A DNA stretch of 64,000 nt from an uncultured Chloroflexia bacterium (GCA_963766735.1 CAVYBU010000017.1:160001-224000); one strand, 5' to 3'. Shown: positions 1-64,000, counted from the stretch's first letter. Notes: generated from the sequence alone by a model not told the origin. Numbers and translations are program-made.

Positions 1-456
1 CGCCTTCGCCAGCCCGTCCTCGGACGTGGCGGCGATGGACGCGATGATGACGGGGGACGAGTTGATGTTGAGCGCGCTGACCTGTGGGGTCACCGTGGCG
101 GGCAAACCGACGTTCTGCAGGTTCTGCTCGATGGCCGCCCGGATCTCCTTGACGTCGGACCCGAACGAGAACTGCGCGATCACCAGGGACAACGAGTTCG
201 CCGACGTCGACTGCAGGCCCTCGAGGCGCGGCACGCCCGAGACGGCCCGCTCGATCGGCTTGGTCACCTGATCGGCGACGTCGGCGGCGCCCGCTCCGGG
301 GAGCGGCGCGATGACGGTGATGACCGGGAACTCGATGTCCGGCAGCAGCTCCTGCTTCAGGCCGCCCCACGCCAGGATGCCGGCGATGAACAGCGCCCCG
401 GCCAGCATGAGCGTGACGCTCCGCTTGGCGACGGCGAACTCCGTGAGACGGCTCAT
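1..456 (-). CDS. RND efflux transporter permease (AcrB/AcrD/AcrF family), N-terminal part, runs off the window edge
   Basis: Manual translation from ATG 456: MSRLTEFAVAKRSVTLMLAGALFIAGILAWGGLKQELLPDIEFPVITVIAPLPGAGAADVADQVTKPIERAV, a typical RND N-terminus; ATGA overlap with the upstream MarR stop. Confidence 0.88.
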   Translation of the reverse strand, partial: MSRLTEFAVAKRSVTLMLAGALFIAGILAWGGLKQELLPDIEFPVITVIAPLPGAGAADVADQVTKPIERAVSGVPRLEGLQSTSANSLSLVIAQFSFGSDVKEIRAAIEQNLQNVGLPATVTPQVSALNINSSPVIIASIAATSEDGLAKA

Positions 457-917
457 GTCTGATCCTTTCGGGTGGGCGACGGGCGGGGGGACGCGGGCAG
501 GGAAGCTGAGGCGAGGCGGCTGGCGGCGGTGGCCAAGGCGGCGAGGGCGTCCCTCACCTTGGCGAGGTCCTGGTCACCGAGGAGCTCGAGCAACTCGCGC
601 ATCTGGCGGGCGTTGAGCTCCCGGAAGCGATCGATGAAGTCGAGTCCGGCCGGCGTGAGGGCGACGACCACCTGGCGGCGGTCGACGGGATCGTCGTGGC
701 GGGAGGCGAGGCCCTGGTCCACCACCTTGTCGACGAGCCCGCTGATCGTGGACAGCGAGACACCGAGGCGATGGACGAGATCGGACATGTGAAGCTCGCC
801 GGCCGCACCGAGGAGGTACAGGAGCTTGGCCTGGGGCATCGTGATGGCGATCTCCAGGAACTCCGGTGCGTGACTGCCGGCGAGGCGCTGCATGAGCGCC
901 TCGTAGCCCGCGATCAC
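453..917 (-). CDS. MarR family transcriptional regulator
   Basis: wHTH signature ITMPQAKLL..MSDLVHRLGVSLSTISGLVDKVVDQGLASRHDDPVDRRQVVVALTPAG; true start may be 953 (see findings). Confidence 0.9.
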   Translation of the reverse strand: MIAGYEALMQRLAGSHAPEFLEIAITMPQAKLLYLLGAAGELHMSDLVHRLGVSLSTISGLVDKVVDQGLASRHDDPVDRRQVVVALTPAGLDFIDRFRELNARQMRELLELLGDQDLAKVRDALAALATAASRLASASLPASPRPSPTRKDQT

Positions 918-977
918 CTCGTCGACGACGGTGGAGCGATCGGTCTGCGTGATGGCTTGATCCTTCGCGTGTGACTG

Positions 978-1000
978 ATGGTTCGGTCACACCGAACCAT
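978..1000. promoter_or_regulatory. Perfect inverted repeat, probable MarR operator
   Basis: ATGGTTCGGT-CAC-ACCGAACCAT (10-bp arms) just upstream of the marR-RND operon. Confidence 0.65.
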
Positions 1001-1078
1001 TCGGCCGAGACGATACATCGGATCGGCGAGTGTCGCCGATGACCCGTCCATCCGCCGGCGAGGCGTACCATCGGTCCG

Positions 1079-2380
1079 GTGACCCAGCAGCCCCGCGCCG
1101 TCTCTGCCGCGGCCGCGCGCCGCTTCCTCGTCGCGAGGCACCTCCTCGCCCCGCCTCGGTCGCTCCCGCCGGAGCCCGCGTCGGTCTTGCGTGTGATGGA
1201 CCGGCTCGGCTCCCTCCAGTTCGACCCCCTCGAGGTCGCGGGCCGCAACCACGACCTGACGCTCCTCGCCCGTGTGGCCGGGTACCGCCGGCCCTGGACG
1301 GACGACCTCCTGTACCGGGATCGCGTCCTGTACGAGACGTACAACAAGATGCTGTCGCTCGTACCGACCGCGGAGCTGCCGTGGTACCGGCTGACGTGGG
1401 ACCAGAACCATGAGAGCCACACCGGCGGCGCCTTCGACGAGCACGCACCGCTCGTCGCGGAGCTGCTGGACCGGATCCGTGCAAACGGTCCGCTGAGTTC
1501 CACGGACGTGGTGCCGCGTGCGTCGATCGACTGGTACTGGCGTCCCACGAACCAGGTGCGCGCGATCCTGGAGGCGCTGGGCGAGGCCGGCATCCTGGCG
1601 ATCTCCCGCCGCGAGGGCAACCGCCGCATCTACGACCTCACGGAGCGCCTCTTTCCGGCTGATCTCCTGGCCAGGCGCCCACCGGAGCGCGAGCAGCGCC
1701 GCCACAAGCTCCTCTCCCGGTACCGCGGCAACGGCATGCTGGGGGCAACGGGCGAGTACACGCTCTGGTACGGGACGGGCGACGCGGCCGGCCGGAGCAG
1801 CCTGAGGGCCGAGCTGGTCGACATGGGCGCGCTGCTCCCCGTGACCGTGGAGGGCGTGCGCGGCACGCGGTTCGTCGTCGCGGACGAGACCCCGATCCTG
1901 GACGCCGCCGAGGCCGAGCTGGCGATGGAGGCTGCCGGTGCAGGGGCGGGAGGAACCTGGCGGATCGGGCGCCCGGGCGGCGTGGACGCCGGCGCCGTCT
2001 TCCTGGCGCCGCTCGACCCGCTTGCCTGGGACCGGGACCTGCTCCTGCGCCTGTGGGGCTTCGACTACCGCTGGGAGGTCTACGTCCCGGCCGCGAAGCG
2101 GCGCTGGGGCTACTACGTCCTGCCACTCCTGTACGGTGACCGGTTCGTGGGCAGGATCGAGCCCCGCATCGACCGCAGGACCGGCACGCTGCGGATCCTC
2201 GGGCTGTGGTGGGAGGATGGCTTCGACCCGCTGGATGGGGCGAACCCCGGGTTCGCCGACGCGTTTGCCGACGCGCTGCGGGCGCACATGGCGTTCGCGG
2301 GTCTCACGAAGGTGGTCATGCCCAGGGTCGTCCGACACCGGGCGTTCGCGGCGGCGGTCAGGGAGCGCATCCGGCGGTAG
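1079..2380 (+). CDS. Crosslink-repair DNA glycosylase, YcaQ-like (HTH_42 family)
   Basis: LGSLQFDPL (QxD motif); C-terminal LAPLDPLAWDR..GFDYRWEVYVPAAKRRWGYYVLPLLYGDRFVGRIEPR. Confidence 0.88.
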   Translation: MTQQPRAVSAAAARRFLVARHLLAPPRSLPPEPASVLRVMDRLGSLQFDPLEVAGRNHDLTLLARVAGYRRPWTDDLLYRDRVLYETYNKMLSLVPTAELPWYRLTWDQNHESHTGGAFDEHAPLVAELLDRIRANGPLSSTDVVPRASIDWYWRPTNQVRAILEALGEAGILAISRREGNRRIYDLTERLFPADLLARRPPEREQRRHKLLSRYRGNGMLGATGEYTLWYGTGDAAGRSSLRAELVDMGALLPVTVEGVRGTRFVVADETPILDAAEAELAMEAAGAGAGGTWRIGRPGGVDAGAVFLAPLDPLAWDRDLLLRLWGFDYRWEVYVPAAKRRWGYYVLPLLYGDRFVGRIEPRIDRRTGTLRILGLWWEDGFDPLDGANPGFADAFADALRAHMAFAGLTKVVMPRVVRHRAFAAAVRERIRR

Positions 2381-2389
2381 AGGTATCGA

Positions 2390-2452
2390 AGCCGCTCAGC
2401 CGGCGCCGGCAGTACCGGAGCCGCCTGGCCGGAGCCGCTCAGCCGGCGCCGG
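2390..2452. repeat. 20-bp direct repeat (43-bp period) spanning the cysN stop codon
   Basis: AGCCGCTCAGCCGGCGCCGG at 2390-2409 and 2433-2452. Confidence 0.8.
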
Positions 2453-3707
2453 TGGCTCGCCCGATCATCCCGACCGCGACGGTCCGGTTGCTGCTCTCGT
2501 CGACCAGGATGAAGGCGCCCGTCTGGCGGTTCTGCTGGTAGGGGTCCACGAACAGCGGCTGCGTGACGCGGAGCTGGATGCGGCCGATCTCGTTGAGCAC
2601 AAGCTCGGTCGCCTGCTCCTCGCGGTGCAACGTGTTCACGTTGACGCGGTAGTTGAGCTCCTTCACCACGGCCCTTGCCCAGCGGGTCGTGTGCTTGATG
2701 GCGTACCGGCGGCCGACGGCCAGCGGCGCGTTCTCGTCCATCCAGCAGACCTGCGCGTCGAGATCCTGCACGACGTTGGGCATGTTGTGCGGGCGACACA
2801 GCATGTCGCCCCGGCTGATGTCAAGGTCGTCGGCCAGCGTGAGCGTGACGGCCATTGGCGGGAAGGCCTCGTCCACGGGTCCATCCGCCGTCTCGATCGA
2901 GGCGATCGTCGTCTCCAGGCCGCTCGGCAGGGCGGTCACCCGGTCGCCGGCCCGGAGCACGCCCGACGCCACGGTGCCCGCGTAGCCCCGGTAGTCCACG
3001 ACCTCGAACGATTGCGGCCGGATCACGTACTGCACCGGGAACCGGACGTCGACGAAGTTGCGGTCGCTCGCCACGTGCAGCCGCTCCAGGTGGCTGAGCA
3101 GCGGCGACGCGTCGTACCAGGGCGTGTTTGTGGAGCGGGCGACGACGTTGTCGCCGTGCAGCGCGGAGATCGGGATGAACGTCATGTCCCGCACCCGCAG
3201 CCGGGTGGCAAACTCGGCGAACTCGTCCCTGATCCGCTCGAACACGGCTTCCGAGAAGTCCACCAGGTCCATCTTGTTGATGCACACCACGAGGTGGGGC
3301 ACGCCCAGAAGGGTGGCGAGGAAGGCGTGCCGCCTGCTCTGCTCGGTGATGCCCTTCCGGGCGTCGATCAGGATCAGGGCGACGTCCGCGGTCGAGGCAC
3401 CGGTGACCATGTTGCGGGTGTACTGGGTGTGCCCCGGGGTGTCGGCGATGATGAACCTGCGCCTCGGTGTCGCGAAGTAGCGGTAGGCGACGTCGATCGT
3501 GATGCCCTGCTCCCGTTCCGCCCGCAGGCCGTCGGTCAGCAGGGCCAGGTCGGTGTAGTCGTTGCCCCGGTCTCGGCTGACCCGCTCGACCGACTCCAGC
3601 TGGTCGCTGAACAGCGACTTGGAGTCGTACAGGAGACGACCGATCAGCGTGCTCTTGCCGTCGTCGACGGAGCCAGCGGTCGCGAACCGGAGCAGGTCGG
3701 CGGGCAT
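2439..3707 (-). CDS. cysN: Sulfate adenylyltransferase subunit 1 (GTPase), without APS-kinase domain
   Basis: LLRFATAGSVDDGKSTLIGRLLYDSK, REQGITIDVAYRYF, DTPGH, NKMD; TGATG coupling to cysD. Confidence 0.95.
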   Translation of the reverse strand: MPADLLRFATAGSVDDGKSTLIGRLLYDSKSLFSDQLESVERVSRDRGNDYTDLALLTDGLRAEREQGITIDVAYRYFATPRRRFIIADTPGHTQYTRNMVTGASTADVALILIDARKGITEQSRRHAFLATLLGVPHLVVCINKMDLVDFSEAVFERIRDEFAEFATRLRVRDMTFIPISALHGDNVVARSTNTPWYDASPLLSHLERLHVASDRNFVDVRFPVQYVIRPQSFEVVDYRGYAGTVASGVLRAGDRVTALPSGLETTIASIETADGPVDEAFPPMAVTLTLADDLDISRGDMLCRPHNMPNVVQDLDAQVCWMDENAPLAVGRRYAIKHTTRWARAVVKELNYRVNVNTLHREEQATELVLNEIGRIQLRVTQPLFVDPYQQNRQTGAFILVDESSNRTVAVGMIGRATGAG

Positions 3708-4609
3708 CAGAAGTAGCCCTCCTTCTTCCGGTCTTCCATCGCGGCCTCGCTCACCCTGTCGTCGCCGCGCGTCGCGCCGCGCTCGGTGATCCGCACGGCG
3801 GCGATCTCGGCCACGATCTTGTCCACCGTGTCGGCGTCGGACTCGACGGCAGCCGTCAGGTTGGCGTCTCCGATCGTCCGGTAGCGGACCCGGCGCACCT
3901 CCGGGGTCTCGCCCGGACGGAGCGGGACGAACCGGTTGGATCCATACAGCATCCCGCCCCGCTCGACGACCTCGCGCTCGGCGGCCAGGTAGAGGCCGGG
4001 GATCTCGATCTGCTCCTCGGCGATGTAGGTCCACACGTCGAGCTCGGTCCAGTTCGACAGCGGAAACACGCGGATGCTCTCCGCCGGGAACACGCGGCCG
4101 TTGTACAGGCTCCACAGCTCCGGGCGCTGGTTCTTCGGGTCCCACTGGCCAAACTCGTCGCGGAACGAGAACACGCGCTCCTTGGCCCGCGCCTTCTCCT
4201 CGTCCCGGCGACCGCCACCGAACAGGGCGTCGAACCCGTGCCGCTCCACGGCTTCCAGCAGCACCCGCGTCTGGATCCGGTTGCGCGATCCGTTGGGCTC
4301 CTCCGAAACGAGCCCGCGGTCGATCGCGTCCTGCACCGACGCGACCACGAGCTGCAGACCGAGCTTCTCGATCCAGCCATTCCGGTAGGCAAGGATCTCG
4401 TCGAAGTTCAGGCCGGTGTCCACGTGCATGACCGGGAACGGGATGCGCGCCGGCGCGAATGCCTTGCGCGCAACGTGGAGCATGACGATCGAATCCTTGC
4501 CGCCCGAGAACAGGAGACACGGCCGCCGCATCTCGGCCCCGACTTCGCGGAAGATGTGGATGCTCTCCGCCTCGAGGCTGCGCAGGTGGCTCAGGGCGTG
4601 TGTGTTCAC
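3707..4609 (-). CDS. cysD: Sulfate adenylyltransferase subunit 2
   Basis: LEAESIHIFRE, LFSGGKDS, RRDEEKARAKER, QRPELW, C-terminal MEDRKKEGYF. Confidence 0.96.
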   Translation of the reverse strand: MNTHALSHLRSLEAESIHIFREVGAEMRRPCLLFSGGKDSIVMLHVARKAFAPARIPFPVMHVDTGLNFDEILAYRNGWIEKLGLQLVVASVQDAIDRGLVSEEPNGSRNRIQTRVLLEAVERHGFDALFGGGRRDEEKARAKERVFSFRDEFGQWDPKNQRPELWSLYNGRVFPAESIRVFPLSNWTELDVWTYIAEEQIEIPGLYLAAEREVVERGGMLYGSNRFVPLRPGETPEVRRVRYRTIGDANLTAAVESDADTVDKIVAEIAAVRITERGATRGDDRVSEAAMEDRKKEGYF

Positions 4610-4742
4610 GGGCGGTGGATGATCCGCGTCACGTTCGGCGTGCTCCTTGTCGTGGGCTCGCGGCGGTCCGGCAAGTCCCTGACGTTATCATCGCTGGCAT
4701 GCCAGCCACGCTGCCGACCCCCCCGATCGTGCCGGAGGCACC

Positions 4743-5690
4743 ATGAGCCTCGACGTCCCGCTCGCGGTCGGCGGGCTCCTGGTCGGGGTCGTCGTCGGGT
4801 TGACCGGCATGGGCGGCGGGGCGTTGATGACTCCCATGCTCGTGTTCCTGTTCAAGGTCGATCCGCTGACGGCGATCTCCAGCGACATCGTGGTCAGCCT
4901 GTTCATGAAGCCCGCCGGCGCCTTCGTGCACCTGCGCCGGGGCACGGTCAATCTCAGGCTGGTGGGATGGCTGTGCCTGGGTTCGGTCCCCGCGGCCTTC
5001 TCCGGCGCCTTCCTCATCAGCCTCGTGCCCTCGAGCGTGCCGCTGGACGCGGTCCTCAAGCACGCCCTCGGCGTCGCGCTGCTGGTCGCAACGGCGGGCC
5101 TGATCGCGCGGGCCGGGTTCCAGATGTGGCGCAAGCGCCTTCCCCTCGGTGAGGGGCCTGCGAAGATGGCCCGGCCCGAGGTCGTGCTGCGGCCGATGCC
5201 CACGGTGCTCATCGGTGCGATCGCCGGCCTCATGGTGGGCCTCACCTCCGTCGGGGCGGGGTCCATCGTCATCGTGGTGCTGCTGTTCATGTACCCCGCG
5301 TTGAAGGCGTCTTCCCTGGTGGGCACTGACCTGACCCAGGCGATCCCGCTGGTCGCCGCGGCAGCCGTCGGCCATCTCCTGTTCGGGAGCTTCTCGATGA
5401 CGGTGGCATCATCGCTGCTGGTGGGGGCTGTCCCGGGTGCCTGGATCGGGGCCCACGCGTCAAGCCGCGCGCCCGGCGGGCTCATTCGCCGCATCCTGGC
5501 GGTTCTCCTGCTGGCTTCGGGGCTGAAGCTGCTCGATGTCCCGTCGGAGCTGGTGCTCGCGGCCGCGGTTGGGGCCCTCGTCTTCGGCAACCTGGCCTGG
5601 ATCGTCATTCGCCGCCGCGTCGCTCCGCGACCAGCCGCCCGACGGGTCGCCGAGGAAGCCCGGGTCGAGCCCGGGGCACCTGTCTCGTGA
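4743..5690 (+). CDS. TauE/SafE family sulfite/sulfur-compound exporter
   Basis: GLTGMGGGALMTP, GLTSVGAGS, VGTDLTQA; hydrophobic helices; GGAGG RBS. Confidence 0.9.
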   Translation: MSLDVPLAVGGLLVGVVVGLTGMGGGALMTPMLVFLFKVDPLTAISSDIVVSLFMKPAGAFVHLRRGTVNLRLVGWLCLGSVPAAFSGAFLISLVPSSVPLDAVLKHALGVALLVATAGLIARAGFQMWRKRLPLGEGPAKMARPEVVLRPMPTVLIGAIAGLMVGLTSVGAGSIVIVVLLFMYPALKASSLVGTDLTQAIPLVAAAAVGHLLFGSFSMTVASSLLVGAVPGAWIGAHASSRAPGGLIRRILAVLLLASGLKLLDVPSELVLAAAVGALVFGNLAWIVIRRRVAPRPAARRVAEEARVEPGAPVS

Positions 5691-5706
5691 CGATGGTTCC
5701 CGTCGC

Positions 5707-7077
5707 GTGACCGACCAATTCGCCGGCGACGACCTGGCCGACGTCGCCGGAGTCCCGCATCTCGCGCTGGACGACGACGATCTCGACGTCCTCGAACTGG
5801 TGCTGACCGGGGCGCTGCCGGAGCTGCCGTCGCTCGAGGGATGGCCGGACGGGTCCCACGTCGTGCTCACCGACGTCGAGGGAACTCCGTTGGCCAGCGT
5901 CGGACGCCAGGCTGTCGCCGGGTCCGTCCCCAGTGCTCTCCGTTCGCTTGCCCGGGCCGGGGGCATGCTTTGGGATCCGGTGATCCGGCGCCCCGCTTCC
6001 GAGGTTCGGGCCGGGCTGGCGAATGGCCCGCACGAGGATGATGTGCTGGCCCTGATCGTGGACGACGTGCCGACCGTGGCCGACGTAGCCGCGATGGGAC
6101 GGGCGGCCGGCGGTCCGGGCATCCGGGCCGTGCTCGTCGTTGTGCTGGCCGCGCGGCGCGCTCGCCGCGTGGGACAGGTGAGCTGGGGTGGACTGGCTCG
6201 CGCGGCGGTGGCGGCCTCCGCGACGATCGCCGCGCAGCATCCGGCCACGCCCGTGTTGCCTCTGATCGTGCCCTGGCCCGACCGCGGCGCAGAGGTGCCC
6301 CCGGTCGGCGTGGTCCGCTTCGTCGGCGTGGTGCCCGACCTCGCCGCGGTGCTCGCCGCCTACGGAGCGCGGCAGGCCATGCGCGTGACGGGGCTCCGCA
6401 GCCCCGACGACGCCGAGCGTGTCGCGTCGCTGACGGGAGCACAGGAGAGGCTGGTCCGGGACCTGTACCCGCCGGAGTCGGCGCCGGACGTGCTGCGGGC
6501 CCTCGAGGCCGATCGGTCTGCACACCGCCGCGGCGCCGTCGTCCTGTTCACCGGGCTGTCGGGATCGGGCAAGTCCACGATCGCCCGCGCTCTCACCGAG
6601 GACCTTGCCGACCGCTGGTCGCGTGAGGTCACGCTGCTCGACGGCGACGAGGTTCGCCGCCACCTGTCGGCCGGCCTGGGCTTCGACGAGCGGTCGCGCG
6701 CAATCAACGTGGAGCGCATCGGCTACGTTGCGGCCCTGGTCGCCGAGCACGGGGGGATCGCCATCGCGGCGCCCATCGCCCCGTTCGCCTCAAGCCGGAG
6801 CCGCGTCCGCGAGATGGCCCGCCAGCACGGGGCGTTCGTGCTGGTCCACGTCGCCACGCCGCTTGACGTCTGCGAGGCCCGTGACCGCAAGGGCATGTAT
6901 GCCCGTGCCCGCGCCGGAGAGATCCCTGACTTCACCGGGATCTCGTCCCCGTACGAGGCGCCCGATGACGCCGACGTCGTGATCGACACGACGAGCACCA
7001 GCGTGGACGACGCCGTCAGCCTGGTCCGCGACACACTGGAGGACCGGCTTGCCGCGGCGAGGGTGCCGCCAGCCTGA
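5707..7077 (+). CDS. cysC: Adenylyl-sulfate kinase with a degenerate N-terminal Sat-like region
   Basis: C-terminal VLFTGLSGSGKSTIA, LLDGDEVR, APIAPF, RDRKGMYARARAGEIPDFTGISSPYEAP; start inferred at GTG 5707. Confidence 0.88.
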   Translation: MTDQFAGDDLADVAGVPHLALDDDDLDVLELVLTGALPELPSLEGWPDGSHVVLTDVEGTPLASVGRQAVAGSVPSALRSLARAGGMLWDPVIRRPASEVRAGLANGPHEDDVLALIVDDVPTVADVAAMGRAAGGPGIRAVLVVVLAARRARRVGQVSWGGLARAAVAASATIAAQHPATPVLPLIVPWPDRGAEVPPVGVVRFVGVVPDLAAVLAAYGARQAMRVTGLRSPDDAERVASLTGAQERLVRDLYPPESAPDVLRALEADRSAHRRGAVVLFTGLSGSGKSTIARALTEDLADRWSREVTLLDGDEVRRHLSAGLGFDERSRAINVERIGYVAALVAEHGGIAIAAPIAPFASSRSRVREMARQHGAFVLVHVATPLDVCEARDRKGMYARARAGEIPDFTGISSPYEAPDDADVVIDTTSTSVDDAVSLVRDTLEDRLAAARVPPA

Positions 7078-7111
7078 GCGTCCGCCGGCCAGTCGGGTCC
7101 GGGGCCGTGCC

Positions 7112-8356
7112 TCAGTCCGCGCGGCGGACGATCCCGCTGACGCGATCGCGCAGCGCGGTCCAGCTTGCCCCGGCCGCACGCATGACACGCAGGGCGACGA
7201 CAACGAGGACCCGCAAGGTCGGGACACGCGCCATCTCGATCGGCTCGGCGAACGGGAACCGTCCGGGGCCCTTCGCTTCGCGTCGGGCTCCCCCGGTTGC
7301 GATTAGGACGCCCATCGCCATCGATGCCGCGATCTCGGGCGAAAGGCTGACCTCCGGGCCGCGTGTGTCGTCGGCCCGGCCCTCCGGGGCCTGCGCCAGT
7401 GCCTCCAGGTCGCCGACCACCCGAACCCCGGAGGTCGCAATGGTGCCGATCATCTCGCGGGCGACCTCGCACGCGCGGTCGACCGCCCACTGTGGTGCCC
7501 GCACCGCTGGTTCGTCCGGCTCGGGCCTCCGGCGCTTCATGACCTGGGCGGCCCCGAGGCGCATGGCCCGGGCATGTTGCGCCTTGCTCAGGCCCTCGGC
7601 CTTGGCCGCGATGTTGAAGGCACGGACCGCCTCCGCCTCCGGCATCGTGAGCGAGCGGTTGGCCAGATCCGGGACGGTTGTCAGGGTGCCTCTTCTCAGG
7701 CCGAGAAGCTGCTCGAAGACACGCAGGACCATGTCGTGGTCGCGTTCATCGACCACGATCGCCGTGACGTTCTCGGGGCCCACGACCTCGGCCCAGCGCG
7801 CGATGAGCTCGTCGTGACGCTGCATGTACCAGAAGGCGCGTCTTGCGTCCCCCGGCGGCGGGTTGAATAGCCTGTCCAGCCAGGTGTCGAACGGCGTGGT
7901 CGTGCCGGACTGGACGACCTGCTGCCACATCGACGGGAGGATCCTGGCAAGCGGGCGCAGCGTGACCGCGATCTGGACACGGGAAGGGTCGAGGTCCTTG
8001 ACGATTCGCCGGATGGCGGCCGGATCTGCCCACGCGAAGTACTCGCTGCTGATCACAACCCGAGGCTCCTTCGCCCGCTCGATCTGGCGGACGAGGCCGT
8101 GCCAGCGGCGAATCGGCGGCGCCTCCTCCTCCGAGTAGGTCGACGCCTGGCCGGTGACGGCCCGGGCGGCTGCCGCGGGGTTTCGGTCCCGGCCCGCGTG
8201 TCGCACGCCCTGCTCCAGCATCGCCGGCCGCCCGACGTACAGTGCCGCCTGGAGCGACGTCGTGCCCGTCTTGTGAGGCCCGATGTGGATGAGCCGCGTC
8301 CCGCTGGGCAGGAGCAGCGTCCCGTCGTCAGCCGTTGGCGTCATGGAAACTGGCAC
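7112..8356 (-). CDS. Sulfotransferase-like P-loop protein
   Basis: N-terminal IHIGPHKTGTTSLQ (PAPS-binding-loop-like), ISSE, LRPLARILPSMWQQ, late NRSL; AAGGAG RBS; adjacent to PAPS genes. Confidence 0.6.
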   Translation of the reverse strand: MPVSMTPTADDGTLLLPSGTRLIHIGPHKTGTTSLQAALYVGRPAMLEQGVRHAGRDRNPAAAARAVTGQASTYSEEEAPPIRRWHGLVRQIERAKEPRVVISSEYFAWADPAAIRRIVKDLDPSRVQIAVTLRPLARILPSMWQQVVQSGTTTPFDTWLDRLFNPPPGDARRAFWYMQRHDELIARWAEVVGPENVTAIVVDERDHDMVLRVFEQLLGLRRGTLTTVPDLANRSLTMPEAEAVRAFNIAAKAEGLSKAQHARAMRLGAAQVMKRRRPEPDEPAVRAPQWAVDRACEVAREMIGTIATSGVRVVGDLEALAQAPEGRADDTRGPEVSLSPEIAASMAMGVLIATGGARREAKGPGRFPFAEPIEMARVPTLRVLVVVALRVMRAAGASWTALRDRVSGIVRRAD

Positions 8357-8490
8357 ATCTTCTCCTTCTGCGAACCCACCCCAACCATACCGGGCCTGCG
8401 CGGGCCCGTGGGCAACCGGACGATCGCCTGGCGGGCGCGACGTCGTTCCGGCCCCGTTTCGGCGACCATCCCGGGTGCTAGATTCGGGCG

Positions 8491-9719
8491 ATGGGCATCC
8501 GGATCCGCAACCTCGCCCCGGAGGAGCTGGGCTCCTTCATCGAGGTGATCAGCACCGCGTTTCTGGACCGGCCGGACGTGGCGCGCGTCGCCGAGGTCAT
8601 CAGACCCCGGTGGGAGCCCGCGCGAACGTGGGGTGCCTTCGACGGGGATCGCCTGTGCGGCACGTTCAGATCCTCGACGACGGAGCTCACGGTTCCAGGC
8701 GGTGCCCTCCTGCCGGGATCGGCGATCTCGGCCGTCACGGTCCTGCCGACGCATCGGCGCCGCGGGATCCTGACCGGCATGATGACCGCGGAGCACGCGG
8801 CGATCCGTGAGCGCGGAGAGGCTGTCGGGCTGCTCTACTCGGCGGAGTACGCGATCTACGGCAGGTTCGGGTACGGGCCCGCCTGCCGGACCGCGACCTG
8901 GACGTTGGATGCCGCCGCGACGGGGTTCCACGGGGCGCCCGTGTCCGGCGTCGAGCTGGCGTCGCCGGGCCCGGAGAGTCGCGACGCGATGATGGCCGTA
9001 TTCGATGCCTGGCGCGCGCGTCAGCCGGGCGAGATCGGGCGGCGTCCGCACCGGTGGGACGATGACCTGGGGCTGGTGGACTCACCCTGGGGCGAGCGCT
9101 GGAAGGGTTTCCTCGCCTTCCATCGGGATGCGGCGGGCGCCGTCGATGGCTACGCCCGGTACCGGGCGGAGCAGAAGTGGGAGCACCGCCAGCCGCGGAG
9201 CACGCTCTCGGTCAACGAGCTCCACGCGCTCACCGACGCGGCCCGTCTCGCCCTGTGGCGGTTCCTCGCCGAGACCGATCTCGTCTCGACCGTCGTCGCC
9301 GAGGGCCGCAGCCCGTCGGACCCGTTGCCCTGGATGCTGACGAACGCGCGAGCGGCTCGCGTCACGGACATCGGCGATGGCCTCTGGGTCCGGCTGTTCG
9401 ACGTGGGGCGGGCTCTCGAGGCGCGCACGTACGAGGTGGCCGGCAGCCTCGTGCTGGAGGTGGTGGATGCTGCCGCCGACGGAGGTCGATCGCGGCTGGC
9501 CCTGGATGCGGGACCCGATGGTGCCACGTGCCGCCCGACGGACTGGACGCGGATCTCGTGGTGCCGGTGGCGGCCCTCGGCTCGGCGTACCTCGGCGGAA
9601 CCCGCCTCCGCGATGCCGTCCTTGGGACCGGGTTCGAGGAGCTGACGCCCGGAGCCCTGGCCGCGGCGGACCGGCTCTTCCGCGCCGCCGACGAGCCCTG
9701 GTGTTCGTCCGGCTTCTGA
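8491..9719 (+). CDS. Eis-family GNAT acetyltransferase, 1-bp frameshift near 9543
   Basis: AVTVLPTHRRRGIL, LYSAEYAIYGRFGYG, DGLWVRLFDV; the C-terminal SCP-like tail ALGSAYLGG..PWCSSGF continues in another frame. Confidence 0.88.
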
Positions 9720-9806
9720 TCGCTTCCGTCGCCCCGATGCGGGTATGATCGGCTCAGCGCCCGCGCTGCGGTGCCGCGCCCACAACACAGTGAGGGAATG
9801 TCGCCC

Positions 9807-10274
9807 ATGACCACCAAGGATCTCGTCGATCGCTTCCGGAAGCCGGCGCTGCCGCTCCTCGCGCTCGTCGCCGTGTCCGCTGCCGCCTGTAACAACGTCG
9901 GCACCAACCAGGTCACCTTCTGGGACATCATCTGGTCGATGATCTTCTTCTACTTCGTGTTCATGGTCATCTGGGTCTGGATCTCGGTCATCGGCGACAT
10001 CTTCCGCCGCGACGACATGTCCGGGGTCTCCAAGGCCATCTGGATCATTGCGATCATCTTCCTCCCGCTCCTCGGCTGCCTGATCTACCTGATCACCCGG
10101 CCCAAGGTCACGGCGCAGGACGTCCAGATCATGACCCAGGCCGATGCCGCCGCCAAGGCCGCCGCGGGCGTGTCCTCCGCGGACCAGATCGAGAAGCTCA
10201 ACCAGCTGCTCGCCTCCGGCGCGATCACCCAGCCGGAGTACGAGACGCTCAAGGCGAAGGCGATCGCGGGCTAG
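9807..10274 (+). CDS. Small membrane protein with PLDc_N-like and C-terminal SHOCT domains
   Basis: DIFRRDDMSGVSKAIWIIAIIFLPLLGCLIYLITR and QIEKLNQLLASGAITQPEYETLKAK. Confidence 0.8.
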   Translation: MTTKDLVDRFRKPALPLLALVAVSAAACNNVGTNQVTFWDIIWSMIFFYFVFMVIWVWISVIGDIFRRDDMSGVSKAIWIIAIIFLPLLGCLIYLITRPKVTAQDVQIMTQADAAAKAAAGVSSADQIEKLNQLLASGAITQPEYETLKAKAIAG

Positions 10275-10297
10275 CCTCGCGGCAGCGACGCTGCTCG

Positions 10298-10343
10298 GGC
10301 GGCGTGCATGACGGCCTCACCGGCCGCCGCGCACGCCGCCTTT
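10298..10343 (+). terminator. Probable intrinsic terminator
   Basis: GGCGGCGTGC...GCACGCCGCC stem followed by TTT, downstream of the SHOCT gene. Confidence 0.55.
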
Positions 10344-10480
10344 CGTTGTCAGAACCGGCGCCGCCCGCCCGTGGTAGCGTCCCGCCGGATCCGGCATGGA
10401 CCGCCTGGGGCGTTGCGTACCCTGCTCCCGGCGGCTGCCCACGACTTGCCAACCGTACAACTCATGGAGGATTTCGCTCG

Positions 10481-10900
10481 ATGCTGCGACGTACAGTGCT
10501 GGGGCTCCTTATTGCGGGGATTGCCGTCTCGGTGACCGCCTGCGGGATCCTGGGCGGCGGCAGTGACCTGACCGGCAAGACCTGGAGATGGGTGGCCTCG
10601 ACCACCGCGGCACCCGCGAGCCAGAGCGTGACGCCCGACCCCCTGAACTACACGATCGAGTTCAACTCGGACGGCTCGTACGCGGGCAAGGCGGACTGCA
10701 ACCAGATTGCAGGCGACTACACCGTCTCAGACAACTCGCTCACGATTGCGCAGGGACCCTCCACGATGGCGTTCTGCGGCGAGGAGTCGGCCGACCAGAT
10801 GTTCCTGGCCGGCTTGCTGTCCACCACGACCTACAAGATCAACGCGGGAGCGCTCACGCTGACCAACGAGGCCGGTGACACCATGACGTTCAACAGCTGA
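10481..10900 (+). CDS. META-domain (HslJ-like) lipoprotein
   Basis: Signal peptide with lipobox VTAC; GKADCNQIAGDY, STMAFC; GGAGGA RBS. Confidence 0.85.
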   Translation: MLRRTVLGLLIAGIAVSVTACGILGGGSDLTGKTWRWVASTTAAPASQSVTPDPLNYTIEFNSDGSYAGKADCNQIAGDYTVSDNSLTIAQGPSTMAFCGEESADQMFLAGLLSTTTYKINAGALTLTNEAGDTMTFNS

Positions 10901-10998
10901 GCCCACCACCCGACCGGCTCTCGCGGCCGCGGCAGGCCACCGGGCGTTCCCGCCTGGTTTGCCCCGGGGCCGGGTGCAGAGCCGTTCCGATCCAACAG

Positions 10999-11023
10999 GG
11001 GGCGCCGGCAACGGCGCCCCTTT
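10999..11023 (+). terminator. Probable intrinsic terminator
   Basis: GGGGCGCCG-GCAA-CGGCGCCCC-TTT. Confidence 0.6.
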
Positions 11024-11053
11024 GCCGTTCAGTGGAACCTCCAGTGCCCGCGA

Positions 11054-11097
11054 TTGACGGATCGGCCTCTAATTCCGATAATTCCACTAGGGATTAG
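11054..11097 (+). promoter_or_regulatory. Sigma70-type promoter of the suf operon overlapped by an AT-rich inverted repeat (Rrf2/IscR-like box)
   Basis: TTGACG (11054-59), 17-nt spacer, GATAAT (11077-82); CTAATTCC-N13-GGGATTAG at 11069-11097. Confidence 0.65.
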
Positions 11098-11177
11098 CCC
11101 GCGACCCCCGTCCCTGAGGTCGCGGCATCCCGATCGACGACCCCAGAGCGCGGCCGCCGGCCTTGAACGGAGCAGCG

Positions 11178-12581
11178 ATGACCTCGACCCGCGACCTCGT
11201 CACCGATGAGCGCGACCAGTTCGCCTTCCACGACGACATCGTCTACCTGGCGGAGACGAAGCGCGGCCTGACGCGCGACACCGTCGAGGAGATCAGCCGC
11301 TTCAAGGACGAGCCGGACTGGATGCTCCAGTACCGACTCCGCGCCTACGAGCACTTCCTGAAGCGGAAGATGCCGACCTGGGGCGGGCGCCTCGCGGACA
11401 TCGACCTGGACAAGATCGTCTACTACCGCAAGCCATCCGAGCGCGAAGAGAAGTCGTGGGACGACGTCCCGGAGAAGATCAAGGCGACGTTCGAGAAGCT
11501 CGGGATCCCGGAGGCGGAGCGCAAGTTCCTGGCCGGAGTCGGCGCCCAGTACGACTCCGAGGTCGTGTACCACTCCGTGCGCGAGGAGCTGTCCAAGATC
11601 GGCGTCGTGTTCATGGGCACCGACCAGGCGCTCAAGGAGTACCCGGAGATCTTCCGCCAGCACTTCGGCACCGTCGTCCCGGCCGAGGACAACAAGTTCG
11701 CCGCGCTCAATGCCGCGGTGTGGTCGGGCGGCTCCTTCGTCTACGTGCCGAAGGGCGTCGAGGTCCCGCTTCCGCTCCAGGCCTACTTCCGCATCAACGG
11801 CGAGAACACGGGTCAGTTCGAACGGACGCTGATCGTCGTCGACGAAGGCGCCAAGGTTCACTACATCGAGGGCTGCACGGCCCCGATCTATGCGACGGAC
11901 TCGCTCCATGCCGCCGTCGTCGAGGTCGTCGCGCTCGCCGGCTCCAAGGTCCGCTACACGACCATCCAGAACTGGTCCAACGACGTCTACAACCTGGTGA
12001 CGAAGCGGGCTCATGCCTACGCCCGTTCAACCGTGGAGTGGGTCGACGCCAACACCGGGTCCCGCCTCACGATGAAGTACCCCGCGATCTACCTCCGCGG
12101 CGAGGGCGCCACTGCCGAGGTCATCTCGGTGGCCGTCGCGGGCCGCGGCCAGCACCAGGACACTGGCGCCAAGGCCGTCCACCTGGCGCCGAACACCACC
12201 TCCCGCATCGTGTCCAAGTCCGTCTCCAAGGACGGCGGGCGCGCGACGTACCGCGGTCAGCTCAAGGTGGCCCCCGGCGCAACCGGCGTCACGGCCAGCG
12301 TCCGCTGTGACGCGCTGATGCTGGACGATCAGAGCCGCTCGGACACCTACCCCTACATCGACATCCAGGAAGACGACACGACGATGACCCACGAGGCCAC
12401 CGTCGGCAAGGTCTCCACGGAGCAGGTCTTCTACCTGATGAGCCGCGGGCTGACCGAGAACGAGGCGACCAACCTCATCGTGCAGGGCTTCCTCGAAGTG
12501 TTCACGAAGGAGCTGCCGATGGAGTACGCCATCGAGTTCAACCGGCTCGTCAAGCTGGAGATGGAAGGGTCGCTGGGATGA
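11178..12581 (+). CDS. sufB: Fe-S cluster assembly protein SufB
   Basis: [65 protein letters not shown]. Confidence 0.96.
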
Positions 12582-13981
12582 CGGAGATCGCCGATCCTGC
12601 GTCGCTTGCCGGCCGCCCGGCGCGGGCACCCCGCCGCTCCCCTGCGGACCTTCCGTTCGCCTTCGTGGATCGCCGGCTCGTGGAGGCGCTGGCCGCCGAA
12701 CGCGCCGAGCCCGAATGGCTCCTGGAGGATCGCCTCGCCGCACTCGCCCTGTTCGAGGCGCTGCCGGTCGAGAGCAGCCAGCTCTACACGCCATACGTGG
12801 ACCTTCGGGCCGCGTCCCTGGATGGCGCCGCGCCGTACACGGTCACCGGGAACGCCGCCGCGGAATCCGCGGCCGGGCTACCGGACGGCGTTGCCGGGCT
12901 GCTGGAGTTGCGCGAGGACGAGGTCGCGGTCGTCGCCCTGTCGGACGCAGCACGCGCGGCCGGCGTCCGCCTTCTCACGCTGGGCGAGCTGGTTGCCACC
13001 CACGAGCCGCTCGCCCGCGAGCTGCTGGCCGGTGGTGCACTGATTCCCGCGGACGAGAAGCTCGCGGAGCTCTCGCGCGCGGCCTGGACCCACGGCGTGC
13101 TCGTGCACGTCCCAGCCGGCGTCCGCGTCGAAGAGCCCATTGTCGTCCGCTGGGCCGTCGGTGCTCCGCGGTCCGTCATCGGGCGCACGCTGATCGTTCT
13201 CGGCGAGGGCGCCGAGGCCTCCGTGGTGGAGGAGCTCGTGGCGTCCGACGGCGTTGCGGCCGGCGCCCAGGCGCTCCTGTGCGCCACGACGGAGATCCGG
13301 CTGGGCGCTCACGCGCGCCTCGCGATGGCCAGCCTCCAGGAGACCGGTCCGGACCAGGTCGTGTTCCAGCAGCGGCGCGCGGAGATCGGCGAGGCAGCAG
13401 ACCTGCGCTGGGCGCTCGCTCAGCTCGGCGGCCGGCTCGTGCGCTCGCGCGTCGACAACGTCCTGGCCGGCGACCGGAGCACGGTCGAGCAGGTCGAGAT
13501 CGTGTTCGGCGCCGACGACCAGCTCCACGACCTGACCTCCTACACGCGTCACGTCGGTCGCGATACCACGGGGCAGCTGCAGTCGAAGGGCGTGCTCATG
13601 GACAGGGCCCGGACCTACATGAAGGGCCTGATCCAGATCGAGAAGACCGCGATCGGGACCGACAGCTACCTCGGCGAGTTCGGCATGAACCTCTCGAAGG
13701 CTTCCCGCGCCGTGGCGATCCCGTCGCTCGAGATCGACCAGCCCGACTGCCGGCGGGCCGCGCATTCGTCCTCCGTAGGGCCGATCGACGAGAACCAGCT
13801 CTTCTACCTCGAGAGCCGCGGGATCCCTCCGGACGATGCTCGCAAGTTCATCGTGCTCGGGTTCCTGGAGCCGGTCGTGACCCGGGTCCCGCTCGAGGAG
13901 GCGCAGCACCGCCTGCGCGAGGCGCTGGAGGCGAAGTGGAATGCCGGGGTCGCGGGCGCTGACACCGCGTCGGCGGCCTGA
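12578..13981 (+). CDS. sufD: Fe-S cluster assembly protein SufD
   Basis: Beta-helix paralog, [31 protein letters not shown]; ATGA overlap with sufB. Confidence 0.9.
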
Positions 13982-14067
13982 TCCCCGGTCCCTGGCCTGA
14001 CGGGCACCGCGTCGGCGGCCTGACCGCCGTGCGCCTGCCTGACGGGCACCGCGTCGGCGGCCTGACC
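13963..14067 (+). repeat. Three copies (42-bp period) of the sufD 3' end including its stop codon
   Basis: CACCGCGTCGGCGGCCTGA at 13963-13981, 14005-14023 and 14047-14065. Confidence 0.9.
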
Positions 14068-14156
14068 TTCACCCGCCGGCCCGATGGCCGCCGCTGTCCG
14101 GACCAGCCCGACCGGCCCGGCTGGCCCGCCGCCGCCCAGCCGGGTACGATCCGCTT

Positions 14157-14501
14157 GTGAGCCGCAGCATTGACCTCCTCGCCGCCGCCGACCTGGCGGA
14201 GGGCGAGATGTGCATGGTCTGGGTGGACCAGACCGATCCCGTGCTGGTCGTGCACCTCAACGGGGAGTTCACCGCCTTCCAGGGAACGTGCTCGCACGAG
14301 TACTTCGAGCTGGACAGCGGTTTCCTCACGGCGGGCACGCTGACCTGTGCGCTGCACCTGTCGCGCTTCGATCTGTCGGACGGCGAGCCGCTGGATCCGC
14401 CCGCGGAGCTGCCGCTGGCGGTCTACTCGGTAGAGTTGGTGGACGGCCGGGTGACGATCGAGGTGCCTGACGGCCCGCTCGAGGTCCACGAGGAGACGTA
14501 G
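14157..14501 (+). CDS. Rieske [2Fe-2S] ferredoxin
   Basis: CSHE and CALH Rieske motifs, SRFDLSDGEPLDPPA. Confidence 0.9.
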   Translation: MSRSIDLLAAADLAEGEMCMVWVDQTDPVLVVHLNGEFTAFQGTCSHEYFELDSGFLTAGTLTCALHLSRFDLSDGEPLDPPAELPLAVYSVELVDGRVTIEVPDGPLEVHEET

Positions 14502-14562
14502 CGGACCGGGGCCCGGGTCGCGCGGCCCGGATCTGGCAGTCCGCGTTGCTCCGACCGCGCCG

Positions 14563-15270
14563 CTAGTCGATCAGCGTGCCGCCGTTGATGTCGACCACCT
14601 CGCCCGTGATGTAGCCGGCTTCCCCCGAGGCCAGGAACGTGACCAGCGCCGCAACCTCCTCCGGCGTCCCCATGCGCCCGACCGGCACCCGTGACACGAG
14701 GTCCCTTGCGCCGGCCGTGACCTCGGTGCCGATCAGCGCGGGCGCCACGATGTTGGCCGTGATGCCGTCCTTCGCATACTCGATCGCGATCGACTTCGCC
14801 AGCGTCATCAGGCCGGCCTTTGAGGCGGCATACGCAGCCGACCGCGCCCCACCGGACTTCCCGGCCGCCGCCCCGATCGCCACGACGCGTCCGTAGCCCA
14901 GCGCGCGCATCCCGGGCAGGGCCCGGCGGGCGACGAAGAACGCGCCCGTCAGGTTGATCGCGAGCGTCCGCTCCCAGAGGTCGGTGGAGGTCTTCTCCAG
15001 GCTGACGGGCGTGAAGATCCCGGCGTTGAGGATCAGCACCGACGCGGTGCCCAGCTGCCGCTCGATCTCGGCAAACGCGGCCTCCACGGCGGCCTCATCG
15101 CTGATGTCCGCCTCGAGGCCCAGGATCCCCGGGACCTCAGGAGGCGTGAGGTCCAGCGTCGCCACCCGGGCGCCGTTGGCCGCGAGCGCCTGGGCGATGC
15201 ACAGGCCGATTCCGCGCCCCGCACCCGTGACGACCGCGACTCGATCCTGCAGCCCGTCGACCGTGACCAT
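14563..15270 (-). CDS. SDR family NAD(P)-dependent oxidoreductase (FabG-like)
   Basis: TGAGRGIG, NAG, YAASK, GYITGEVVDINGG; GGAGG RBS before ATG 15270. Confidence 0.9.
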   Translation of the reverse strand: MVTVDGLQDRVAVVTGAGRGIGLCIAQALAANGARVATLDLTPPEVPGILGLEADISDEAAVEAAFAEIERQLGTASVLILNAGIFTPVSLEKTSTDLWERTLAINLTGAFFVARRALPGMRALGYGRVVAIGAAAGKSGGARSAAYAASKAGLMTLAKSIAIEYAKDGITANIVAPALIGTEVTAGARDLVSRVPVGRMGTPEEVAALVTFLASGEAGYITGEVVDINGGTLID

Positions 15271-15380
15271 CGGTGCCTCCATCGCGTGTCGGTCGCTCGA
15301 TCGTCCGGTCGGCGACGACGGCTACCTTAGCCGAGGCGGGTGCGTCCCGGGGTGTCCGCGGGCACCACGCGGGTCTGACC

Positions 15381-16340
15381 CTAGACGATGGGCCCGGCGG
15401 CGGTCTCCACCACGGCCTCGAGGTCGGGCTCGGAGCGCAGCTGGAGGACGAGGGCGCCGGCGAGCACCAGCGCACCGCCCACCGCCTGGATCGGTCCCAT
15501 CGCCTCGCCCAGCAGGAGTCCCGCGAGGAGGACGCCCACGACCGGCTCCAGCAGCATGAGGACGCCGGTCTGCGTCCCCCCGATCTTGCGAATCGCGGTG
15601 AGGAACAGCAGCGAGGAGACCCCCGCTGCCGCGACGCCCGCGAGCAGGATGGACGGCCACGGCTCGATGGACTGGAACGGCGCCAGGAGGGCGTCGGCCT
15701 CGCCGGTGAGGACGGCGACGCACGAGGCTCCGACGACGGCGGTCGAGAGGATGACGAGCGTTGCCGCGTCGGCAGGCACGGCCCGGTAGCCGGACCGGCT
15801 CACGGTCATGAACACCACCTGGCTGACGCCGGAGATGAGCCCGAGCACGATGCCGAGCGGTTCGATCGCCACGTCACCGCCCAGGCCCCCGACCAGCACC
15901 AGGACCACGCCGGTGGACGAGAGCACCAGCGCGAGGACGCGCGACGGCGTGGCCCGTTCGTGCCCGAGGAGCACGTCCAGCACGGCCACCCCCGCCGGGT
16001 ACGTGTAGAAGAGCATGAGCGTCAGCGCGATGGGGATCATGCCGAACGCCACGAACATCGACACGTTCAGCGTCACGCCCATGATGGCGGCCGTGCCCAG
16101 GGCCAGGCGGCCGTGCCGGGAGAGACCGCGCACGGAGGCCATCGACGAGCCAGCTGACCGCCGGCCCACGATCAGGACGGCGAGGAACGACGCACCGAGG
16201 AATGCCCGCCAGGCGGTGAAGGCGACACCGGTCACGCCGGCTTCCGCGCCGAAGCGCGATAGCGGGCCGAGCATGCCGAACAGGGCCGCGGCGGTGATGG
16301 CAGCGAGCGTGCCGATGAGGATGTCTCGGTCGCGGGACAT
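15381..16340 (-). CDS. EamA/DMT family transporter
   Basis: About 10 hydrophobic helices; LFYTYP, LLEPVVGVLLAGLLLGE. Confidence 0.88.
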   Translation of the reverse strand: MSRDRDILIGTLAAITAAALFGMLGPLSRFGAEAGVTGVAFTAWRAFLGASFLAVLIVGRRSAGSSMASVRGLSRHGRLALGTAAIMGVTLNVSMFVAFGMIPIALTLMLFYTYPAGVAVLDVLLGHERATPSRVLALVLSSTGVVLVLVGGLGGDVAIEPLGIVLGLISGVSQVVFMTVSRSGYRAVPADAATLVILSTAVVGASCVAVLTGEADALLAPFQSIEPWPSILLAGVAAAGVSSLLFLTAIRKIGGTQTGVLMLLEPVVGVLLAGLLLGEAMGPIQAVGGALVLAGALVLQLRSEPDLEAVVETAAGPIV

Positions 16341-16356
16341 GCGGGCGTGTCCTCTG

Positions 16357-19047
16357 CTACGGCGCCGGCTGCAGCACCAGCAGGGCAGCCGACGCGTCGG
16401 CGATGGCCGGGTCGGTGAAGGGGAGCGGGACCGTCTCGTTGCGGAGCCACTTGCCCACCCAGTCGGCTGCATGGCTGCTGAACGGCTGACCGCTCTGGCC
16501 GGTGGTCGTGATGATCCGCCCGGCGTCGAGGCTGCCCATGTCGTACAGGGCCCGCATGGACGGACCATTCGTGACGTCGAACAGCTCCTGCAGCGTGTCC
16601 GCCACTGGGGCCTCGGGATCGGTCGGGTCCGGGTAGGCGCGCCCCAGCCGGTAGTAGTTGTTGTTCACGGCGCCGGCTGCTCCGTCCACCGGGACGGACG
16701 AGGTGTCGAAGTACCACTCGAGCGGTCCGATGCCGCTGACGCCCAGCGTGGCCTCCCTGAAGGCGATCCCGTGGATCCGGCCCCACCTCCAGGAGGCCGG
16801 GGCGCCCACGTCCCGGCGCAGCCACGAGCCCGCGGTGTCCAGCGCCGACGACACGACGTCCACGGCGGACGCGCCCGTTCCGGCTCTCCTGTCGCCCCAC
16901 CAGGCGGAGGCGCGACCCTCGGGGGTTGCGACCAGTGCCGCGGCCAGGTCGTGCGCGTAGTCAGTGCCGATGTAGTCGCGTGCCTGCGGGCCCAGGTCGT
17001 CGTCGTAGAGCGCTCTTTCCAGGGCCATCTCGAAGACGAGATAGGCGGAGCAGCCGACCGATGACGTGTCGCAGCGGCCGTCCCAGCGGGCGATGGCGGC
17101 CAGCACGGCGCCCCCGTCGTCCGTGGCCGGAGCAGGGCCCAGATCACTCACGCCGCTCATCAGCCGGGCGGCCCGCCGCAGGAGCGTGTCGCCCTGGATG
17201 GCAGCCATGGTGTCCAGCGTCACGCCGGTGCCGGCAGCGTCCAGCAGCTCTGTGATCCGGGCGGCGCGGTCGCCGCGGTCGAACTCCACGCCGAGGAACA
17301 CCGGGCCGCCGTCGATCTTGTTGTTGGCCGTGACGATGCGGCCGGACGGGGGATCGAAGACGGACGGCAGGTCGTCGAACGGGACGAAGCCCTCCCATTC
17401 GTGCCGCCCGTCCCAGCCCGGGACCGGCCGCAGGCCCTGGTCGGCTGGATCGGTCCGGACCGGGATCGCGCCCGGCAGCTGGTACCCGATGTGGCCGTCG
17501 GCGTCGGCGTAGACGAAGTTCTGCGCGGGGGCCCCGAACAAGCGCAGGGCGTCCCGGAACGAGGTCCAGTCGCTGGCCCGGTCGATGGCCAGGAACGCCT
17601 CGCTCACCCGGTCCGGGATGGCGATCGCCGTCCAGCGGAGCGCGTACAGCGACGACGCGCCCGTGAGGCGGGCGTCCGCGTCGTTCAGGACGGGACCGTG
17701 GGAGGTTGCGCGGACGGTCAGCGTCACGTCCTCGCCGCCGGCGACCTTGATGGTCTCTGTCCGGACGGTGAACGGGGCGGAGCCGTCGACCGTCAGGTAG
17801 CGCGACGGATCCGCGGGATCGACCCTCTCCTCGACGAGGTCCTGGACGTCCGGGCCCGCGTTGGTGACGCCCCAGGCGATGCGCGCGTTGTGCCCCGCGA
17901 TCACGCCCGGCGTGCCCGGGAACGTGACGCCCGCCACGTCGTACGGGCAGGCGGCGGAGACTGGCCGGCAGTGGAGGCCGTTCACGTACCAGACGGACGG
18001 CATGTTGAAGCCGAGGTGCGGGTCGTTCGCGAGCAGCGCGGTCCCGGTGGCGGATCTCTCCGGTGCCACGACCCAGTTGTTGGAACCGACGCCGCCGTCG
18101 TTCACCAGGTCGCGCGCGGGTGCGAGGCCGGCGATGGAGGGGATCGCGTTCGCGACCCGCGCGAGCGCGAGCCAGGCCTCGGGATCGACCGCCAGGGCGG
18201 CCCCGGAGCCGGCTCCCGCCGGGGCGGGCAGGGCGGGACCGGCCGTCGTGCGGGCCGTCTTGCCGGCCGTCGTGCCGGTTCCAGCGGCGCCGGCTGCAGC
18301 GCCGTCTCCCGCGCGGCTCGCCGCCGTTGCCCCATCCTCGGGTGCCGCGATGACCGGCTGGTCCGCGGCGTAGGCGGGGAACAGCTCGTCGGTGAGGGCC
18401 GGGTCGCCCAGGCGCGCATCGACCAGCATCCGGAAGATCTCGCTGTCCATGTTCCCGCCCAGGCCCCATGCCTGGACCTTCGCCCAGGTCAGCGTGTCCA
18501 GCGGCGTCCACGGCTCGGGCCGCAGGCCGTCCATGCCGGTTGTCCCACCGGACAGCAGCCCGGCCGCCGTGAACGCGACGCCGAGCGAGCCCGGGTGGCC
18601 GGCGAGGTAGGCGTTGATCCCGTCGGCGTAGGCCTGGAGGATGGCCTTCGCGTCCTCGGACAGGACCTCGAGGTCGCGAGCGGCCGCGCCGCGCCAGTCA
18701 AGGGTTCGCACGAAGGTATCCGTCTCCACCTGGCTCTCGCCGAACAGCTCGGACAGACGCCCCGCGCCGATGCGGCGCCAGATCTCCATCTGCCACATCC
18801 GCTCGGACGCGTGGACCCAGCCCTGGGCGAAGAACAGGTCGTGCTGGCTGCCGGCGGCGATGTGGGTCACTCCACTCTCGTCGCGCGAGATCCGCACCTC
18901 GGCGCTGAGGCCCGCCACCGCGCGCGTGCCGGAGAGCTGTGGCTGGGCGCCCGCCGTCACGGCCGCCACCAGGCCGCCTGCGGCGAGGACGGCGACCACC
19001 AGGACCACCACGATCGCAACCAGCCCGCCGCGCAGCACTCGACCCAC
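16357..19047 (-). CDS. Penicillin acylase family Ntn-hydrolase, N-terminally membrane anchored
   Basis: FAQGWVHASERMWQME, GSNNWVV nucleophile, ANDPHL, PAQNFVYAD, GQSGQPFSSH; GGAGGAGGAG RBS before GTG 19047. Confidence 0.92.
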   Translation of the reverse strand: MGRVLRGGLVAIVVVLVVAVLAAGGLVAAVTAGAQPQLSGTRAVAGLSAEVRISRDESGVTHIAAGSQHDLFFAQGWVHASERMWQMEIWRRIGAGRLSELFGESQVETDTFVRTLDWRGAAARDLEVLSEDAKAILQAYADGINAYLAGHPGSLGVAFTAAGLLSGGTTGMDGLRPEPWTPLDTLTWAKVQAWGLGGNMDSEIFRMLVDARLGDPALTDELFPAYAADQPVIAAPEDGATAASRAGDGAAAGAAGTGTTAGKTARTTAGPALPAPAGAGSGAALAVDPEAWLALARVANAIPSIAGLAPARDLVNDGGVGSNNWVVAPERSATGTALLANDPHLGFNMPSVWYVNGLHCRPVSAACPYDVAGVTFPGTPGVIAGHNARIAWGVTNAGPDVQDLVEERVDPADPSRYLTVDGSAPFTVRTETIKVAGGEDVTLTVRATSHGPVLNDADARLTGASSLYALRWTAIAIPDRVSEAFLAIDRASDWTSFRDALRLFGAPAQNFVYADADGHIGYQLPGAIPVRTDPADQGLRPVPGWDGRHEWEGFVPFDDLPSVFDPPSGRIVTANNKIDGGPVFLGVEFDRGDRAARITELLDAAGTGVTLDTMAAIQGDTLLRRAARLMSGVSDLGPAPATDDGGAVLAAIARWDGRCDTSSVGCSAYLVFEMALERALYDDDLGPQARDYIGTDYAHDLAAALVATPEGRASAWWGDRRAGTGASAVDVVSSALDTAGSWLRRDVGAPASWRWGRIHGIAFREATLGVSGIGPLEWYFDTSSVPVDGAAGAVNNNYYRLGRAYPDPTDPEAPVADTLQELFDVTNGPSMRALYDMGSLDAGRIITTTGQSGQPFSSHAADWVGKWLRNETVPLPFTDPAIADASAALLVLQPAP

Positions 19048-19151
19048 GAAACGCTCCTCCTCCGGTCCGGCCACCGGGTGCGCCGCTCCGGGCGTCGTGC
19101 TCCTCGTGACCAGGCCGCGTCAGGCTACCAGCGGGCCCGGGCGTCCGTTGG

Positions 19152-20150
19152 TCAGCGCGGCAGGATCGTGCCCAGCCCGCGCTCCTCGGCCGCGGCCAGG
19201 ATCGCCTCGCCGAACAGCACGTCCGTGAGCCCCGTGCCCAGGTGGGTGGCCACCACGCGACCGGCCGGCCGCGCCTCGTCCAGCATCTCGCCGATCATCG
19301 CCGCCGGGTCCGGGTACCCGTCGAAGTTGCCGATCTCGCGGTTGGCCAGGAACTGCCCGGTGTGGTCCACGACGAACAGCGAGGCCTCGAGGGCCACCTC
19401 GGCCGAGCAGTAGGTGGCGTAGTCCACCGGCACGACCAGCGCGCCCGGGGTCAGCCACTCGTTGGTCATGACCTGGCGCTCGGGCGGCGCGACGAATGAC
19501 GCCACGGTGATCACGACGTCCGCACCCTCCACGGCGTCCCGCGCGGACCTCGTCACCCGCACGGAGGCGATGCCCGGGGTGCGGCGCGCGCCCTCCGCGA
19601 GCGCCTCGGCCCGGTCCTCGTCACGGTCGAAGACGGCCAGCTCCACGCCCGGCAGCACGTACCCGAGCACCGGAACATGACTCCAGCCCTGCACGCCCGC
19701 GCCGATCAGGGCCGCGCGCCGTGCACCGCTGGGCGTGCCCGCCGGCGCGAACGCCCGGATCGCGACGCCACTGACCGCAGCCGTCCGCTCGGCCGTGATG
19801 GGCCCCGCGTCGAGGACCGCGATCGGGGCGGTGGTCAGGGGATCGTTGAGGATGAGGAGACCGTAGATGCCCTGGAGCCCGGCCTCGTTGTTCGCCGGGT
19901 TGCCCGAGACCCACTTCATGCCCAGCCGGTCGCCCGATCCGTCATCGGCGAGGCCCGGCAGGAACGCCGGCATCGCGTGTGCGAAGGACGACAAGGCACG
20001 CGGGTGGACGCCGATCTTGGGCGGCAGCTCTGCACCCCCGGCGAGGCCCCGCAGGGTCTGCTCGGCCAGGACCAGGCGCTGGGGCAGGGACGGCATCGCG
20101 GCGGCGACATCGGCACCGGAGAGGTAGCGGAGCGGCGGCAGGGAAATCAT
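19152..20150 (-). CDS. Ornithine cyclodeaminase/mu-crystallin family protein
   Basis: HAMPA, GMKWVS, ITAERTAA, IGAGVQG, GTGLTD. Confidence 0.88.
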   Translation of the reverse strand: MISLPPLRYLSGADVAAAMPSLPQRLVLAEQTLRGLAGGAELPPKIGVHPRALSSFAHAMPAFLPGLADDGSGDRLGMKWVSGNPANNEAGLQGIYGLLILNDPLTTAPIAVLDAGPITAERTAAVSGVAIRAFAPAGTPSGARRAALIGAGVQGWSHVPVLGYVLPGVELAVFDRDEDRAEALAEGARRTPGIASVRVTRSARDAVEGADVVITVASFVAPPERQVMTNEWLTPGALVVPVDYATYCSAEVALEASLFVVDHTGQFLANREIGNFDGYPDPAAMIGEMLDEARPAGRVVATHLGTGLTDVLFGEAILAAAEERGLGTILPR

Positions 20151-20215
20151 GGCCGGAGTGTAGGCGAATGCACGTACGGGACCCGGTCCCGCGCGACGTT
20201 CGCTAGATTGGAGCG

Positions 20216-21427
20216 GTGAACATCGCGACCAGCCTTGAGAACCTCAAGCTCGAGCAGGATGCCATCGTCCTGTATGACGCCCTCGCCACCATCGAGAAGG
20301 ACCAGAAGCGCGCCGCGGCGTTCCGCCACATCGCCGGCAACGAGCGCCGCCACGCCGCGATCTGGGAGGATCGCCTCCGGGAGCTGGGCGCGACCGTGCC
20401 GCCCGCAGGCCGTCCCCGAGCCCGAGTCCGTTTCGTCATCGTCCTCGCCCGCCTGTTCGGGACGCGGTTCGTCAGCGACATGGTCAAGGCGATCGAGGGC
20501 GACGAGGAGGCGGTCTACGCCGGGCAGGAGACGCACCCGGCCGTGGAGGCCATCGCCGCCGACGAGCGCGAGCACGCCGAGATCTGGAAGCGCCTGGACG
20601 GCGAGGCCAAGGCAACCAAGGAGGCGGGGTCCCGCCGGCGCGCCCGTCGCACCCCGGCGGACGAGGTCTCCGCCGTTGCCCATCCGGGCATCGAGCCGGG
20701 AGCCGCCCAGGCTGCGCAGACCATCGCCCGCGGCGAGCGCTGGCACACCAGCGGCCGATCGGGGACCCTGCGCGCCACGATCTTCGGCGTGTCGGACGGC
20801 CTCGTGTCCAACCTGGCGCTCGTCATGGGCGTCGCGGGCGCTTCGGACCAGGGATCGTTCATCCTCCTCGCAGGTATCGCGGGCCTCCTGGCCGGCGCAT
20901 TCAGCATGGCCGCGGGCGAGTACATCTCGATGCAGAGCCAGCGTGAGCTGTTCGAGCGCCAGATCGCGCTCGAGAAGGCAGAGCTGGAGGCGATGCCCGA
21001 AGAGGAGCAGAAGGAGCTGGCCGCGCTCTACATGGCCAAGGGCTTCACCCGGGAGGAAGCGGACACGATCGCAGCCCGGATGTTCGAGGATCCGAAGACC
21101 GCGCTGGACACGCTGGTCCGCGAGGAGCTGGGCCTGGACCCGGATGAGCTGGGCTCGCCCTGGGGCGCCGCGCTCGGCTCGTTCCTCGCGTTCTGCGTCG
21201 GGGCCATCATCCCGGTGTTCCCGTACTTCTTCGGCAGCAGCACGGCGATCTTCGTCCTCAGCTTCGTCCTCAGCCTGGGTGCCCTGTTCCTGGTCGGGGC
21301 GATGGTCAGCCTGCTGACGGGTCGCAGCATCTGGTACTCCGGCTTCCGCCAGATGGGACTTGGCGCCGCGGCCGCGGCCGTCACCTTCGCCGTGGGCACG
21401 GTCATCGGCGTCGGGGTCTCGGGGTAG
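20216..21427 (+). CDS. VIT1/CCC1 transporter with N-terminal ferritin/rubrerythrin-like domain
   Basis: ERRH and EREH ExxH motifs; LRATIFGVSDGLVSN, AGAFSMAAGEYISMQSQ, LVREELG. Confidence 0.9.
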   Translation: MNIATSLENLKLEQDAIVLYDALATIEKDQKRAAAFRHIAGNERRHAAIWEDRLRELGATVPPAGRPRARVRFVIVLARLFGTRFVSDMVKAIEGDEEAVYAGQETHPAVEAIAADEREHAEIWKRLDGEAKATKEAGSRRRARRTPADEVSAVAHPGIEPGAAQAAQTIARGERWHTSGRSGTLRATIFGVSDGLVSNLALVMGVAGASDQGSFILLAGIAGLLAGAFSMAAGEYISMQSQRELFERQIALEKAELEAMPEEEQKELAALYMAKGFTREEADTIAARMFEDPKTALDTLVREELGLDPDELGSPWGAALGSFLAFCVGAIIPVFPYFFGSSTAIFVLSFVLSLGALFLVGAMVSLLTGRSIWYSGFRQMGLGAAAAAVTFAVGTVIGVGVSG

Positions 21428-21430
21428 GGG

Positions 21431-21748
21431 ATGGACGCCGTGGAGATCGCCGGACGGCTGGCCGCGGAGGGCCTGGAGCCGGCAACCTGGTCCAACGGGC
21501 CGGGCGATCGATACTCGCCCCACGAGCACGCGTACGACAAGGTCATGGTCTGCGCCGCCGGATCGATCCGGTTCGGCCTGCCGGCCCGCGGCATCACCGT
21601 TGACCTCGTGGCCGGCGACCGTCTCGAGCTGCCGGCCGGCACGCGCCACGACGCGATCGTCGGTCCCGCGGGCGTCACCATGCTCGAGGCGCACGTGCCG
21701 GCAGGCACCGTGCCGGAGCTCAGGCGGCGGTCCGCAGGGACCTGGTAG
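21431..21748 (+). CDS. Cupin-domain protein
   Basis: YSPHEH, GDRLELPAGTRHDAIVG. Confidence 0.8.
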   Translation: MDAVEIAGRLAAEGLEPATWSNGPGDRYSPHEHAYDKVMVCAAGSIRFGLPARGITVDLVAGDRLELPAGTRHDAIVGPAGVTMLEAHVPAGTVPELRRRSAGTW

Positions 21749-21854
21749 GGCTGGACCCGAAGCGGCCCGCGTCAGGTCCGGGGACCGGCGCCTGGCGCTG
21801 TACACATCCCGATGTCCGTCCGCCGTCCCGTCCGCCGGCGGCCGGCAGGACGCC

Positions 21855-22832
21855 CTACGGCACGCTTCCGATGCAGACCCGGCCGCCGGGCGTGCCCTCG
21901 ATACGGTAGCCGGCCGCCGAGGCGGGGACCACGAGCGTCTCCCAGCGGGCCAGCCGCTCCGACCAGCCGTCGCCCGTGATGAGTGCGTCGCCGTCGATGA
22001 CCGTCACGACCTCCAGGCTGCGGCCGCCGGGGTTGCGCCTGACCGGGCCGGGGAGCGGCGCGATCTCGAGCCGGAACTCGCGCACGGTGAGGGCGCCGCC
22101 GTCCAGCTGCCAGTCCCGGCCGACCGCAACCGCATGGGCCTCGGTCCGGAGCGCGCGGAGCGATTCCTCCGGGTGCAGCGCCCGTCCCGGTATCGGCGGA
22201 CGCCCCCAGTCCGAGATGCGGAACGTCAGGTCGGAAGGCTGCTCGATCTCGTAGACGAACGTGCCCGCGCCGATCGCGTGGAGGGTGCCGGTCTCGATGA
22301 GGAACGTGTCGCCCGGGGTGGCCGGCCGAACCTCGCAATTGTCGCGGGCCAGCATCCCGGTGGCGACCGCGGCCCGCAGCTCCGCCTCGGGCAGGTCCGG
22401 ACCTGGTCCCGTGATGAGCTCGGCGCCCGGGTCCGCGTCCAGCACGAGCCATGCCTCCGTCTTGCCCAGCGCATCCGCGCCGTACAACTCGGCGGCAAGA
22501 TCGTCCGATGGATGGACCTGCAACGACAGTCGCTCCGCGGCATCGATCAGCTTGACGATGAGCGGGAAGCGTGGCCCCAGAAGGCGCAGGGCGGCCGAAC
22601 CCAGGAGGGCGTCCCCGGCGGCGGCGGCGATCGCGTCCAGGCTGGCCAGGTCGCCGGTAGCGGTCTCGACCAGCGTGTCCGGACCCGCGAGCCACAACTC
22701 TCCCACGTGTTCGGTGGATCTCCCCAGCCGATGGCCTGCCCACGGCCGGATGCTGGGGGCGGGTATCGGCCGCAGCGGGAGTCCCGCCGAGATCGCCGCG
22801 ATCGCCGATGCCGCGAGCGTGGGCCGGGTCAC
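21855..22832 (-). CDS. manA: Type I mannose-6-phosphate isomerase
   Basis: LIVKLIDA..LSLQVHP, KTEAW, GTLHAIG, EIEQPSDLTFRISDWGR; AGGAGG RBS before GTG 22832. Confidence 0.85.
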   Translation of the reverse strand: MTRPTLAASAIAAISAGLPLRPIPAPSIRPWAGHRLGRSTEHVGELWLAGPDTLVETATGDLASLDAIAAAAGDALLGSAALRLLGPRFPLIVKLIDAAERLSLQVHPSDDLAAELYGADALGKTEAWLVLDADPGAELITGPGPDLPEAELRAAVATGMLARDNCEVRPATPGDTFLIETGTLHAIGAGTFVYEIEQPSDLTFRISDWGRPPIPGRALHPEESLRALRTEAHAVAVGRDWQLDGGALTVREFRLEIAPLPGPVRRNPGGRSLEVVTVIDGDALITGDGWSERLARWETLVVPASAAGYRIEGTPGGRVCIGSVP

Positions 22833-22891
22833 AGCGGCTGGATCCTCCTGCGTCGGGGTCGGCCGCCATTGTACGGGTGGCAGAATCGCGA

Positions 22892-22918
22892 ACGCCCCGG
22901 TCGGCAGGACCGGGGCGT
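22892..22918 (-). terminator. Hairpin downstream of the small membrane ORF
   Basis: ACGCCCCGGTC-GGCAG-GACCGGGGCGT, perfect 11-bp stem. Confidence 0.55.
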
Positions 22919-22942
22919 CAGTGGGGTAGGCTACTCGCGCGG

Positions 22943-23077
22943 CTAGCGGCGACCGAACACGGCCCACCTGAGCGGGTTGTCACTCGGCTCGGAGAAACTC
23001 CCCGGATCCTCGGTGCCCATCAGGACGATCACGATCGAGAACACCACGAGGAGCGCGAGCACGGTAAGGATGACCAT
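22943..23077 (-). CDS. 44-aa single-pass membrane protein (absent from the ORF track)
   Basis: MVILTVLALLVVFSIVIVLMGTEDPGSFSEPSDNPLRWAVFGRR*; G/C-ending codons; followed by a hairpin. Confidence 0.6.
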   Translation of the reverse strand: MVILTVLALLVVFSIVIVLMGTEDPGSFSEPSDNPLRWAVFGRR

Positions 23078-23233
23078 CGTCGTCCACCATTTCTGTTTTC
23101 GCAGGATTGCCGTGGACCGGACGGTCCCGCCGGATGATTGGCGGGGTCGGCATCCTGATGCCCCTTGGAATGTTCATATCATAACCTACGAACCATAGGC
23201 CAGCAAGTAGATCCACCTAAGGAATAGGTACCA

Positions 23234-23719
23234 GTGACCAAGAACCATCCGCTCAGCGACAACGATGCGCGTCTCCTGGCCATCCTGCAGGTGGACGGAC
23301 GGCGGTCGTACGCGGATCTCGGCTCGGATGTGGGCATGGCGGGCCCATCGGCATACGAGCGCGTCAAGAAGCTGGAGTCGCGCGGGTTCATCCACGGGTA
23401 CTCGGCGAACGTGAGCCCCGCTGCCGTCGGGCTGTCCGTGCTGGCGTTCACCTGGGTGACGCAGGCGCCGGGGACGGTCGCCGTGGATCTCACGCCGCGG
23501 TTCGCCGCGTTCCCCGAGATCGAGGAGTGCCACCACGTCGCCGGCGCGGCCGACTACATCCTCAAGATCCGTGCCAGGGACATGGACCACATGGGCGCCA
23601 TCGTCCGGCGGGTCCAGACCACGCAGCACGTCTTCTCGACCGAGACCGACGTGGTCTTCAGCACCGGGTTTGAGGGGCGGCCGATCCCACTCGACCGGAG
23701 CGCCGCCGAACCCACCTGA
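23234..23719 (+). CDS. Lrp/AsnC family transcriptional regulator
   Basis: LQVDGRRSYADLG..ERVKKLESRGFI, ECHHVAGAADYILK. Confidence 0.93.
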   Translation: MTKNHPLSDNDARLLAILQVDGRRSYADLGSDVGMAGPSAYERVKKLESRGFIHGYSANVSPAAVGLSVLAFTWVTQAPGTVAVDLTPRFAAFPEIEECHHVAGAADYILKIRARDMDHMGAIVRRVQTTQHVFSTETDVVFSTGFEGRPIPLDRSAAEPT

Positions 23720-23759
23720 ACGGGACGCCGAGCGGGCGTTTGGGGGCCCGTACCGGGCG

Positions 23760-24077
23760 TCAGACGGGCTGCACCGGCTCCGGACTGCCGGTGGTCGCGT
23801 GCTGGGCTTCGAGCCCGGTCAGGTCCTCCGGATCGACCAGCAGGTCCGGCGGTGGGAAGCCCAGGTAGCGGCGATGGGCGTGCAGAACGCGCTCGGCTGC
23901 CTCGGCGTCAAGGAGCGGCTCGTCCAGGGACCGGGCAATCCACGCGGCCTCCGCGGCCAGCTCCTCGTCCGAGACCTCTGAGTCGCGGCGGTTCGAATCG
24001 GCCATCACCAGCCACGTGAGGGCGCCGCCGGCGATCAGGCCGACGATGAGGAGCCACCAGTTGAACTCGGCGCTCAC
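23760..24077 (-). CDS. Hypothetical protein with an N-terminal membrane helix
   Basis: MSAEFNWWLLIVGLIAGGALTWLVMAD; good GC3; start uncertain (24077 or 24134). Confidence 0.6.
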   Translation of the reverse strand: MSAEFNWWLLIVGLIAGGALTWLVMADSNRRDSEVSDEELAAEAAWIARSLDEPLLDAEAAERVLHAHRRYLGFPPPDLLVDPEDLTGLEAQHATTGSPEPVQPV

Positions 24078-24170
24078 GGGCGTGCGGCCCGGCGCCCTGA
24101 CGAGGACTGCATCGGTGGCGAGGATAACCGACACGGGCCCCGGTCCGCAGCCGGGCTACACTGCGCCGAG

Positions 24171-26195
24171 ATGTCCCCCTCCACGTTCCTGATCGCACTG
24201 TTCGCCCCCGTGCTGGCGCTGATCTCCATCACGCCGGACCCGATCGCCCTCCAGATCGGTTCGATCCCGCTCTACTGGTACGGCGTCTGCTACGCGGTGG
24301 GGCTGGCGGCCACCTACGTCGTCATCACCCGGGAGGCCCGCCGGCGGGGGCTGAACGCGCGCCTCGTGGACAACGGGATCATCGTGGTCGGGATCGCGGC
24401 GCTGGTCGGCGGTCGCTTGTACCACGTCATCGACCAGTGGCAGCTGTACCAGGACAACCTGATCGGGATCATCCTGCCGCCCTACAGCGGCCTGGGCGTC
24501 TACGGTGGGATCTTCACCGGGGTGCTGGTGGCGTGGGTTCTCATCCGCTTCTGGGGACAGCCCTTCTGGCGCTGGGCGGACGTCATCGCACCCGGCCTGT
24601 TCGTGATGCAGGCGATCGGGCGGTGGGGCAACTTCTTCAACCAGGAGCTGTACGGCCCGCCGACCGATCTGCCGTGGGGCATCGCGATCGACTGCGCCCA
24701 CCGGGTGGCTCCCTACCCGTGCACGACGTACCCGCTCCTCACCACCGGGTTCCAGCCGCTGTTCCTGTACGAGTCGCTCAGCGGGGTCCTGGGCGCGATC
24801 ACGCTGCTCTGGATTGCCCGTCGGTACGGACGGCACATGCGGCCCGGCGACCTGTTCCTCATGTTCCTGGTGTGGTATGCCGTGGTGCGGTTCGCGCTGG
24901 AGACACTGCGGACGGGCAACTGGACATTCCTCGGCATCCCGACCGCGATGCTGGTGTCGGTCCTGGTGATCATCGGGGCGCTCGCGGTGCTGGCCCTGCG
25001 GCACCGGCCAGGCGCCGGCGGAGACCGCTGGGGCGATCCGGCGGCGCCCGTCGTCGATGGGGACGCCCAAGCCGATGGGGCTTCCGGAGCCGATGATGAT
25101 GCCGACTGGATCGAGGACGACGAGGAGGCCGATGGACACCAAGAGTCAGGTGGGCCCGGTGGACCCGACGCCGGCGAGCCGGCGGACCCGGCGAGCCCGG
25201 ACGGGCTGGACCCGACGCCGGCGAGCCAGGCGGACCCGGCGAGCCCGGCGACCCTCTCGGGGCTGACACGCCCGGAGAAGGACCTGCCCGAGCCGGCTGA
25301 CGGCGCCGCTCCCGGCTCGGCCACACGCCGTCGTCGCCCGCCCCCGGCCCGGATCTCTCCCGAGGCGCTGGCCGCGGCTCGCGGCGACGGAAGCGCGCGC
25401 GAGGGCCTGGACTGGCTGGGTCGCGAGCCCGAGGCCAGGGCGTCGCTCCTGTACCGCGCGCTCCGCCTCTTGGCCCGCTTCATCCTGTTCGTCCTCTTCC
25501 GCTTCCGCGTGAGCACGTCCGGCCAGGAGCTGCTCCCGCGCGGCGGGTACCTGCTGATCGGGGCCGCCCACCGCGGCTGGATGGATCCGTTCGTGGTCAT
25601 CCACGCGCTGCCGGTGCAGCCGCGGGCCTGGTTCCTGGGCAGCGGGCCGTCCACCTTCACCGCCCGCTGGCGGGAGAGGCTGATCCACCGACTCGGCGGG
25701 CTACTGCCGGTCTGGCGCGGTGGCGTGGGCGTGGACAAGCACGTCGCCTCGGCCCGCGCCGTTCTCGCCAATCGCGCCGTATTCGTGCAGATGCCCGAGG
25801 GAACCGTGAGCGGGCCGCCCGGCCGCATCGGGCCGTTCCGCAACGGGGCCGCACTCATCGCGCTGCGGACCGGCGCGCCGGTCGTGCCGCTGGCCATCGC
25901 CGGCACGGAGGAGCTCTACCTCGGCCGCCGGATGGCGACCCGGGTCCTGCCGCCGACCAGCGCGCGAGAGATCCTCGGTGAGGACTGGGACGGCACGCTG
26001 CCCGAGGAGGGATCCCGAGAGGAGCTCGATCTCGCCCGCCGGGTCTCGGCGGCGTTCGAGGCCATGCTGGGCCCCGCTGTCGAGGAGCTCCAGCCGGGGA
26101 CGGTCGACGCCCCAGACCATCCGCGGCGGCTCCGCCGACGGCTCACGTGGCTGTTCCTGCGGCCCGGCCGCCTGGATCGGAACGAAGAGGACTGA
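24171..26195 (+). CDS. lgt: Prolipoprotein diacylglyceryl transferase, in frame with a downstream PlsC-like acyltransferase (apparent fusion, probably two genes)
   Basis: YWYG, GGRLYHV, QAIGRWGNFFNQELYG, FLYES, RFALETLR; Lgt domain spans about 24171-25010. Confidence 0.88.
   Translation: MSPSTFLIALFAPVLALISITPDPIALQIGSIPLYWYGVCYAVGLAATYVVITREARRRGLNARLVDNGIIVVGIAALVGGRLYHVIDQWQLYQDNLIGIILPPYSGLGVYGGIFTGVLVAWVLIRFWGQPFWRWADVIAPGLFVMQAIGRWGNFFNQELYGPPTDLPWGIAIDCAHRVAPYPCTTYPLLTTGFQPLFLYESLSGVLGAITLLWIARRYGRHMRPGDLFLMFLVWYAVVRFALETLRTGNWTFLGIPTAMLVSVLVIIGALAVLALRHRPGAGGDRWGDPAAPVVDGDAQADGASGADDDADWIEDDEEADGHQESGGPGGPDAGEPADPASPDGLDPTPASQADPASPATLSGLTRPEKDLPEPADGAAPGSATRRRRPPPARISPEALAAARGDGSAREGLDWLGREPEARASLLYRALRLLARFILFVLFRFRVSTSGQELLPRGGYLLIGAAHRGWMDPFVVIHALPVQPRAWFLGSGPSTFTARWRERLIHRLGGLLPVWRGGVGVDKHVASARAVLANRAVFVQMPEGTVSGPPGRIGPFRNGAALIALRTGAPVVPLAIAGTEELYLGRRMATRVLPPTSAREILGEDWDGTLPEEGSREELDLARRVSAAFEAMLGPAVEELQPGTVDAPDHPRRLRRRLTWLFLRPGRLDRNEED
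25132..26195 (+). CDS. Lysophospholipid acyltransferase (PlsC family), probably a separate gene with a 1-bp deletion at about 25180
   Basis: HRGWMD (HX4D), MPEGT, GAALIALRTGAPVVPLAI; GAGGAGG before ATG 25132. Confidence 0.7.
25161..25248 (+). repeat. Tandem duplication (47-bp period) in the lgt/plsC junction
   Basis: GGACCCGACGCCGGCGAGCC(A)GGCGGACCCGGCGAGCCCGG twice; the first copy lacks the A. Confidence 0.85.
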
Positions 26196-26229
26196 TCCCT
26201 GCCCCCGCCCCGAGCCCGATCCGCCCGGC

Positions 26230-26415
26230 ATGCAGGGGCTGCCGGCGGGACTCGCGGGGAGGGCGTCACCCCGGGCGGGCGTCGCGTACCGGCTGCTGCG
26301 GATCGCGTGGCGGATCGCCGCCCCGGCACTCAGGTTCCGGGTGATCGTGCCCGGCCTGGAGCATCTGCCGCGGCCGCCGGCGCGGCGGCCAACCGGCGTC
26401 CACCGGACCCCTTGA
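26230..26415 (+). pseudogene. Truncated N-terminal remnant of a second PlsC-like gene
   Basis: RAGVAYRLLRIAWRIAAPALRFRVIVPGLEHLPR resembles RASLLYRALRLLARFILFVLFRFRVSTSGQELLPR of the upstream acyltransferase; ends before the HX4D motif. Confidence 0.55.
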
Positions 26416-26581
26416 GGGATCGACCTCCTGCCGGGTGGTGCCCGACCCGGTACAATGACCCGAAACCGAATCGCAACCTTTGACTGTGGAAGCCGACTCC
26501 CGGGCTCAGCCCGTGGCACGCGCGGCCGGTCACGTCCCCACCGCGGACTGCAATGTCCGCCGCGCAGTCGAGGAGCCGATC

Positions 26582-29163
<2,582 letters not shown>

Positions 29164-29168
29164 CACCC

Positions 29169-29230
29169 TTCCGCTGCCGCACGAAGTGGTGCAGGCGGGC
29201 AACGCCCCCTGCGCTTCGCGGCGGGTGGAA
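29169..29230 (+). terminator. Long imperfect hairpin after mdh
   Basis: Nested pairings TTCC/GGAA, GCCG/CGGC, CGAAG/CTTCG, GCAGG/CCTGC, GGGC/GCCC. Confidence 0.45.
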
Positions 29231-29390
29231 ACAACAGGGGCTGACAGCGCCTTGAAGGGGGCGCTACTCTGACGCGACGTCGCAGGACCCTGCAGTCCCG
29301 CGACCGCTTCGTTACTCCCGGGTTGGTGTTGGCGTCCGTCCCACGGGCGCGCCCGGGACGGAGGAGACCAGGCATCGCCTGAGGAGGACC

Positions 29391-32371
29391 ATGAACCGAA
29401 GGGTGTTGGCACTGCTGGGAAGCGGGCTGCTGTTGGCGGCGATGCTTCCGGGTCCCGTAGCGGCGAAGGCGCCGGCGGCCGGTCAATTCACGCAGGACGG
29501 CAACTACATCGTCCAGATGGCCGACCCGCCGGTCGTCGCGTACGAAGGCGGCGTGAAGGGCCTCAAGGCCACGGCCCCGAAGGCGGGCCAGAAGATCGAC
29601 CCCAACTCGGGCAAGGTAGTCGCCTACGCCGACTACCTCAAGGGCAAGCACGCCGCGGCGCTGAAGGCGACGGGCGGCAAGAAGCTCTATGACTACGTCT
29701 ACAGCTTCAGCGGCTTCGCGGCCACGATGACGGCGGAGCAGGCGAACAAGGTGGCCCGTCTCGATGGCGTGGTCGCGGTCAGCCTCGATGAGAAGCTCAC
29801 GCTGGATACGTCGTCGACCCCCGCGTTCCTGGGCCTCAATGCCCCCGGCGGGCTCTGGGACCAGCTCGGCGGCGTCGGCAGCGCCGGCGAGGACGTGATC
29901 ATCGGCATCGTCGACGGTGGTATCTGGCCCGAGAGCCTGAGCTTCTCCGACCGAACCGGTACGAATGGCAACGCGACGAAGGATGGCAAGCTGTCCTACC
30001 AGCAGATCCCGGGCTGGCACGGGAAGTGCGTCCCGGGTGAAGCGTTCAACGCCTCGATGTGCAACCAGAAGATCATCGGTGCCCAGTACTTCAACGCCGG
30101 GTGGGGCGGCAACGCGGGCATCGACGAGCAGCTCCCCTGGGAGTACAACTCGCCGCGTGACTTCGGCGGCCACGGCACCCACACCGCCAGCACTGCCGGC
30201 GGGAACGCCAACACGCCGACCACCGGTCCGGCGGCCGTCTTCGGCGCCATCAGCGGTATCGCGCCGAGGGCCCGGATCGCGGCCTACAAGGTCTGCTGGG
30301 AGACCGGCGCGGGCGGCAGCTGTTTCAGCACCGACAGCGTCGCCGCCATCGACCAGGCCGTCGCCGACGGCGTGGACGTCATGAACTTCTCCATCAGCGG
30401 CAGCACGACGAATGTCCGCGACGCGGTCGAGATCGCGTTCATGTACGCGGCCGACGCGGGCATCTTCGTTGCGGCGTCCGCCGGCAACAGCGGCCCCACC
30501 ACGAGCACAGTGGCTCACCCCGGCCCGTGGCTCACCACGGTGGCCGCCGGCACACACAACCGTGACGGCGCAGGGTCCGTGACCCTCGGCAACGGCGCGA
30601 CCTACAACGGCGCGTCGGTCGCGACGGCCGTGGGCCCCGCCCCGCTCGTCAACTCCGTGGACGTTGGCCTCCCCGGCGCCGACCCCACGGCGTTGGCGCT
30701 GTGCTACAGCTCGGCCGATGGCGACAACGGGCTCGACCCGGCCAAGGTGACCGGCAAGATCGTTGTCTGTGACCGCGGCGTCACCGCCCGCGTGAACAAG
30801 AGCCTGGCCGTCATGGAGGCCGGCGGCATCGGGATGGTCCTGACCAATACCAGCGCCAGCTCCATCAACGCCGACTTCCACTTCGTCCCGACCGTCCACC
30901 TCCAGAACACCGACCGCGCCGCTGTCATGGCCTACGCCGCGACCGCCGGTGCGACGGCCACGATCAACCAGGCGACCATCGTCGACAACGCGCCGGCCCC
31001 GTTCACGGCGTCATTCTCGTCGCGTGGCCCGCTCCGCGCGGCTGCCGGCGACCTGCTCAAGCCGGACCTCATCGCGCCCGGCCAGGACATCCTGGCCGCC
31101 GTCGCGCCGCCAGGCAACAGCGGCCGTGACTTCGACCTCTACAGCGGCACCTCGATGTCCAGCCCGCACGTGGCCGGCCTCGCGGCGCTGCTCAAGGACC
31201 TCCACCCGACGTGGTCGCCGATGGCGATCAAGTCCGCGCTGATGACGACGGGCTACGACGTCCTCGACGGCGGAACCCCGCCTGCCGCAGCAACAACCCG
31301 ATCCTGATCTTCCGCCAGGGCGCAGGCCACGTGCAGCCGAACTCGGCTGCGGACCCGGGTCTCGTCTACAACTCGTCCTGGAATGACTGGCTCGCGTTCA
31401 TCTGCGCGACCCAGCCGCAGGGTCTCGATTCCCTGTGCGGCAGCCTCTGGGCCGCCGGCTACTCCAAGAACGCCACCGACCTGAACACCGCCTCCATCGC
31501 GATCGGTGACCTGGCGGGCGTGGAGACGATCACCCGCAAGGTGACCAACGTCGGTAGCGCCGCAGCCACCTACACCGCGTCGGTCACCGGCATGGCCGGC
31601 GTCAGCGTCGAGATCAGCCCGTCGTCGCTTACCCTGGCCAAGGGTGCTACCGGCACCTTCACGGCCACGTTCACCCGGACGACCGCCACGCTCAATGCCT
31701 ATACCGGCGGCCAGCTCAGCTGGACCGACGGCACGCACAACGTGCGCATCCCGATGGTCGTCCGCCCGGTCGCCCTCGCCGCTCCGGCGCAGGTCTCGGG
31801 CAGCTACTCGGTCACGTTCGGCTACACCGGTGACTTCACCGCGACCGCTCGTGGCCTGGTTCCCGCGGCAGTCACGCCTGGGACCGTCTCCGACGATCCC
31901 ACCGACAGCACGTGCTCGCTCTCGACCCCCAACGCCCAGCTGATCCCGGTCGCCATTCCGGCAGGGACCACGTATGCGCGGTTCTCCCTGTTCGATGCCG
32001 ACGTCAACGCCGGCAGCGACCTGGACCTGTGCGTGTTCCGCGGCACGGCGCTCGTGGGCAGCAGCGGCAGCGGCACGTCGGCGGAGGAGGTCAACCTCCT
32101 CAACCCGGCCGCCGATGCCTACACGGTCGTTGTCCAGGGCTGGGGCGTCGTGGGCAGCAGCCCCTTCAAGCTGCACACTTGGCTGCTCGGCAGCGCCGAC
32201 GCCGGGAACATGACCGTCACCGCTCCGGCGGCCGCCGTCATCGGCACCGTGGGCGCCATCGACCTGTCCTTCAGCGGCCTGGCTGCCGGGGAGAAATACC
32301 TCGGCTCCGTCGCCTATGGCGGCGGCGCCTCCGGGCTCCCGAACCCGACGATCGTCCGCGTCGACCCTTAA
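29391..32371 (+). CDS. Secreted S8 subtilisin-like protease (I9 propeptide, PA domain, C-terminal beta domains), frameshift near 31280
   Basis: Signal peptide; IVDGG, HGTHTASTAGG, GTSMSSPHVAG triad; continues GAGHVQPNSAADPGLVY in ORF 31211-32371. Confidence 0.9.
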
Positions 32372-32411
32372 CCACCGGCGGCCCACCGGGCCGCAACTCG
32401 GCAACGAGCAT

Positions 32412-32440
32412 GAAGGCCCCCGGCACCGCCGGGGGCCTTC
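32412..32440. terminator. Probable bidirectional terminator between convergent genes
   Basis: GAAGGCCCCCGGC-ACC-GCCGGGGGCCTTC, perfect 13-bp stem. Confidence 0.7.
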
Positions 32441-32461
32441 GTCTGTCCGGACCGTCGCTCG

Positions 32462-32884
32462 TCAGCCGGACGCGGGCGGGTTCTCGCACAGGCTGGGAGT
32501 GCCGCCGGAGCCGATGCGGTAGTCAAGCCGCTCGCCGCCGGCCTCGACGATGACCTGGTAGCCCTGCACGATCATCTCCGTGTACATCATCCCGGGCTGC
32601 GGACAGCCGAGGGCGCCATTCGGCCACGTCACGGCCGTCGCCTCGACCACCGTGATGTCCTCGGCCGCGACCCCGGTGCGCGCGGCCGCGTCCGCGAGGA
32701 CGGCGTCCAGGATCCCCTGCGGGACGCTCGTGACGTTGGCCGGGACGGGGGTGATCGAGACGAGCGGGGTGGTTGCGTCAGGTGTCGCCGTGGTCGCTGC
32801 TCCCGTGCAGGCGCCGGCCGCGGCCGCGAACGCGATGAGGGTGATCAGCACCAAGGGAGCGGGGGAGTGCCGAAGGGTGCGCAT
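32462..32884 (-). CDS. Conserved hypothetical lipoprotein
   Basis: Signal peptide with AGAC lipobox; WPNGALGCPQPGMMYTEMIVQGY motif. Confidence 0.75.
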   Translation of the reverse strand: MRTLRHSPAPLVLITLIAFAAAAGACTGAATTATPDATTPLVSITPVPANVTSVPQGILDAVLADAAARTGVAAEDITVVEATAVTWPNGALGCPQPGMMYTEMIVQGYQVIVEAGGERLDYRIGSGGTPSLCENPPASG

Positions 32885-32953
32885 GAGATCGTGGCGCCGG
32901 TCGCCGCCGCGCATCCCCGTCGTGCCCGCGCGGGCCGGTAGACTGCCGGGGTC

Positions 32954-33919
32954 GTGCTGCCCCTGATCTCGATCCACCCCGTCATCCTATTGGACTACTC
33001 GCCGATCGTCACGATCGGGGGCTTCGTCGTGCGCCTGGACACGATCGCGCTGGCCGTCGTCATCTTCGCGAGCCTGGTGGTCGCGGCGCGGATCGCGCAA
33101 CGGACGCCGGTGGACGTCACCCGCTCGCCCGACGATGCCGGCGACGACCTCGACCAGGACGCGCCGAACCACCTGCGCGCCGACGACCTGCTGTACGTGG
33201 CGGTCGCGGCTGTGCCCGGGGCCGTGATCGGTGGGCGACTGGGGTACGCGCTGCTCCATCTGGACTTCTACCAGGCGAACGCCGCGGCCCTGCTGGACCC
33301 GTCACAGGGCGGGCTCTCCCTGTCGCTCGCTATCGTGGGCGGGTTCCTGACAGCCTCGATCGTCGCGGGGCTGCTGGGGGCCCCGATCGGGCGCTGGATG
33401 CACGCCCTGGTGCTGCCGGTCCTGCTGGCTCTCGCTGTCGGCAAGGTTGCGATGGCGTTCGGTGGGAGCGGGCAGGGCCTGGAGTGGGACGGGCAGTGGG
33501 CGACCGCATACCTCGGTCCGGGCCCGTGGGGATCGCCGTCGCCGGAGATCCCTGCGCACCCCGCCCAGCTCTACGAGGCCCTGGCCTCGGCCGGGGTGCT
33601 GCTGCTCATGGCGATCCTCCTGGCGCGGGGGGCGTTCGCCCGGCGGACCGGTGCCGCGTTCCTGCTGGGCATCGCGCTCTGGGCGGTCGCCCGGGCCGCC
33701 GTCGCCTCCACCTGGCGGGATCCCGCGGTCCTCGGCCCGCTGGGGATGGAGCAGGTGGTCTGTCTGGTGATCGCGACGGTCGCGGTCGTGCTGCTGGCCG
33801 TGGAGGCGGCGCGTCGCCGGCGGGGTGGGGGAGCCGCCGGCGAGCGCCGTGAGAGCGCCGGATCCTCGAGCGAGGGCGAACCCGCCTGGCCGGAGCCGTC
33901 GTCGCGCCCGAGGATCTAG
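32954..33919 (+). CDS. Divergent Lgt-family membrane protein
   Basis: GGRLGYALLH, QGGLSL, HPAQLYEA; the Lgt signature is degenerate. Confidence 0.75.
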   Translation: MLPLISIHPVILLDYSPIVTIGGFVVRLDTIALAVVIFASLVVAARIAQRTPVDVTRSPDDAGDDLDQDAPNHLRADDLLYVAVAAVPGAVIGGRLGYALLHLDFYQANAAALLDPSQGGLSLSLAIVGGFLTASIVAGLLGAPIGRWMHALVLPVLLALAVGKVAMAFGGSGQGLEWDGQWATAYLGPGPWGSPSPEIPAHPAQLYEALASAGVLLLMAILLARGAFARRTGAAFLLGIALWAVARAAVASTWRDPAVLGPLGMEQVVCLVIATVAVVLLAVEAARRRRGGGAAGERRESAGSSSEGEPAWPEPSSRPRI

Positions 33920-33938
33920 CGGACTCCCCGCCCGGGGG

Positions 33939-36063
33939 TCACATGGGCTGCTCGCGGCCGGCTGGCCGCGCTGGGGGTCGCCGATGCGGAACGGCCGCAT
34001 CATCTCGTTGTCCTCGTGCTCCACGATGTGGCAGTGCCACACGTATTGACCGGGGTTGAGGAACTGAGCGCGGACCCTCGTGACCTGGCCGGGATAGGCG
34101 ATGACGGTGTCCTTGAAGCCGGTCTCCCCGGGCTCCGGCAGCGTGATCACTCCGTCGAGTTGGAGCGGCTCGACGACGTCGCCGTCGTCATTCGTCTCCA
34201 AACCCTCACGGTTCACGACCTCGAACACCGTCTCGTGGACGTGCATGGGGTGGGCATCGCCGGTGGTGTTGTAGAACTCCCAGACTTCGGTGGCTCCGGC
34301 CGCCGGGTTCTCGGTGACCTCATCCATCCACTTGCGCTCGGTCCAGACGCCGCCCGCTGACGGTGCCGAGGAGCGCCTCGATGGGGCCGTCGACCGGGGC
34401 GCCGTCCGCGTCGTAGCCCCTCGCCCATCACCTCGATGAGGGCCAGCGGGCGGGTGACGGTCTCCGGAGGCAGCGGCACGATGGCCGGCAGCTGGAGGAA
34501 CTGCGGCGGCGTGGTGGGATCGGCCGCAACAGCCGGCACCACATTGAACTGCATGATCTTGCCCGTCGTGGCCGGGTCCGCCGCATAGAACTGACCACCC
34601 TCCAGTTCGGGCCACTCGTCGGGCGGCGAGGTCCGGCGGTAGCACGGGGACGCCGCCACCGAAGGGCTCGTCCGGGCCGACGTTGCCGAGCACGTAGTTG
34701 CCGAGGGAGACGTTGGTGAAGTCGACGATGACGTCTGCCCGCTCGGCCAGGCCCATCAGGATCCGGTTGCCATGGGGGGCGGCCGTGATGTTGACCGGCG
34801 CGGCCAGGAACCCGCCCTCGTTGCCGACGTGCCAGACCTCGACACCCGGGATCTGGCTGAAGTCGAGGATCAGGAACCGGGACTGGCAGCCGTTCAGGAA
34901 GCGGAACCGGTAGCGGCGCTGCTCAACGGTCTGGAACGGCCAGGTGTTGCCGTTGACCATCATCGTGTTGCCGAAGAACTCGGGGTTCCAGATCGGCGAG
35001 AACGGGCCAGGGGTGAGGTCCCCGACGATCCCGTCGAAGAACTCGCGGGTGTCCGGGTAGAAGAGGGAGCCGTCCGTGTTGAACGATCGGTCCTGGATCG
35101 CGATCGGGATCTCGTAGTAGGTCATGCCCGCCGGATCGCCGAGCGCCGGCGCCGGCCCCGGCAACACCGCCGGGGTGGGCTTCCTGCGGCGGCTGTCGAG
35201 GACCACGTCGTCGGGCCCGCCGCGGACGATGAAGAAGCCCGCCGGCCCGGCGTAGACGTTGAGCCGGGTCATCCCCAGCGTGTGGTCGTGGTACCAGAGC
35301 GTGGAGGCGCGGTTGAGGTTCGGGTACTGGAACGTCGCGAAGCCCGGCCCCCAGGTCTCGCCGTAGCCAGCTTCGCCTTGCTGGCGAAGAAGTCGTACCA
35401 GGTGCCCTTCGTGGCGTAGTCGCCCGGGATGTTGCCAGCCGCCGGCAGGAACCAGGCCTCCGGGTAGCCGTCGCTCTCGTCGCCGACACCGACTGCGCCG
35501 TGGACGTGGGTGACAATCGGGACCGGGCCCGTGTATCGGTCCGGGGTCGAGCCGAACGTCGGGCGCGTGTCGCGGCCCGCGGTGCCACCCGGCGGGTTGG
35601 CCCAGTGGAGCGTCGGATCGACCGGCAGGATGTGCGGAAGATGGTCCCCGGCGGCGCTGACGAGCTCGTTGATCCACTTGATGCGAACCGGCTTGTTCGC
35701 CTTCGCCTCGATCGTGAGCGACGGGGCGTTGAAGATGGCGGGGCCGTTCTGGGCGGTCACCGGTCCATAGCCCCACACCGTCGTTGCGGGGTGCCCGGCC
35801 GGCAGGATCTGCTGCTCGAATTGGCGGACGGCGATCTCGTAGTAGTCGATGTTCTTGGCCATCTTCTGCTTCACCTTGCCGGCCCTGGGCATGGCAGGCG
35901 GGATCAGCATGGGCGTGACGAACTTCGTGACGACCTCTGGATCAAGAGTGCCGCCGGGGATCGCTGCCAGGGCGGTCTTCACACCGCCCACGTATTGGTA
36001 CAGGAACAGGCTCGTGCCGGCCGCGGCCGACCCGGCCAGGAACTGCGTCTTGAGAGCTGTCAT
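33939..36063 (-). pseudogene. Multicopper oxidase (CotA/bilirubin oxidase-like) with several frameshifts
   Basis: Cu motifs THVHG, WYHDH, HPMHVH, WHCHIVEHED are spread over different frames; breaks near 35370, 34640, 34420, 34360 and 33950. Confidence 0.85.
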
Positions 36064-36450
36064 CCGCGACCTCCCACCGGCCGCCATCCTCTCCCAGCAG
36101 AACGGCGAACCCACGCCTATCCACCCTGCACGCCGGTGCACACGCTCGGCCGCCGTGCATCGTCGTCGGCCCGCTCCCTCGGCGAGCCGCTTCGTCCCGG
36201 TCGGATCAACGCGTCTGTGCCTCCGACCACCCAAATCTGGACCATGCGAAGCCAGTCGTCATCCGTGATGCCACGGAGCCGGCTACGGATTTCCGGGTCG
36301 GGTACTGACCGTGCCTCCATGCACGGCCGCGCCTCCGTGGCATGGCTCCGCGGTCGACTCCGGCGGCGGGTGCGACGGTGTCAGCGCCCGTGACACGCGC
36401 ATGGACCGGGCGCGCGAACCGAACGCTCCTCGGACCACCTGGCGGAGAGG

Positions 36451-37650
36451 TCAGCGGGCGGCGAGCAGAATGGCGGCCAGCTCCTCGTCCGTGAGCACGA
36501 TGGGGTTCGTCTTCATCGAGCTGCCACGCGAGTCCGCGACGATCGCCGGGATGTCGCCCTCCGCGACGCCGAACGCCCGCAGCCGGGGAACCTGGAGCGC
36601 AGCCGTCCACTCGCTGAGCGTCACGACGAGCGCGCCGCGCGCCTCGGCCCCGTCGGTCGTCTCCGGCAGGCCGGCCACCAGTCGCCCGAGCGTCGCATAT
36701 CGGGCCAGCGCCGGTGACGCCGGATCACGCTCGGCGAGCGCGCCGATGTTCACGGCCGTGACCGCCGCCAGGGTCGCGCCACATGCCGCGCCATGCGGGA
36801 CGGGGAACTGGGCGCCCAGCGGCGAGGCCAGCCCGTGGACGGCCCCCAGGCCCGCGTGGGCAAGGCAGATCCCGGAGAGCAGCGCCGCGTAGGCCATGCG
36901 GGATCGGGCCTCGCCGGCGCCCGGCCCGCCCGGGTCCGCGTGCCAGGCCACCAGCCCGTCACGTGCCGCCTCCAGCCCGGACAGCGCCAGCGCGTCGGTC
37001 AGCGGCCCGGCCCGCAGCGACGTGTACGCCTCCAGCAGCTGGGTGAGCGCGTCCATCCCGTTGGTCGCGATCCGCTCCGGGTCGTTGCCGGCGAGGAGGT
37101 CGGGGTCCACCACCGCATCGGCGGCCACCAGCCGCTCGTCACGGAAGGATCGCTTGTAGCCGGCCGGACCCCGCTCGCTGATCACCGCGTTGCGCGTGGC
37201 CTCGCTGCCGGTTCCCGCGGTCGTGGGTACGGCCACGAACGGGACCGCAGGCCCCTGGTAGGGGCGCATCCCGGGCAGCCCCTCCAGGTGTTCAACGACG
37301 CTGTCGCCGGTGCGCACGAGCCCGGCGATGGCCTTGGCCGCATCCAGCACGGAGCCGCCGCCCACCCCCAGCACGACCTCGACCCCGGCGTCCCGGTGCG
37401 CAGCCACGGCCGCGTCAACGACCGCCGGAGACGGCTCGTCGGCCACGGCCACCTCGCCCACCACGGTTGCCCCCACGGCAGCCAGCCCCGCGAGAAGGGT
37501 CTGCCGCCGCCCGGATGCGGCCAGAGACCGCCCCCCGGTCACCAGCAGTACCCGGCGTCCGTGACCCGCCACGATCTCGGGCACGCGCCCGAACCCGCCC
37601 GCTCCAAAGCTGATCCTGGGCACACGCCCCAGCGAGAACGGCGAGACCAC
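36451..37650 (-). CDS. Iron-containing alcohol dehydrogenase
   Basis: GGGSVLDAAK, PTTAGTGSEAT, DALTQLLE, GAVHGLA, PHGAAC. Confidence 0.92.
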   Translation of the reverse strand: MVSPFSLGRVPRISFGAGGFGRVPEIVAGHGRRVLLVTGGRSLAASGRRQTLLAGLAAVGATVVGEVAVADEPSPAVVDAAVAAHRDAGVEVVLGVGGGSVLDAAKAIAGLVRTGDSVVEHLEGLPGMRPYQGPAVPFVAVPTTAGTGSEATRNAVISERGPAGYKRSFRDERLVAADAVVDPDLLAGNDPERIATNGMDALTQLLEAYTSLRAGPLTDALALSGLEAARDGLVAWHADPGGPGAGEARSRMAYAALLSGICLAHAGLGAVHGLASPLGAQFPVPHGAACGATLAAVTAVNIGALAERDPASPALARYATLGRLVAGLPETTDGAEARGALVVTLSEWTAALQVPRLRAFGVAEGDIPAIVADSRGSSMKTNPIVLTDEELAAILLAAR

Positions 37651-37655
37651 GAGGC

Positions 37656-37961
37656 TCAGCCCGCTCCCGTCTCGGGGAACAGCCCCTCGTACCGGACGCC
37701 GACACGCGGCTCCACGAACCAGTCTGCCGTCGCCTCGCGCCAGGCGTCGTAGTGCGTGGTCGTCTTGTGCAGCTGCGCCGCCGCCTCGTCCGTGTACCAC
37801 TCGTACAGGACGAACCGGGTGGGGTCCTCCACGGAGCGGATGACGTCGAACCGCATGTTGCCGTCCTCCCGGGTGGAGGCTTCGTGGTTGGCGCGCGTCG
37901 CGTCGACGAACGCGTCGATGCATTCGGGCTTGACGTGGCAGTGGACGAGGGTCACGAACAT
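37656..37961 (-). CDS. ABM-family protein (LsrG/YgiN-like putative quinol monooxygenase)
   Basis: NHEASTREDGNMRFDV, FVLYEWY, HKTTTHY. Confidence 0.85.
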   Translation of the reverse strand: MFVTLVHCHVKPECIDAFVDATRANHEASTREDGNMRFDVIRSVEDPTRFVLYEWYTDEAAAQLHKTTTHYDAWREATADWFVEPRVGVRYEGLFPETGAG

Positions 37962-38155
37962 GGCTGGCTCCCTGGCGGCGGCTGCACCGGCCCCGAATCT
38001 ATGCCGTCTGGCAGGCCAGTATCGGATGATATGGATCGCCTGGCCTCCCGGGCCCGGCGTGCCGCGGGATCAGATCCCCCCGGACGGCACTGTCCGCGCC
38101 GGGACGCGGGGTCGAGGCTGGCAACGATCAGTGCGTCCGTCCCGGAGGAGCGTCC

Positions 38156-38569
38156 ATGGCCCGCCAGTTCGTCGTCCAGCTCGAGAACCATCCGGGCGAG
38201 CTCTCCCGCCTCGTGAAGAACTTCGCGGCACGGGGCGTGCAGATCCACCACGTCGCGTGCGTGGGCGCCGGGCCGCTCCAGTGCATGTTCCTGACCACGA
38301 CGGACGACGACGCCGCGCGCGAGGTCATCCAGGGCAGCGGCCACGAGTTCATCGAGGGCGAGCCGATCATGGTCGAGATCCCGGACGTGCCCGGCTCGCT
38401 GGGCGAGGTCAGCCAGAAGCTCGCGCAGGCGGGCGTGCTCGTGACGGGCGTCATCCAGGCCGGCCGCAAGCCCGGCGTGATCGAGATGGCGTTCTGCGTC
38501 GATGACGAGGCGAAGGCCCGCGAGGCCCTCGGTCTGCACGCCGAAGACTGCGTCGGCTGCTCCAGCTGA
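38156..38569 (+). CDS. Tandem ACT-domain protein
   Basis: VQLENHPGELSRL and EIPDVPGSLGEV; GGAGGAG RBS. Confidence 0.8.
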   Translation: MARQFVVQLENHPGELSRLVKNFAARGVQIHHVACVGAGPLQCMFLTTTDDDAAREVIQGSGHEFIEGEPIMVEIPDVPGSLGEVSQKLAQAGVLVTGVIQAGRKPGVIEMAFCVDDEAKAREALGLHAEDCVGCSS

Positions 38570-38660
38570 GTGCCCGAGCGTCCCGCGGCTGAGTGCCCGC
38601 GCCCCAGCCGTGCCGGGCTGAGCGCCCGGGCCGTGCCCAGGCGCTCCGAGCGTCCCGCGG
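38565..38660. repeat. Short direct repeats between convergent stop codons
   Basis: GCTGAG(T/C)GCCCG at 38565, 38588 and 38617; CCGAGCGTCCCGCGG at 38574 and 38646. Confidence 0.7.
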
Positions 38661-40061
38661 TCAGGAGACGCGGGCGTAGTCCGCGAGGCCGCGCTTGATG
38701 TACTGGCCGTGGCCCTTGCGCCCGGTGAACTCGCCGTCCTTCACGACGGTGGTGCCGCGGCTCATCACCACGTCCGAGGCGCCCTGCACGGTGCGGCCCT
38801 CGTAGCAGCTGTAGTCCACGTCCATGTGATGCGTCTTGGCGCTGATCACGCGTTTGCGGTTCGGGTCGTAGATGACGATGTCCGCGTCGCTGCCGACGGC
38901 GATCGCACCCTTCCGGGGATACATCCCGAACATCTTCGCCGGGCCGGTTGAGATCACGTCAACCCAGCGTTCCCTGGAGATGCGGCCGCCCACAACGCCG
39001 CCGTCGTGGATCAGGTCCACGCGGTCCTCGACGCCCGGCAGGCCGTTGGGGACCTTCCGGAAGTCGCCTCGACCCAGCTCCTTCTGGCCATGGAAGTCGA
39101 ACGGGCAGTGGTCCGTGCCCACGACGCTGAGGTCGCCCTTGCGCAGGCCGTTCCAGAGCTCCTCCCAGTGCGGGTCGGCGGGGCGGAGCGGGGGCGAGCA
39201 GACGAACTTGGAACCCTCGAAGCCGTTGCCCATGTCGTCAAGGCTGAGGAACAGGTACTGGGGGCAGGTCTCCGCGAACGCCATGGCACCCCGATCGCGA
39301 GCCGCGCGGAGCTCGTCCAGGGCGTCCTTCGAGGACATGTGCACGATGTAGACCGGCACCCCGGCAGCCTCTGCCAGGCGGATCACCCGGCCTGTGGCCT
39401 CGCCTTCGAAGATGGGGTAGCGGGCGACCCCGTGGTAGTACGGGTCGGTCTTGCCCTCGGCGACGAGCTGGGCCGCGACGACGTCGATGACCGGGCCGTT
39501 CTCGGCGTGCATCATGATCATCCCGCCGTTCGTGCGGGTCTGCTGCATCGCGCGGAAGATGTGGTCGTCGGGCGAGAGGAAGACGCCCGGATAGGCCGTG
39601 AACAGCTTGAAGTCGGGCACGCCATCGGCGACCACCTGGTCCATCTCGGTCAGCGTGGCGTCGTTGACATCCGACATGATCATGTGGAAGCCGTAGTCGA
39701 TGACCGTGTTGCCCTCGGCCTTGGCGAGCCAGACATCGAGCCCGGTTCGCAGGGCCTGGCCCTTGGCCTGGACGGCGAAGTCCACGATGGACGTCGTGCC
39801 ACCGAACGCGGCCGCGCGGGACCCCGTCTCGAAGGTGTCCTTGGCGAAGGTGCCGCCGAACGGCAGCTCCATGTGGGTGTGGGCGTCGATCCCGCCCGGG
39901 ATGACGTACTTCCCGGTGGCATCGATCGTCTCGTCAGCGGTCACGCCCGTCGCGGCCAGGTCCGCGCCAATCTGCGCGATGACCTCCCCATCGACAAGGA
40001 CGTCTGCCGGGTACGAGCCGTCCGCGGTGACGATCGTGCCGTTCGTGATCAAGGTGCGCAT
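38661..40061 (-). CDS. hydA: Dihydropyrimidinase (D-hydantoinase)
   Basis: PGGIDAHTH, GGTTSIVDFA, FKLFTAY, MHAENG, ETCPQYL, SPPLR, GTDHCPF. Confidence 0.94.
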   Translation of the reverse strand: MRTLITNGTIVTADGSYPADVLVDGEVIAQIGADLAATGVTADETIDATGKYVIPGGIDAHTHMELPFGGTFAKDTFETGSRAAAFGGTTSIVDFAVQAKGQALRTGLDVWLAKAEGNTVIDYGFHMIMSDVNDATLTEMDQVVADGVPDFKLFTAYPGVFLSPDDHIFRAMQQTRTNGGMIMMHAENGPVIDVVAAQLVAEGKTDPYYHGVARYPIFEGEATGRVIRLAEAAGVPVYIVHMSSKDALDELRAARDRGAMAFAETCPQYLFLSLDDMGNGFEGSKFVCSPPLRPADPHWEELWNGLRKGDLSVVGTDHCPFDFHGQKELGRGDFRKVPNGLPGVEDRVDLIHDGGVVGGRISRERWVDVISTGPAKMFGMYPRKGAIAVGSDADIVIYDPNRKRVISAKTHHMDVDYSCYEGRTVQGASDVVMSRGTTVVKDGEFTGRKGHGQYIKRGLADYARVS

Positions 40062-40167
40062 TGGCTGCTCCTCGCGCTTGGATCCCGCCGACCACGGCCG
40101 GCACGGGGACGCTCGACGTGAGGACATCGTACCGAGGTGGCAGCCCCTCTGCGAGGGCCGCTCGCGG

Positions 40168-40377
40168 TCAGCCGAAGGGGAGCCTGGCCTGCACGCCGAT
40201 GGCGGCTGCGATGCCGAGCGCGATCGACCAGGCGAAGGCCGCGCCCGCGACGGCGCCCAGCGAGGCGACGAAGGCGAGGCTGGCCACGAAGCGCCGGCGC
40301 CTGTGGGCGCGGCGCGCGGCGGGACCATCCGCCTCCCACCAGGGATCACGACGACGGAACAGCGACAGCGACGACAC
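40168..40377 (-). CDS. Small hypothetical membrane protein
   Basis: Basic N-terminus then a long hydrophobic stretch FVASLAFVASLGAVAGAAFAWSIALGIAAAIG; GGAGG before GTG. Confidence 0.55.
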   Translation of the reverse strand: MSSLSLFRRRDPWWEADGPAARRAHRRRRFVASLAFVASLGAVAGAAFAWSIALGIAAAIGVQARLPFG

Positions 40378-40520
40378 GGACACCTCCAGCAGGGCTGAGT
40401 GTGGCCGCCGGGACGTGCCTGGTCGAGGGTGACCTCAGGCCCCCGGACCCTCTCCGCACCCCACCGGAGCGCCCGTCTTCTCTGCGGAGTCCGTCGCCCC
40501 GGCAGGGCACCGGTGCGCCG

Positions 40521-40574
40521 CGGCACCGGCGGTCGGCCGGGCACAGGCGGTCGGCCCGGCACAGGCGGTCGGCC
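40521..40574. repeat. 3 x 18-bp tandem repeat
   Basis: (C/G)GGCAC(C/A)GGCGGTCGGCC three times. Confidence 0.8.
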
Positions 40575-40635
40575 CGCGAGCCTGCCGTGCAGGGTGCGCC
40601 CGCCGCCGCCCTACGTGCTCCGGCCCCGCGGGTCC

Positions 40636-41646
40636 TCAGGAGCGGGTCGGTGTGAAGTCCTTGAGGGCGGGGATGATCTCGCGGCCGTAGATCGCCAGCT
40701 GCTCTTCCTCGTTCCCGTTCATGAGGTACAGGTTGAACTGGTCCACGCCGGCCTCGGCCAGGTCGCGCAGGCGCACGATGTGCTGCTCCACGGACCCCAC
40801 GAGGCAGAACCGGTCCACGATCTCATCCGTCACGAACGAGGCGTTGGAGCTGCCAACCTCGGCATGGTGGAGGTAGTCGTAGCCCTCGCGATCGCGGATG
40901 TAGGTCGTGAGCTCCGCCGGGAGATCCTCGCGGGGGTACTTGTTGACCAGGTCAACCACGTGGTTGCCCACCAGGGCCGGGAACCAGCGCGTGCGGTCGC
41001 GGCCGTCGGCGAGGTCGCCCACGTGTGCCGGCGCGGCGGCCATCACCTGCACCGCGTCCGGGTCGCGCCCGGCCTCGACGGCGGAGGACTTCACCTGCGA
41101 CGTGAACCACCGGATCAGGTCCGGGTCCCCGATCTGGAGCATGGCTCCGTCCGCGATCCGTCCGGTGAGCTTGAGGGCGACCGGTCCATAGCCCGCGATC
41201 CAGACGGGCAGCGGGTGCCCGCGCGTCCAGGTCAGCTCCAGCATCGTCCCCTCGAACTCGATGCTCCGGCCCTCGACCAGGGCCCGCACGACGTGGACCG
41301 CCTGCTCCAGGTCCTTCATCGTCGTGGGCGCCTTGCCCAGCACGCGGCGCGCGGAATCGCCCCGCCCGATGCCCAGGTCCATGCGCCCGCCCGAGAGCTC
41401 CTCGAGAACGGCAAGGGCGGATGCGGTGACGCTGGGCTCCCGCGAGCCCGGGTTCGTGACGCAGGTGCCCAGGCGCATCCGGGTGGTGGCCTGCGCCATG
41501 AGGGTCAGCAGGGGATAGGGATCCTTGAACAGCACATGGGTGTCGAACAGCCAGCCGTATTCGAAACCGGCGGCCTCGGCCTGCTTCGTCAGCGCGATGG
41601 TGCGATCGATCGAGTGGTCGGGCTTGAGCGTGAAGCCGAAGCGCAT
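40636..41646 (-). CDS. LLM-class, probably F420-dependent oxidoreductase (TIGR03842-like)
   Basis: MRFGFTL, WLFDTHVL, LGTCVTNP, GIGRGDSARR, WFPALVGNHVVDLV, YDYLHHA; lies between the nitrilase and hydA. Confidence 0.85.
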   Translation of the reverse strand: MRFGFTLKPDHSIDRTIALTKQAEAAGFEYGWLFDTHVLFKDPYPLLTLMAQATTRMRLGTCVTNPGSREPSVTASALAVLEELSGGRMDLGIGRGDSARRVLGKAPTTMKDLEQAVHVVRALVEGRSIEFEGTMLELTWTRGHPLPVWIAGYGPVALKLTGRIADGAMLQIGDPDLIRWFTSQVKSSAVEAGRDPDAVQVMAAAPAHVGDLADGRDRTRWFPALVGNHVVDLVNKYPREDLPAELTTYIRDREGYDYLHHAEVGSSNASFVTDEIVDRFCLVGSVEQHIVRLRDLAEAGVDQFNLYLMNGNEEEQLAIYGREIIPALKDFTPTRS

Positions 41647-41771
41647 CGTTTCCTCCAGGCGGGGAGCTCCGGGAGAATCAGGCGGCTCGGCTGTCCTCCT
41701 CCATGACAGCCGAGCCGCGCGGGATCATACCGGACCTGACTCCGGTACCGCGCAGTGCCGTTTGGCCTGTC

Positions 41772-42619
41772 CTAGAGCTCGACCAGGTCCTCGTACATCT
41801 CCGGGCGGCGGTCCCGGTAGAACTGCCAGGTCTGGCGGACCTGCTGGACGAGGTCGAGGTCCATGTCCCGGATGACGAGCTCCTCGTCGTGGGCGGAGGC
41901 GGCCCCGCCGATGAGCTGTCCGCGGGGATCGCAGAAGTAGCTCTGGCCGTAGAAGTCGTCGTCGCCCAGGGGCTCGATGCCCACCCGGTTGATGGTGCCC
42001 ACGAAGTAGCCGTTGGCGACCGCGTGCGCCGGCTGCTCGATCCGCCACAGGTACTCGGACAGGCCGCGGGACGTGGCCGAGGGAATGAACACCATCTCGG
42101 CCCCGTTGAGCCCCAGCGCCCGCGCCCCCTCGGGGAAGTGGCGGTCGTAGCAGATGTAGACGCCCACCCGGCCGACCGCGGTCTCGAACACCGGGTAGCC
42201 CAGGTTCCCCGGGCGGAAGTAGTACTTCTCCCAGAAGCCCTTCACGTGGGGGATGTGGGTCTTGCGGTACTTGCCCAGGTACGACCCGTCGGCGTCGATC
42301 ACCGCGGCGGTGTTGTAGTAGATGCCGCTGGTGTCGCTGTCCTCCTCGTACATGGGCACCACGAGGACCATCCCGGTCTGGCGGGCGAGATCCTGCATCC
42401 GGGCGGTGGTGGGACCGTCGGGGATGAACTCGGTGTAGCCGTAGTACTCGGGTCCTGCACCTGGCAGAAGTAGGGGCCGTAGAACAGCTCCTGGAACAGC
42501 ATCACCTGGGCGCCCTGCTTGGCCGCCTCGTGGGCGTAGCCCTCGTGCTTCTGGATCATCGACTCCTTGTCGCCGGTCCAGCTGGCCTGCAGGAGCGCAC
42601 CTCGGACGTTACGGGGCAT
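41772..42619 (-). CDS. Beta-ureidopropionase-like carbon-nitrogen hydrolase, frameshift near 42451
   Basis: FQELFYGPYFCQ (Glu), KYRKTHIP (Lys), FWEKYYF, YICYDRHFPE (Cys), split over two frames. Confidence 0.9.
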
Positions 42620-42961
42620 CGAAACTCTCCCTGACTTGCTCGCACGGGTCCCGCGGTCCCTACCGCGGCTGGCGATCCGGCCCACCCCTCCGTGGGGTCG
42701 GCCGGCGAAGGAGGGAAGGATACGCCGCCAACCCGGCCGCGCGCGCGGACGGACCGCTCCGTTCGCGGGGAGCTGAACGCGACCGGGCGGATTCGGACGC
42801 CTCGATCGCCGTGATCCGGCGCATCGCGGGGGAGATCCGAGCGGGCTGGGGCCGGCCGCGGCTGAGAAGCGGGCGTCCTGCTGAACGGCGGTGCACGGCG
42901 GCGCGGCGGAACGGCGGCCGCGGCTGCGCGGCGGGGTACGGCGGCGCGGCGGTGCTGCCAT

Positions 42962-43164
42962 GCACCAGAGTGGCTGGTGCCATGCGGCTGGGGACACGAA
43001 ACTCGTGTCACGTACCAGTCGGGTTGGTGTTGGACACATCCGTACCGGGCGCCGTGCAGAATCGGGTCGGCCAGGCGGTGCCGCTCCGCACGGGTGAATG
43101 CTCAGGGCGTGCTACCGCGCGACGGACCCTGTCACCACCCGGACTTGCACCAGCGTCACTGGTG
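42962..43164. promoter_or_regulatory. Three palindromic boxes in the pyrimidine divergon intergenic region
   Basis: GCACCAG-N5-CTGGTGC (42962-80), TACCAG-N5-TTGGTG (43013-29), CACCAG-N5-CTGGTG (43148-64). Confidence 0.55.
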
Positions 43165-43265
43165 GATGGCAGCTTCAGCGTTGGGTGCAGCCAGCTTTGG
43201 GTGGAGCCAGCGTCGACCGGCGTCGACCGGCCAGCCACGCGTTCACCGGGCCCGTCCCGACGCGG

Positions 43266-43332
43266 CACCCGCCCCGCGCCGTCTCGACCGGCCGGCGGCG
43301 CGTTCACCCGCCCCGCGCCGTCTCGACCGGCC
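43266..43332. repeat. 28-bp direct repeat (39-bp period)
   Basis: CACCCGCCCCGCGCCGTCTCGACCGGCC at 43266 and 43305. Confidence 0.85.
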
Positions 43333-43456
43333 CGTGGCGCGGCCCCGCCCCGCGACGCGGCCTCCGGCCGCTCCCGCGCTGTGCTGTAATTGCCTTCACG
43401 GCTGACCGCGTATCGCACGGGCGGGCCCCCTGACGGCCCCCCGGATCGGAGGAACC

Positions 43457-44788
43457 ATGGGCACCAGTGAACCTGGCATGACCAGCGAGGAGATCGTCGC
43501 CCTCTCGCGTGCGCACACGCTCTTCTCGTGGTCGGTGCAGGGCGCGCTCGACCCGATCGCCATCGACCATGCCGAGGGTGTCTACCTGTACACGCCCGAG
43601 GGCCGTCGGATCCTCGACTTCAACGCCCAGCTGATGTCGGTCAACATCGGCCATGGCGACAAGCGCGTGATCGATGCGATCAACGCGCAGGCGGCCAAGC
43701 TCCAGTTCGTGCAGCCCGCCTTCGCCACCGAGATCCGTGCCCGCCTCGGCGCCAAGCTTGCCGAGATCATGCCAGGCGATATGAACAAGGTGTTCTTCAC
43801 GCTCGGCGGTGCCGAGGCTGTGGAGAACGCGATCAAGCTCGCCCGCCACTACTCGGGCAAGCACAAGCTCCTCGCCCGGTATCGGTCCTACCACGGTGCG
43901 ACCGCCGGGGCCATGACCCTCACCGGCGACCACCGTCGCTGGGCGAACGAGCCGGGCATCGTGGGCGTCGTCCGCTACCCGGACACGCATCGCTGGGGCG
44001 AGAAGGAGCCGCGGCCTGCCGATGAGGCGCTCAACGGCCTCGAGGACGTCATCAAGTACGAGGGCGCCCAGACGATCGCGGCGATCTTCCTCGAGACGGT
44101 CGTCGGCACCAACGGCATCCTCATCCCGCCCGACGGCTACCTCCAGGGCGTCCGTGACCTGTGCGACAAGTACGGGATCCTCATGGTCGCCGACGAGGTC
44201 ATGGCGGGCTTCGGACGCACGGGCAAGTGGTTCGCCGTGGATCACTGGGGCGTCACCCCGGATCTCATGACGATGGCCAAGGGACTGACCTCGAGCTACC
44301 TGCCGCTGGGCGCGGTCGCGATGCGCGACCACATCGCCGAGGCCATGGAAACCAGGATGTTCTACGGCGGGCTGACCTACAGCAGCCACCCCGTGAGCCT
44401 GGCCGCGGCCCTGGCGACGATCGGGGTCTACGAGGAGGACGATCTCCTTGGCAACGCCGCCCGCCTGGGCGAGGTCATGCGCGGTCACCACCAGGCCCTC
44501 GCGGCCAAGCACCCGAGCGTCGGGGCGCACCGCAACATCGGCCTGTTCGGGATCCTCGATCTCGTCCGCTCCCAGGACCCGTGGACGCCGATCACGCCGT
44601 TCAACGGCACCAGCGACGAGATGAAGGCGATCGGCAAGTTCTTCCGGGACAACGGCCTGTACGCGATGCTCGCCAACAACTCGATCCACACGAACCCGCC
44701 GCTGTGCATCACGGCGGAGCAACTGGCCGAGGGCTTCGCGGTCATCGACAAGGCGCTGGACATCGCTGACCAGGCGGTCACCGGCTGA
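43457..44788 (+). CDS. Class III PLP aminotransferase (beta-alanine/omega-amine type)
   Basis: GAEAVENAIK, SYHG, ADEVMAGFGRTG, MAKGLTS, GGLTYSSHP. Confidence 0.92.
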   Translation: MGTSEPGMTSEEIVALSRAHTLFSWSVQGALDPIAIDHAEGVYLYTPEGRRILDFNAQLMSVNIGHGDKRVIDAINAQAAKLQFVQPAFATEIRARLGAKLAEIMPGDMNKVFFTLGGAEAVENAIKLARHYSGKHKLLARYRSYHGATAGAMTLTGDHRRWANEPGIVGVVRYPDTHRWGEKEPRPADEALNGLEDVIKYEGAQTIAAIFLETVVGTNGILIPPDGYLQGVRDLCDKYGILMVADEVMAGFGRTGKWFAVDHWGVTPDLMTMAKGLTSSYLPLGAVAMRDHIAEAMETRMFYGGLTYSSHPVSLAAALATIGVYEEDDLLGNAARLGEVMRGHHQALAAKHPSVGAHRNIGLFGILDLVRSQDPWTPITPFNGTSDEMKAIGKFFRDNGLYAMLANNSIHTNPPLCITAEQLAEGFAVIDKALDIADQAVTG

Positions 44789-44811
44789 ACGGGCCCCAGG
44801 GGGCGGACACC

Positions 44812-45636
44812 GTGACGTCCGTCGGCGACGCCGTCGCCCCCGCCCCCGTCGTCCGTCTGCGCGGCGTGTCCAAGACGTGGCCCGCCGCCGACGGGTCCCA
44901 GACCGAGGCGCTCTCGGGGGTGGACCTCGACATCGCCCCGGGCGAGTTCGTCTCGCTCATCGGCCCATCCGGCTGCGGCAAGTCCACGCTCCTGCGCGTC
45001 GTCGCGGACCTCGTCCGACCAAGCGATGGCGAGGTGCTGGTCAACGCGAAGCCTCCGGGGCAGGCGCGCCTGGACCACGACTACGGCATGGTCTTCCAGG
45101 CGCCGGTCCTGTTCGACTGGCGCACCGTTGAGGAGAACGTGCGGCTCCCGCTCGAGATCCTCGGGCGCCCGAAGACGTGGAGCGCCGAGCGCACGCGCGC
45201 GATGCTGGAGCTGGTGGAGCTGGAGGGATTTGCGGGCCACCGGCCGTATGAGCTCTCGGGCGGCATGCAGCAGCGCGTGGCGATCGCGCGTGCCCTCTCG
45301 TTCGAGCCCCGGATCCTGCTCATGGACGAACCGTTCGGGGCCCTGGACGAGATGACCCGGGAACGCCTGAACGACGCCGTGCTGCGGATCTGGGGACAGA
45401 CGGGCATCACGGTCCTGTTCGTGACCCACTCGATCCCGGAAGCCGTCTACCTCTCGTCCCGGGTCGTGGTGATGAGCGCACGCCCCGGCCGGATCGCCGG
45501 CAGCGTGGACGTGGACCTCCCGCGACCGCGAACGGACCTGACGCGCGAGTCGGAGCGGTTCTTCGGCCTCGTGACCGCCGTCCGCGAGCTGCTGCGAACC
45601 GGCGACGCGAGCCAGCACCAAGCCGCAACCATTTGA
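44812..45636 (+). CDS. ABC transporter ATP-binding protein (NitT/TauT type)
   Basis: GPSGCGKST, LSGGMQQR, LLMDEPFGALD, VTHSIPEA, SARPGRI. Confidence 0.93.
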   Translation: MTSVGDAVAPAPVVRLRGVSKTWPAADGSQTEALSGVDLDIAPGEFVSLIGPSGCGKSTLLRVVADLVRPSDGEVLVNAKPPGQARLDHDYGMVFQAPVLFDWRTVEENVRLPLEILGRPKTWSAERTRAMLELVELEGFAGHRPYELSGGMQQRVAIARALSFEPRILLMDEPFGALDEMTRERLNDAVLRIWGQTGITVLFVTHSIPEAVYLSSRVVVMSARPGRIAGSVDVDLPRPRTDLTRESERFFGLVTAVRELLRTGDASQHQAATI

Positions 45637-45732
45637 CGGATCGGCCCGTTGGGTCGATGGTTGGCCTCAGTCGACAGCGCCGGGTTTGCATCCAGTCCGT
45701 CCGTTGCGTTCGCGACAGATCGGTTTCACGCG

Positions 45733-46026
45733 ATGTCCCGCAAGTCCTTCCCCCTGCCCGAGGCAACCATCGTTGTCTCCACCGACGGCTACTTCGACGT
45801 CTACCCGCCCGTGCCCCGCACCGATGGCGACAAGCCCGCCTACCGCGGCCGCCTCAACGAGCTGGGCGCCGGCATCCGCGGCGCGGACGACCGCCTCGGC
45901 GTTCGACCGTCGTCCACTGCCCTGGCCGAGGCCGTGATCCTGTGGTCCTCGGTCAACGGCAAGTCCGCCCTGAAGGGCAAGATGGGCGGCGGCCGCGACG
46001 GCAACGAGGCCGAAGTCGAAGCCTGA
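45733..46026 (+). CDS. Hypothetical protein (97 aa)
   Basis: Strong C/G third-position bias and normal composition: MSRKSFPLPEATIVVSTDGYFDVYPP... Confidence 0.6.
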   Translation: MSRKSFPLPEATIVVSTDGYFDVYPPVPRTDGDKPAYRGRLNELGAGIRGADDRLGVRPSSTALAEAVILWSSVNGKSALKGKMGGGRDGNEAEVEA

Positions 46027-46153
46027 CGTCCCAGGCCTGACCCGGGCAGGGTGCCCGCGTCGGCGTGACGGCGCCTCCTCCGCCGGTTGGGCTCGCCCTG
46101 GTTCGATGGCGCCCGGCCGCGACAGAGCCCCGCCCCGCCTGCCGACGCAGCGG

Positions 46154-46570
46154 TCATCGACGTGGTGGCATGGCGCCAATCTGGAGGAGCAGGCCGACCT
46201 GGTCGGCGATGCCCCAGTGTTCGATTACCACGCCGTCCTGGAATCGACAGATGTCGATCACGTCGATCTCGACTGGCTTCCCGGTGGGCGGGTTGCCCAT
46301 CACGGAACCGGTGTTGACGCCCCGGGCGCGGTTGCGTGTCCACACCACGTCCCCCGCGACGGCGATGTCTTCGACGGTGAGGGAGAACTCGGACATCCAG
46401 CGATGCAGCGTCGTCGCGACCTGCACCGCCCCTTCCCGGCCCTGGTTGTTGCCGCGCTGGTGCTCGACGCAATCCGGTGCGAGCAGTTCCTCGATGACCG
46501 CGAGGTCACCCCGGCCGATCCCCGTCTCGATGAGTCGGCGCATGCGAGCGGCATTGTCCTCGATAGCCAT
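46154..46570 (-). CDS. SnoaL-like ester cyclase family protein
   Basis: TVEDIAVAGDVVWTR, PPTGKPVEIDVIDICRFQDGVVIEHWG; GGAGG RBS. Confidence 0.88.
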   Translation of the reverse strand: MAIEDNAARMRRLIETGIGRGDLAVIEELLAPDCVEHQRGNNQGREGAVQVATTLHRWMSEFSLTVEDIAVAGDVVWTRNRARGVNTGSVMGNPPTGKPVEIDVIDICRFQDGVVIEHWGIADQVGLLLQIGAMPPRR

Positions 46571-46588
46571 GTCGGCCTCCTGCATTGG

Positions 46589-46628
46589 ATAGAGCAGAAC
46601 TCTATTGAATAGAGTGATACTCTATTGA
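46589..46628. promoter_or_regulatory. Tandem TetR-type operators
   Basis: ATAGAG-N5-CTCTATTGA twice at a 20-bp period in the AT-rich divergent spacer. Confidence 0.75.
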
Positions 46629-46629
46629 C

Positions 46630-47259
46630 ATGGACGCCGTCAAGCCCCCGACATCGCGGGCGCGGTCCACGCTTCGTGCTGAACGCGCCCAGGCAACACG
46701 CCGCCGGATCGCCGCCGCGGCACGCCGCCTCTTCGCGCGGGACGGGTACGCGGCCACCACGCTCCGCGACGTCGCTACCGAGGCGGGGGTCGCCGTCCAG
46801 ACGGTCTACGCGGTCTACGGCTCCAAGGCGGGGATCATGCGTGCGCTTCGCGACCTCGCCACGGATCAGCCCGAGGCCGGTGCCGCGTTCGCGCAGGCGA
46901 TGCAGCAGCAGACGGCGGGGGAGAGCCTGGCCCTGTTCGCCCGCTCGATCCGGCTGCGCTGGGAGCTCGCCGGTGACATCGTGACGATCCTCGGCGATGC
47001 GGCCACGGCGGACGCGGCCATCCACGAAGAGGTGGAGGTGGCGCTCCGCACGCGCCGGGCTGGGGTAGCCAAGTTCGTGACAGCCATCCACGACCGCTTC
47101 GGCCTGGCGATCGATCCCGAACGGGGGACGGCAATCACGCTCGCGTTGACGATGCCCGAGCTCCATGCCGAGCTCGTTGGCGTCAGCGGCTGGACGGAGG
47201 ACGCGTACGAGGCATGGCTTGCCGTGGCGTTGCGCAGAGAGCTGGCCGCGGGCCGGTAG
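46630..47259 (+). CDS. TetR/AcrR family regulator
   Basis: TRRRIAAAARRLFARDGYAATTLRDVATEAGVAVQTVYAVYGSK. Confidence 0.93.
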   Translation: MDAVKPPTSRARSTLRAERAQATRRRIAAAARRLFARDGYAATTLRDVATEAGVAVQTVYAVYGSKAGIMRALRDLATDQPEAGAAFAQAMQQQTAGESLALFARSIRLRWELAGDIVTILGDAATADAAIHEEVEVALRTRRAGVAKFVTAIHDRFGLAIDPERGTAITLALTMPELHAELVGVSGWTEDAYEAWLAVALRRELAAGR

Positions 47260-47332
47260 GATTGCGGCCGCGCCGCCCGCGAGCCCGCTCCGCAGATCGA
47301 GCTCGTCCCTGATCGGATCACGAAGGAGACCC

Positions 47333-48034
47333 GTGGCCACGATCGACTTCAGCCGTTTCGACGCCCTCACCTTCGACACCTACGGCACGCTCATCGACTG
47401 GGAGCGCGGCATCCTCAACGCCCTCCAGATCGTCCTCGCAGGCGATGACGTGAGCCTGACCGAGGACGAGCTGCTCGAGCTGTACGCCAGGCACGAATCC
47501 GAGGTGGAGCGCGGCGTCTACCGTCCGTACCGCGAGGTGCTGGCGGCCTCCGTGCGTCGCCTGTGTGCGGACATCGGCGTCGATCCCTCCGACGCGGCGG
47601 TCGCGGACTTCTCGGCGTCCGTGCCGCAGTGGCCGGCCTTCCCGGACAGCGCCGACGCGCTCCGACGCCTCAAGGGCCGCTACCGCCTGGGCGTGCTGAC
47701 GAACTGCGACGACGACCTGTTCGCGGGCTCGAACCGCCGCCTGGGCGTCACCTTCGACTGGATCGTCACGGCCCAGCAGGCCCGTGGCTACAAGCCGCGC
47801 CTCCAGAACTTCGAGCTCATGTTCGCGACGGTCGGCGTCCCGCGCGAGCGGATCCTCCACGTGGCCCAGAGCCTGTTCCACGATCACGTGCCGGCCAAGG
47901 CGCTCGGCATGACCACGGTCTGGATCGATCGCCGGCACGACCGGCCAGGCTCAGGGGCCACACCACCGGCGGATGCCACCCCGGACCTCGTCTGCCCCGA
48001 CATGCGGACGTTCGCGGACATCGCGCTAGCCTGA
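47333..48034 (+). CDS. Haloacid dehalogenase type II (HAD superfamily)
   Basis: LTFDTYGTLIDWE, LTNCDD, YKP, LHVAQSLFHDHVPA; AAGGAG RBS. Confidence 0.9.
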   Translation: MATIDFSRFDALTFDTYGTLIDWERGILNALQIVLAGDDVSLTEDELLELYARHESEVERGVYRPYREVLAASVRRLCADIGVDPSDAAVADFSASVPQWPAFPDSADALRRLKGRYRLGVLTNCDDDLFAGSNRRLGVTFDWIVTAQQARGYKPRLQNFELMFATVGVPRERILHVAQSLFHDHVPAKALGMTTVWIDRRHDRPGSGATPPADATPDLVCPDMRTFADIALA

Positions 48035-48060
48035 CGCTCTCGTACAGGAGGAACCCTGCC

Positions 48061-48519
48061 ATGAAGGACACGAAGGATTCGGCCAAGGCGACTGATGGCT
48101 TCACCGCCGAGGAGCGGGAGGCGATGCAGGAGCGCGCCCGGGAGGCCAAGGCCGATGCACGACGCCGCTCGGCGAAGAAGGGTGACGCTGACGGGCTGAC
48201 CGACCTGCTCGCGAAGATCGCCGAGATGCCGGAGCCGGACCGCTCGCTGGCGGAGCGGGTCCACGCAATCGTGATGGCCGCCGCGCCCGATCTCCAGCCG
48301 AAGACCTGGTACGGGATGCCTGCCTACTCCAAGGACGGCAGGAACATCTGCTTCTTCCAGGCTGCCGCGAAGTTCAAGGTCCGGTACGCGACGTTCGGCT
48401 TCCAGCCCGACGCGAAGGTCGACGACGGCTCTATGTGGCCGGTCGCCTACGCCCTGACGGAGCTGGCCGCCGACACGGAGGCAAGGATCACCGACCTCGT
48501 GAAGAAGGCGGTGGGCTGA
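48061..48519 (+). CDS. DUF1801/YdhG-like protein
   Basis: GFTAEEREAMQERARE, KTWYGMPAY, FFQAAAKFKVRYATFGF. Confidence 0.85.
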   Translation: MKDTKDSAKATDGFTAEEREAMQERAREAKADARRRSAKKGDADGLTDLLAKIAEMPEPDRSLAERVHAIVMAAAPDLQPKTWYGMPAYSKDGRNICFFQAAAKFKVRYATFGFQPDAKVDDGSMWPVAYALTELAADTEARITDLVKKAVG

Positions 48520-48578
48520 GCTGGAATGCACTTCCGGTCGGCGGGCGCGACTCCAGCCGCTCGCGCTCCCGCCGGGGA

Positions 48579-50025
48579 TCAGCGGCCGGACGCTGCGCGC
48601 ACGAGGACGCTCGCGACGAGGGGGACGGTGGCCAGGGGCTTGCTGCGTGCCAGTCGCGACGTCGACGAGATCGACCTGGCGGACGCCGTTGACGATGGAG
48701 TCCACGATGATCGCATCGGCGGCGTCAGTCCACTGCGCGTCGATGACCTCGGTCTCGGCCACCTGGACGGGCGATGCTCCGGGCGCCGCGAGGTCGAGAC
48801 CAAAGCCCCAGACCTCGGGATCGTTGGCGACCTGAACCAGCAGCCCGTCTGCACCGGCCTGCACGGCGAGGGTGCCGCTGACGGGCTCGCCGCTCAAGGC
48901 GACGGTGGCCGGCGCGCCAAACGTGCCCGACAGCGACCCGTCGGCGAGGGTGAGCTGCGTGACGGACATCTCGGGGGCCCAGGCGTCTGAGTCCGTCGCG
49001 ACGAGGATTGAGGCCGGCCCGGTCCACCCGATCGCCCAGGGGTTCGTGACCTGGATCGCACTCACGCCCGTCTCGCCCGTGGCCGCGTCGACGACAAGCA
49101 CGGTCCCCCCACAGAGACTCGCGACGCGGGCGGCGTCCGCCGCCCAGGCGACCGGGGCCGTGTACCCGCACAGGTGCTCACGCATGGTCCCGCTCGCGCT
49201 GTCCCACACAACGAGCACGGGTTCGACAAGCCCGCTCTCGGACGGCATCGCGGTCTGGTGAAAGGCGACGAAGCGCCCATCGCTCGAGAAGCGGCCGTCA
49301 AGCGCCTCCTGGAAGTGGCTGTTGTGCGTCAACTGCGTGACCGTCGAGCCGTCGCTGGCGATCGCGTACAGGTCCATGCACTGGGAGTTTCCGCTACCGC
49401 CGCTCCGGCGACCGAGCGTCACGAGGATCCAGTGGCCGTCACGGGACACGTCACTCACGAGGATCGTGTTCATGCTCCCGGTGATGACGGCGATCCTGCG
49501 GAACGCGCCATCCTGCACAGCCCACAGCTCGGCGGGCACCGCTCCGCCATCCGGGGACTGCGTGACGTAGGCACCCCGGATGGCGGGGCCCTGGGCGATC
49601 GTGCCCGCCTCTGTCATCGCGCGCGGCATCACCTCGCCGGTGAGGATCCGTGCGGTCTCCGTCGGGCATGGGCCGTCGGGGCTCGGCAGCGGGATCGGGG
49701 TCTCGAGCGACGCATCGGCATCGCTCCCTGTGGGACTCGGCGTCGCGCCGATGCTCGGCACGACCACGGCCGTGTTCGGGCTCCAGGCCGGTGCCGTCCG
49801 CACGTCGTCGGGTCGCCCGTCGAGGACGCCTCCGGCACCAAGCGCGGCGCCGCCGAGCAGCAGCAGCGCAGCCGCCGCGAGCAGGACGATGGTTCGTCGC
49901 CGGGCGGGATGGCGCGGAGGAGCGCCGTCGGCGACCCGGTGCAGTGCCATGTGCAGCGTCTGCGGGGCGGGGGGCAGGTGGGCATCGCGGAGGTGGGCGC
50001 GCAGGTCGCGCTCCTGATCCGTCAT
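48579..50025 (-). CDS. Putative anti-sigma factor: short cytoplasmic domain, one TM helix, TolB-like beta-propeller; probable frameshift near 48645
   Basis: ERDLRAHL..PPAPQTL, RRRTIVLLAAAALLLLGG, DVSRDG, FSSDGRFVAF; ATGA coupling to the sigma factor. Confidence 0.65.
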
Positions 50026-50585
50026 CGTCGTGTCTCCTCGGACGCATGGGCACGCATCCGTTCCAGCGCGCGGTGCAGCCGCGAGCGGACCGTTCCTCCG
50101 GGGATGCCCAGGCGGTCCGCGACGGACTCGAGCGTGAGATCGGCCCAGTAGTGGAGGACCACGATCGCCTTCTCGTCCGGCGGAAGGGTGGCGAGCGGCG
50201 CGAGGACGGCGTCGCGAGCCAGCACCGAGGCGAAGGGGTCGTCGATCGATGGATCTGCTGACCCCTCGATGGGGATGAACCTGACAACCTTCCGGCGCCG
50301 GAGCTGGTCGCGGCAGCCGTTCACGAGAATCCGGTCGAACCAGGCCCCGAATGCCTCGTCCTCCCGGAGCGAGGCGAGCGAACGCCACGCCGTGGCGAGC
50401 GCGTCCTGCACCGCATCCTCGGCCTCATGGGCGTTGCCGAGGATCAGCCCCGCGATCCGGTACGCACGGTCGAGCCGCGGCTCCGCGAGGCGCAGGAACC
50501 GGTCACGGGGCGCGTCTGCCTGGGTTGGCACGAGCACGTCGGCGGACGCCGGCGGTTGCGGGACGGTGGTCGCTCTTTCGGGCAT
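50022..50585 (-). CDS. ECF RNA polymerase sigma factor
   Basis: AEDAVQDA, AWFDRILVNGCRD, LHYWADLTLESVADRLGIPGGTVRSRLHRAL; start uncertain. Confidence 0.92.
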   Translation of the reverse strand: MPERATTVPQPPASADVLVPTQADAPRDRFLRLAEPRLDRAYRIAGLILGNAHEAEDAVQDALATAWRSLASLREDEAFGAWFDRILVNGCRDQLRRRKVVRFIPIEGSADPSIDDPFASVLARDAVLAPLATLPPDEKAIVVLHYWADLTLESVADRLGIPGGTVRSRLHRALERMRAHASEETRR

Positions 50586-50597
50586 CACAACCATCAT

Positions 50598-50622
50598 GAC
50601 GAGCGGGACGCAGAAACAGTTC
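50598..50622 (-). promoter_or_regulatory. ECF-type promoter in front of the ECF sigma gene
   Basis: Minus strand GAAC-N17-CGTC immediately before the start. Confidence 0.5.
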
Positions 50623-50708
50623 TCGCCAGGGAGACGGCGCGTGCCCGCGGTGACGCCCCAGTCGAGCCGGGTCATCACCACACGGGCGCGATCGGGCTCG
50701 GCCACGCC

Positions 50709-51848
50709 TCAGCCGCCGAGGAGGTGCACCTCGACGCCGTCGGTCGGCAGCTCGGACCACCAGTGGGCGAACCGGCCCTGGAAGATGACGGGCTCACGCC
50801 CGGCCACGAACGCACGCAGGCTCCTCGCCTCGGTCTCGAGCCCTGCCAAGGCGTTGTCGTCAAGCGCGCGGAACGCGGTGACCTCGATGCCGGCGTCGGT
50901 CGGGCGCCACACGCCCGCCACGTGGCCATCGACGAGGATTGTCGGTAGCACGTCGCCGTTCCTGCGCATGACCAGCGATCGGAACGCGGGCGGGATGATC
51001 CGGCTTCGATCCGCGTAGGCGAGCAGCGTGCTGTCCCACATCGGCAGGAGGCGTGGGGGCGCGGGCATGTCCTCGGGCGGCAGCGGGCCACCGGGGACGT
51101 CGTAGAGGCGCTCGCCGTTCGGCCCGTCGTAGTGCACGAGCGCGTCACCGAGGGCTGTCAGGGCGGCCTGCACGGGCGGTCGATAGATCGTTCCGAACTG
51201 CGCGATGTCCCGCAGGGACGCCGGCCCGAAGCCCTCGAGGTACCGGACGACGAGTGCCCGCGTCGAAGCGGCTACATCGCGCGGACGTGCCTGGTCGATG
51301 GCGCCCACATATGACGGCTTCGACCCGAACGACCATGGGCCGCCGGTCGCGGCATGGACAAACGGCCCGCACTGCCGAAGCGCCCACCACACGCGCGGCT
51401 TCGGGGTTCCGAAGCGCGCTTCGAGCCATGCCTCGACCTCGCGGTTGACCCGGGGCGAGGACGTGAACTCGAGCAAGTCCGGGACGAGCGCATCCGTGTC
51501 GGGGATCGAGACGCCCTCGTTCTCGAACCGCCGATCGTGGAGCCGCGCGGCACGCAGGGTGTGCTGCATCGCCTCGTGGAAGGGCGGGTAGTCGCCCGCC
51601 GTCACGGCGTGCAGCGTGATCCGCATCAGCTGGGCCTTGACGATCGCCTGGCTGGCGAACGCGACGTCCAGCTCCGCGGGGTCGAAGCCGTCTACCCGAT
51701 TCCAGAGCGCCACGTACGGCGAGGCCGGCTCCTGCGCCTGGAGCGCGACGACGCGCCGAACGGCTTCGACGACGTCGACCGCCTCGCGCCGCAGCAGCAG
51801 CTGCCGGGCGAGGGTTGCCCGGTTGAGCTGACGGGCGGTGAGGCGCAT
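50709..51848 (-). CDS. AlkZ-like DNA glycosylase (HTH_42 family)
   Basis: LNRATLARQLLL, LQAQEP (QxQ), LMRITLH, RYLEGFGPAS, RLLPMWDS, LVDGHVAGVW. Confidence 0.88.
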   Translation of the reverse strand: MRLTARQLNRATLARQLLLRREAVDVVEAVRRVVALQAQEPASPYVALWNRVDGFDPAELDVAFASQAIVKAQLMRITLHAVTAGDYPPFHEAMQHTLRAARLHDRRFENEGVSIPDTDALVPDLLEFTSSPRVNREVEAWLEARFGTPKPRVWWALRQCGPFVHAATGGPWSFGSKPSYVGAIDQARPRDVAASTRALVVRYLEGFGPASLRDIAQFGTIYRPPVQAALTALGDALVHYDGPNGERLYDVPGGPLPPEDMPAPPRLLPMWDSTLLAYADRSRIIPPAFRSLVMRRNGDVLPTILVDGHVAGVWRPTDAGIEVTAFRALDDNALAGLETEARSLRAFVAGREPVIFQGRFAHWWSELPTDGVEVHLLGG

Positions 51849-51921
51849 CGAAGCATGCTACCGGCGGGGCTGCAGGTGGCCAACCGGGTTCGGCGCGTTG
51901 CCCGCCGCCCTGCTTCGCCCG

Positions 51922-52170
51922 ATGGACTCCGACGCCGGACCCAGAGCCGTCCCGGGACCGAGCGCGTCGCGCTGGGCCGCATCCGACCCGGACGATCGCT
52001 CGTCGCCCCGGCCGCGCAGGCTCGTCATTCGGCCCGCGCTCGAACCCGACACACCCGGGATCGCGGCGCTGCTCGCGTCGCGCGAGGGGATCGCCGACGA
52101 GGAGGCCCTGGGCCACGCCAGGCGTGACGTGGCCGATGCCGACACCAGCCGCCCGCCAGTGGTGGTGCTC
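51922..52170 (+). pseudogene. Possible truncated GNAT N-terminal remnant
   Basis: LVIRPALEPDTPGIAALL resembles a GNAT first strand and helix; the frame then runs into the convergent upp gene. Confidence 0.35.
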
Positions 52171-52813
52171 AGTCGGTGTGGCCGGTCCCGAACTGGCGAT
52201 CGCCCGCGTCACCCAGGCCGGGAAGGATGTAGCCCTTCTCGTTGAGCTGGCGATCCAGGGCCGCCGTGTAGATGTCGACCTCGGGGTGCGCCCGGCTGAC
52301 CGCCTCGACGCCCTCCGGTGCCGCGATCAGGTTGACGAGCTTGATCCGGACCGCGCCCCACTTCTTGAGGACCTCGATCGCCGCCGTGGCCGAGCCGCCG
52401 GTCGCGAGCATCGGGTCCAGGATCAGGCACAGGTCCACGTTCGCGCTGTCGGGGAGCTTGTTGTAGTACTCGACGGGGCGGAGCGTCTTCTCGTCGCGGA
52501 ACAGGCCCAGGTGCCAGACCTGTGCCGTGGGCATCAGCTCCAGCGTGGCGTCCACCATGCCCAGGCCGGCGCGCAGGATCGGGATCAGGCCGATGCGGTC
52601 CGCCAGCTCTTCGGCCGGCATCAGCTCCATCGGGGTCCGGATCTCGATCGGCTGGGTGTGGGCGTCCGCGAGGGCCTCGTAGCCGAGGAGCCACGAGAGC
52701 TCGCGGACGACCTCGCGGAACTTCTTGGGCTCGGTGGCCTCGTCGCGCAGGATGCCGAGCTTGTGGCGCACGGCCGGGTGCTGGGAGACATGGAGGTTGG
52801 GCCAGGTTGCCAC
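52169..52813 (-). CDS. upp: Uracil phosphoribosyltransferase
   Basis: HPAVRHKLGILRD, IPILRAG, LDPMLATGGS, GYILPGLGDAGDRQFGT. Confidence 0.96.
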   Translation of the reverse strand: MATWPNLHVSQHPAVRHKLGILRDEATEPKKFREVVRELSWLLGYEALADAHTQPIEIRTPMELMPAEELADRIGLIPILRAGLGMVDATLELMPTAQVWHLGLFRDEKTLRPVEYYNKLPDSANVDLCLILDPMLATGGSATAAIEVLKKWGAVRIKLVNLIAAPEGVEAVSRAHPEVDIYTAALDRQLNEKGYILPGLGDAGDRQFGTGHTD

Positions 52814-52963
52814 GGGATCCCTCGCGCTGTACGGATCGGGCGGGCGGGGCCGACGTCCTGTGGCGCGACCTCCGGATCCAGACATGAATGCTAGCGCGCG
52901 GCGCGAACCTGCGACGGACCTGTGCGACAGCCCGCGGCCACGCGCGCGGTATGCTCGACCCTG

Positions 52964-54118
52964 ATGGCTGCACGTCCCTCCGCCCGGACCTCGCGAACCG
53001 CCGGCAAACCGGCCGCCCACGCGCGCCATGCCCGCTGGACCGTGCCGCCGGTCCTCGTGCGCGAGACCCGCAACGGCGTGGTGGAGTCGGTCCACCGCGG
53101 GGACATCGTGGAGGTGGATGCTGCCGGGCTGATGCTCCGCGTCATCGGCGATCCGGATCGACTCGTCTTCCTCCGGTCCACGGTCAAGCCGTTCGGGCTC
53201 CTGGCCCTGCTGCGGGCCGACGGCCAGCGGGAGTTCGACCTCTCGGCCGAGGAGATCGCGGTGATGGCGGCCAGCCACTCCGGCGAGGATGTCCATGTCC
53301 GAACGATCCAGGCGATGTATCGCCGGATCGGGGTGCCCCAGGCGATCCTCGCGTGCAGCTCCGACCCGACGCCCCTCGACGCGCTCACGGCGGCGCGCCT
53401 CGCCCGCGACGGAGAGCGGCCGAGCCAGCTGCGGCACATGTGCTCCGGCCAGCATTCGGCCTTCGTGCTTATCGCCAAGCTGGGAGGCTGGGAGCCGGAG
53501 TCGTACTGGCAGCCCGAGCACCCCGCCCAGGAGGCTTACGCCGACGCGGTCTCGGCGATGTTCGGCGTCGCCCGGCCGGCGCTCCGGACCGGTCTCGACG
53601 ACTGCGGCGTGCCCACCTACGCCTTCCCGCTGCGCGAGGTCGCGCGGGCATACGCGGCCCTTGCCGATCCCTCCGCGATCCCCGCGGACGATCGTCGAGC
53701 CAACCTCGCCCGTCACCTGGAGGTGGTCCGGGACGCGATGATCGCGCACCCGGAGCTGGTCGCCGGAGCGCGGGACCGCCTCGACACCTCGCTCATGAAG
53801 GCCGCCCCGGGCCGCGTGGTCAGCAAGTCCGGGATGGAGGCGCTGCGCGGCATCGGGATCCTGCGCGGACCGCGCGGCAATGGCACCGAGGTGGCCGCGT
53901 CCGGCATGGCGATCAAGATCGAGGACGGGGACGGCTACGAGCGCGGCACCTGGTCCGCGTCGGTGGAGGCCCTCCGCCAGGCCGGTGTCCTCGAGGGTCA
54001 GGCGCTCCGCGTCCTCGCCCGCTACCACCGCCCGCTGTCCCTCGACCCGCACGGCCGGACCGCGGCCGAAGCCATCGCCGACTTCGACCTCGCGCCGGTG
54101 GGCGAGCTGATCGGCTGA
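52964..54118 (+). CDS. Asparaginase II (Rhizobium AnsA-type) family protein
   Basis: VESVHRG, RSTVKP, ASHSG, HMCSGQH, DDCGVP, SKSGME, KIEDG. Confidence 0.88.
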   Translation: MAARPSARTSRTAGKPAAHARHARWTVPPVLVRETRNGVVESVHRGDIVEVDAAGLMLRVIGDPDRLVFLRSTVKPFGLLALLRADGQREFDLSAEEIAVMAASHSGEDVHVRTIQAMYRRIGVPQAILACSSDPTPLDALTAARLARDGERPSQLRHMCSGQHSAFVLIAKLGGWEPESYWQPEHPAQEAYADAVSAMFGVARPALRTGLDDCGVPTYAFPLREVARAYAALADPSAIPADDRRANLARHLEVVRDAMIAHPELVAGARDRLDTSLMKAAPGRVVSKSGMEALRGIGILRGPRGNGTEVAASGMAIKIEDGDGYERGTWSASVEALRQAGVLEGQALRVLARYHRPLSLDPHGRTAAEAIADFDLAPVGELIG

Positions 54119-54171
54119 GGGCGGTCCGTGCTGGGCCGTCCGCCACAACCACCACCACGGAGGCGCGTCCC

Positions 54172-54972
54172 TTGCCCTTCGAGGATGACCCGTACCGGAT
54201 GCTGGGGCTGCCGCCGGGCGCGTCGCTGAACGAGATCCGCTCCGCGTATCGGCGGCTGGCGAAGAAGTACCACCCGGACGCCGCGGGCGATCGGGCGCTG
54301 CCGCGCTTCCTCGCGATCCAGACCGCGTACGAGCGCCTGGTGGACGGCGACGGCCGGTTGCGGCGCCCTTTCGACGTGGCGGCTGGCGACGGCGTCCGGT
54401 CAACCGGCGGGCGCGGGTCGACCCAGGAGCCATGGCGAGCCGAAGCATCGCGAGCCCGGGCGTCGCGGGAGGCGTGGCGGGCCAGGCGGAGGCGGGGCGA
54501 GGGCTCGCAATCGGCCGCCGCCGGCGGAGCGGATCACGGGCCGGGTGGGGGAGCGGATCGCGAACCGGGTGCACGGACGAGTCCGGGCACGAGCGGGGGC
54601 CCGGGTCAACCCGGCGGGCGGCGCCCGGGTCGAGAGCACGACCGGCGACACACCCGTCGCGCCACGGCCGGCAGCACCACGTACGACGAGGCGGCGGATA
54701 CCCCGCTCGACCCGGAGTGGGACGGCGGCGAGTGGTACGGGCCGTCCTCGGGTACGTACTGGACGATCAACCCGCGCGAATACGCGGATCCCCGCAAGCA
54801 CGGCCCCGAGTACCAGGCCCGGGCCCGCCGCCCCGCTGGTCCCGAGGGAGTCGAAGCGGATGCGGCGACGACGACTGGTGCTGGCGATCCCACGCAGGTC
54901 GCCGAGTCCAATGCTCGCCACCTCGGACCGCGCGGTCTGATTGCCATCCTCCGGCGAGCCGCGTCACGCTGA
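54172..54972 (+). CDS. J-domain protein
   Basis: DPYRMLGL..IRSAYRRLAKKYHPD..FLAIQTAYERL; GGAGG before TTG. Confidence 0.85.
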   Translation: MPFEDDPYRMLGLPPGASLNEIRSAYRRLAKKYHPDAAGDRALPRFLAIQTAYERLVDGDGRLRRPFDVAAGDGVRSTGGRGSTQEPWRAEASRARASREAWRARRRRGEGSQSAAAGGADHGPGGGADREPGARTSPGTSGGPGQPGGRRPGREHDRRHTRRATAGSTTYDEAADTPLDPEWDGGEWYGPSSGTYWTINPREYADPRKHGPEYQARARRPAGPEGVEADAATTTGAGDPTQVAESNARHLGPRGLIAILRRAASR

Positions 54973-55063
54973 CCGCGTGAGCTCGCGGCGGGAGGGTGGT
55001 TGCGATCCCGATCGCCCGATCCCTATCGTTCGCAACGCGCACGACTCGCCGTACACTCGCGGC

Positions 55064-55792
55064 ATGCGCCGCACCGCCGCCGCCGACATCTCCGCCGCCG
55101 CCCAGGAATACCTCCTCGCCCTGAGGGTGATGGGATCTGACGGGCGCGTCGCCACCAGCGCCCAGCTCGGACGCCATGTCGGCGTGACGACGCAGGCTGC
55201 CAGCGAGATGTGCCGCCGCCTCGCCGCCGATGGTCTCCTGGAGCCCACAACCGGTCGGGGTTTGGTCCTTACCACCGCGGGCCGAACCGCCGCCGACGCG
55301 ATCTACCGCCGCCACGCCCTGCTCGAGTGGCTCCTCACCTCCGTCGTGGGCCTGTCCTGGGCCGAGAGCGATGCCGAGGCCATGCGCCTCCAGGGTGCCC
55401 TCTCCCCGCGCGTCGAGGCGAAGCTGGACGAGCTGCTCGGGCACCCGGAGGTCTGCCCGCACGGCAACCCGATCGACCTCGAGACGGCCCGCCGCCGGCC
55501 TGACGGCCTGGCGCTGTCGGAGCTCGAGAGCGGGACGAAGGCCACGATCCTGCGGATCACCCAGGAGGCGGAGAAGGACGCAGGGCTGCTGTCGTACCTC
55601 GAGGCCCGAGCGCTCATTCCGGGGACGCACGTTACGGTGCTCGCCCGGTCGGAGTCCCTGGATTCCCTCACGCTCGACGGCCCGCGGGGGCGCGCAACCC
55701 TCGGCCTTCGCCCGGCCTCCCTGATCCGGGTCCTTCCCGGCGAAGCGGATCCGGCCCTGTTCCACCACGTGCCGGCGCCCCTGGGCGCCTGA
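55064..55792 (+). CDS. DtxR/MntR family metal-dependent regulator with FeoA domain
   Basis: QEYLLAL, YRRHALLEWLL, GHPEVCPHGNPI, C-terminal FeoA-like region. Confidence 0.9.
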   Translation: MRRTAAADISAAAQEYLLALRVMGSDGRVATSAQLGRHVGVTTQAASEMCRRLAADGLLEPTTGRGLVLTTAGRTAADAIYRRHALLEWLLTSVVGLSWAESDAEAMRLQGALSPRVEAKLDELLGHPEVCPHGNPIDLETARRRPDGLALSELESGTKATILRITQEAEKDAGLLSYLEARALIPGTHVTVLARSESLDSLTLDGPRGRATLGLRPASLIRVLPGEADPALFHHVPAPLGA

Positions 55793-55873
55793 CCTTCGAC
55801 CGGCGCCGGGCCGATGCCGTCTGCCTGGCCAGCGACCTTCGACCGGCACCGGACCCGCGCCCGCCTGCCTGGC
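55791..55873. repeat. Imperfect tandem duplication (about 43-bp period) starting at the DtxR stop
   Basis: GACCTTCGACCGGC at 55791 and 55834, each followed by CTGCCTGGCC. Confidence 0.65.
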
Positions 55874-55944
55874 CGCTGCCGCCCCTCCTGGCCCGCGCCG
55901 CCCCATCCGCCTGACCCGCGCGCGTCGCCAACTACAATCGGGGC

Positions 55945-57441
55945 ATGCCCTCCGATATCCGCGTCCGCATCGCCCCCAGCCCCACCGGCCCGCTGCACAT
56001 CGGGACCGCCCGCACGGCGCTGTTCAACTACCTGTTCGCCCGCCACACCGGCGGCACGTTCCTGCTCCGCCTCGAGGACACCGACGTCGCCCGCAGCACA
56101 GCGGCGTTTGAGAAGGACATCCTCGATGGTCTCCACTGGCTGGGGATCACCTGGGACGAGGGCCCGGACGTCGCTGGAGCGGGGGAGGCGGGACCGTATG
56201 CCCCCTACCGCCAGATGCAGCGCCTCGCCACCTATGCCGAGGCAGCAGCCCGCCTCCTGGCCGCCGACCAGGCCTACCCCTGCTACTGCCTGCCCGAGGA
56301 GCTGGCCTCGGACCGCAAGGCGCAGGAAGATGCGAAGCTGCCCGCGAGGTACGGCGGGAGGTGCGCCGCGTTGACCCCGGCGGAGCGCGCTTCCCGGGAG
56401 GCCGAGGGCCGGCCGGCGGCGATCCGCTTCCGTGTCCGTCCCGGAGTCGTGGGCTGGGACGACCTCGTGCGCGACCGCGTCGAAATCGACACGGCGAACC
56501 TCGGCGGCGACTTCGTCATCGTCCGGGGCGACGGCAACCCGCTCTACCACTTCACCGTGGTCGTGGACGATGCCGCAATGGAGATCAGCCACGTGATCCG
56601 CGGCGAAGACCACGTCAGCAACACCCCCAAGCACATCCTGCTGTTCGAGGCTCTCGGACACACGCCGCCGGTCTTCGCGCACCTGCCGCTCATCCTCAAC
56701 CCGGACGGGACGAAGATGAGCAAGCGCAAGAGCCAGACCGCGGTAGCCGACTACATCGCGCAAGGGTTCCTGCGGGAGGCCCTGGTCAACTACTTCGCGT
56801 TCATGGGCTGGTCGCCCGGGACGGAGGAGGAGGTCTTCTCCCTGGAGGAGCTGACCGAGCGGTTCGAGCTGGACAAGGTCCAGAAGGGGGGCGCCCGCTT
56901 CGACCGGGAGCGGCTCGAGTGGGTCAACGGCCAGTGGATCCGGCGCCTGGACGACGAGGACCTGGTCTCGCGGCTGATGCCATTCCTGGAGGCGGCGCAC
57001 GTCGCTGGGCAGATCGACCGGACGCCGGGCGAGGACGAGGTGCACGCGCTGCTGCCGATGGTGCGTGAGCGCCTGCCAACCCTCGCGGCCGTCGTGGATG
57101 TGGTGGGCTTCCTCTGGGTGGAAGACCTGGCGGTCGATGCGGATGCCGTCATCCCGAAGCGGTGGGACGCGGCCACGACCCTCGCCGGGCTGGGCGCGGC
57201 CCGCGCGGCCCTCGCCGCGCACGATGACGTCACCTGGGAGGCGGACGAGCTGGAGCCCCCGCTGCGGGCACTGGTCGAGGCGCACGGATGGAAGGCCGGG
57301 GACCTGTTCATGGCTATCCGCGTGGCCACCACCGGGAAGACCGCCACGCCGCCGCTGTTCGACACGCTGGTCGCGCTGGGCCGCGATCGCACGCTCGCCC
57401 GGCTGGACGCGGCGATCGCGGCGCTGGCAGGGGCGGGCTGA
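55945..57441 (+). CDS. gltX: Glutamate--tRNA ligase
   Basis: RIAPSPTGPLHIG, RLEDTD, HVIRGEDH, KMSKR. Confidence 0.96.
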   Translation: MPSDIRVRIAPSPTGPLHIGTARTALFNYLFARHTGGTFLLRLEDTDVARSTAAFEKDILDGLHWLGITWDEGPDVAGAGEAGPYAPYRQMQRLATYAEAAARLLAADQAYPCYCLPEELASDRKAQEDAKLPARYGGRCAALTPAERASREAEGRPAAIRFRVRPGVVGWDDLVRDRVEIDTANLGGDFVIVRGDGNPLYHFTVVVDDAAMEISHVIRGEDHVSNTPKHILLFEALGHTPPVFAHLPLILNPDGTKMSKRKSQTAVADYIAQGFLREALVNYFAFMGWSPGTEEEVFSLEELTERFELDKVQKGGARFDRERLEWVNGQWIRRLDDEDLVSRLMPFLEAAHVAGQIDRTPGEDEVHALLPMVRERLPTLAAVVDVVGFLWVEDLAVDADAVIPKRWDAATTLAGLGAARAALAAHDDVTWEADELEPPLRALVEAHGWKAGDLFMAIRVATTGKTATPPLFDTLVALGRDRTLARLDAAIAALAGAG

Positions 57442-57493
57442 CGGGGACGGCCATGACACCGCGCCCACAGGCCTGCCCGAACATGTTCGACGC

Positions 57494-58186
57494 ATGACAC
57501 GGACGATCCTCGTCGTTGACGACGAGACCACGCTGCGCGACACGCTGGTCGAGGCCCTCGAGATGGAGGGTTATCGAGCCATTCCCGCCGCCGACGGGCG
57601 CGAGGCCCTCATCCGGTTCCGTGCGGACCACCCGGACCTCGTGCTCCTGGACCTGATGCTTCCCGAGCTCTCGGGCGTGGAGGTCTGCCGCATCCTCCGG
57701 GCCGAGTCTGCCGTGCCGATCATCATGCTCACTGCCAAGGATGGCGAGGTGGACAAGGTCGTCGGCCTCGAGCTCGGTGCGGACGACTACGTCACGAAGC
57801 CGTTCAGCCTGCGGGAGTTGACTGCGCGCATCCGGGCGATCTTCCGCCGGGCGGAGCAGAGGGCCTCCGCGGAGATGCCGGCCATCGTGGACCTTGGGCA
57901 CGTCCAGGTTGACCTCACCGGCCACCGGATCCTGCGGGACGGGGAGCAGGTGCCCCTGAAGCCCAAAGCCTTCGAGCTGCTGGCGTTCCTCGTCCGGAAC
58001 CCCGGGCAGGTCTTCACGCGGGACCAGCTCCTGGAGCGTGTCTGGGGCTATGACTACGCGGGCGAGACCCGGACCGTGGACGTCCACGTCCATTGGCTCC
58101 GGGCGGAGATCGAGGCGGACCCGGCGGTCCCGATGCTCCTCCAGACGGTCCGCGGCGTGGGGTACGTACTCCGCCGCCCGGATTGA
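57494..58186 (+). CDS. OmpR/PhoB family response regulator
   Basis: LVVDDE, LLDLMLP, LELGADDYVTKPF, RTVDVH, TVRGVGY. Confidence 0.94.
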   Translation: MTRTILVVDDETTLRDTLVEALEMEGYRAIPAADGREALIRFRADHPDLVLLDLMLPELSGVEVCRILRAESAVPIIMLTAKDGEVDKVVGLELGADDYVTKPFSLRELTARIRAIFRRAEQRASAEMPAIVDLGHVQVDLTGHRILRDGEQVPLKPKAFELLAFLVRNPGQVFTRDQLLERVWGYDYAGETRTVDVHVHWLRAEIEADPAVPMLLQTVRGVGYVLRRPD

Positions 58187-58205
58187 GCGGCCGCGGCGGG
58201 GTGGG

Positions 58206-58249
58206 GGAAGAGTCCCCGGCCCGGTGCGGAAGAGTCCCCGGCCAGGTGC
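58206..58249. repeat. 2 x 22-bp tandem repeat
   Basis: GGAAGAGTCCCCGGCC(C/A)GGTGC twice. Confidence 0.85.
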
Positions 58250-58333
58250 GGGGGCCCATCGACGTCCGGGCGCCACCGCGGTCGCCCGGGTCGGGTTGCC
58301 TCGCGTGCGACACTTCGGGGCAGGAGTGGCGAG

Positions 58334-60376
58334 ATGACCAAGGATCGTGAGGCGCCGGCGCGCGGGCTTGACCCGTCGACCGTGGGTCCAACGGGCACAG
58401 GTCGAACGGACACGCACCGTGCCATGCGGCCGGTTGCCCCCGCCGTCGATGGCGCCGCCTTCGGTTCCCGCGATGGCGCCGCCTCCGTGTTCCCGCCGAT
58501 CGGCGAATACGGCTTCCTGTCCGACGGCGAGGTCACCGCGCTCGTGGCACCCAGCGGCAGCGTCGAGTGGATGTGCCTGCCGCGGTTCGACTCCCCGAGC
58601 GTGTTCGGTGCCATCCTCGACCGCGACGCGGGCCGCTTTCGCCTGGGTCCGGCGGAGGTCATGGTGCCGGCGGCCCGGCGCTACCTGCCGGGGACGATGG
58701 TGCTCGAGACGAGCTGGGGCACCCCGGGCGGCGGCTGGATCATCGTCCGCGACGTCCTCCTGATCGGCCCCTGGCACCACCAGGACGGACGGTCTGCCAC
58801 GCACCGCCGCGCCCCGACGGACTATGACGCCGAGCACGTCCTCCTCAGGACAGTCCGGTGCGTGAGCGGCGAGGTCCAGCTGGCCATGGACTGCGAGCCG
58901 GTCTTCGACTACGGGCGGCTGCTCGGGGACTGGTCGTACACCGGTGACGACTACTTCCAGGGCATTTGCCAGGCCCCAGGTGTCGGCGGGGTGACGCTGA
59001 CGAGCGACATGCGGATGGGGTTCGAGGGGCCGAAGGCGATGGCCAGGACCCTGGTGAAGGATGGGGACACGCGTTTCGTCGCCCTGTCATGGAGGAGTGG
59101 CCGCCCGCCACGGACGACCGAGGAGTGCCACGAGCGGCTCGTCTGGACGGCGCACCATTGGCAGCACTGGCTGGCCCGGGGCCGGTTTCCGGATCATCCC
59201 TGGCGGACCCACCTCCAGCGCTCGGCTCTCACGCTCAAGGGCCTCGCGTACGCGCCCACCGGGGCGATCATCGCCGCCGCGACCACCTCGTTGCCGGAGG
59301 TACCCGGCGGCGCGCGCAACTGGGACTACCGCTACAGCTGGGTGCGCGATTCCACCTTCGCCCTGTGGGGCCTGTACACGCTGGGCTTCGACTGGGAGGC
59401 GAACGACTTCTTCTTCTTCCTGGCCGACATGGCCGGCACCGACGGTGGCGTCCAGGTGATGTACGGCGTGGGCGGCGAGCGCGTCCTCACCGAGCGGACG
59501 CTGGACCACCTCGCCGGGTACGAGGACTCGCGCCCCGTCCGCGTGGGCAACGCCGCCTTCGAACAGCGCCAGCACGACGTGTGGGGTTCGATCCTCGACT
59601 CGTTCTACCTGCACATCAGGTCGCGAGACCGCATCGACGACCGGATGTGGCCGATCCTGAGCGTCCAGGTCGAGGCAGCGATCGAGCACTGGCGCGAGCC
59701 GGATCGCGGGATCTGGGAGGTTCGCGGGGAGCCGAAGCACTTCACCTCGTCCAAGGTCATGTGCTGGGTGGCGACAGACCGCGGCGCGCGCCTGGCCAGG
59801 CTTCTCGGCGACACGGACACGGCCGCCCGATGGCAGGCGGCGGCCGACGAGATCCACGCCGACGTGCTGGCCCACGCCCTCGACAAGCGCGGCGTGTTCA
59901 CCCAGCACTACGACACGGATGCGCTCGATGCGTCGCTGCTCCTGATGCCGCTGGTGCGCTTCCTGCCAGCCGACGACGAACGGCTGCGCCGGACCGTCCT
60001 TGCGATTGCCGACGAGCTCACGGAGGACGGCCTGGTGCTGCGTTACCGGCCCGACCTCACCGACGACGGCCTCGCCGACGGAGAGGGCGCCTTCACGATC
60101 TGCTCCTTCTGGCTCGTGTCGGCCCTGGTCGAGATCGGCGAGCTGGGCCGCGGTCGGCGCCTGTGCGAGCGGCTGCTCTCGCTCGCCAGCCCGCTCGGCC
60201 TGTACGGGGAGGAGACCGATCCGGAGACGGGCCGGCACCTGGGCAACTTCCCACAGGCGTTCACGCACCTCGCGCTGATCAACGCCGTGATGCACGTCAT
60301 CGACGCCGAGAGCCGGCACCCGCACTCCGCTCACCACGCATCGTCGTCGGCGGACATCGCCAAGACCGGACGGTGA
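58334..60376 (+). CDS. Glycoside hydrolase family 15 (trehalase/glucoamylase-like)
   Basis: WMCLPRFDSPSVF, AAATTSLPE, RNWDYRYSWVRD, GIWEVR, LGNFPQAFTH. Confidence 0.93.
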   Translation: MTKDREAPARGLDPSTVGPTGTGRTDTHRAMRPVAPAVDGAAFGSRDGAASVFPPIGEYGFLSDGEVTALVAPSGSVEWMCLPRFDSPSVFGAILDRDAGRFRLGPAEVMVPAARRYLPGTMVLETSWGTPGGGWIIVRDVLLIGPWHHQDGRSATHRRAPTDYDAEHVLLRTVRCVSGEVQLAMDCEPVFDYGRLLGDWSYTGDDYFQGICQAPGVGGVTLTSDMRMGFEGPKAMARTLVKDGDTRFVALSWRSGRPPRTTEECHERLVWTAHHWQHWLARGRFPDHPWRTHLQRSALTLKGLAYAPTGAIIAAATTSLPEVPGGARNWDYRYSWVRDSTFALWGLYTLGFDWEANDFFFFLADMAGTDGGVQVMYGVGGERVLTERTLDHLAGYEDSRPVRVGNAAFEQRQHDVWGSILDSFYLHIRSRDRIDDRMWPILSVQVEAAIEHWREPDRGIWEVRGEPKHFTSSKVMCWVATDRGARLARLLGDTDTAARWQAAADEIHADVLAHALDKRGVFTQHYDTDALDASLLLMPLVRFLPADDERLRRTVLAIADELTEDGLVLRYRPDLTDDGLADGEGAFTICSFWLVSALVEIGELGRGRRLCERLLSLASPLGLYGEETDPETGRHLGNFPQAFTHLALINAVMHVIDAESRHPHSAHHASSSADIAKTGR

Positions 60377-60505
60377 GCGCGTCGGTGGCGCCCGATGCGG
60401 AGGACGGCCAGCCCGACGACGGCGACAGGTAGCGCCTTCGCGTCCGGCGTCGACTACGTGTTCCCGCGGGACTGACGCGCCGCGCGAGCGCGCAGGGGCC
60501 GCCGT

Positions 60506-61120
60506 TCAGGCGTTCTTGGCGACGATGAGCTCCAGGACCTCGCCCGCGTCCTCGGCGGCGTCGATCATGTTCTCCATGGCCGTGTAGATGTCACGCCACT
60601 TGATGACGTCGATTGCCTCGTGGCCGCCGCGGAACAGGCGCGCCACAGCGGCGCGGGACAGGCCGTCCGCCTCGTTCTCGAGGTCGTGGACCGCCTTGAG
60701 GTGCGGCTCCAGGTCCTTGAGCCGATCCAGCTTGCCGATGGCATCGTTCAACTGGCCTGCCTGCGCGGCCAGGACGCCCGCCAGGCGGCGCGCATCGTCG
60801 GTCGGCTCCTTGACGTCGTAGATGACGAACGTCTCCGCGACCTCCTGGATGCGGTCGAGCACGTCGTCCATCCGCGACACCAGGTCATGAATGTCCTCGC
60901 GGTCGAACGGGGTGATGAACGCGCGATCGAGGCGCACCTCGACCTCGATCTCGATCTCGTCGCCGTGGTGTTCGAGCGCCCGGATCTCGGCGACGCGCTC
61001 GTCGAGCCGGTCATAGGTGCCGATCATGTCCTCGAGCCTGCGGGCTGCGTCGAGCGTGGTCCTGGCGTAGTCGACGAACAGCTCCTGGAACTTCTCGTCC
61101 TTCGGGATCAGTCGCACCAT
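60506..61120 (-). CDS. DUF47 family phosphate transport regulator (PhoU-like)
   Basis: LEHHGD, FITPFDREDI, LENEAD, IKWRDIY. Confidence 0.92.
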   Translation of the reverse strand: MVRLIPKDEKFQELFVDYARTTLDAARRLEDMIGTYDRLDERVAEIRALEHHGDEIEIEVEVRLDRAFITPFDREDIHDLVSRMDDVLDRIQEVAETFVIYDVKEPTDDARRLAGVLAAQAGQLNDAIGKLDRLKDLEPHLKAVHDLENEADGLSRAAVARLFRGGHEAIDVIKWRDIYTAMENMIDAAEDAGEVLELIVAKNA

Positions 61121-61187
61121 CGTGGTCCCCTTCGCTGGTTCGTGGAGGTTGTGCTGGTCTGGCGCGGCCGGATGCCGCAGGTGTCGG

Positions 61188-62192
61188 TCACCCCATGCCG
61201 ACGGCGTTCAGGACGTACCACGAGAGTGCCCCGAAGAACATCGTCGCCGGGAACGTGAGCACCCAGGCGCCCAGGATGCTGCGGGCGACGCCCCAGCGGA
61301 CACCCTTCACGCCCTTGGTCGACCCGACACCCATGATCGCGCTCGAGATGACGTGCGTCGTCGAGACCGGCATGCCGAACACGGCGGCACCGTAGATCAC
61401 GGTTGCTGCGGTCGTCTCTGCGGCGAACCCGTGGATGGGCTCGAGGTCCACGACCCTATGCCCCATCGTGTGCATGATCCGCCAGCCGCCGACCGCCGTG
61501 CCCAGGCTGAGCGCGGTGGCGGAGATCACGATCACCGGCACCGGGATGGTCTGTGCGTCGGGAAGAACGCCGCCGGCGACCAGCGCCAGGGTGATGATGC
61601 CCATCGTCTTCTGGGCATCGTTGGAGCCGTGGGCGAACGCCATGAACCCGGCCGAGAAGACCTGTGCCCGACGGAAGCCCGTGGTGAGCGGACGGCGCCG
61701 GACGCGACGGAAGACCCAGTAGAGCAGGAGCATCAGCCCGAACGCGATGGTGAAGCCGATGATCGGCGACGTGACCAGGGGGATGATGACCTTGTTCCAG
61801 ATGCCCGGCAGGTTCAGCTGGTCGAAGCCCGCGCCGACGATCGTCGCGCCCAGCAGGCCGCCAATCAGTGCGTGGCTGCTGGAGCTGGGCAGGCCCAGCC
61901 TCCACGTGATGAGGTTCCACGTGATCGCGCCGATGAGCGCCGCGGCCACGATCGCCTGCGTGGTGCTGGCGTCGTCGACGAGGCCGGCGCCGATGGTCTT
62001 GGCAACCGCTGTGCCGGCGAATGCGCCGATGAAGTTGAATGAGGCCGCCATGAGGATGGCGTACTGCGGCCGCAGCGCCTTCGTGGCGACCGAGGTGGCG
62101 ATCGCGTTCGCCGTGTCGTGAAAGCCGTTGACGTAGTCGAAGAAGACAGCGAGCGCAATGACGACGAGAAGCGTGAGGGTGATGCCTTCCAC
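61188..62192 (-). CDS. Inorganic phosphate transporter (PiT family)
   Basis: NGFHDTANAIAT, LPSSSSHALIGG, HGSNDAQKTMG, PVSTTHVISS. Confidence 0.94.
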   Translation of the reverse strand: MEGITLTLLVVIALAVFFDYVNGFHDTANAIATSVATKALRPQYAILMAASFNFIGAFAGTAVAKTIGAGLVDDASTTQAIVAAALIGAITWNLITWRLGLPSSSSHALIGGLLGATIVGAGFDQLNLPGIWNKVIIPLVTSPIIGFTIAFGLMLLLYWVFRRVRRRPLTTGFRRAQVFSAGFMAFAHGSNDAQKTMGIITLALVAGGVLPDAQTIPVPVIVISATALSLGTAVGGWRIMHTMGHRVVDLEPIHGFAAETTAATVIYGAAVFGMPVSTTHVISSAIMGVGSTKGVKGVRWGVARSILGAWVLTFPATMFFGALSWYVLNAVGMG

Positions 62193-62418
62193 GATGCCGG
62201 CGCGCCTCGAGTGCGTGTTGGGTCGAGAAGTCGCGCGGGCGGCCGGACGAACCGGCGCCAGTGTCCGCGATCACCGGAGCATACCGGCGATCGCGGCGCG
62301 CGATGGACACTGTTCGCGGACGCCACCAGGGGCCGCGAGGAGGCCGACCCGGCCAGACGCCCGATGGGCAGCGCAGGCCGATTGCAGTCCCGCGCGCCTC
62401 GCCCGGTATCCTTCGGCC

Positions 62419-64000
<1,582 letters not shown>

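Follow-up and report, generated by a model that had tools for sequence, protein, structure and literature searches.

The locus analyzed here is probably a reductive pyrimidine catabolic cluster, in which a luciferase-like (LLM) oxidoreductase would act as an F420H2-dependent uracil/thymine ring reductase. This reading draws on protein family assignment and conservation, on the order of the genes and on their co-occurrence. In its own genome the LLM does not replace the usual enzyme but would provide a second, F420-linked route parallel to a canonical fused PreT-PreA and a PreA-like paralogue; most other LLM-carrying Chloroflexota have no other candidate for the ring-reduction step.

The genes of the locus were called from GC3-supported open reading frames and HMM matches (Table 1). 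This analysis confirmed the layout given in the original prediction, with the CN-hydrolase, LLM and dihydropyrimidinase genes on the minus strand and the aminotransferase and ABC ATPase genes divergent from them. The window (the whole 64,000-nucleotide stretch of DNA that was analyzed) comes from a Limnocylindria-type member of the Chloroflexota, not an actinobacterium, from soil or sediment.

Table 1. Features of the pyrimidine catabolic locus (positions counted from the first nucleotide of the window)
Feature	Position	Strand	Evidence
Dihydropyrimidinase (PydB-type cyclic amidohydrolase), 466 aa	38661-40061	-	TIGR02033, 580 bits vs cut-off 393
Gap between LLM and dihydropyrimidinase, 574 bp	40062-40635	.	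No supported gene
TIGR03842-family luciferase-like (LLM) oxidoreductase, 336 aa, intact	40636-41646	-	TIGR03842, 427.8 bits
CN-hydrolase (N-carbamoyl-amine amidase, beta-ureidopropionase-like), frameshifted	41772-42619	-	Pfam CN_hydrolase
Divergent intergenic region, GC-rich direct repeats	42620-43456	.	
Class-III (omega) aminotransferase, 443 aa	43457-44788	+	Pfam Aminotran_3; NF004718, 532 bits vs cut-off 472
ABC transporter ATP-binding protein (NitT/TauT-like)	44812-45636	+	Pfam ABC_tran

The cluster contains the dihydropyrimidinase (PydB) expected of a Pyd system. Its start codon was placed at the ATG at 40061, which is preceded by GAGGAG; a longer 633-aa reading frame was rejected, as the 167 codons upstream of this ATG are non-coding in composition. 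The gap between this gene and the LLM had no coding-like codon-position GC and no Rfam match, and is long compared with the spacing of only ~10-100 bp seen in many relatives. The divergent intergenic region likewise gave no match in an Rfam search; it carries a 39-nt unit repeated four times at 43205-43380, two copies of which are 90% alike, together with further short repeats. The class-III aminotransferase is a candidate beta-alanine/beta-aminoisobutyrate transaminase. Pfam and NCBIfam profile searches of the window identified no aldehyde dehydrogenase; homologues of methylmalonate-semialdehyde dehydrogenase (MMSDH), which could supply the semialdehyde step, occur in related clusters. The best NCBIfam matches of the ABC ATPase were all below cut-off. 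The gene is not followed by one for an ABC permease or a binding protein, and no permease was found anywhere in the window; ATPase homologues with 58-66% identity sit with permeases beside the LLM in four related loci (L117, L118, L119 and L126).

The predicted ureidopropionase-like nitrilase was borne out as a member of the CN-hydrolase family, but its reading frame is broken by a one-base (-1) frameshift at approximately 42449/42450, beside a GGG run at 42450-42452. Positions 3-53 and 67-256 of the Pfam CN_hydrolase profile were matched in two different frames, and a tblastn comparison with the intact 282-aa orthologue of L036 likewise gave matches in two frames, covering its residues 1-58 and 49-280. 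Contigs from three of four runs contain one extra base at the frameshift site, and the gene is intact in relatives. Its best equivalog match was TIGR03381 (N-carbamoylputrescine amidase), below cut-off, and no equivalog cut-off was reached.

Assignment of the LLM to TIGR03842, as originally predicted, was upheld by a full-length match (profile positions 2-329 of 329) well above the cut-off of 295.45 bits, and this was the sole TIGR03842 match in the genome. Its best solved relatives are the F420-dependent Mer enzymes, matched over the full length (E = 1.9e-37 to 4.2e-34), and all of the top solved relatives (Mer, fHMAD, Adf and Fgd) are F420-dependent LLMs. The NCBIfam Mer models scored 151-160 bits, under both Mer cut-offs (276 and 348.7), compared with at most 43 bits for FMN-type families. 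Thus, the nearest characterized relatives are F420- rather than FMN-dependent. Bac_luciferase was the only Pfam domain identified; there is no DHO_dh FMN domain and there are no Fe-S ferredoxin domains. Membership of the PydA/PreA family was therefore rejected, and the LLM could at most work like such an enzyme.

We examined the distribution of the LLM in a set of close relatives and in a phylum-wide sample. Within 10 kb of the LLM at 80 related loci (LLM 75-90% identical; some loci cut by contig ends), a CN-hydrolase was found in 76, a dihydropyrimidinase in 67 and an aminotransferase in 60. The LLM nearly always directly adjoins one of the first two genes, often at a distance of 10-100 bp. 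Among 401 Chloroflexota genomes, 62 from 13 families carried an LLM above cut-off, and 61 of these encoded a TIGR02033 dihydropyrimidinase, none being found in the remaining LLM carrier (G397). As read from the individual matches, the two genes lay on the same contig no more than 10 kb apart in 51 of the 62. Gene orders varied, for example NCS1-LLM-CN-hydrolase-dihydropyrimidinase-MMSDH-aminotransferase (L120), aminotransferase-NCS1-LLM-CN-hydrolase-dihydropyrimidinase (L124) and CN-hydrolase-LLM-dihydropyrimidinase-aminotransferase (L127). The first of these operons has a conventional candidate for every pathway step except ring reduction. An MMSDH homologue clusters with the LLM in L091, L118, L120 and L127; in L123 the sole aldehyde-dehydrogenase match is a weak one (32% identity, 108 bits). 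Outside the phylum, Streptomyces sp. BHT-5-2 groups a CN-hydrolase, an aminotransferase, a dihydropyrimidinase and an LLM (588 bits). These data show a tight and wide association of the LLM with dihydropyrimidinase, CN-hydrolase and aminotransferase genes in Chloroflexota and Streptomyces. A TIGR02033 match was also present in 82 sampled genomes with neither LLM nor PreA, and the three such loci inspected represented unrelated contexts.

The LLM had been predicted to stand in place of dihydropyrimidine dehydrogenase. No preT or preA was found within the window by tblastn with the genome's own dehydrogenase and a PreA-like protein, as noted originally, but replacement fails for this genome because a complete, 905-aa fused PreT-PreA dihydropyrimidine dehydrogenase is encoded on another contig (G000:C3:168288-171005), with a PreA equivalog score of 620 bits against a cut-off of 335. 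A second candidate elsewhere is the PreA-like FMN-domain paralogue, which lies beside NCS1 permease remnants and lacks both an Fe-S domain and a PreT partner. Co-regulated preTA elsewhere in the genome had been named beforehand as a result that would refute the proposal, and the presence of these genes outside the window goes part of the way towards doing so.

The anti-correlation predicted between the LLM and preTA across genomes was not seen. PreA was detected above cut-off in 9 of the 62 LLM-positive genomes compared with 3 of the 339 LLM-negative genomes, with co-occurrence confined to one family. At a threshold of E ≤ 1e-70, 52 of the 62 LLM-bearing genomes had no PreA-type match; 9 of 50 close relatives had none better than 1e-37, and in all nine the dihydropyrimidinase, CN-hydrolase and class-III aminotransferase genes lie beside the LLM. 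In the three genomes with PreA but without the LLM (G094, G127 and G261) the dihydropyrimidinase adjoins PreA, a pattern of displacement that favours the ring-reductase reading. A PreA-like gene lies inside the LLM cluster in 3 of the 80 related loci (L091, L096 and L100), and two genomes of the same genus (G351 and G399) have their single dihydropyrimidinase beside the PreA-like gene, far from the LLM. As the LLM can coexist with conventional dehydrogenase genes, the idea of a strict replacement fits less well than that of an alternative route with its own cofactor.

A search for F420 genes, proposed with the original prediction, was positive in part. The genome contains clustered cofD, cofC and cofE genes (C18:29177-31585) and an Fgd (435.5 bits vs cut-off 420), but cofG and cofH were not found in this 93.85% complete assembly, leaving the pathway incomplete. 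Across the phylum, cofE was above cut-off in 62/62 LLM genomes compared with 33/50 control genomes lacking the LLM. The Fo synthase genes cofG/cofH were identified in only 3 of the 62 and not found in the other 59; F420 supply would therefore need a putative outside source of Fo. The presence of F420 tail genes without Fo synthase in these 59 carriers raises a separate question of cofactor cross-feeding. On Leisingera and Paracoccus plasmids the LLM gene ends a cofG-cofH-cofD-cofC-cofE-npdG operon. Phylogenetically, these proteins are sister (support 1.000) to an LLM of the Chloroflexota whose gene adjoins that for a dihydropyrimidinase, and their loci contain no dihydropyrimidinase or CN-hydrolase within 10 kb.

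From these data we infer each step of the following mechanism. The LLM would take the hydride at C5 of F420H2 and deliver it to uracil or thymine at position C6, with protonation of the neighbouring C5, to yield 5,6-dihydrouracil or dihydrothymine. Dihydropyrimidinase would then open the ring, the CN-hydrolase would free beta-alanine or beta-aminoisobutyrate together with NH3 and CO2, and the aminotransferase would yield malonate or methylmalonate semialdehyde. F420H2 could be regenerated via the genome's Fgd. Our literature search found no publication describing F420-dependent pyrimidine reduction by such an LLM, in line with the original remark that this activity was not known to have been demonstrated. 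Several of the observations above count against the proposed reading: the conventional dehydrogenase genes of this genome, the few clusters that combine the LLM with a PreA-like gene, the dihydropyrimidinases of G351 and G399, the missing cofG and cofH, the proteobacterial loci without pyrimidine genes, the LLM carrier G397, the 82 genomes with dihydropyrimidinase but neither reductase, and the frameshift in the CN-hydrolase.

TIGR02033 enzymes include D-hydantoinases, and the CN-hydrolase falls under every equivalog cut-off. The cluster might thus degrade a related cyclic ureide (a substituted pyrimidine, a hydantoin-type compound or an intermediate derived from purines), with the LLM reducing the ring before the amidohydrolase opens it. 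Canonical dehydrogenase candidates for uracil are already present in the genome, and a putatively F420-dependent LLM beside SsnA has been proposed for yanthine reduction in Chloroflexota, as described in PMC12507026. However, the dihydropyrimidinase scores far above its own equivalog cut-off, and the NCS1 nucleobase permeases, MMSDH and class-III aminotransferase of the clusters fit beta-alanine or beta-aminoisobutyrate as products; we regard this alternative as unlikely. Oxidative attack on the pyrimidine ring by an FMN-dependent monooxygenase is highly improbable. RutA is itself a luciferase-family enzyme that acts on uracil, but the high-scoring NCBIfam matches and solved relatives of the LLM are all F420-dependent hydride transferases, and no RutA-type model was among the 25 families listed of the 28 matched in NCBIfam. 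Furthermore, Pfam and NCBIfam profile searches identified no flavin reductase partner in the cluster, and both the occurrence of cofE in all 62 LLM genomes and the position of the proteobacterial LLM within cof operons argue against FMN dependence.

It is also improbable that the LLM serves the final stage of the pathway, either reducing malonate or methylmalonate semialdehyde with F420 (as an analogue of PydE) or working as some other alcohol or aldehyde oxidoreductase. Alcohol and sugar dehydrogenases (Adf, Fgd and fHMAD) are indeed known among F420-dependent LLMs (PMC8498797), and the cluster in the window lacks an aldehyde dehydrogenase; however, four LLM clusters already contain an MMSDH homologue, the LLM nearly always lies next to dihydropyrimidinase or CN-hydrolase, and it is nearest to Mer, not Adf or Fgd. 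We give equally little weight to the LLM assisting a PreA-type flavoenzyme, for instance by supplying reducing equivalents, or to a non-pyrimidine role with inherited synteny. The PreA-like protein has neither an Fe-S domain nor a PreT partner to deliver electrons, its gene does co-cluster with the LLM at a few loci, and the proteobacterial LLMs have no pyrimidine genes nearby. Against this, most LLM genomes lack any PreA-type gene, and linkage is kept with rearranged gene orders across the 13 Chloroflexota families and in Streptomyces, so that inherited synteny does not explain it.

With F420H2-dependent ring reduction as the preferred reading, we tentatively suggest a broader possibility, which we hold with less than even confidence: that TIGR03842 enzymes form a class of dihydropyrimidine dehydrogenase in Chloroflexota, Actinomycetota and some Proteobacteria that is driven by deazaflavin and not homologous to the usual one, that in the proteobacterial cofGHDCE-npdG-LLM operons the F420 pathway exists mainly to power ring reduction, and that most Chloroflexota carriers make their F420 with Fo from their neighbours, because they keep cofC, cofD and cofE but not cofG and cofH. 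Pyrimidine nitrogen scavenging would then be dependent on a cross-fed cofactor precursor. Should the LLM reduce uracil and thymine with F420H2, the committing first reaction of a textbook pathway would gain a new class of enzyme, and a family that is widely annotated but of unknown function would be explained. F420 would also acquire a defined physiological role in bacteria other than Actinomycetota, in which, according to a 2021 review, F420 enzymes had yet to be studied by experiment (PMC8498797).

Known forms of dihydropyrimidine dehydrogenase include PydA, PreT-PreA of E. coli and a clostridial enzyme that depends on ferredoxin, PydAc (PMC7332683). The proposed LLM reaction is the same conversion of uracil or thymine to the 5,6-dihydro form, likewise feeding dihydropyrimidinase, whose gene lies alongside. 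In contrast, the LLM is a non-homologous TIM-barrel luciferase-like protein without DHO_dh, Fe-S or FAD/NAD domains, and its proposed donor is F420H2 directly, whereas the dehydrogenase uses NAD(P)H or ferredoxin via an Fe-S chain. Mer (PDB 8QPM, 1F07 and 1Z69) is the closest characterized homologue and of the same fold class, and the LLM is predicted to share its direct hydride transfer from F420H2 to substrate; unlike Mer, it is found in aerobic-type soil/sediment bacteria, where its neighbours belong to a pyrimidine catabolic cluster and not to C1 metabolism. SSGG-03002/NpsU, of mureidomycin and napsamycin biosynthesis, differs from the LLM in being biosynthetic and acting on a uridyl-peptide intermediate; in vitro assays of SSGG-03002 failed, as reported in PMC10714638. 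The yanthine reductase candidate beside SsnA in Chloroflexota is likewise an LLM (PF00296) next to a cyclic amidohydrolase. As described in PMC12507026, its pathway is one of purine (uric acid) breakdown, unlike that of the LLM studied here, and it is itself a bioinformatic proposal only, but it stands where the Fe-S flavoenzyme reductase YgfK/UacX would be expected, the same logic in the same phylum.

Genes in the window, which has a G+C content of ~70%, were chosen by third-position GC and assigned to families with Pfam and NCBIfam. This analysis bore out the gene arrangement on which the original prediction was built, with corrections: genes for a luciferase-like oxidoreductase (LLM), a dihydropyrimidinase (DHP) and a CN-hydrolase (CNH) lie on the minus strand, a class-III aminotransferase (AT3) and an ABC ATPase diverge from them, and no preT or preA homologue was identified in the window. 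The assignment of LLM to TIGR03842, also predicted, was upheld. The DHP start was placed at 40061 because the ATG there follows GAGGAG and the codons upstream are not coding-like; a 633-aa DHP reading frame was rejected as an artefactual over-extension, its first 167 codons not being coding-like. The gap between LLM and DHP is apparently non-coding and measures 10-100 bp in many relatives. In the divergent CNH/AT3 intergenic region a GC-rich 39-nt unit occurs four times as a direct repeat, with 90% similarity between two of the copies; these could be operator sites or merely GC-rich repeats. A search across 36000-48000 revealed no Rfam match to a riboswitch or other RNA element at E ≤ 0.1. No ABC permease was detected in the window by tblastn with a related permease, and the four ORFs downstream of the ABC ATPase had no Pfam match and included no permease or binding protein; permeases adjoin a 58-75% identical ATPase in related loci L054, L117-L119 and L126. 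The three genes just downstream of the cluster encode an ACT-domain protein, an ABM monooxygenase-like protein and an Fe-type alcohol dehydrogenase, found near LLM in 20, 34 and 31 of 80 related loci, respectively.

Features of the window and, where a contig (C) is given, of its own genome
Feature	Position	Strand	Remarks
Genes downstream of cluster	36451-38569		three genes
DHP	38661-40061	-	TIGR02033 580 bits, cut-off 393
LLM-DHP gap	40062-40635		574 bp
LLM	40636-41646	-	TIGR03842 427.8 bits, cut-off 295.45, profile 2-329 of 329
CNH	41772-42619	-	broken by frameshift
39-nt direct repeats	43205-43380		
AT3	43457-44788	+	NF004718 532 bits, cut-off 472; divergent from minus-strand trio
ABC ATPase	44812-45636	+	divergent, with AT3
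Four ORFs	45633-46612		
905-aa ORF	C3:168288-171005		PreA equivalog NF006183 620 bits, cut-off 335
Fgd	C17:255376-256356		435.5, cut-off 420
Luciferase-like paralogue	C18:28243-29094		
cofD, cofC, cofE	C18:29177-31585		clustered
Luciferase-like paralogue	C18:32072-32695		
NCS1 permease pieces and PreA-like gene	C25:80643-83663		L113:8534-9664 and downstream
PreA-like gene	C25:82542-83663		PreA positions 1-329 only, 306 bits, cut-off 335

Linkage of LLM to pyrimidine genes was widespread. The 80 best related loci all came from Chloroflexota MAGs, many labelled Limnocylindrales, and on this ground an actinobacterial source for the window was rejected. Within 10 kb of LLM 76 of the loci carried CNH, 67 DHP and 60 AT3, some of the loci ending early at contig ends. 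In a phylum sample of 401 Chloroflexota genomes, the window's own included, TIGR03842 was over its cut-off in 62 genomes from 13 families. A TIGR02033 match at E ≤ 1e-100 was found in 61 of these 62, and at least 51 had a TIGR02033 DHP on the same contig within 10 kb of LLM (coordinates compared by eye). Comparison of gene order at 14 diverse LLM loci revealed arrangements such as NCS1-LLM-CNH-DHP-MMSDH-AT3 (L120; MMSDH, methylmalonate-semialdehyde dehydrogenase), AT3-NCS1-LLM-CNH-DHP (L124), CNH-LLM-DHP-AT3 (L127), ABC transporter-LLM-DHP (L117, L118 and L126) and LLM-ABC transporter-AT3-DHP (L119); at L125, in genome G397, LLM stands alone and the genome has no DHP match. A Streptomyces replicon likewise groups CNH, an aminotransferase, DHP and LLM (588 bits). 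A TIGR02033 match occurred in 146 of the 401 genomes, including G195, an LLM-free genome flagged as unpublished on which no conclusion depends; 85 of the 146 lack LLM, and 82 of the 85 also lack PreA. We considered and rejected a rule by which every such TIGR02033 gene signals a missing reductase, given these 82 genomes and the unrelated contexts at three LLM- and PreA-free loci (L128, L129 and L130). There the amidohydrolase lies amid peptide-type permeases, membrane proteins and AllG/AllH-type genes, and no CNH or aminotransferase was found beside it in this small sample; on these three loci, therefore, TIGR02033 alone is no marker of a pyrimidine pathway.

The original prediction placed LLM in the pathway instead of dihydropyrimidine dehydrogenase (DPD; PreT-PreA), the usual uracil/thymine reductase. 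To examine this we turned to the assembly of the window's own genome (G000; 3.62 Mb, 35 contigs, 93.85% complete). A 905-aa ORF with the domains Fer4_20, Pyr_redox_2, DHO_dh and Fer4_21 is, as judged from its domains and profile match, a complete fused PreT-PreA DPD. On another contig lies a PreA-like gene whose product retains the FMN/DHO_dh domain only and lacks the Fe-S domain, since its match covers just the first part of PreA; broken pieces of an NCS1 nucleobase permease adjoin this gene. Orthologues of the PreA-like gene belong to the LLM cluster at loci L091, L096 and L100, and adjoin DHP in genomes G351 and G399. Because G000 holds the fused DPD, plus the PreA-like gene, on contigs other than that of the window, replacement of DPD by LLM is wrong for this genome, and LLM there would be a parallel route.

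Across the phylum sample, a PreA-type match at E ≤ 1e-70 was found in 13 of 401 genomes. Ten of the 13 also carry LLM, all in the window's own family (f1), and three do not (G094, G127 and G261); a PreA-type gene is lacking from 52 of the 62 LLM genomes, among them all those belonging to the other 12 families. The genome-wide anti-correlation between LLM and preTA that formed part of the original prediction was absent, PreA being over its cut-off in 9 of 62 LLM-positive versus 3 of 339 LLM-negative genomes. From the 80 related genomes, 50 with long loci (completeness not given) were selected for a further search. PreA was over its cut-off in 30, 11 had only a sub-cut-off match (PreA-like class, ~285-313 bits, or fragments), and 9 had no PreA match better than E = 1e-37; all 9 retain DHP, CNH and AT3 beside LLM. 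Even within one genus, DHP is not always next to the same candidate reductase. DHP adjoins LLM in G129 and G000, the single DHP of G351 and G399 (the window's genus) adjoins the PreA-like gene at a distance from LLM, one DHP copy adjoins the fused DPD in G271 and G415, and DHP adjoins PreA in the three genomes with PreA and no LLM. Analogous enzymes for the same step would be expected to give just such an arrangement, with DHP next to one reductase or the other; these comparisons also show that up to three candidate reductases coexist in family f1.

The nearest solved proteins to LLM were F420-dependent Mer enzymes, matched over the full length (E = 1.9e-37), followed by fHMAD, Adf and Fgd; the match to solved Mer structures settles the predicted fold. 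On Leisingera and Paracoccus plasmids, an annotated TIGR03842 gene is the last in a cofG-cofH-cofD-cofC-cofE-npdG operon. In a tree of 25 LLMs and an outgroup (MAFFT alignment, FastTree), these proteobacterial LLMs were sister to the Chloroflexota LLM of G081, which abuts DHP (support 1.000), and the Streptomyces LLM grouped with the DHP-adjacent LLM of G389 (support 1.000). All 62 LLM genomes had cofE over its cut-off, compared with 33 of 50 hand-picked LLM-free genomes, a consistency check only, given the non-independence of related genomes. The distance from cofE to LLM is ~1-15 kb in families f3, f4 and f45, and several Chloroflexota families (G367:C2, G375:C24, G177:C409 and the f3 genomes) have cofE ~0.5-15 kb from the LLM/DHP cluster. 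The F420 genes sought in G000 were present in part: cofD, cofC, cofE and an F420-dependent glucose-6-phosphate dehydrogenase (Fgd) were identified, whereas nothing matched cofH at E ≤ 0.001 and the top cofG match reached 16.5 bits. Neither cofG nor cofH was over its cut-off in the four genomes of the window's genus, and both were over it in the same three of the 62 LLM genomes (G138, G124 and G397). The cofH tally comprised 49 genomes, including G394 (LLM-free, flagged as unpublished), on which no conclusion depends. Only cofH matches over the cut-off were counted; matches of ~250-340 bits, many in adjacent pairs, were read as radical-SAM paralogues other than CofH, presumably Mqn-like. This near-absence of Fo synthase suggests Fo from outside, an unknown Fo synthase, or cof genes that serve something else. 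Two further luciferase-like paralogues flank the G000 cofD-cofC-cofE cluster, and G000 has 17 LLM-type matches in all.

The N-terminal 58 residues of the window's CNH and the remainder sit in different frames. An intact 282-aa orthologue aligned in two pieces, its residues 1-58 to 42619-42446 and its residues 49-280 to 42476-41781, and the break adjoins a GGG run (42450-42452). Short contigs from three of four public runs (three studies), representing relatives at least 90% identical, carry one extra base at 42448/42449; run X12 supplied no such contig, its depth at the site being 0-5.5. These data show that the window's CNH has one base fewer than its relatives, and as now assembled the gene leaves the CN-hydrolase step broken; the missing base reflects either misassembly or a genuine lesion. 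Single frameshifts in several other genes of related MAGs, such as the fused DPD of G005, G010 and G020, fit indel errors in assemblies. In the related cluster of L091, the MMSDH gene (5157-7100) falls into two overlapping ORFs.

Taken together, the proposal that LLM is a pyrimidine reductase kept its support from widespread linkage to pyrimidine genes and lost the element of replacement in G000. We infer the mechanism, and consider it rather probable that LLM would act as an F420H2-dependent uracil/thymine reductase. Supplementary files aside, we found in the open-access literature no description of an F420-dependent catabolic uracil/thymine reductase, no mention of TIGR03842 and no description of Fo scavenging. 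A 2021 F420 review nowhere uses the word "uracil" and says that, among bacteria other than Actinobacteria, F420 enzymes had yet to be studied experimentally (PMC8498797). An in vitro assay of SSGG-03002, from mureidomycin biosynthesis, is reported to have failed (PMC10714638). As PydAc shows, bacterial DPD enzymes differ in their electron donor (PMC7332683), and for yanthine reduction in Chloroflexota a luciferase-family, putatively F420-dependent reductase has been put forward on bioinformatic grounds (PMC12507026).
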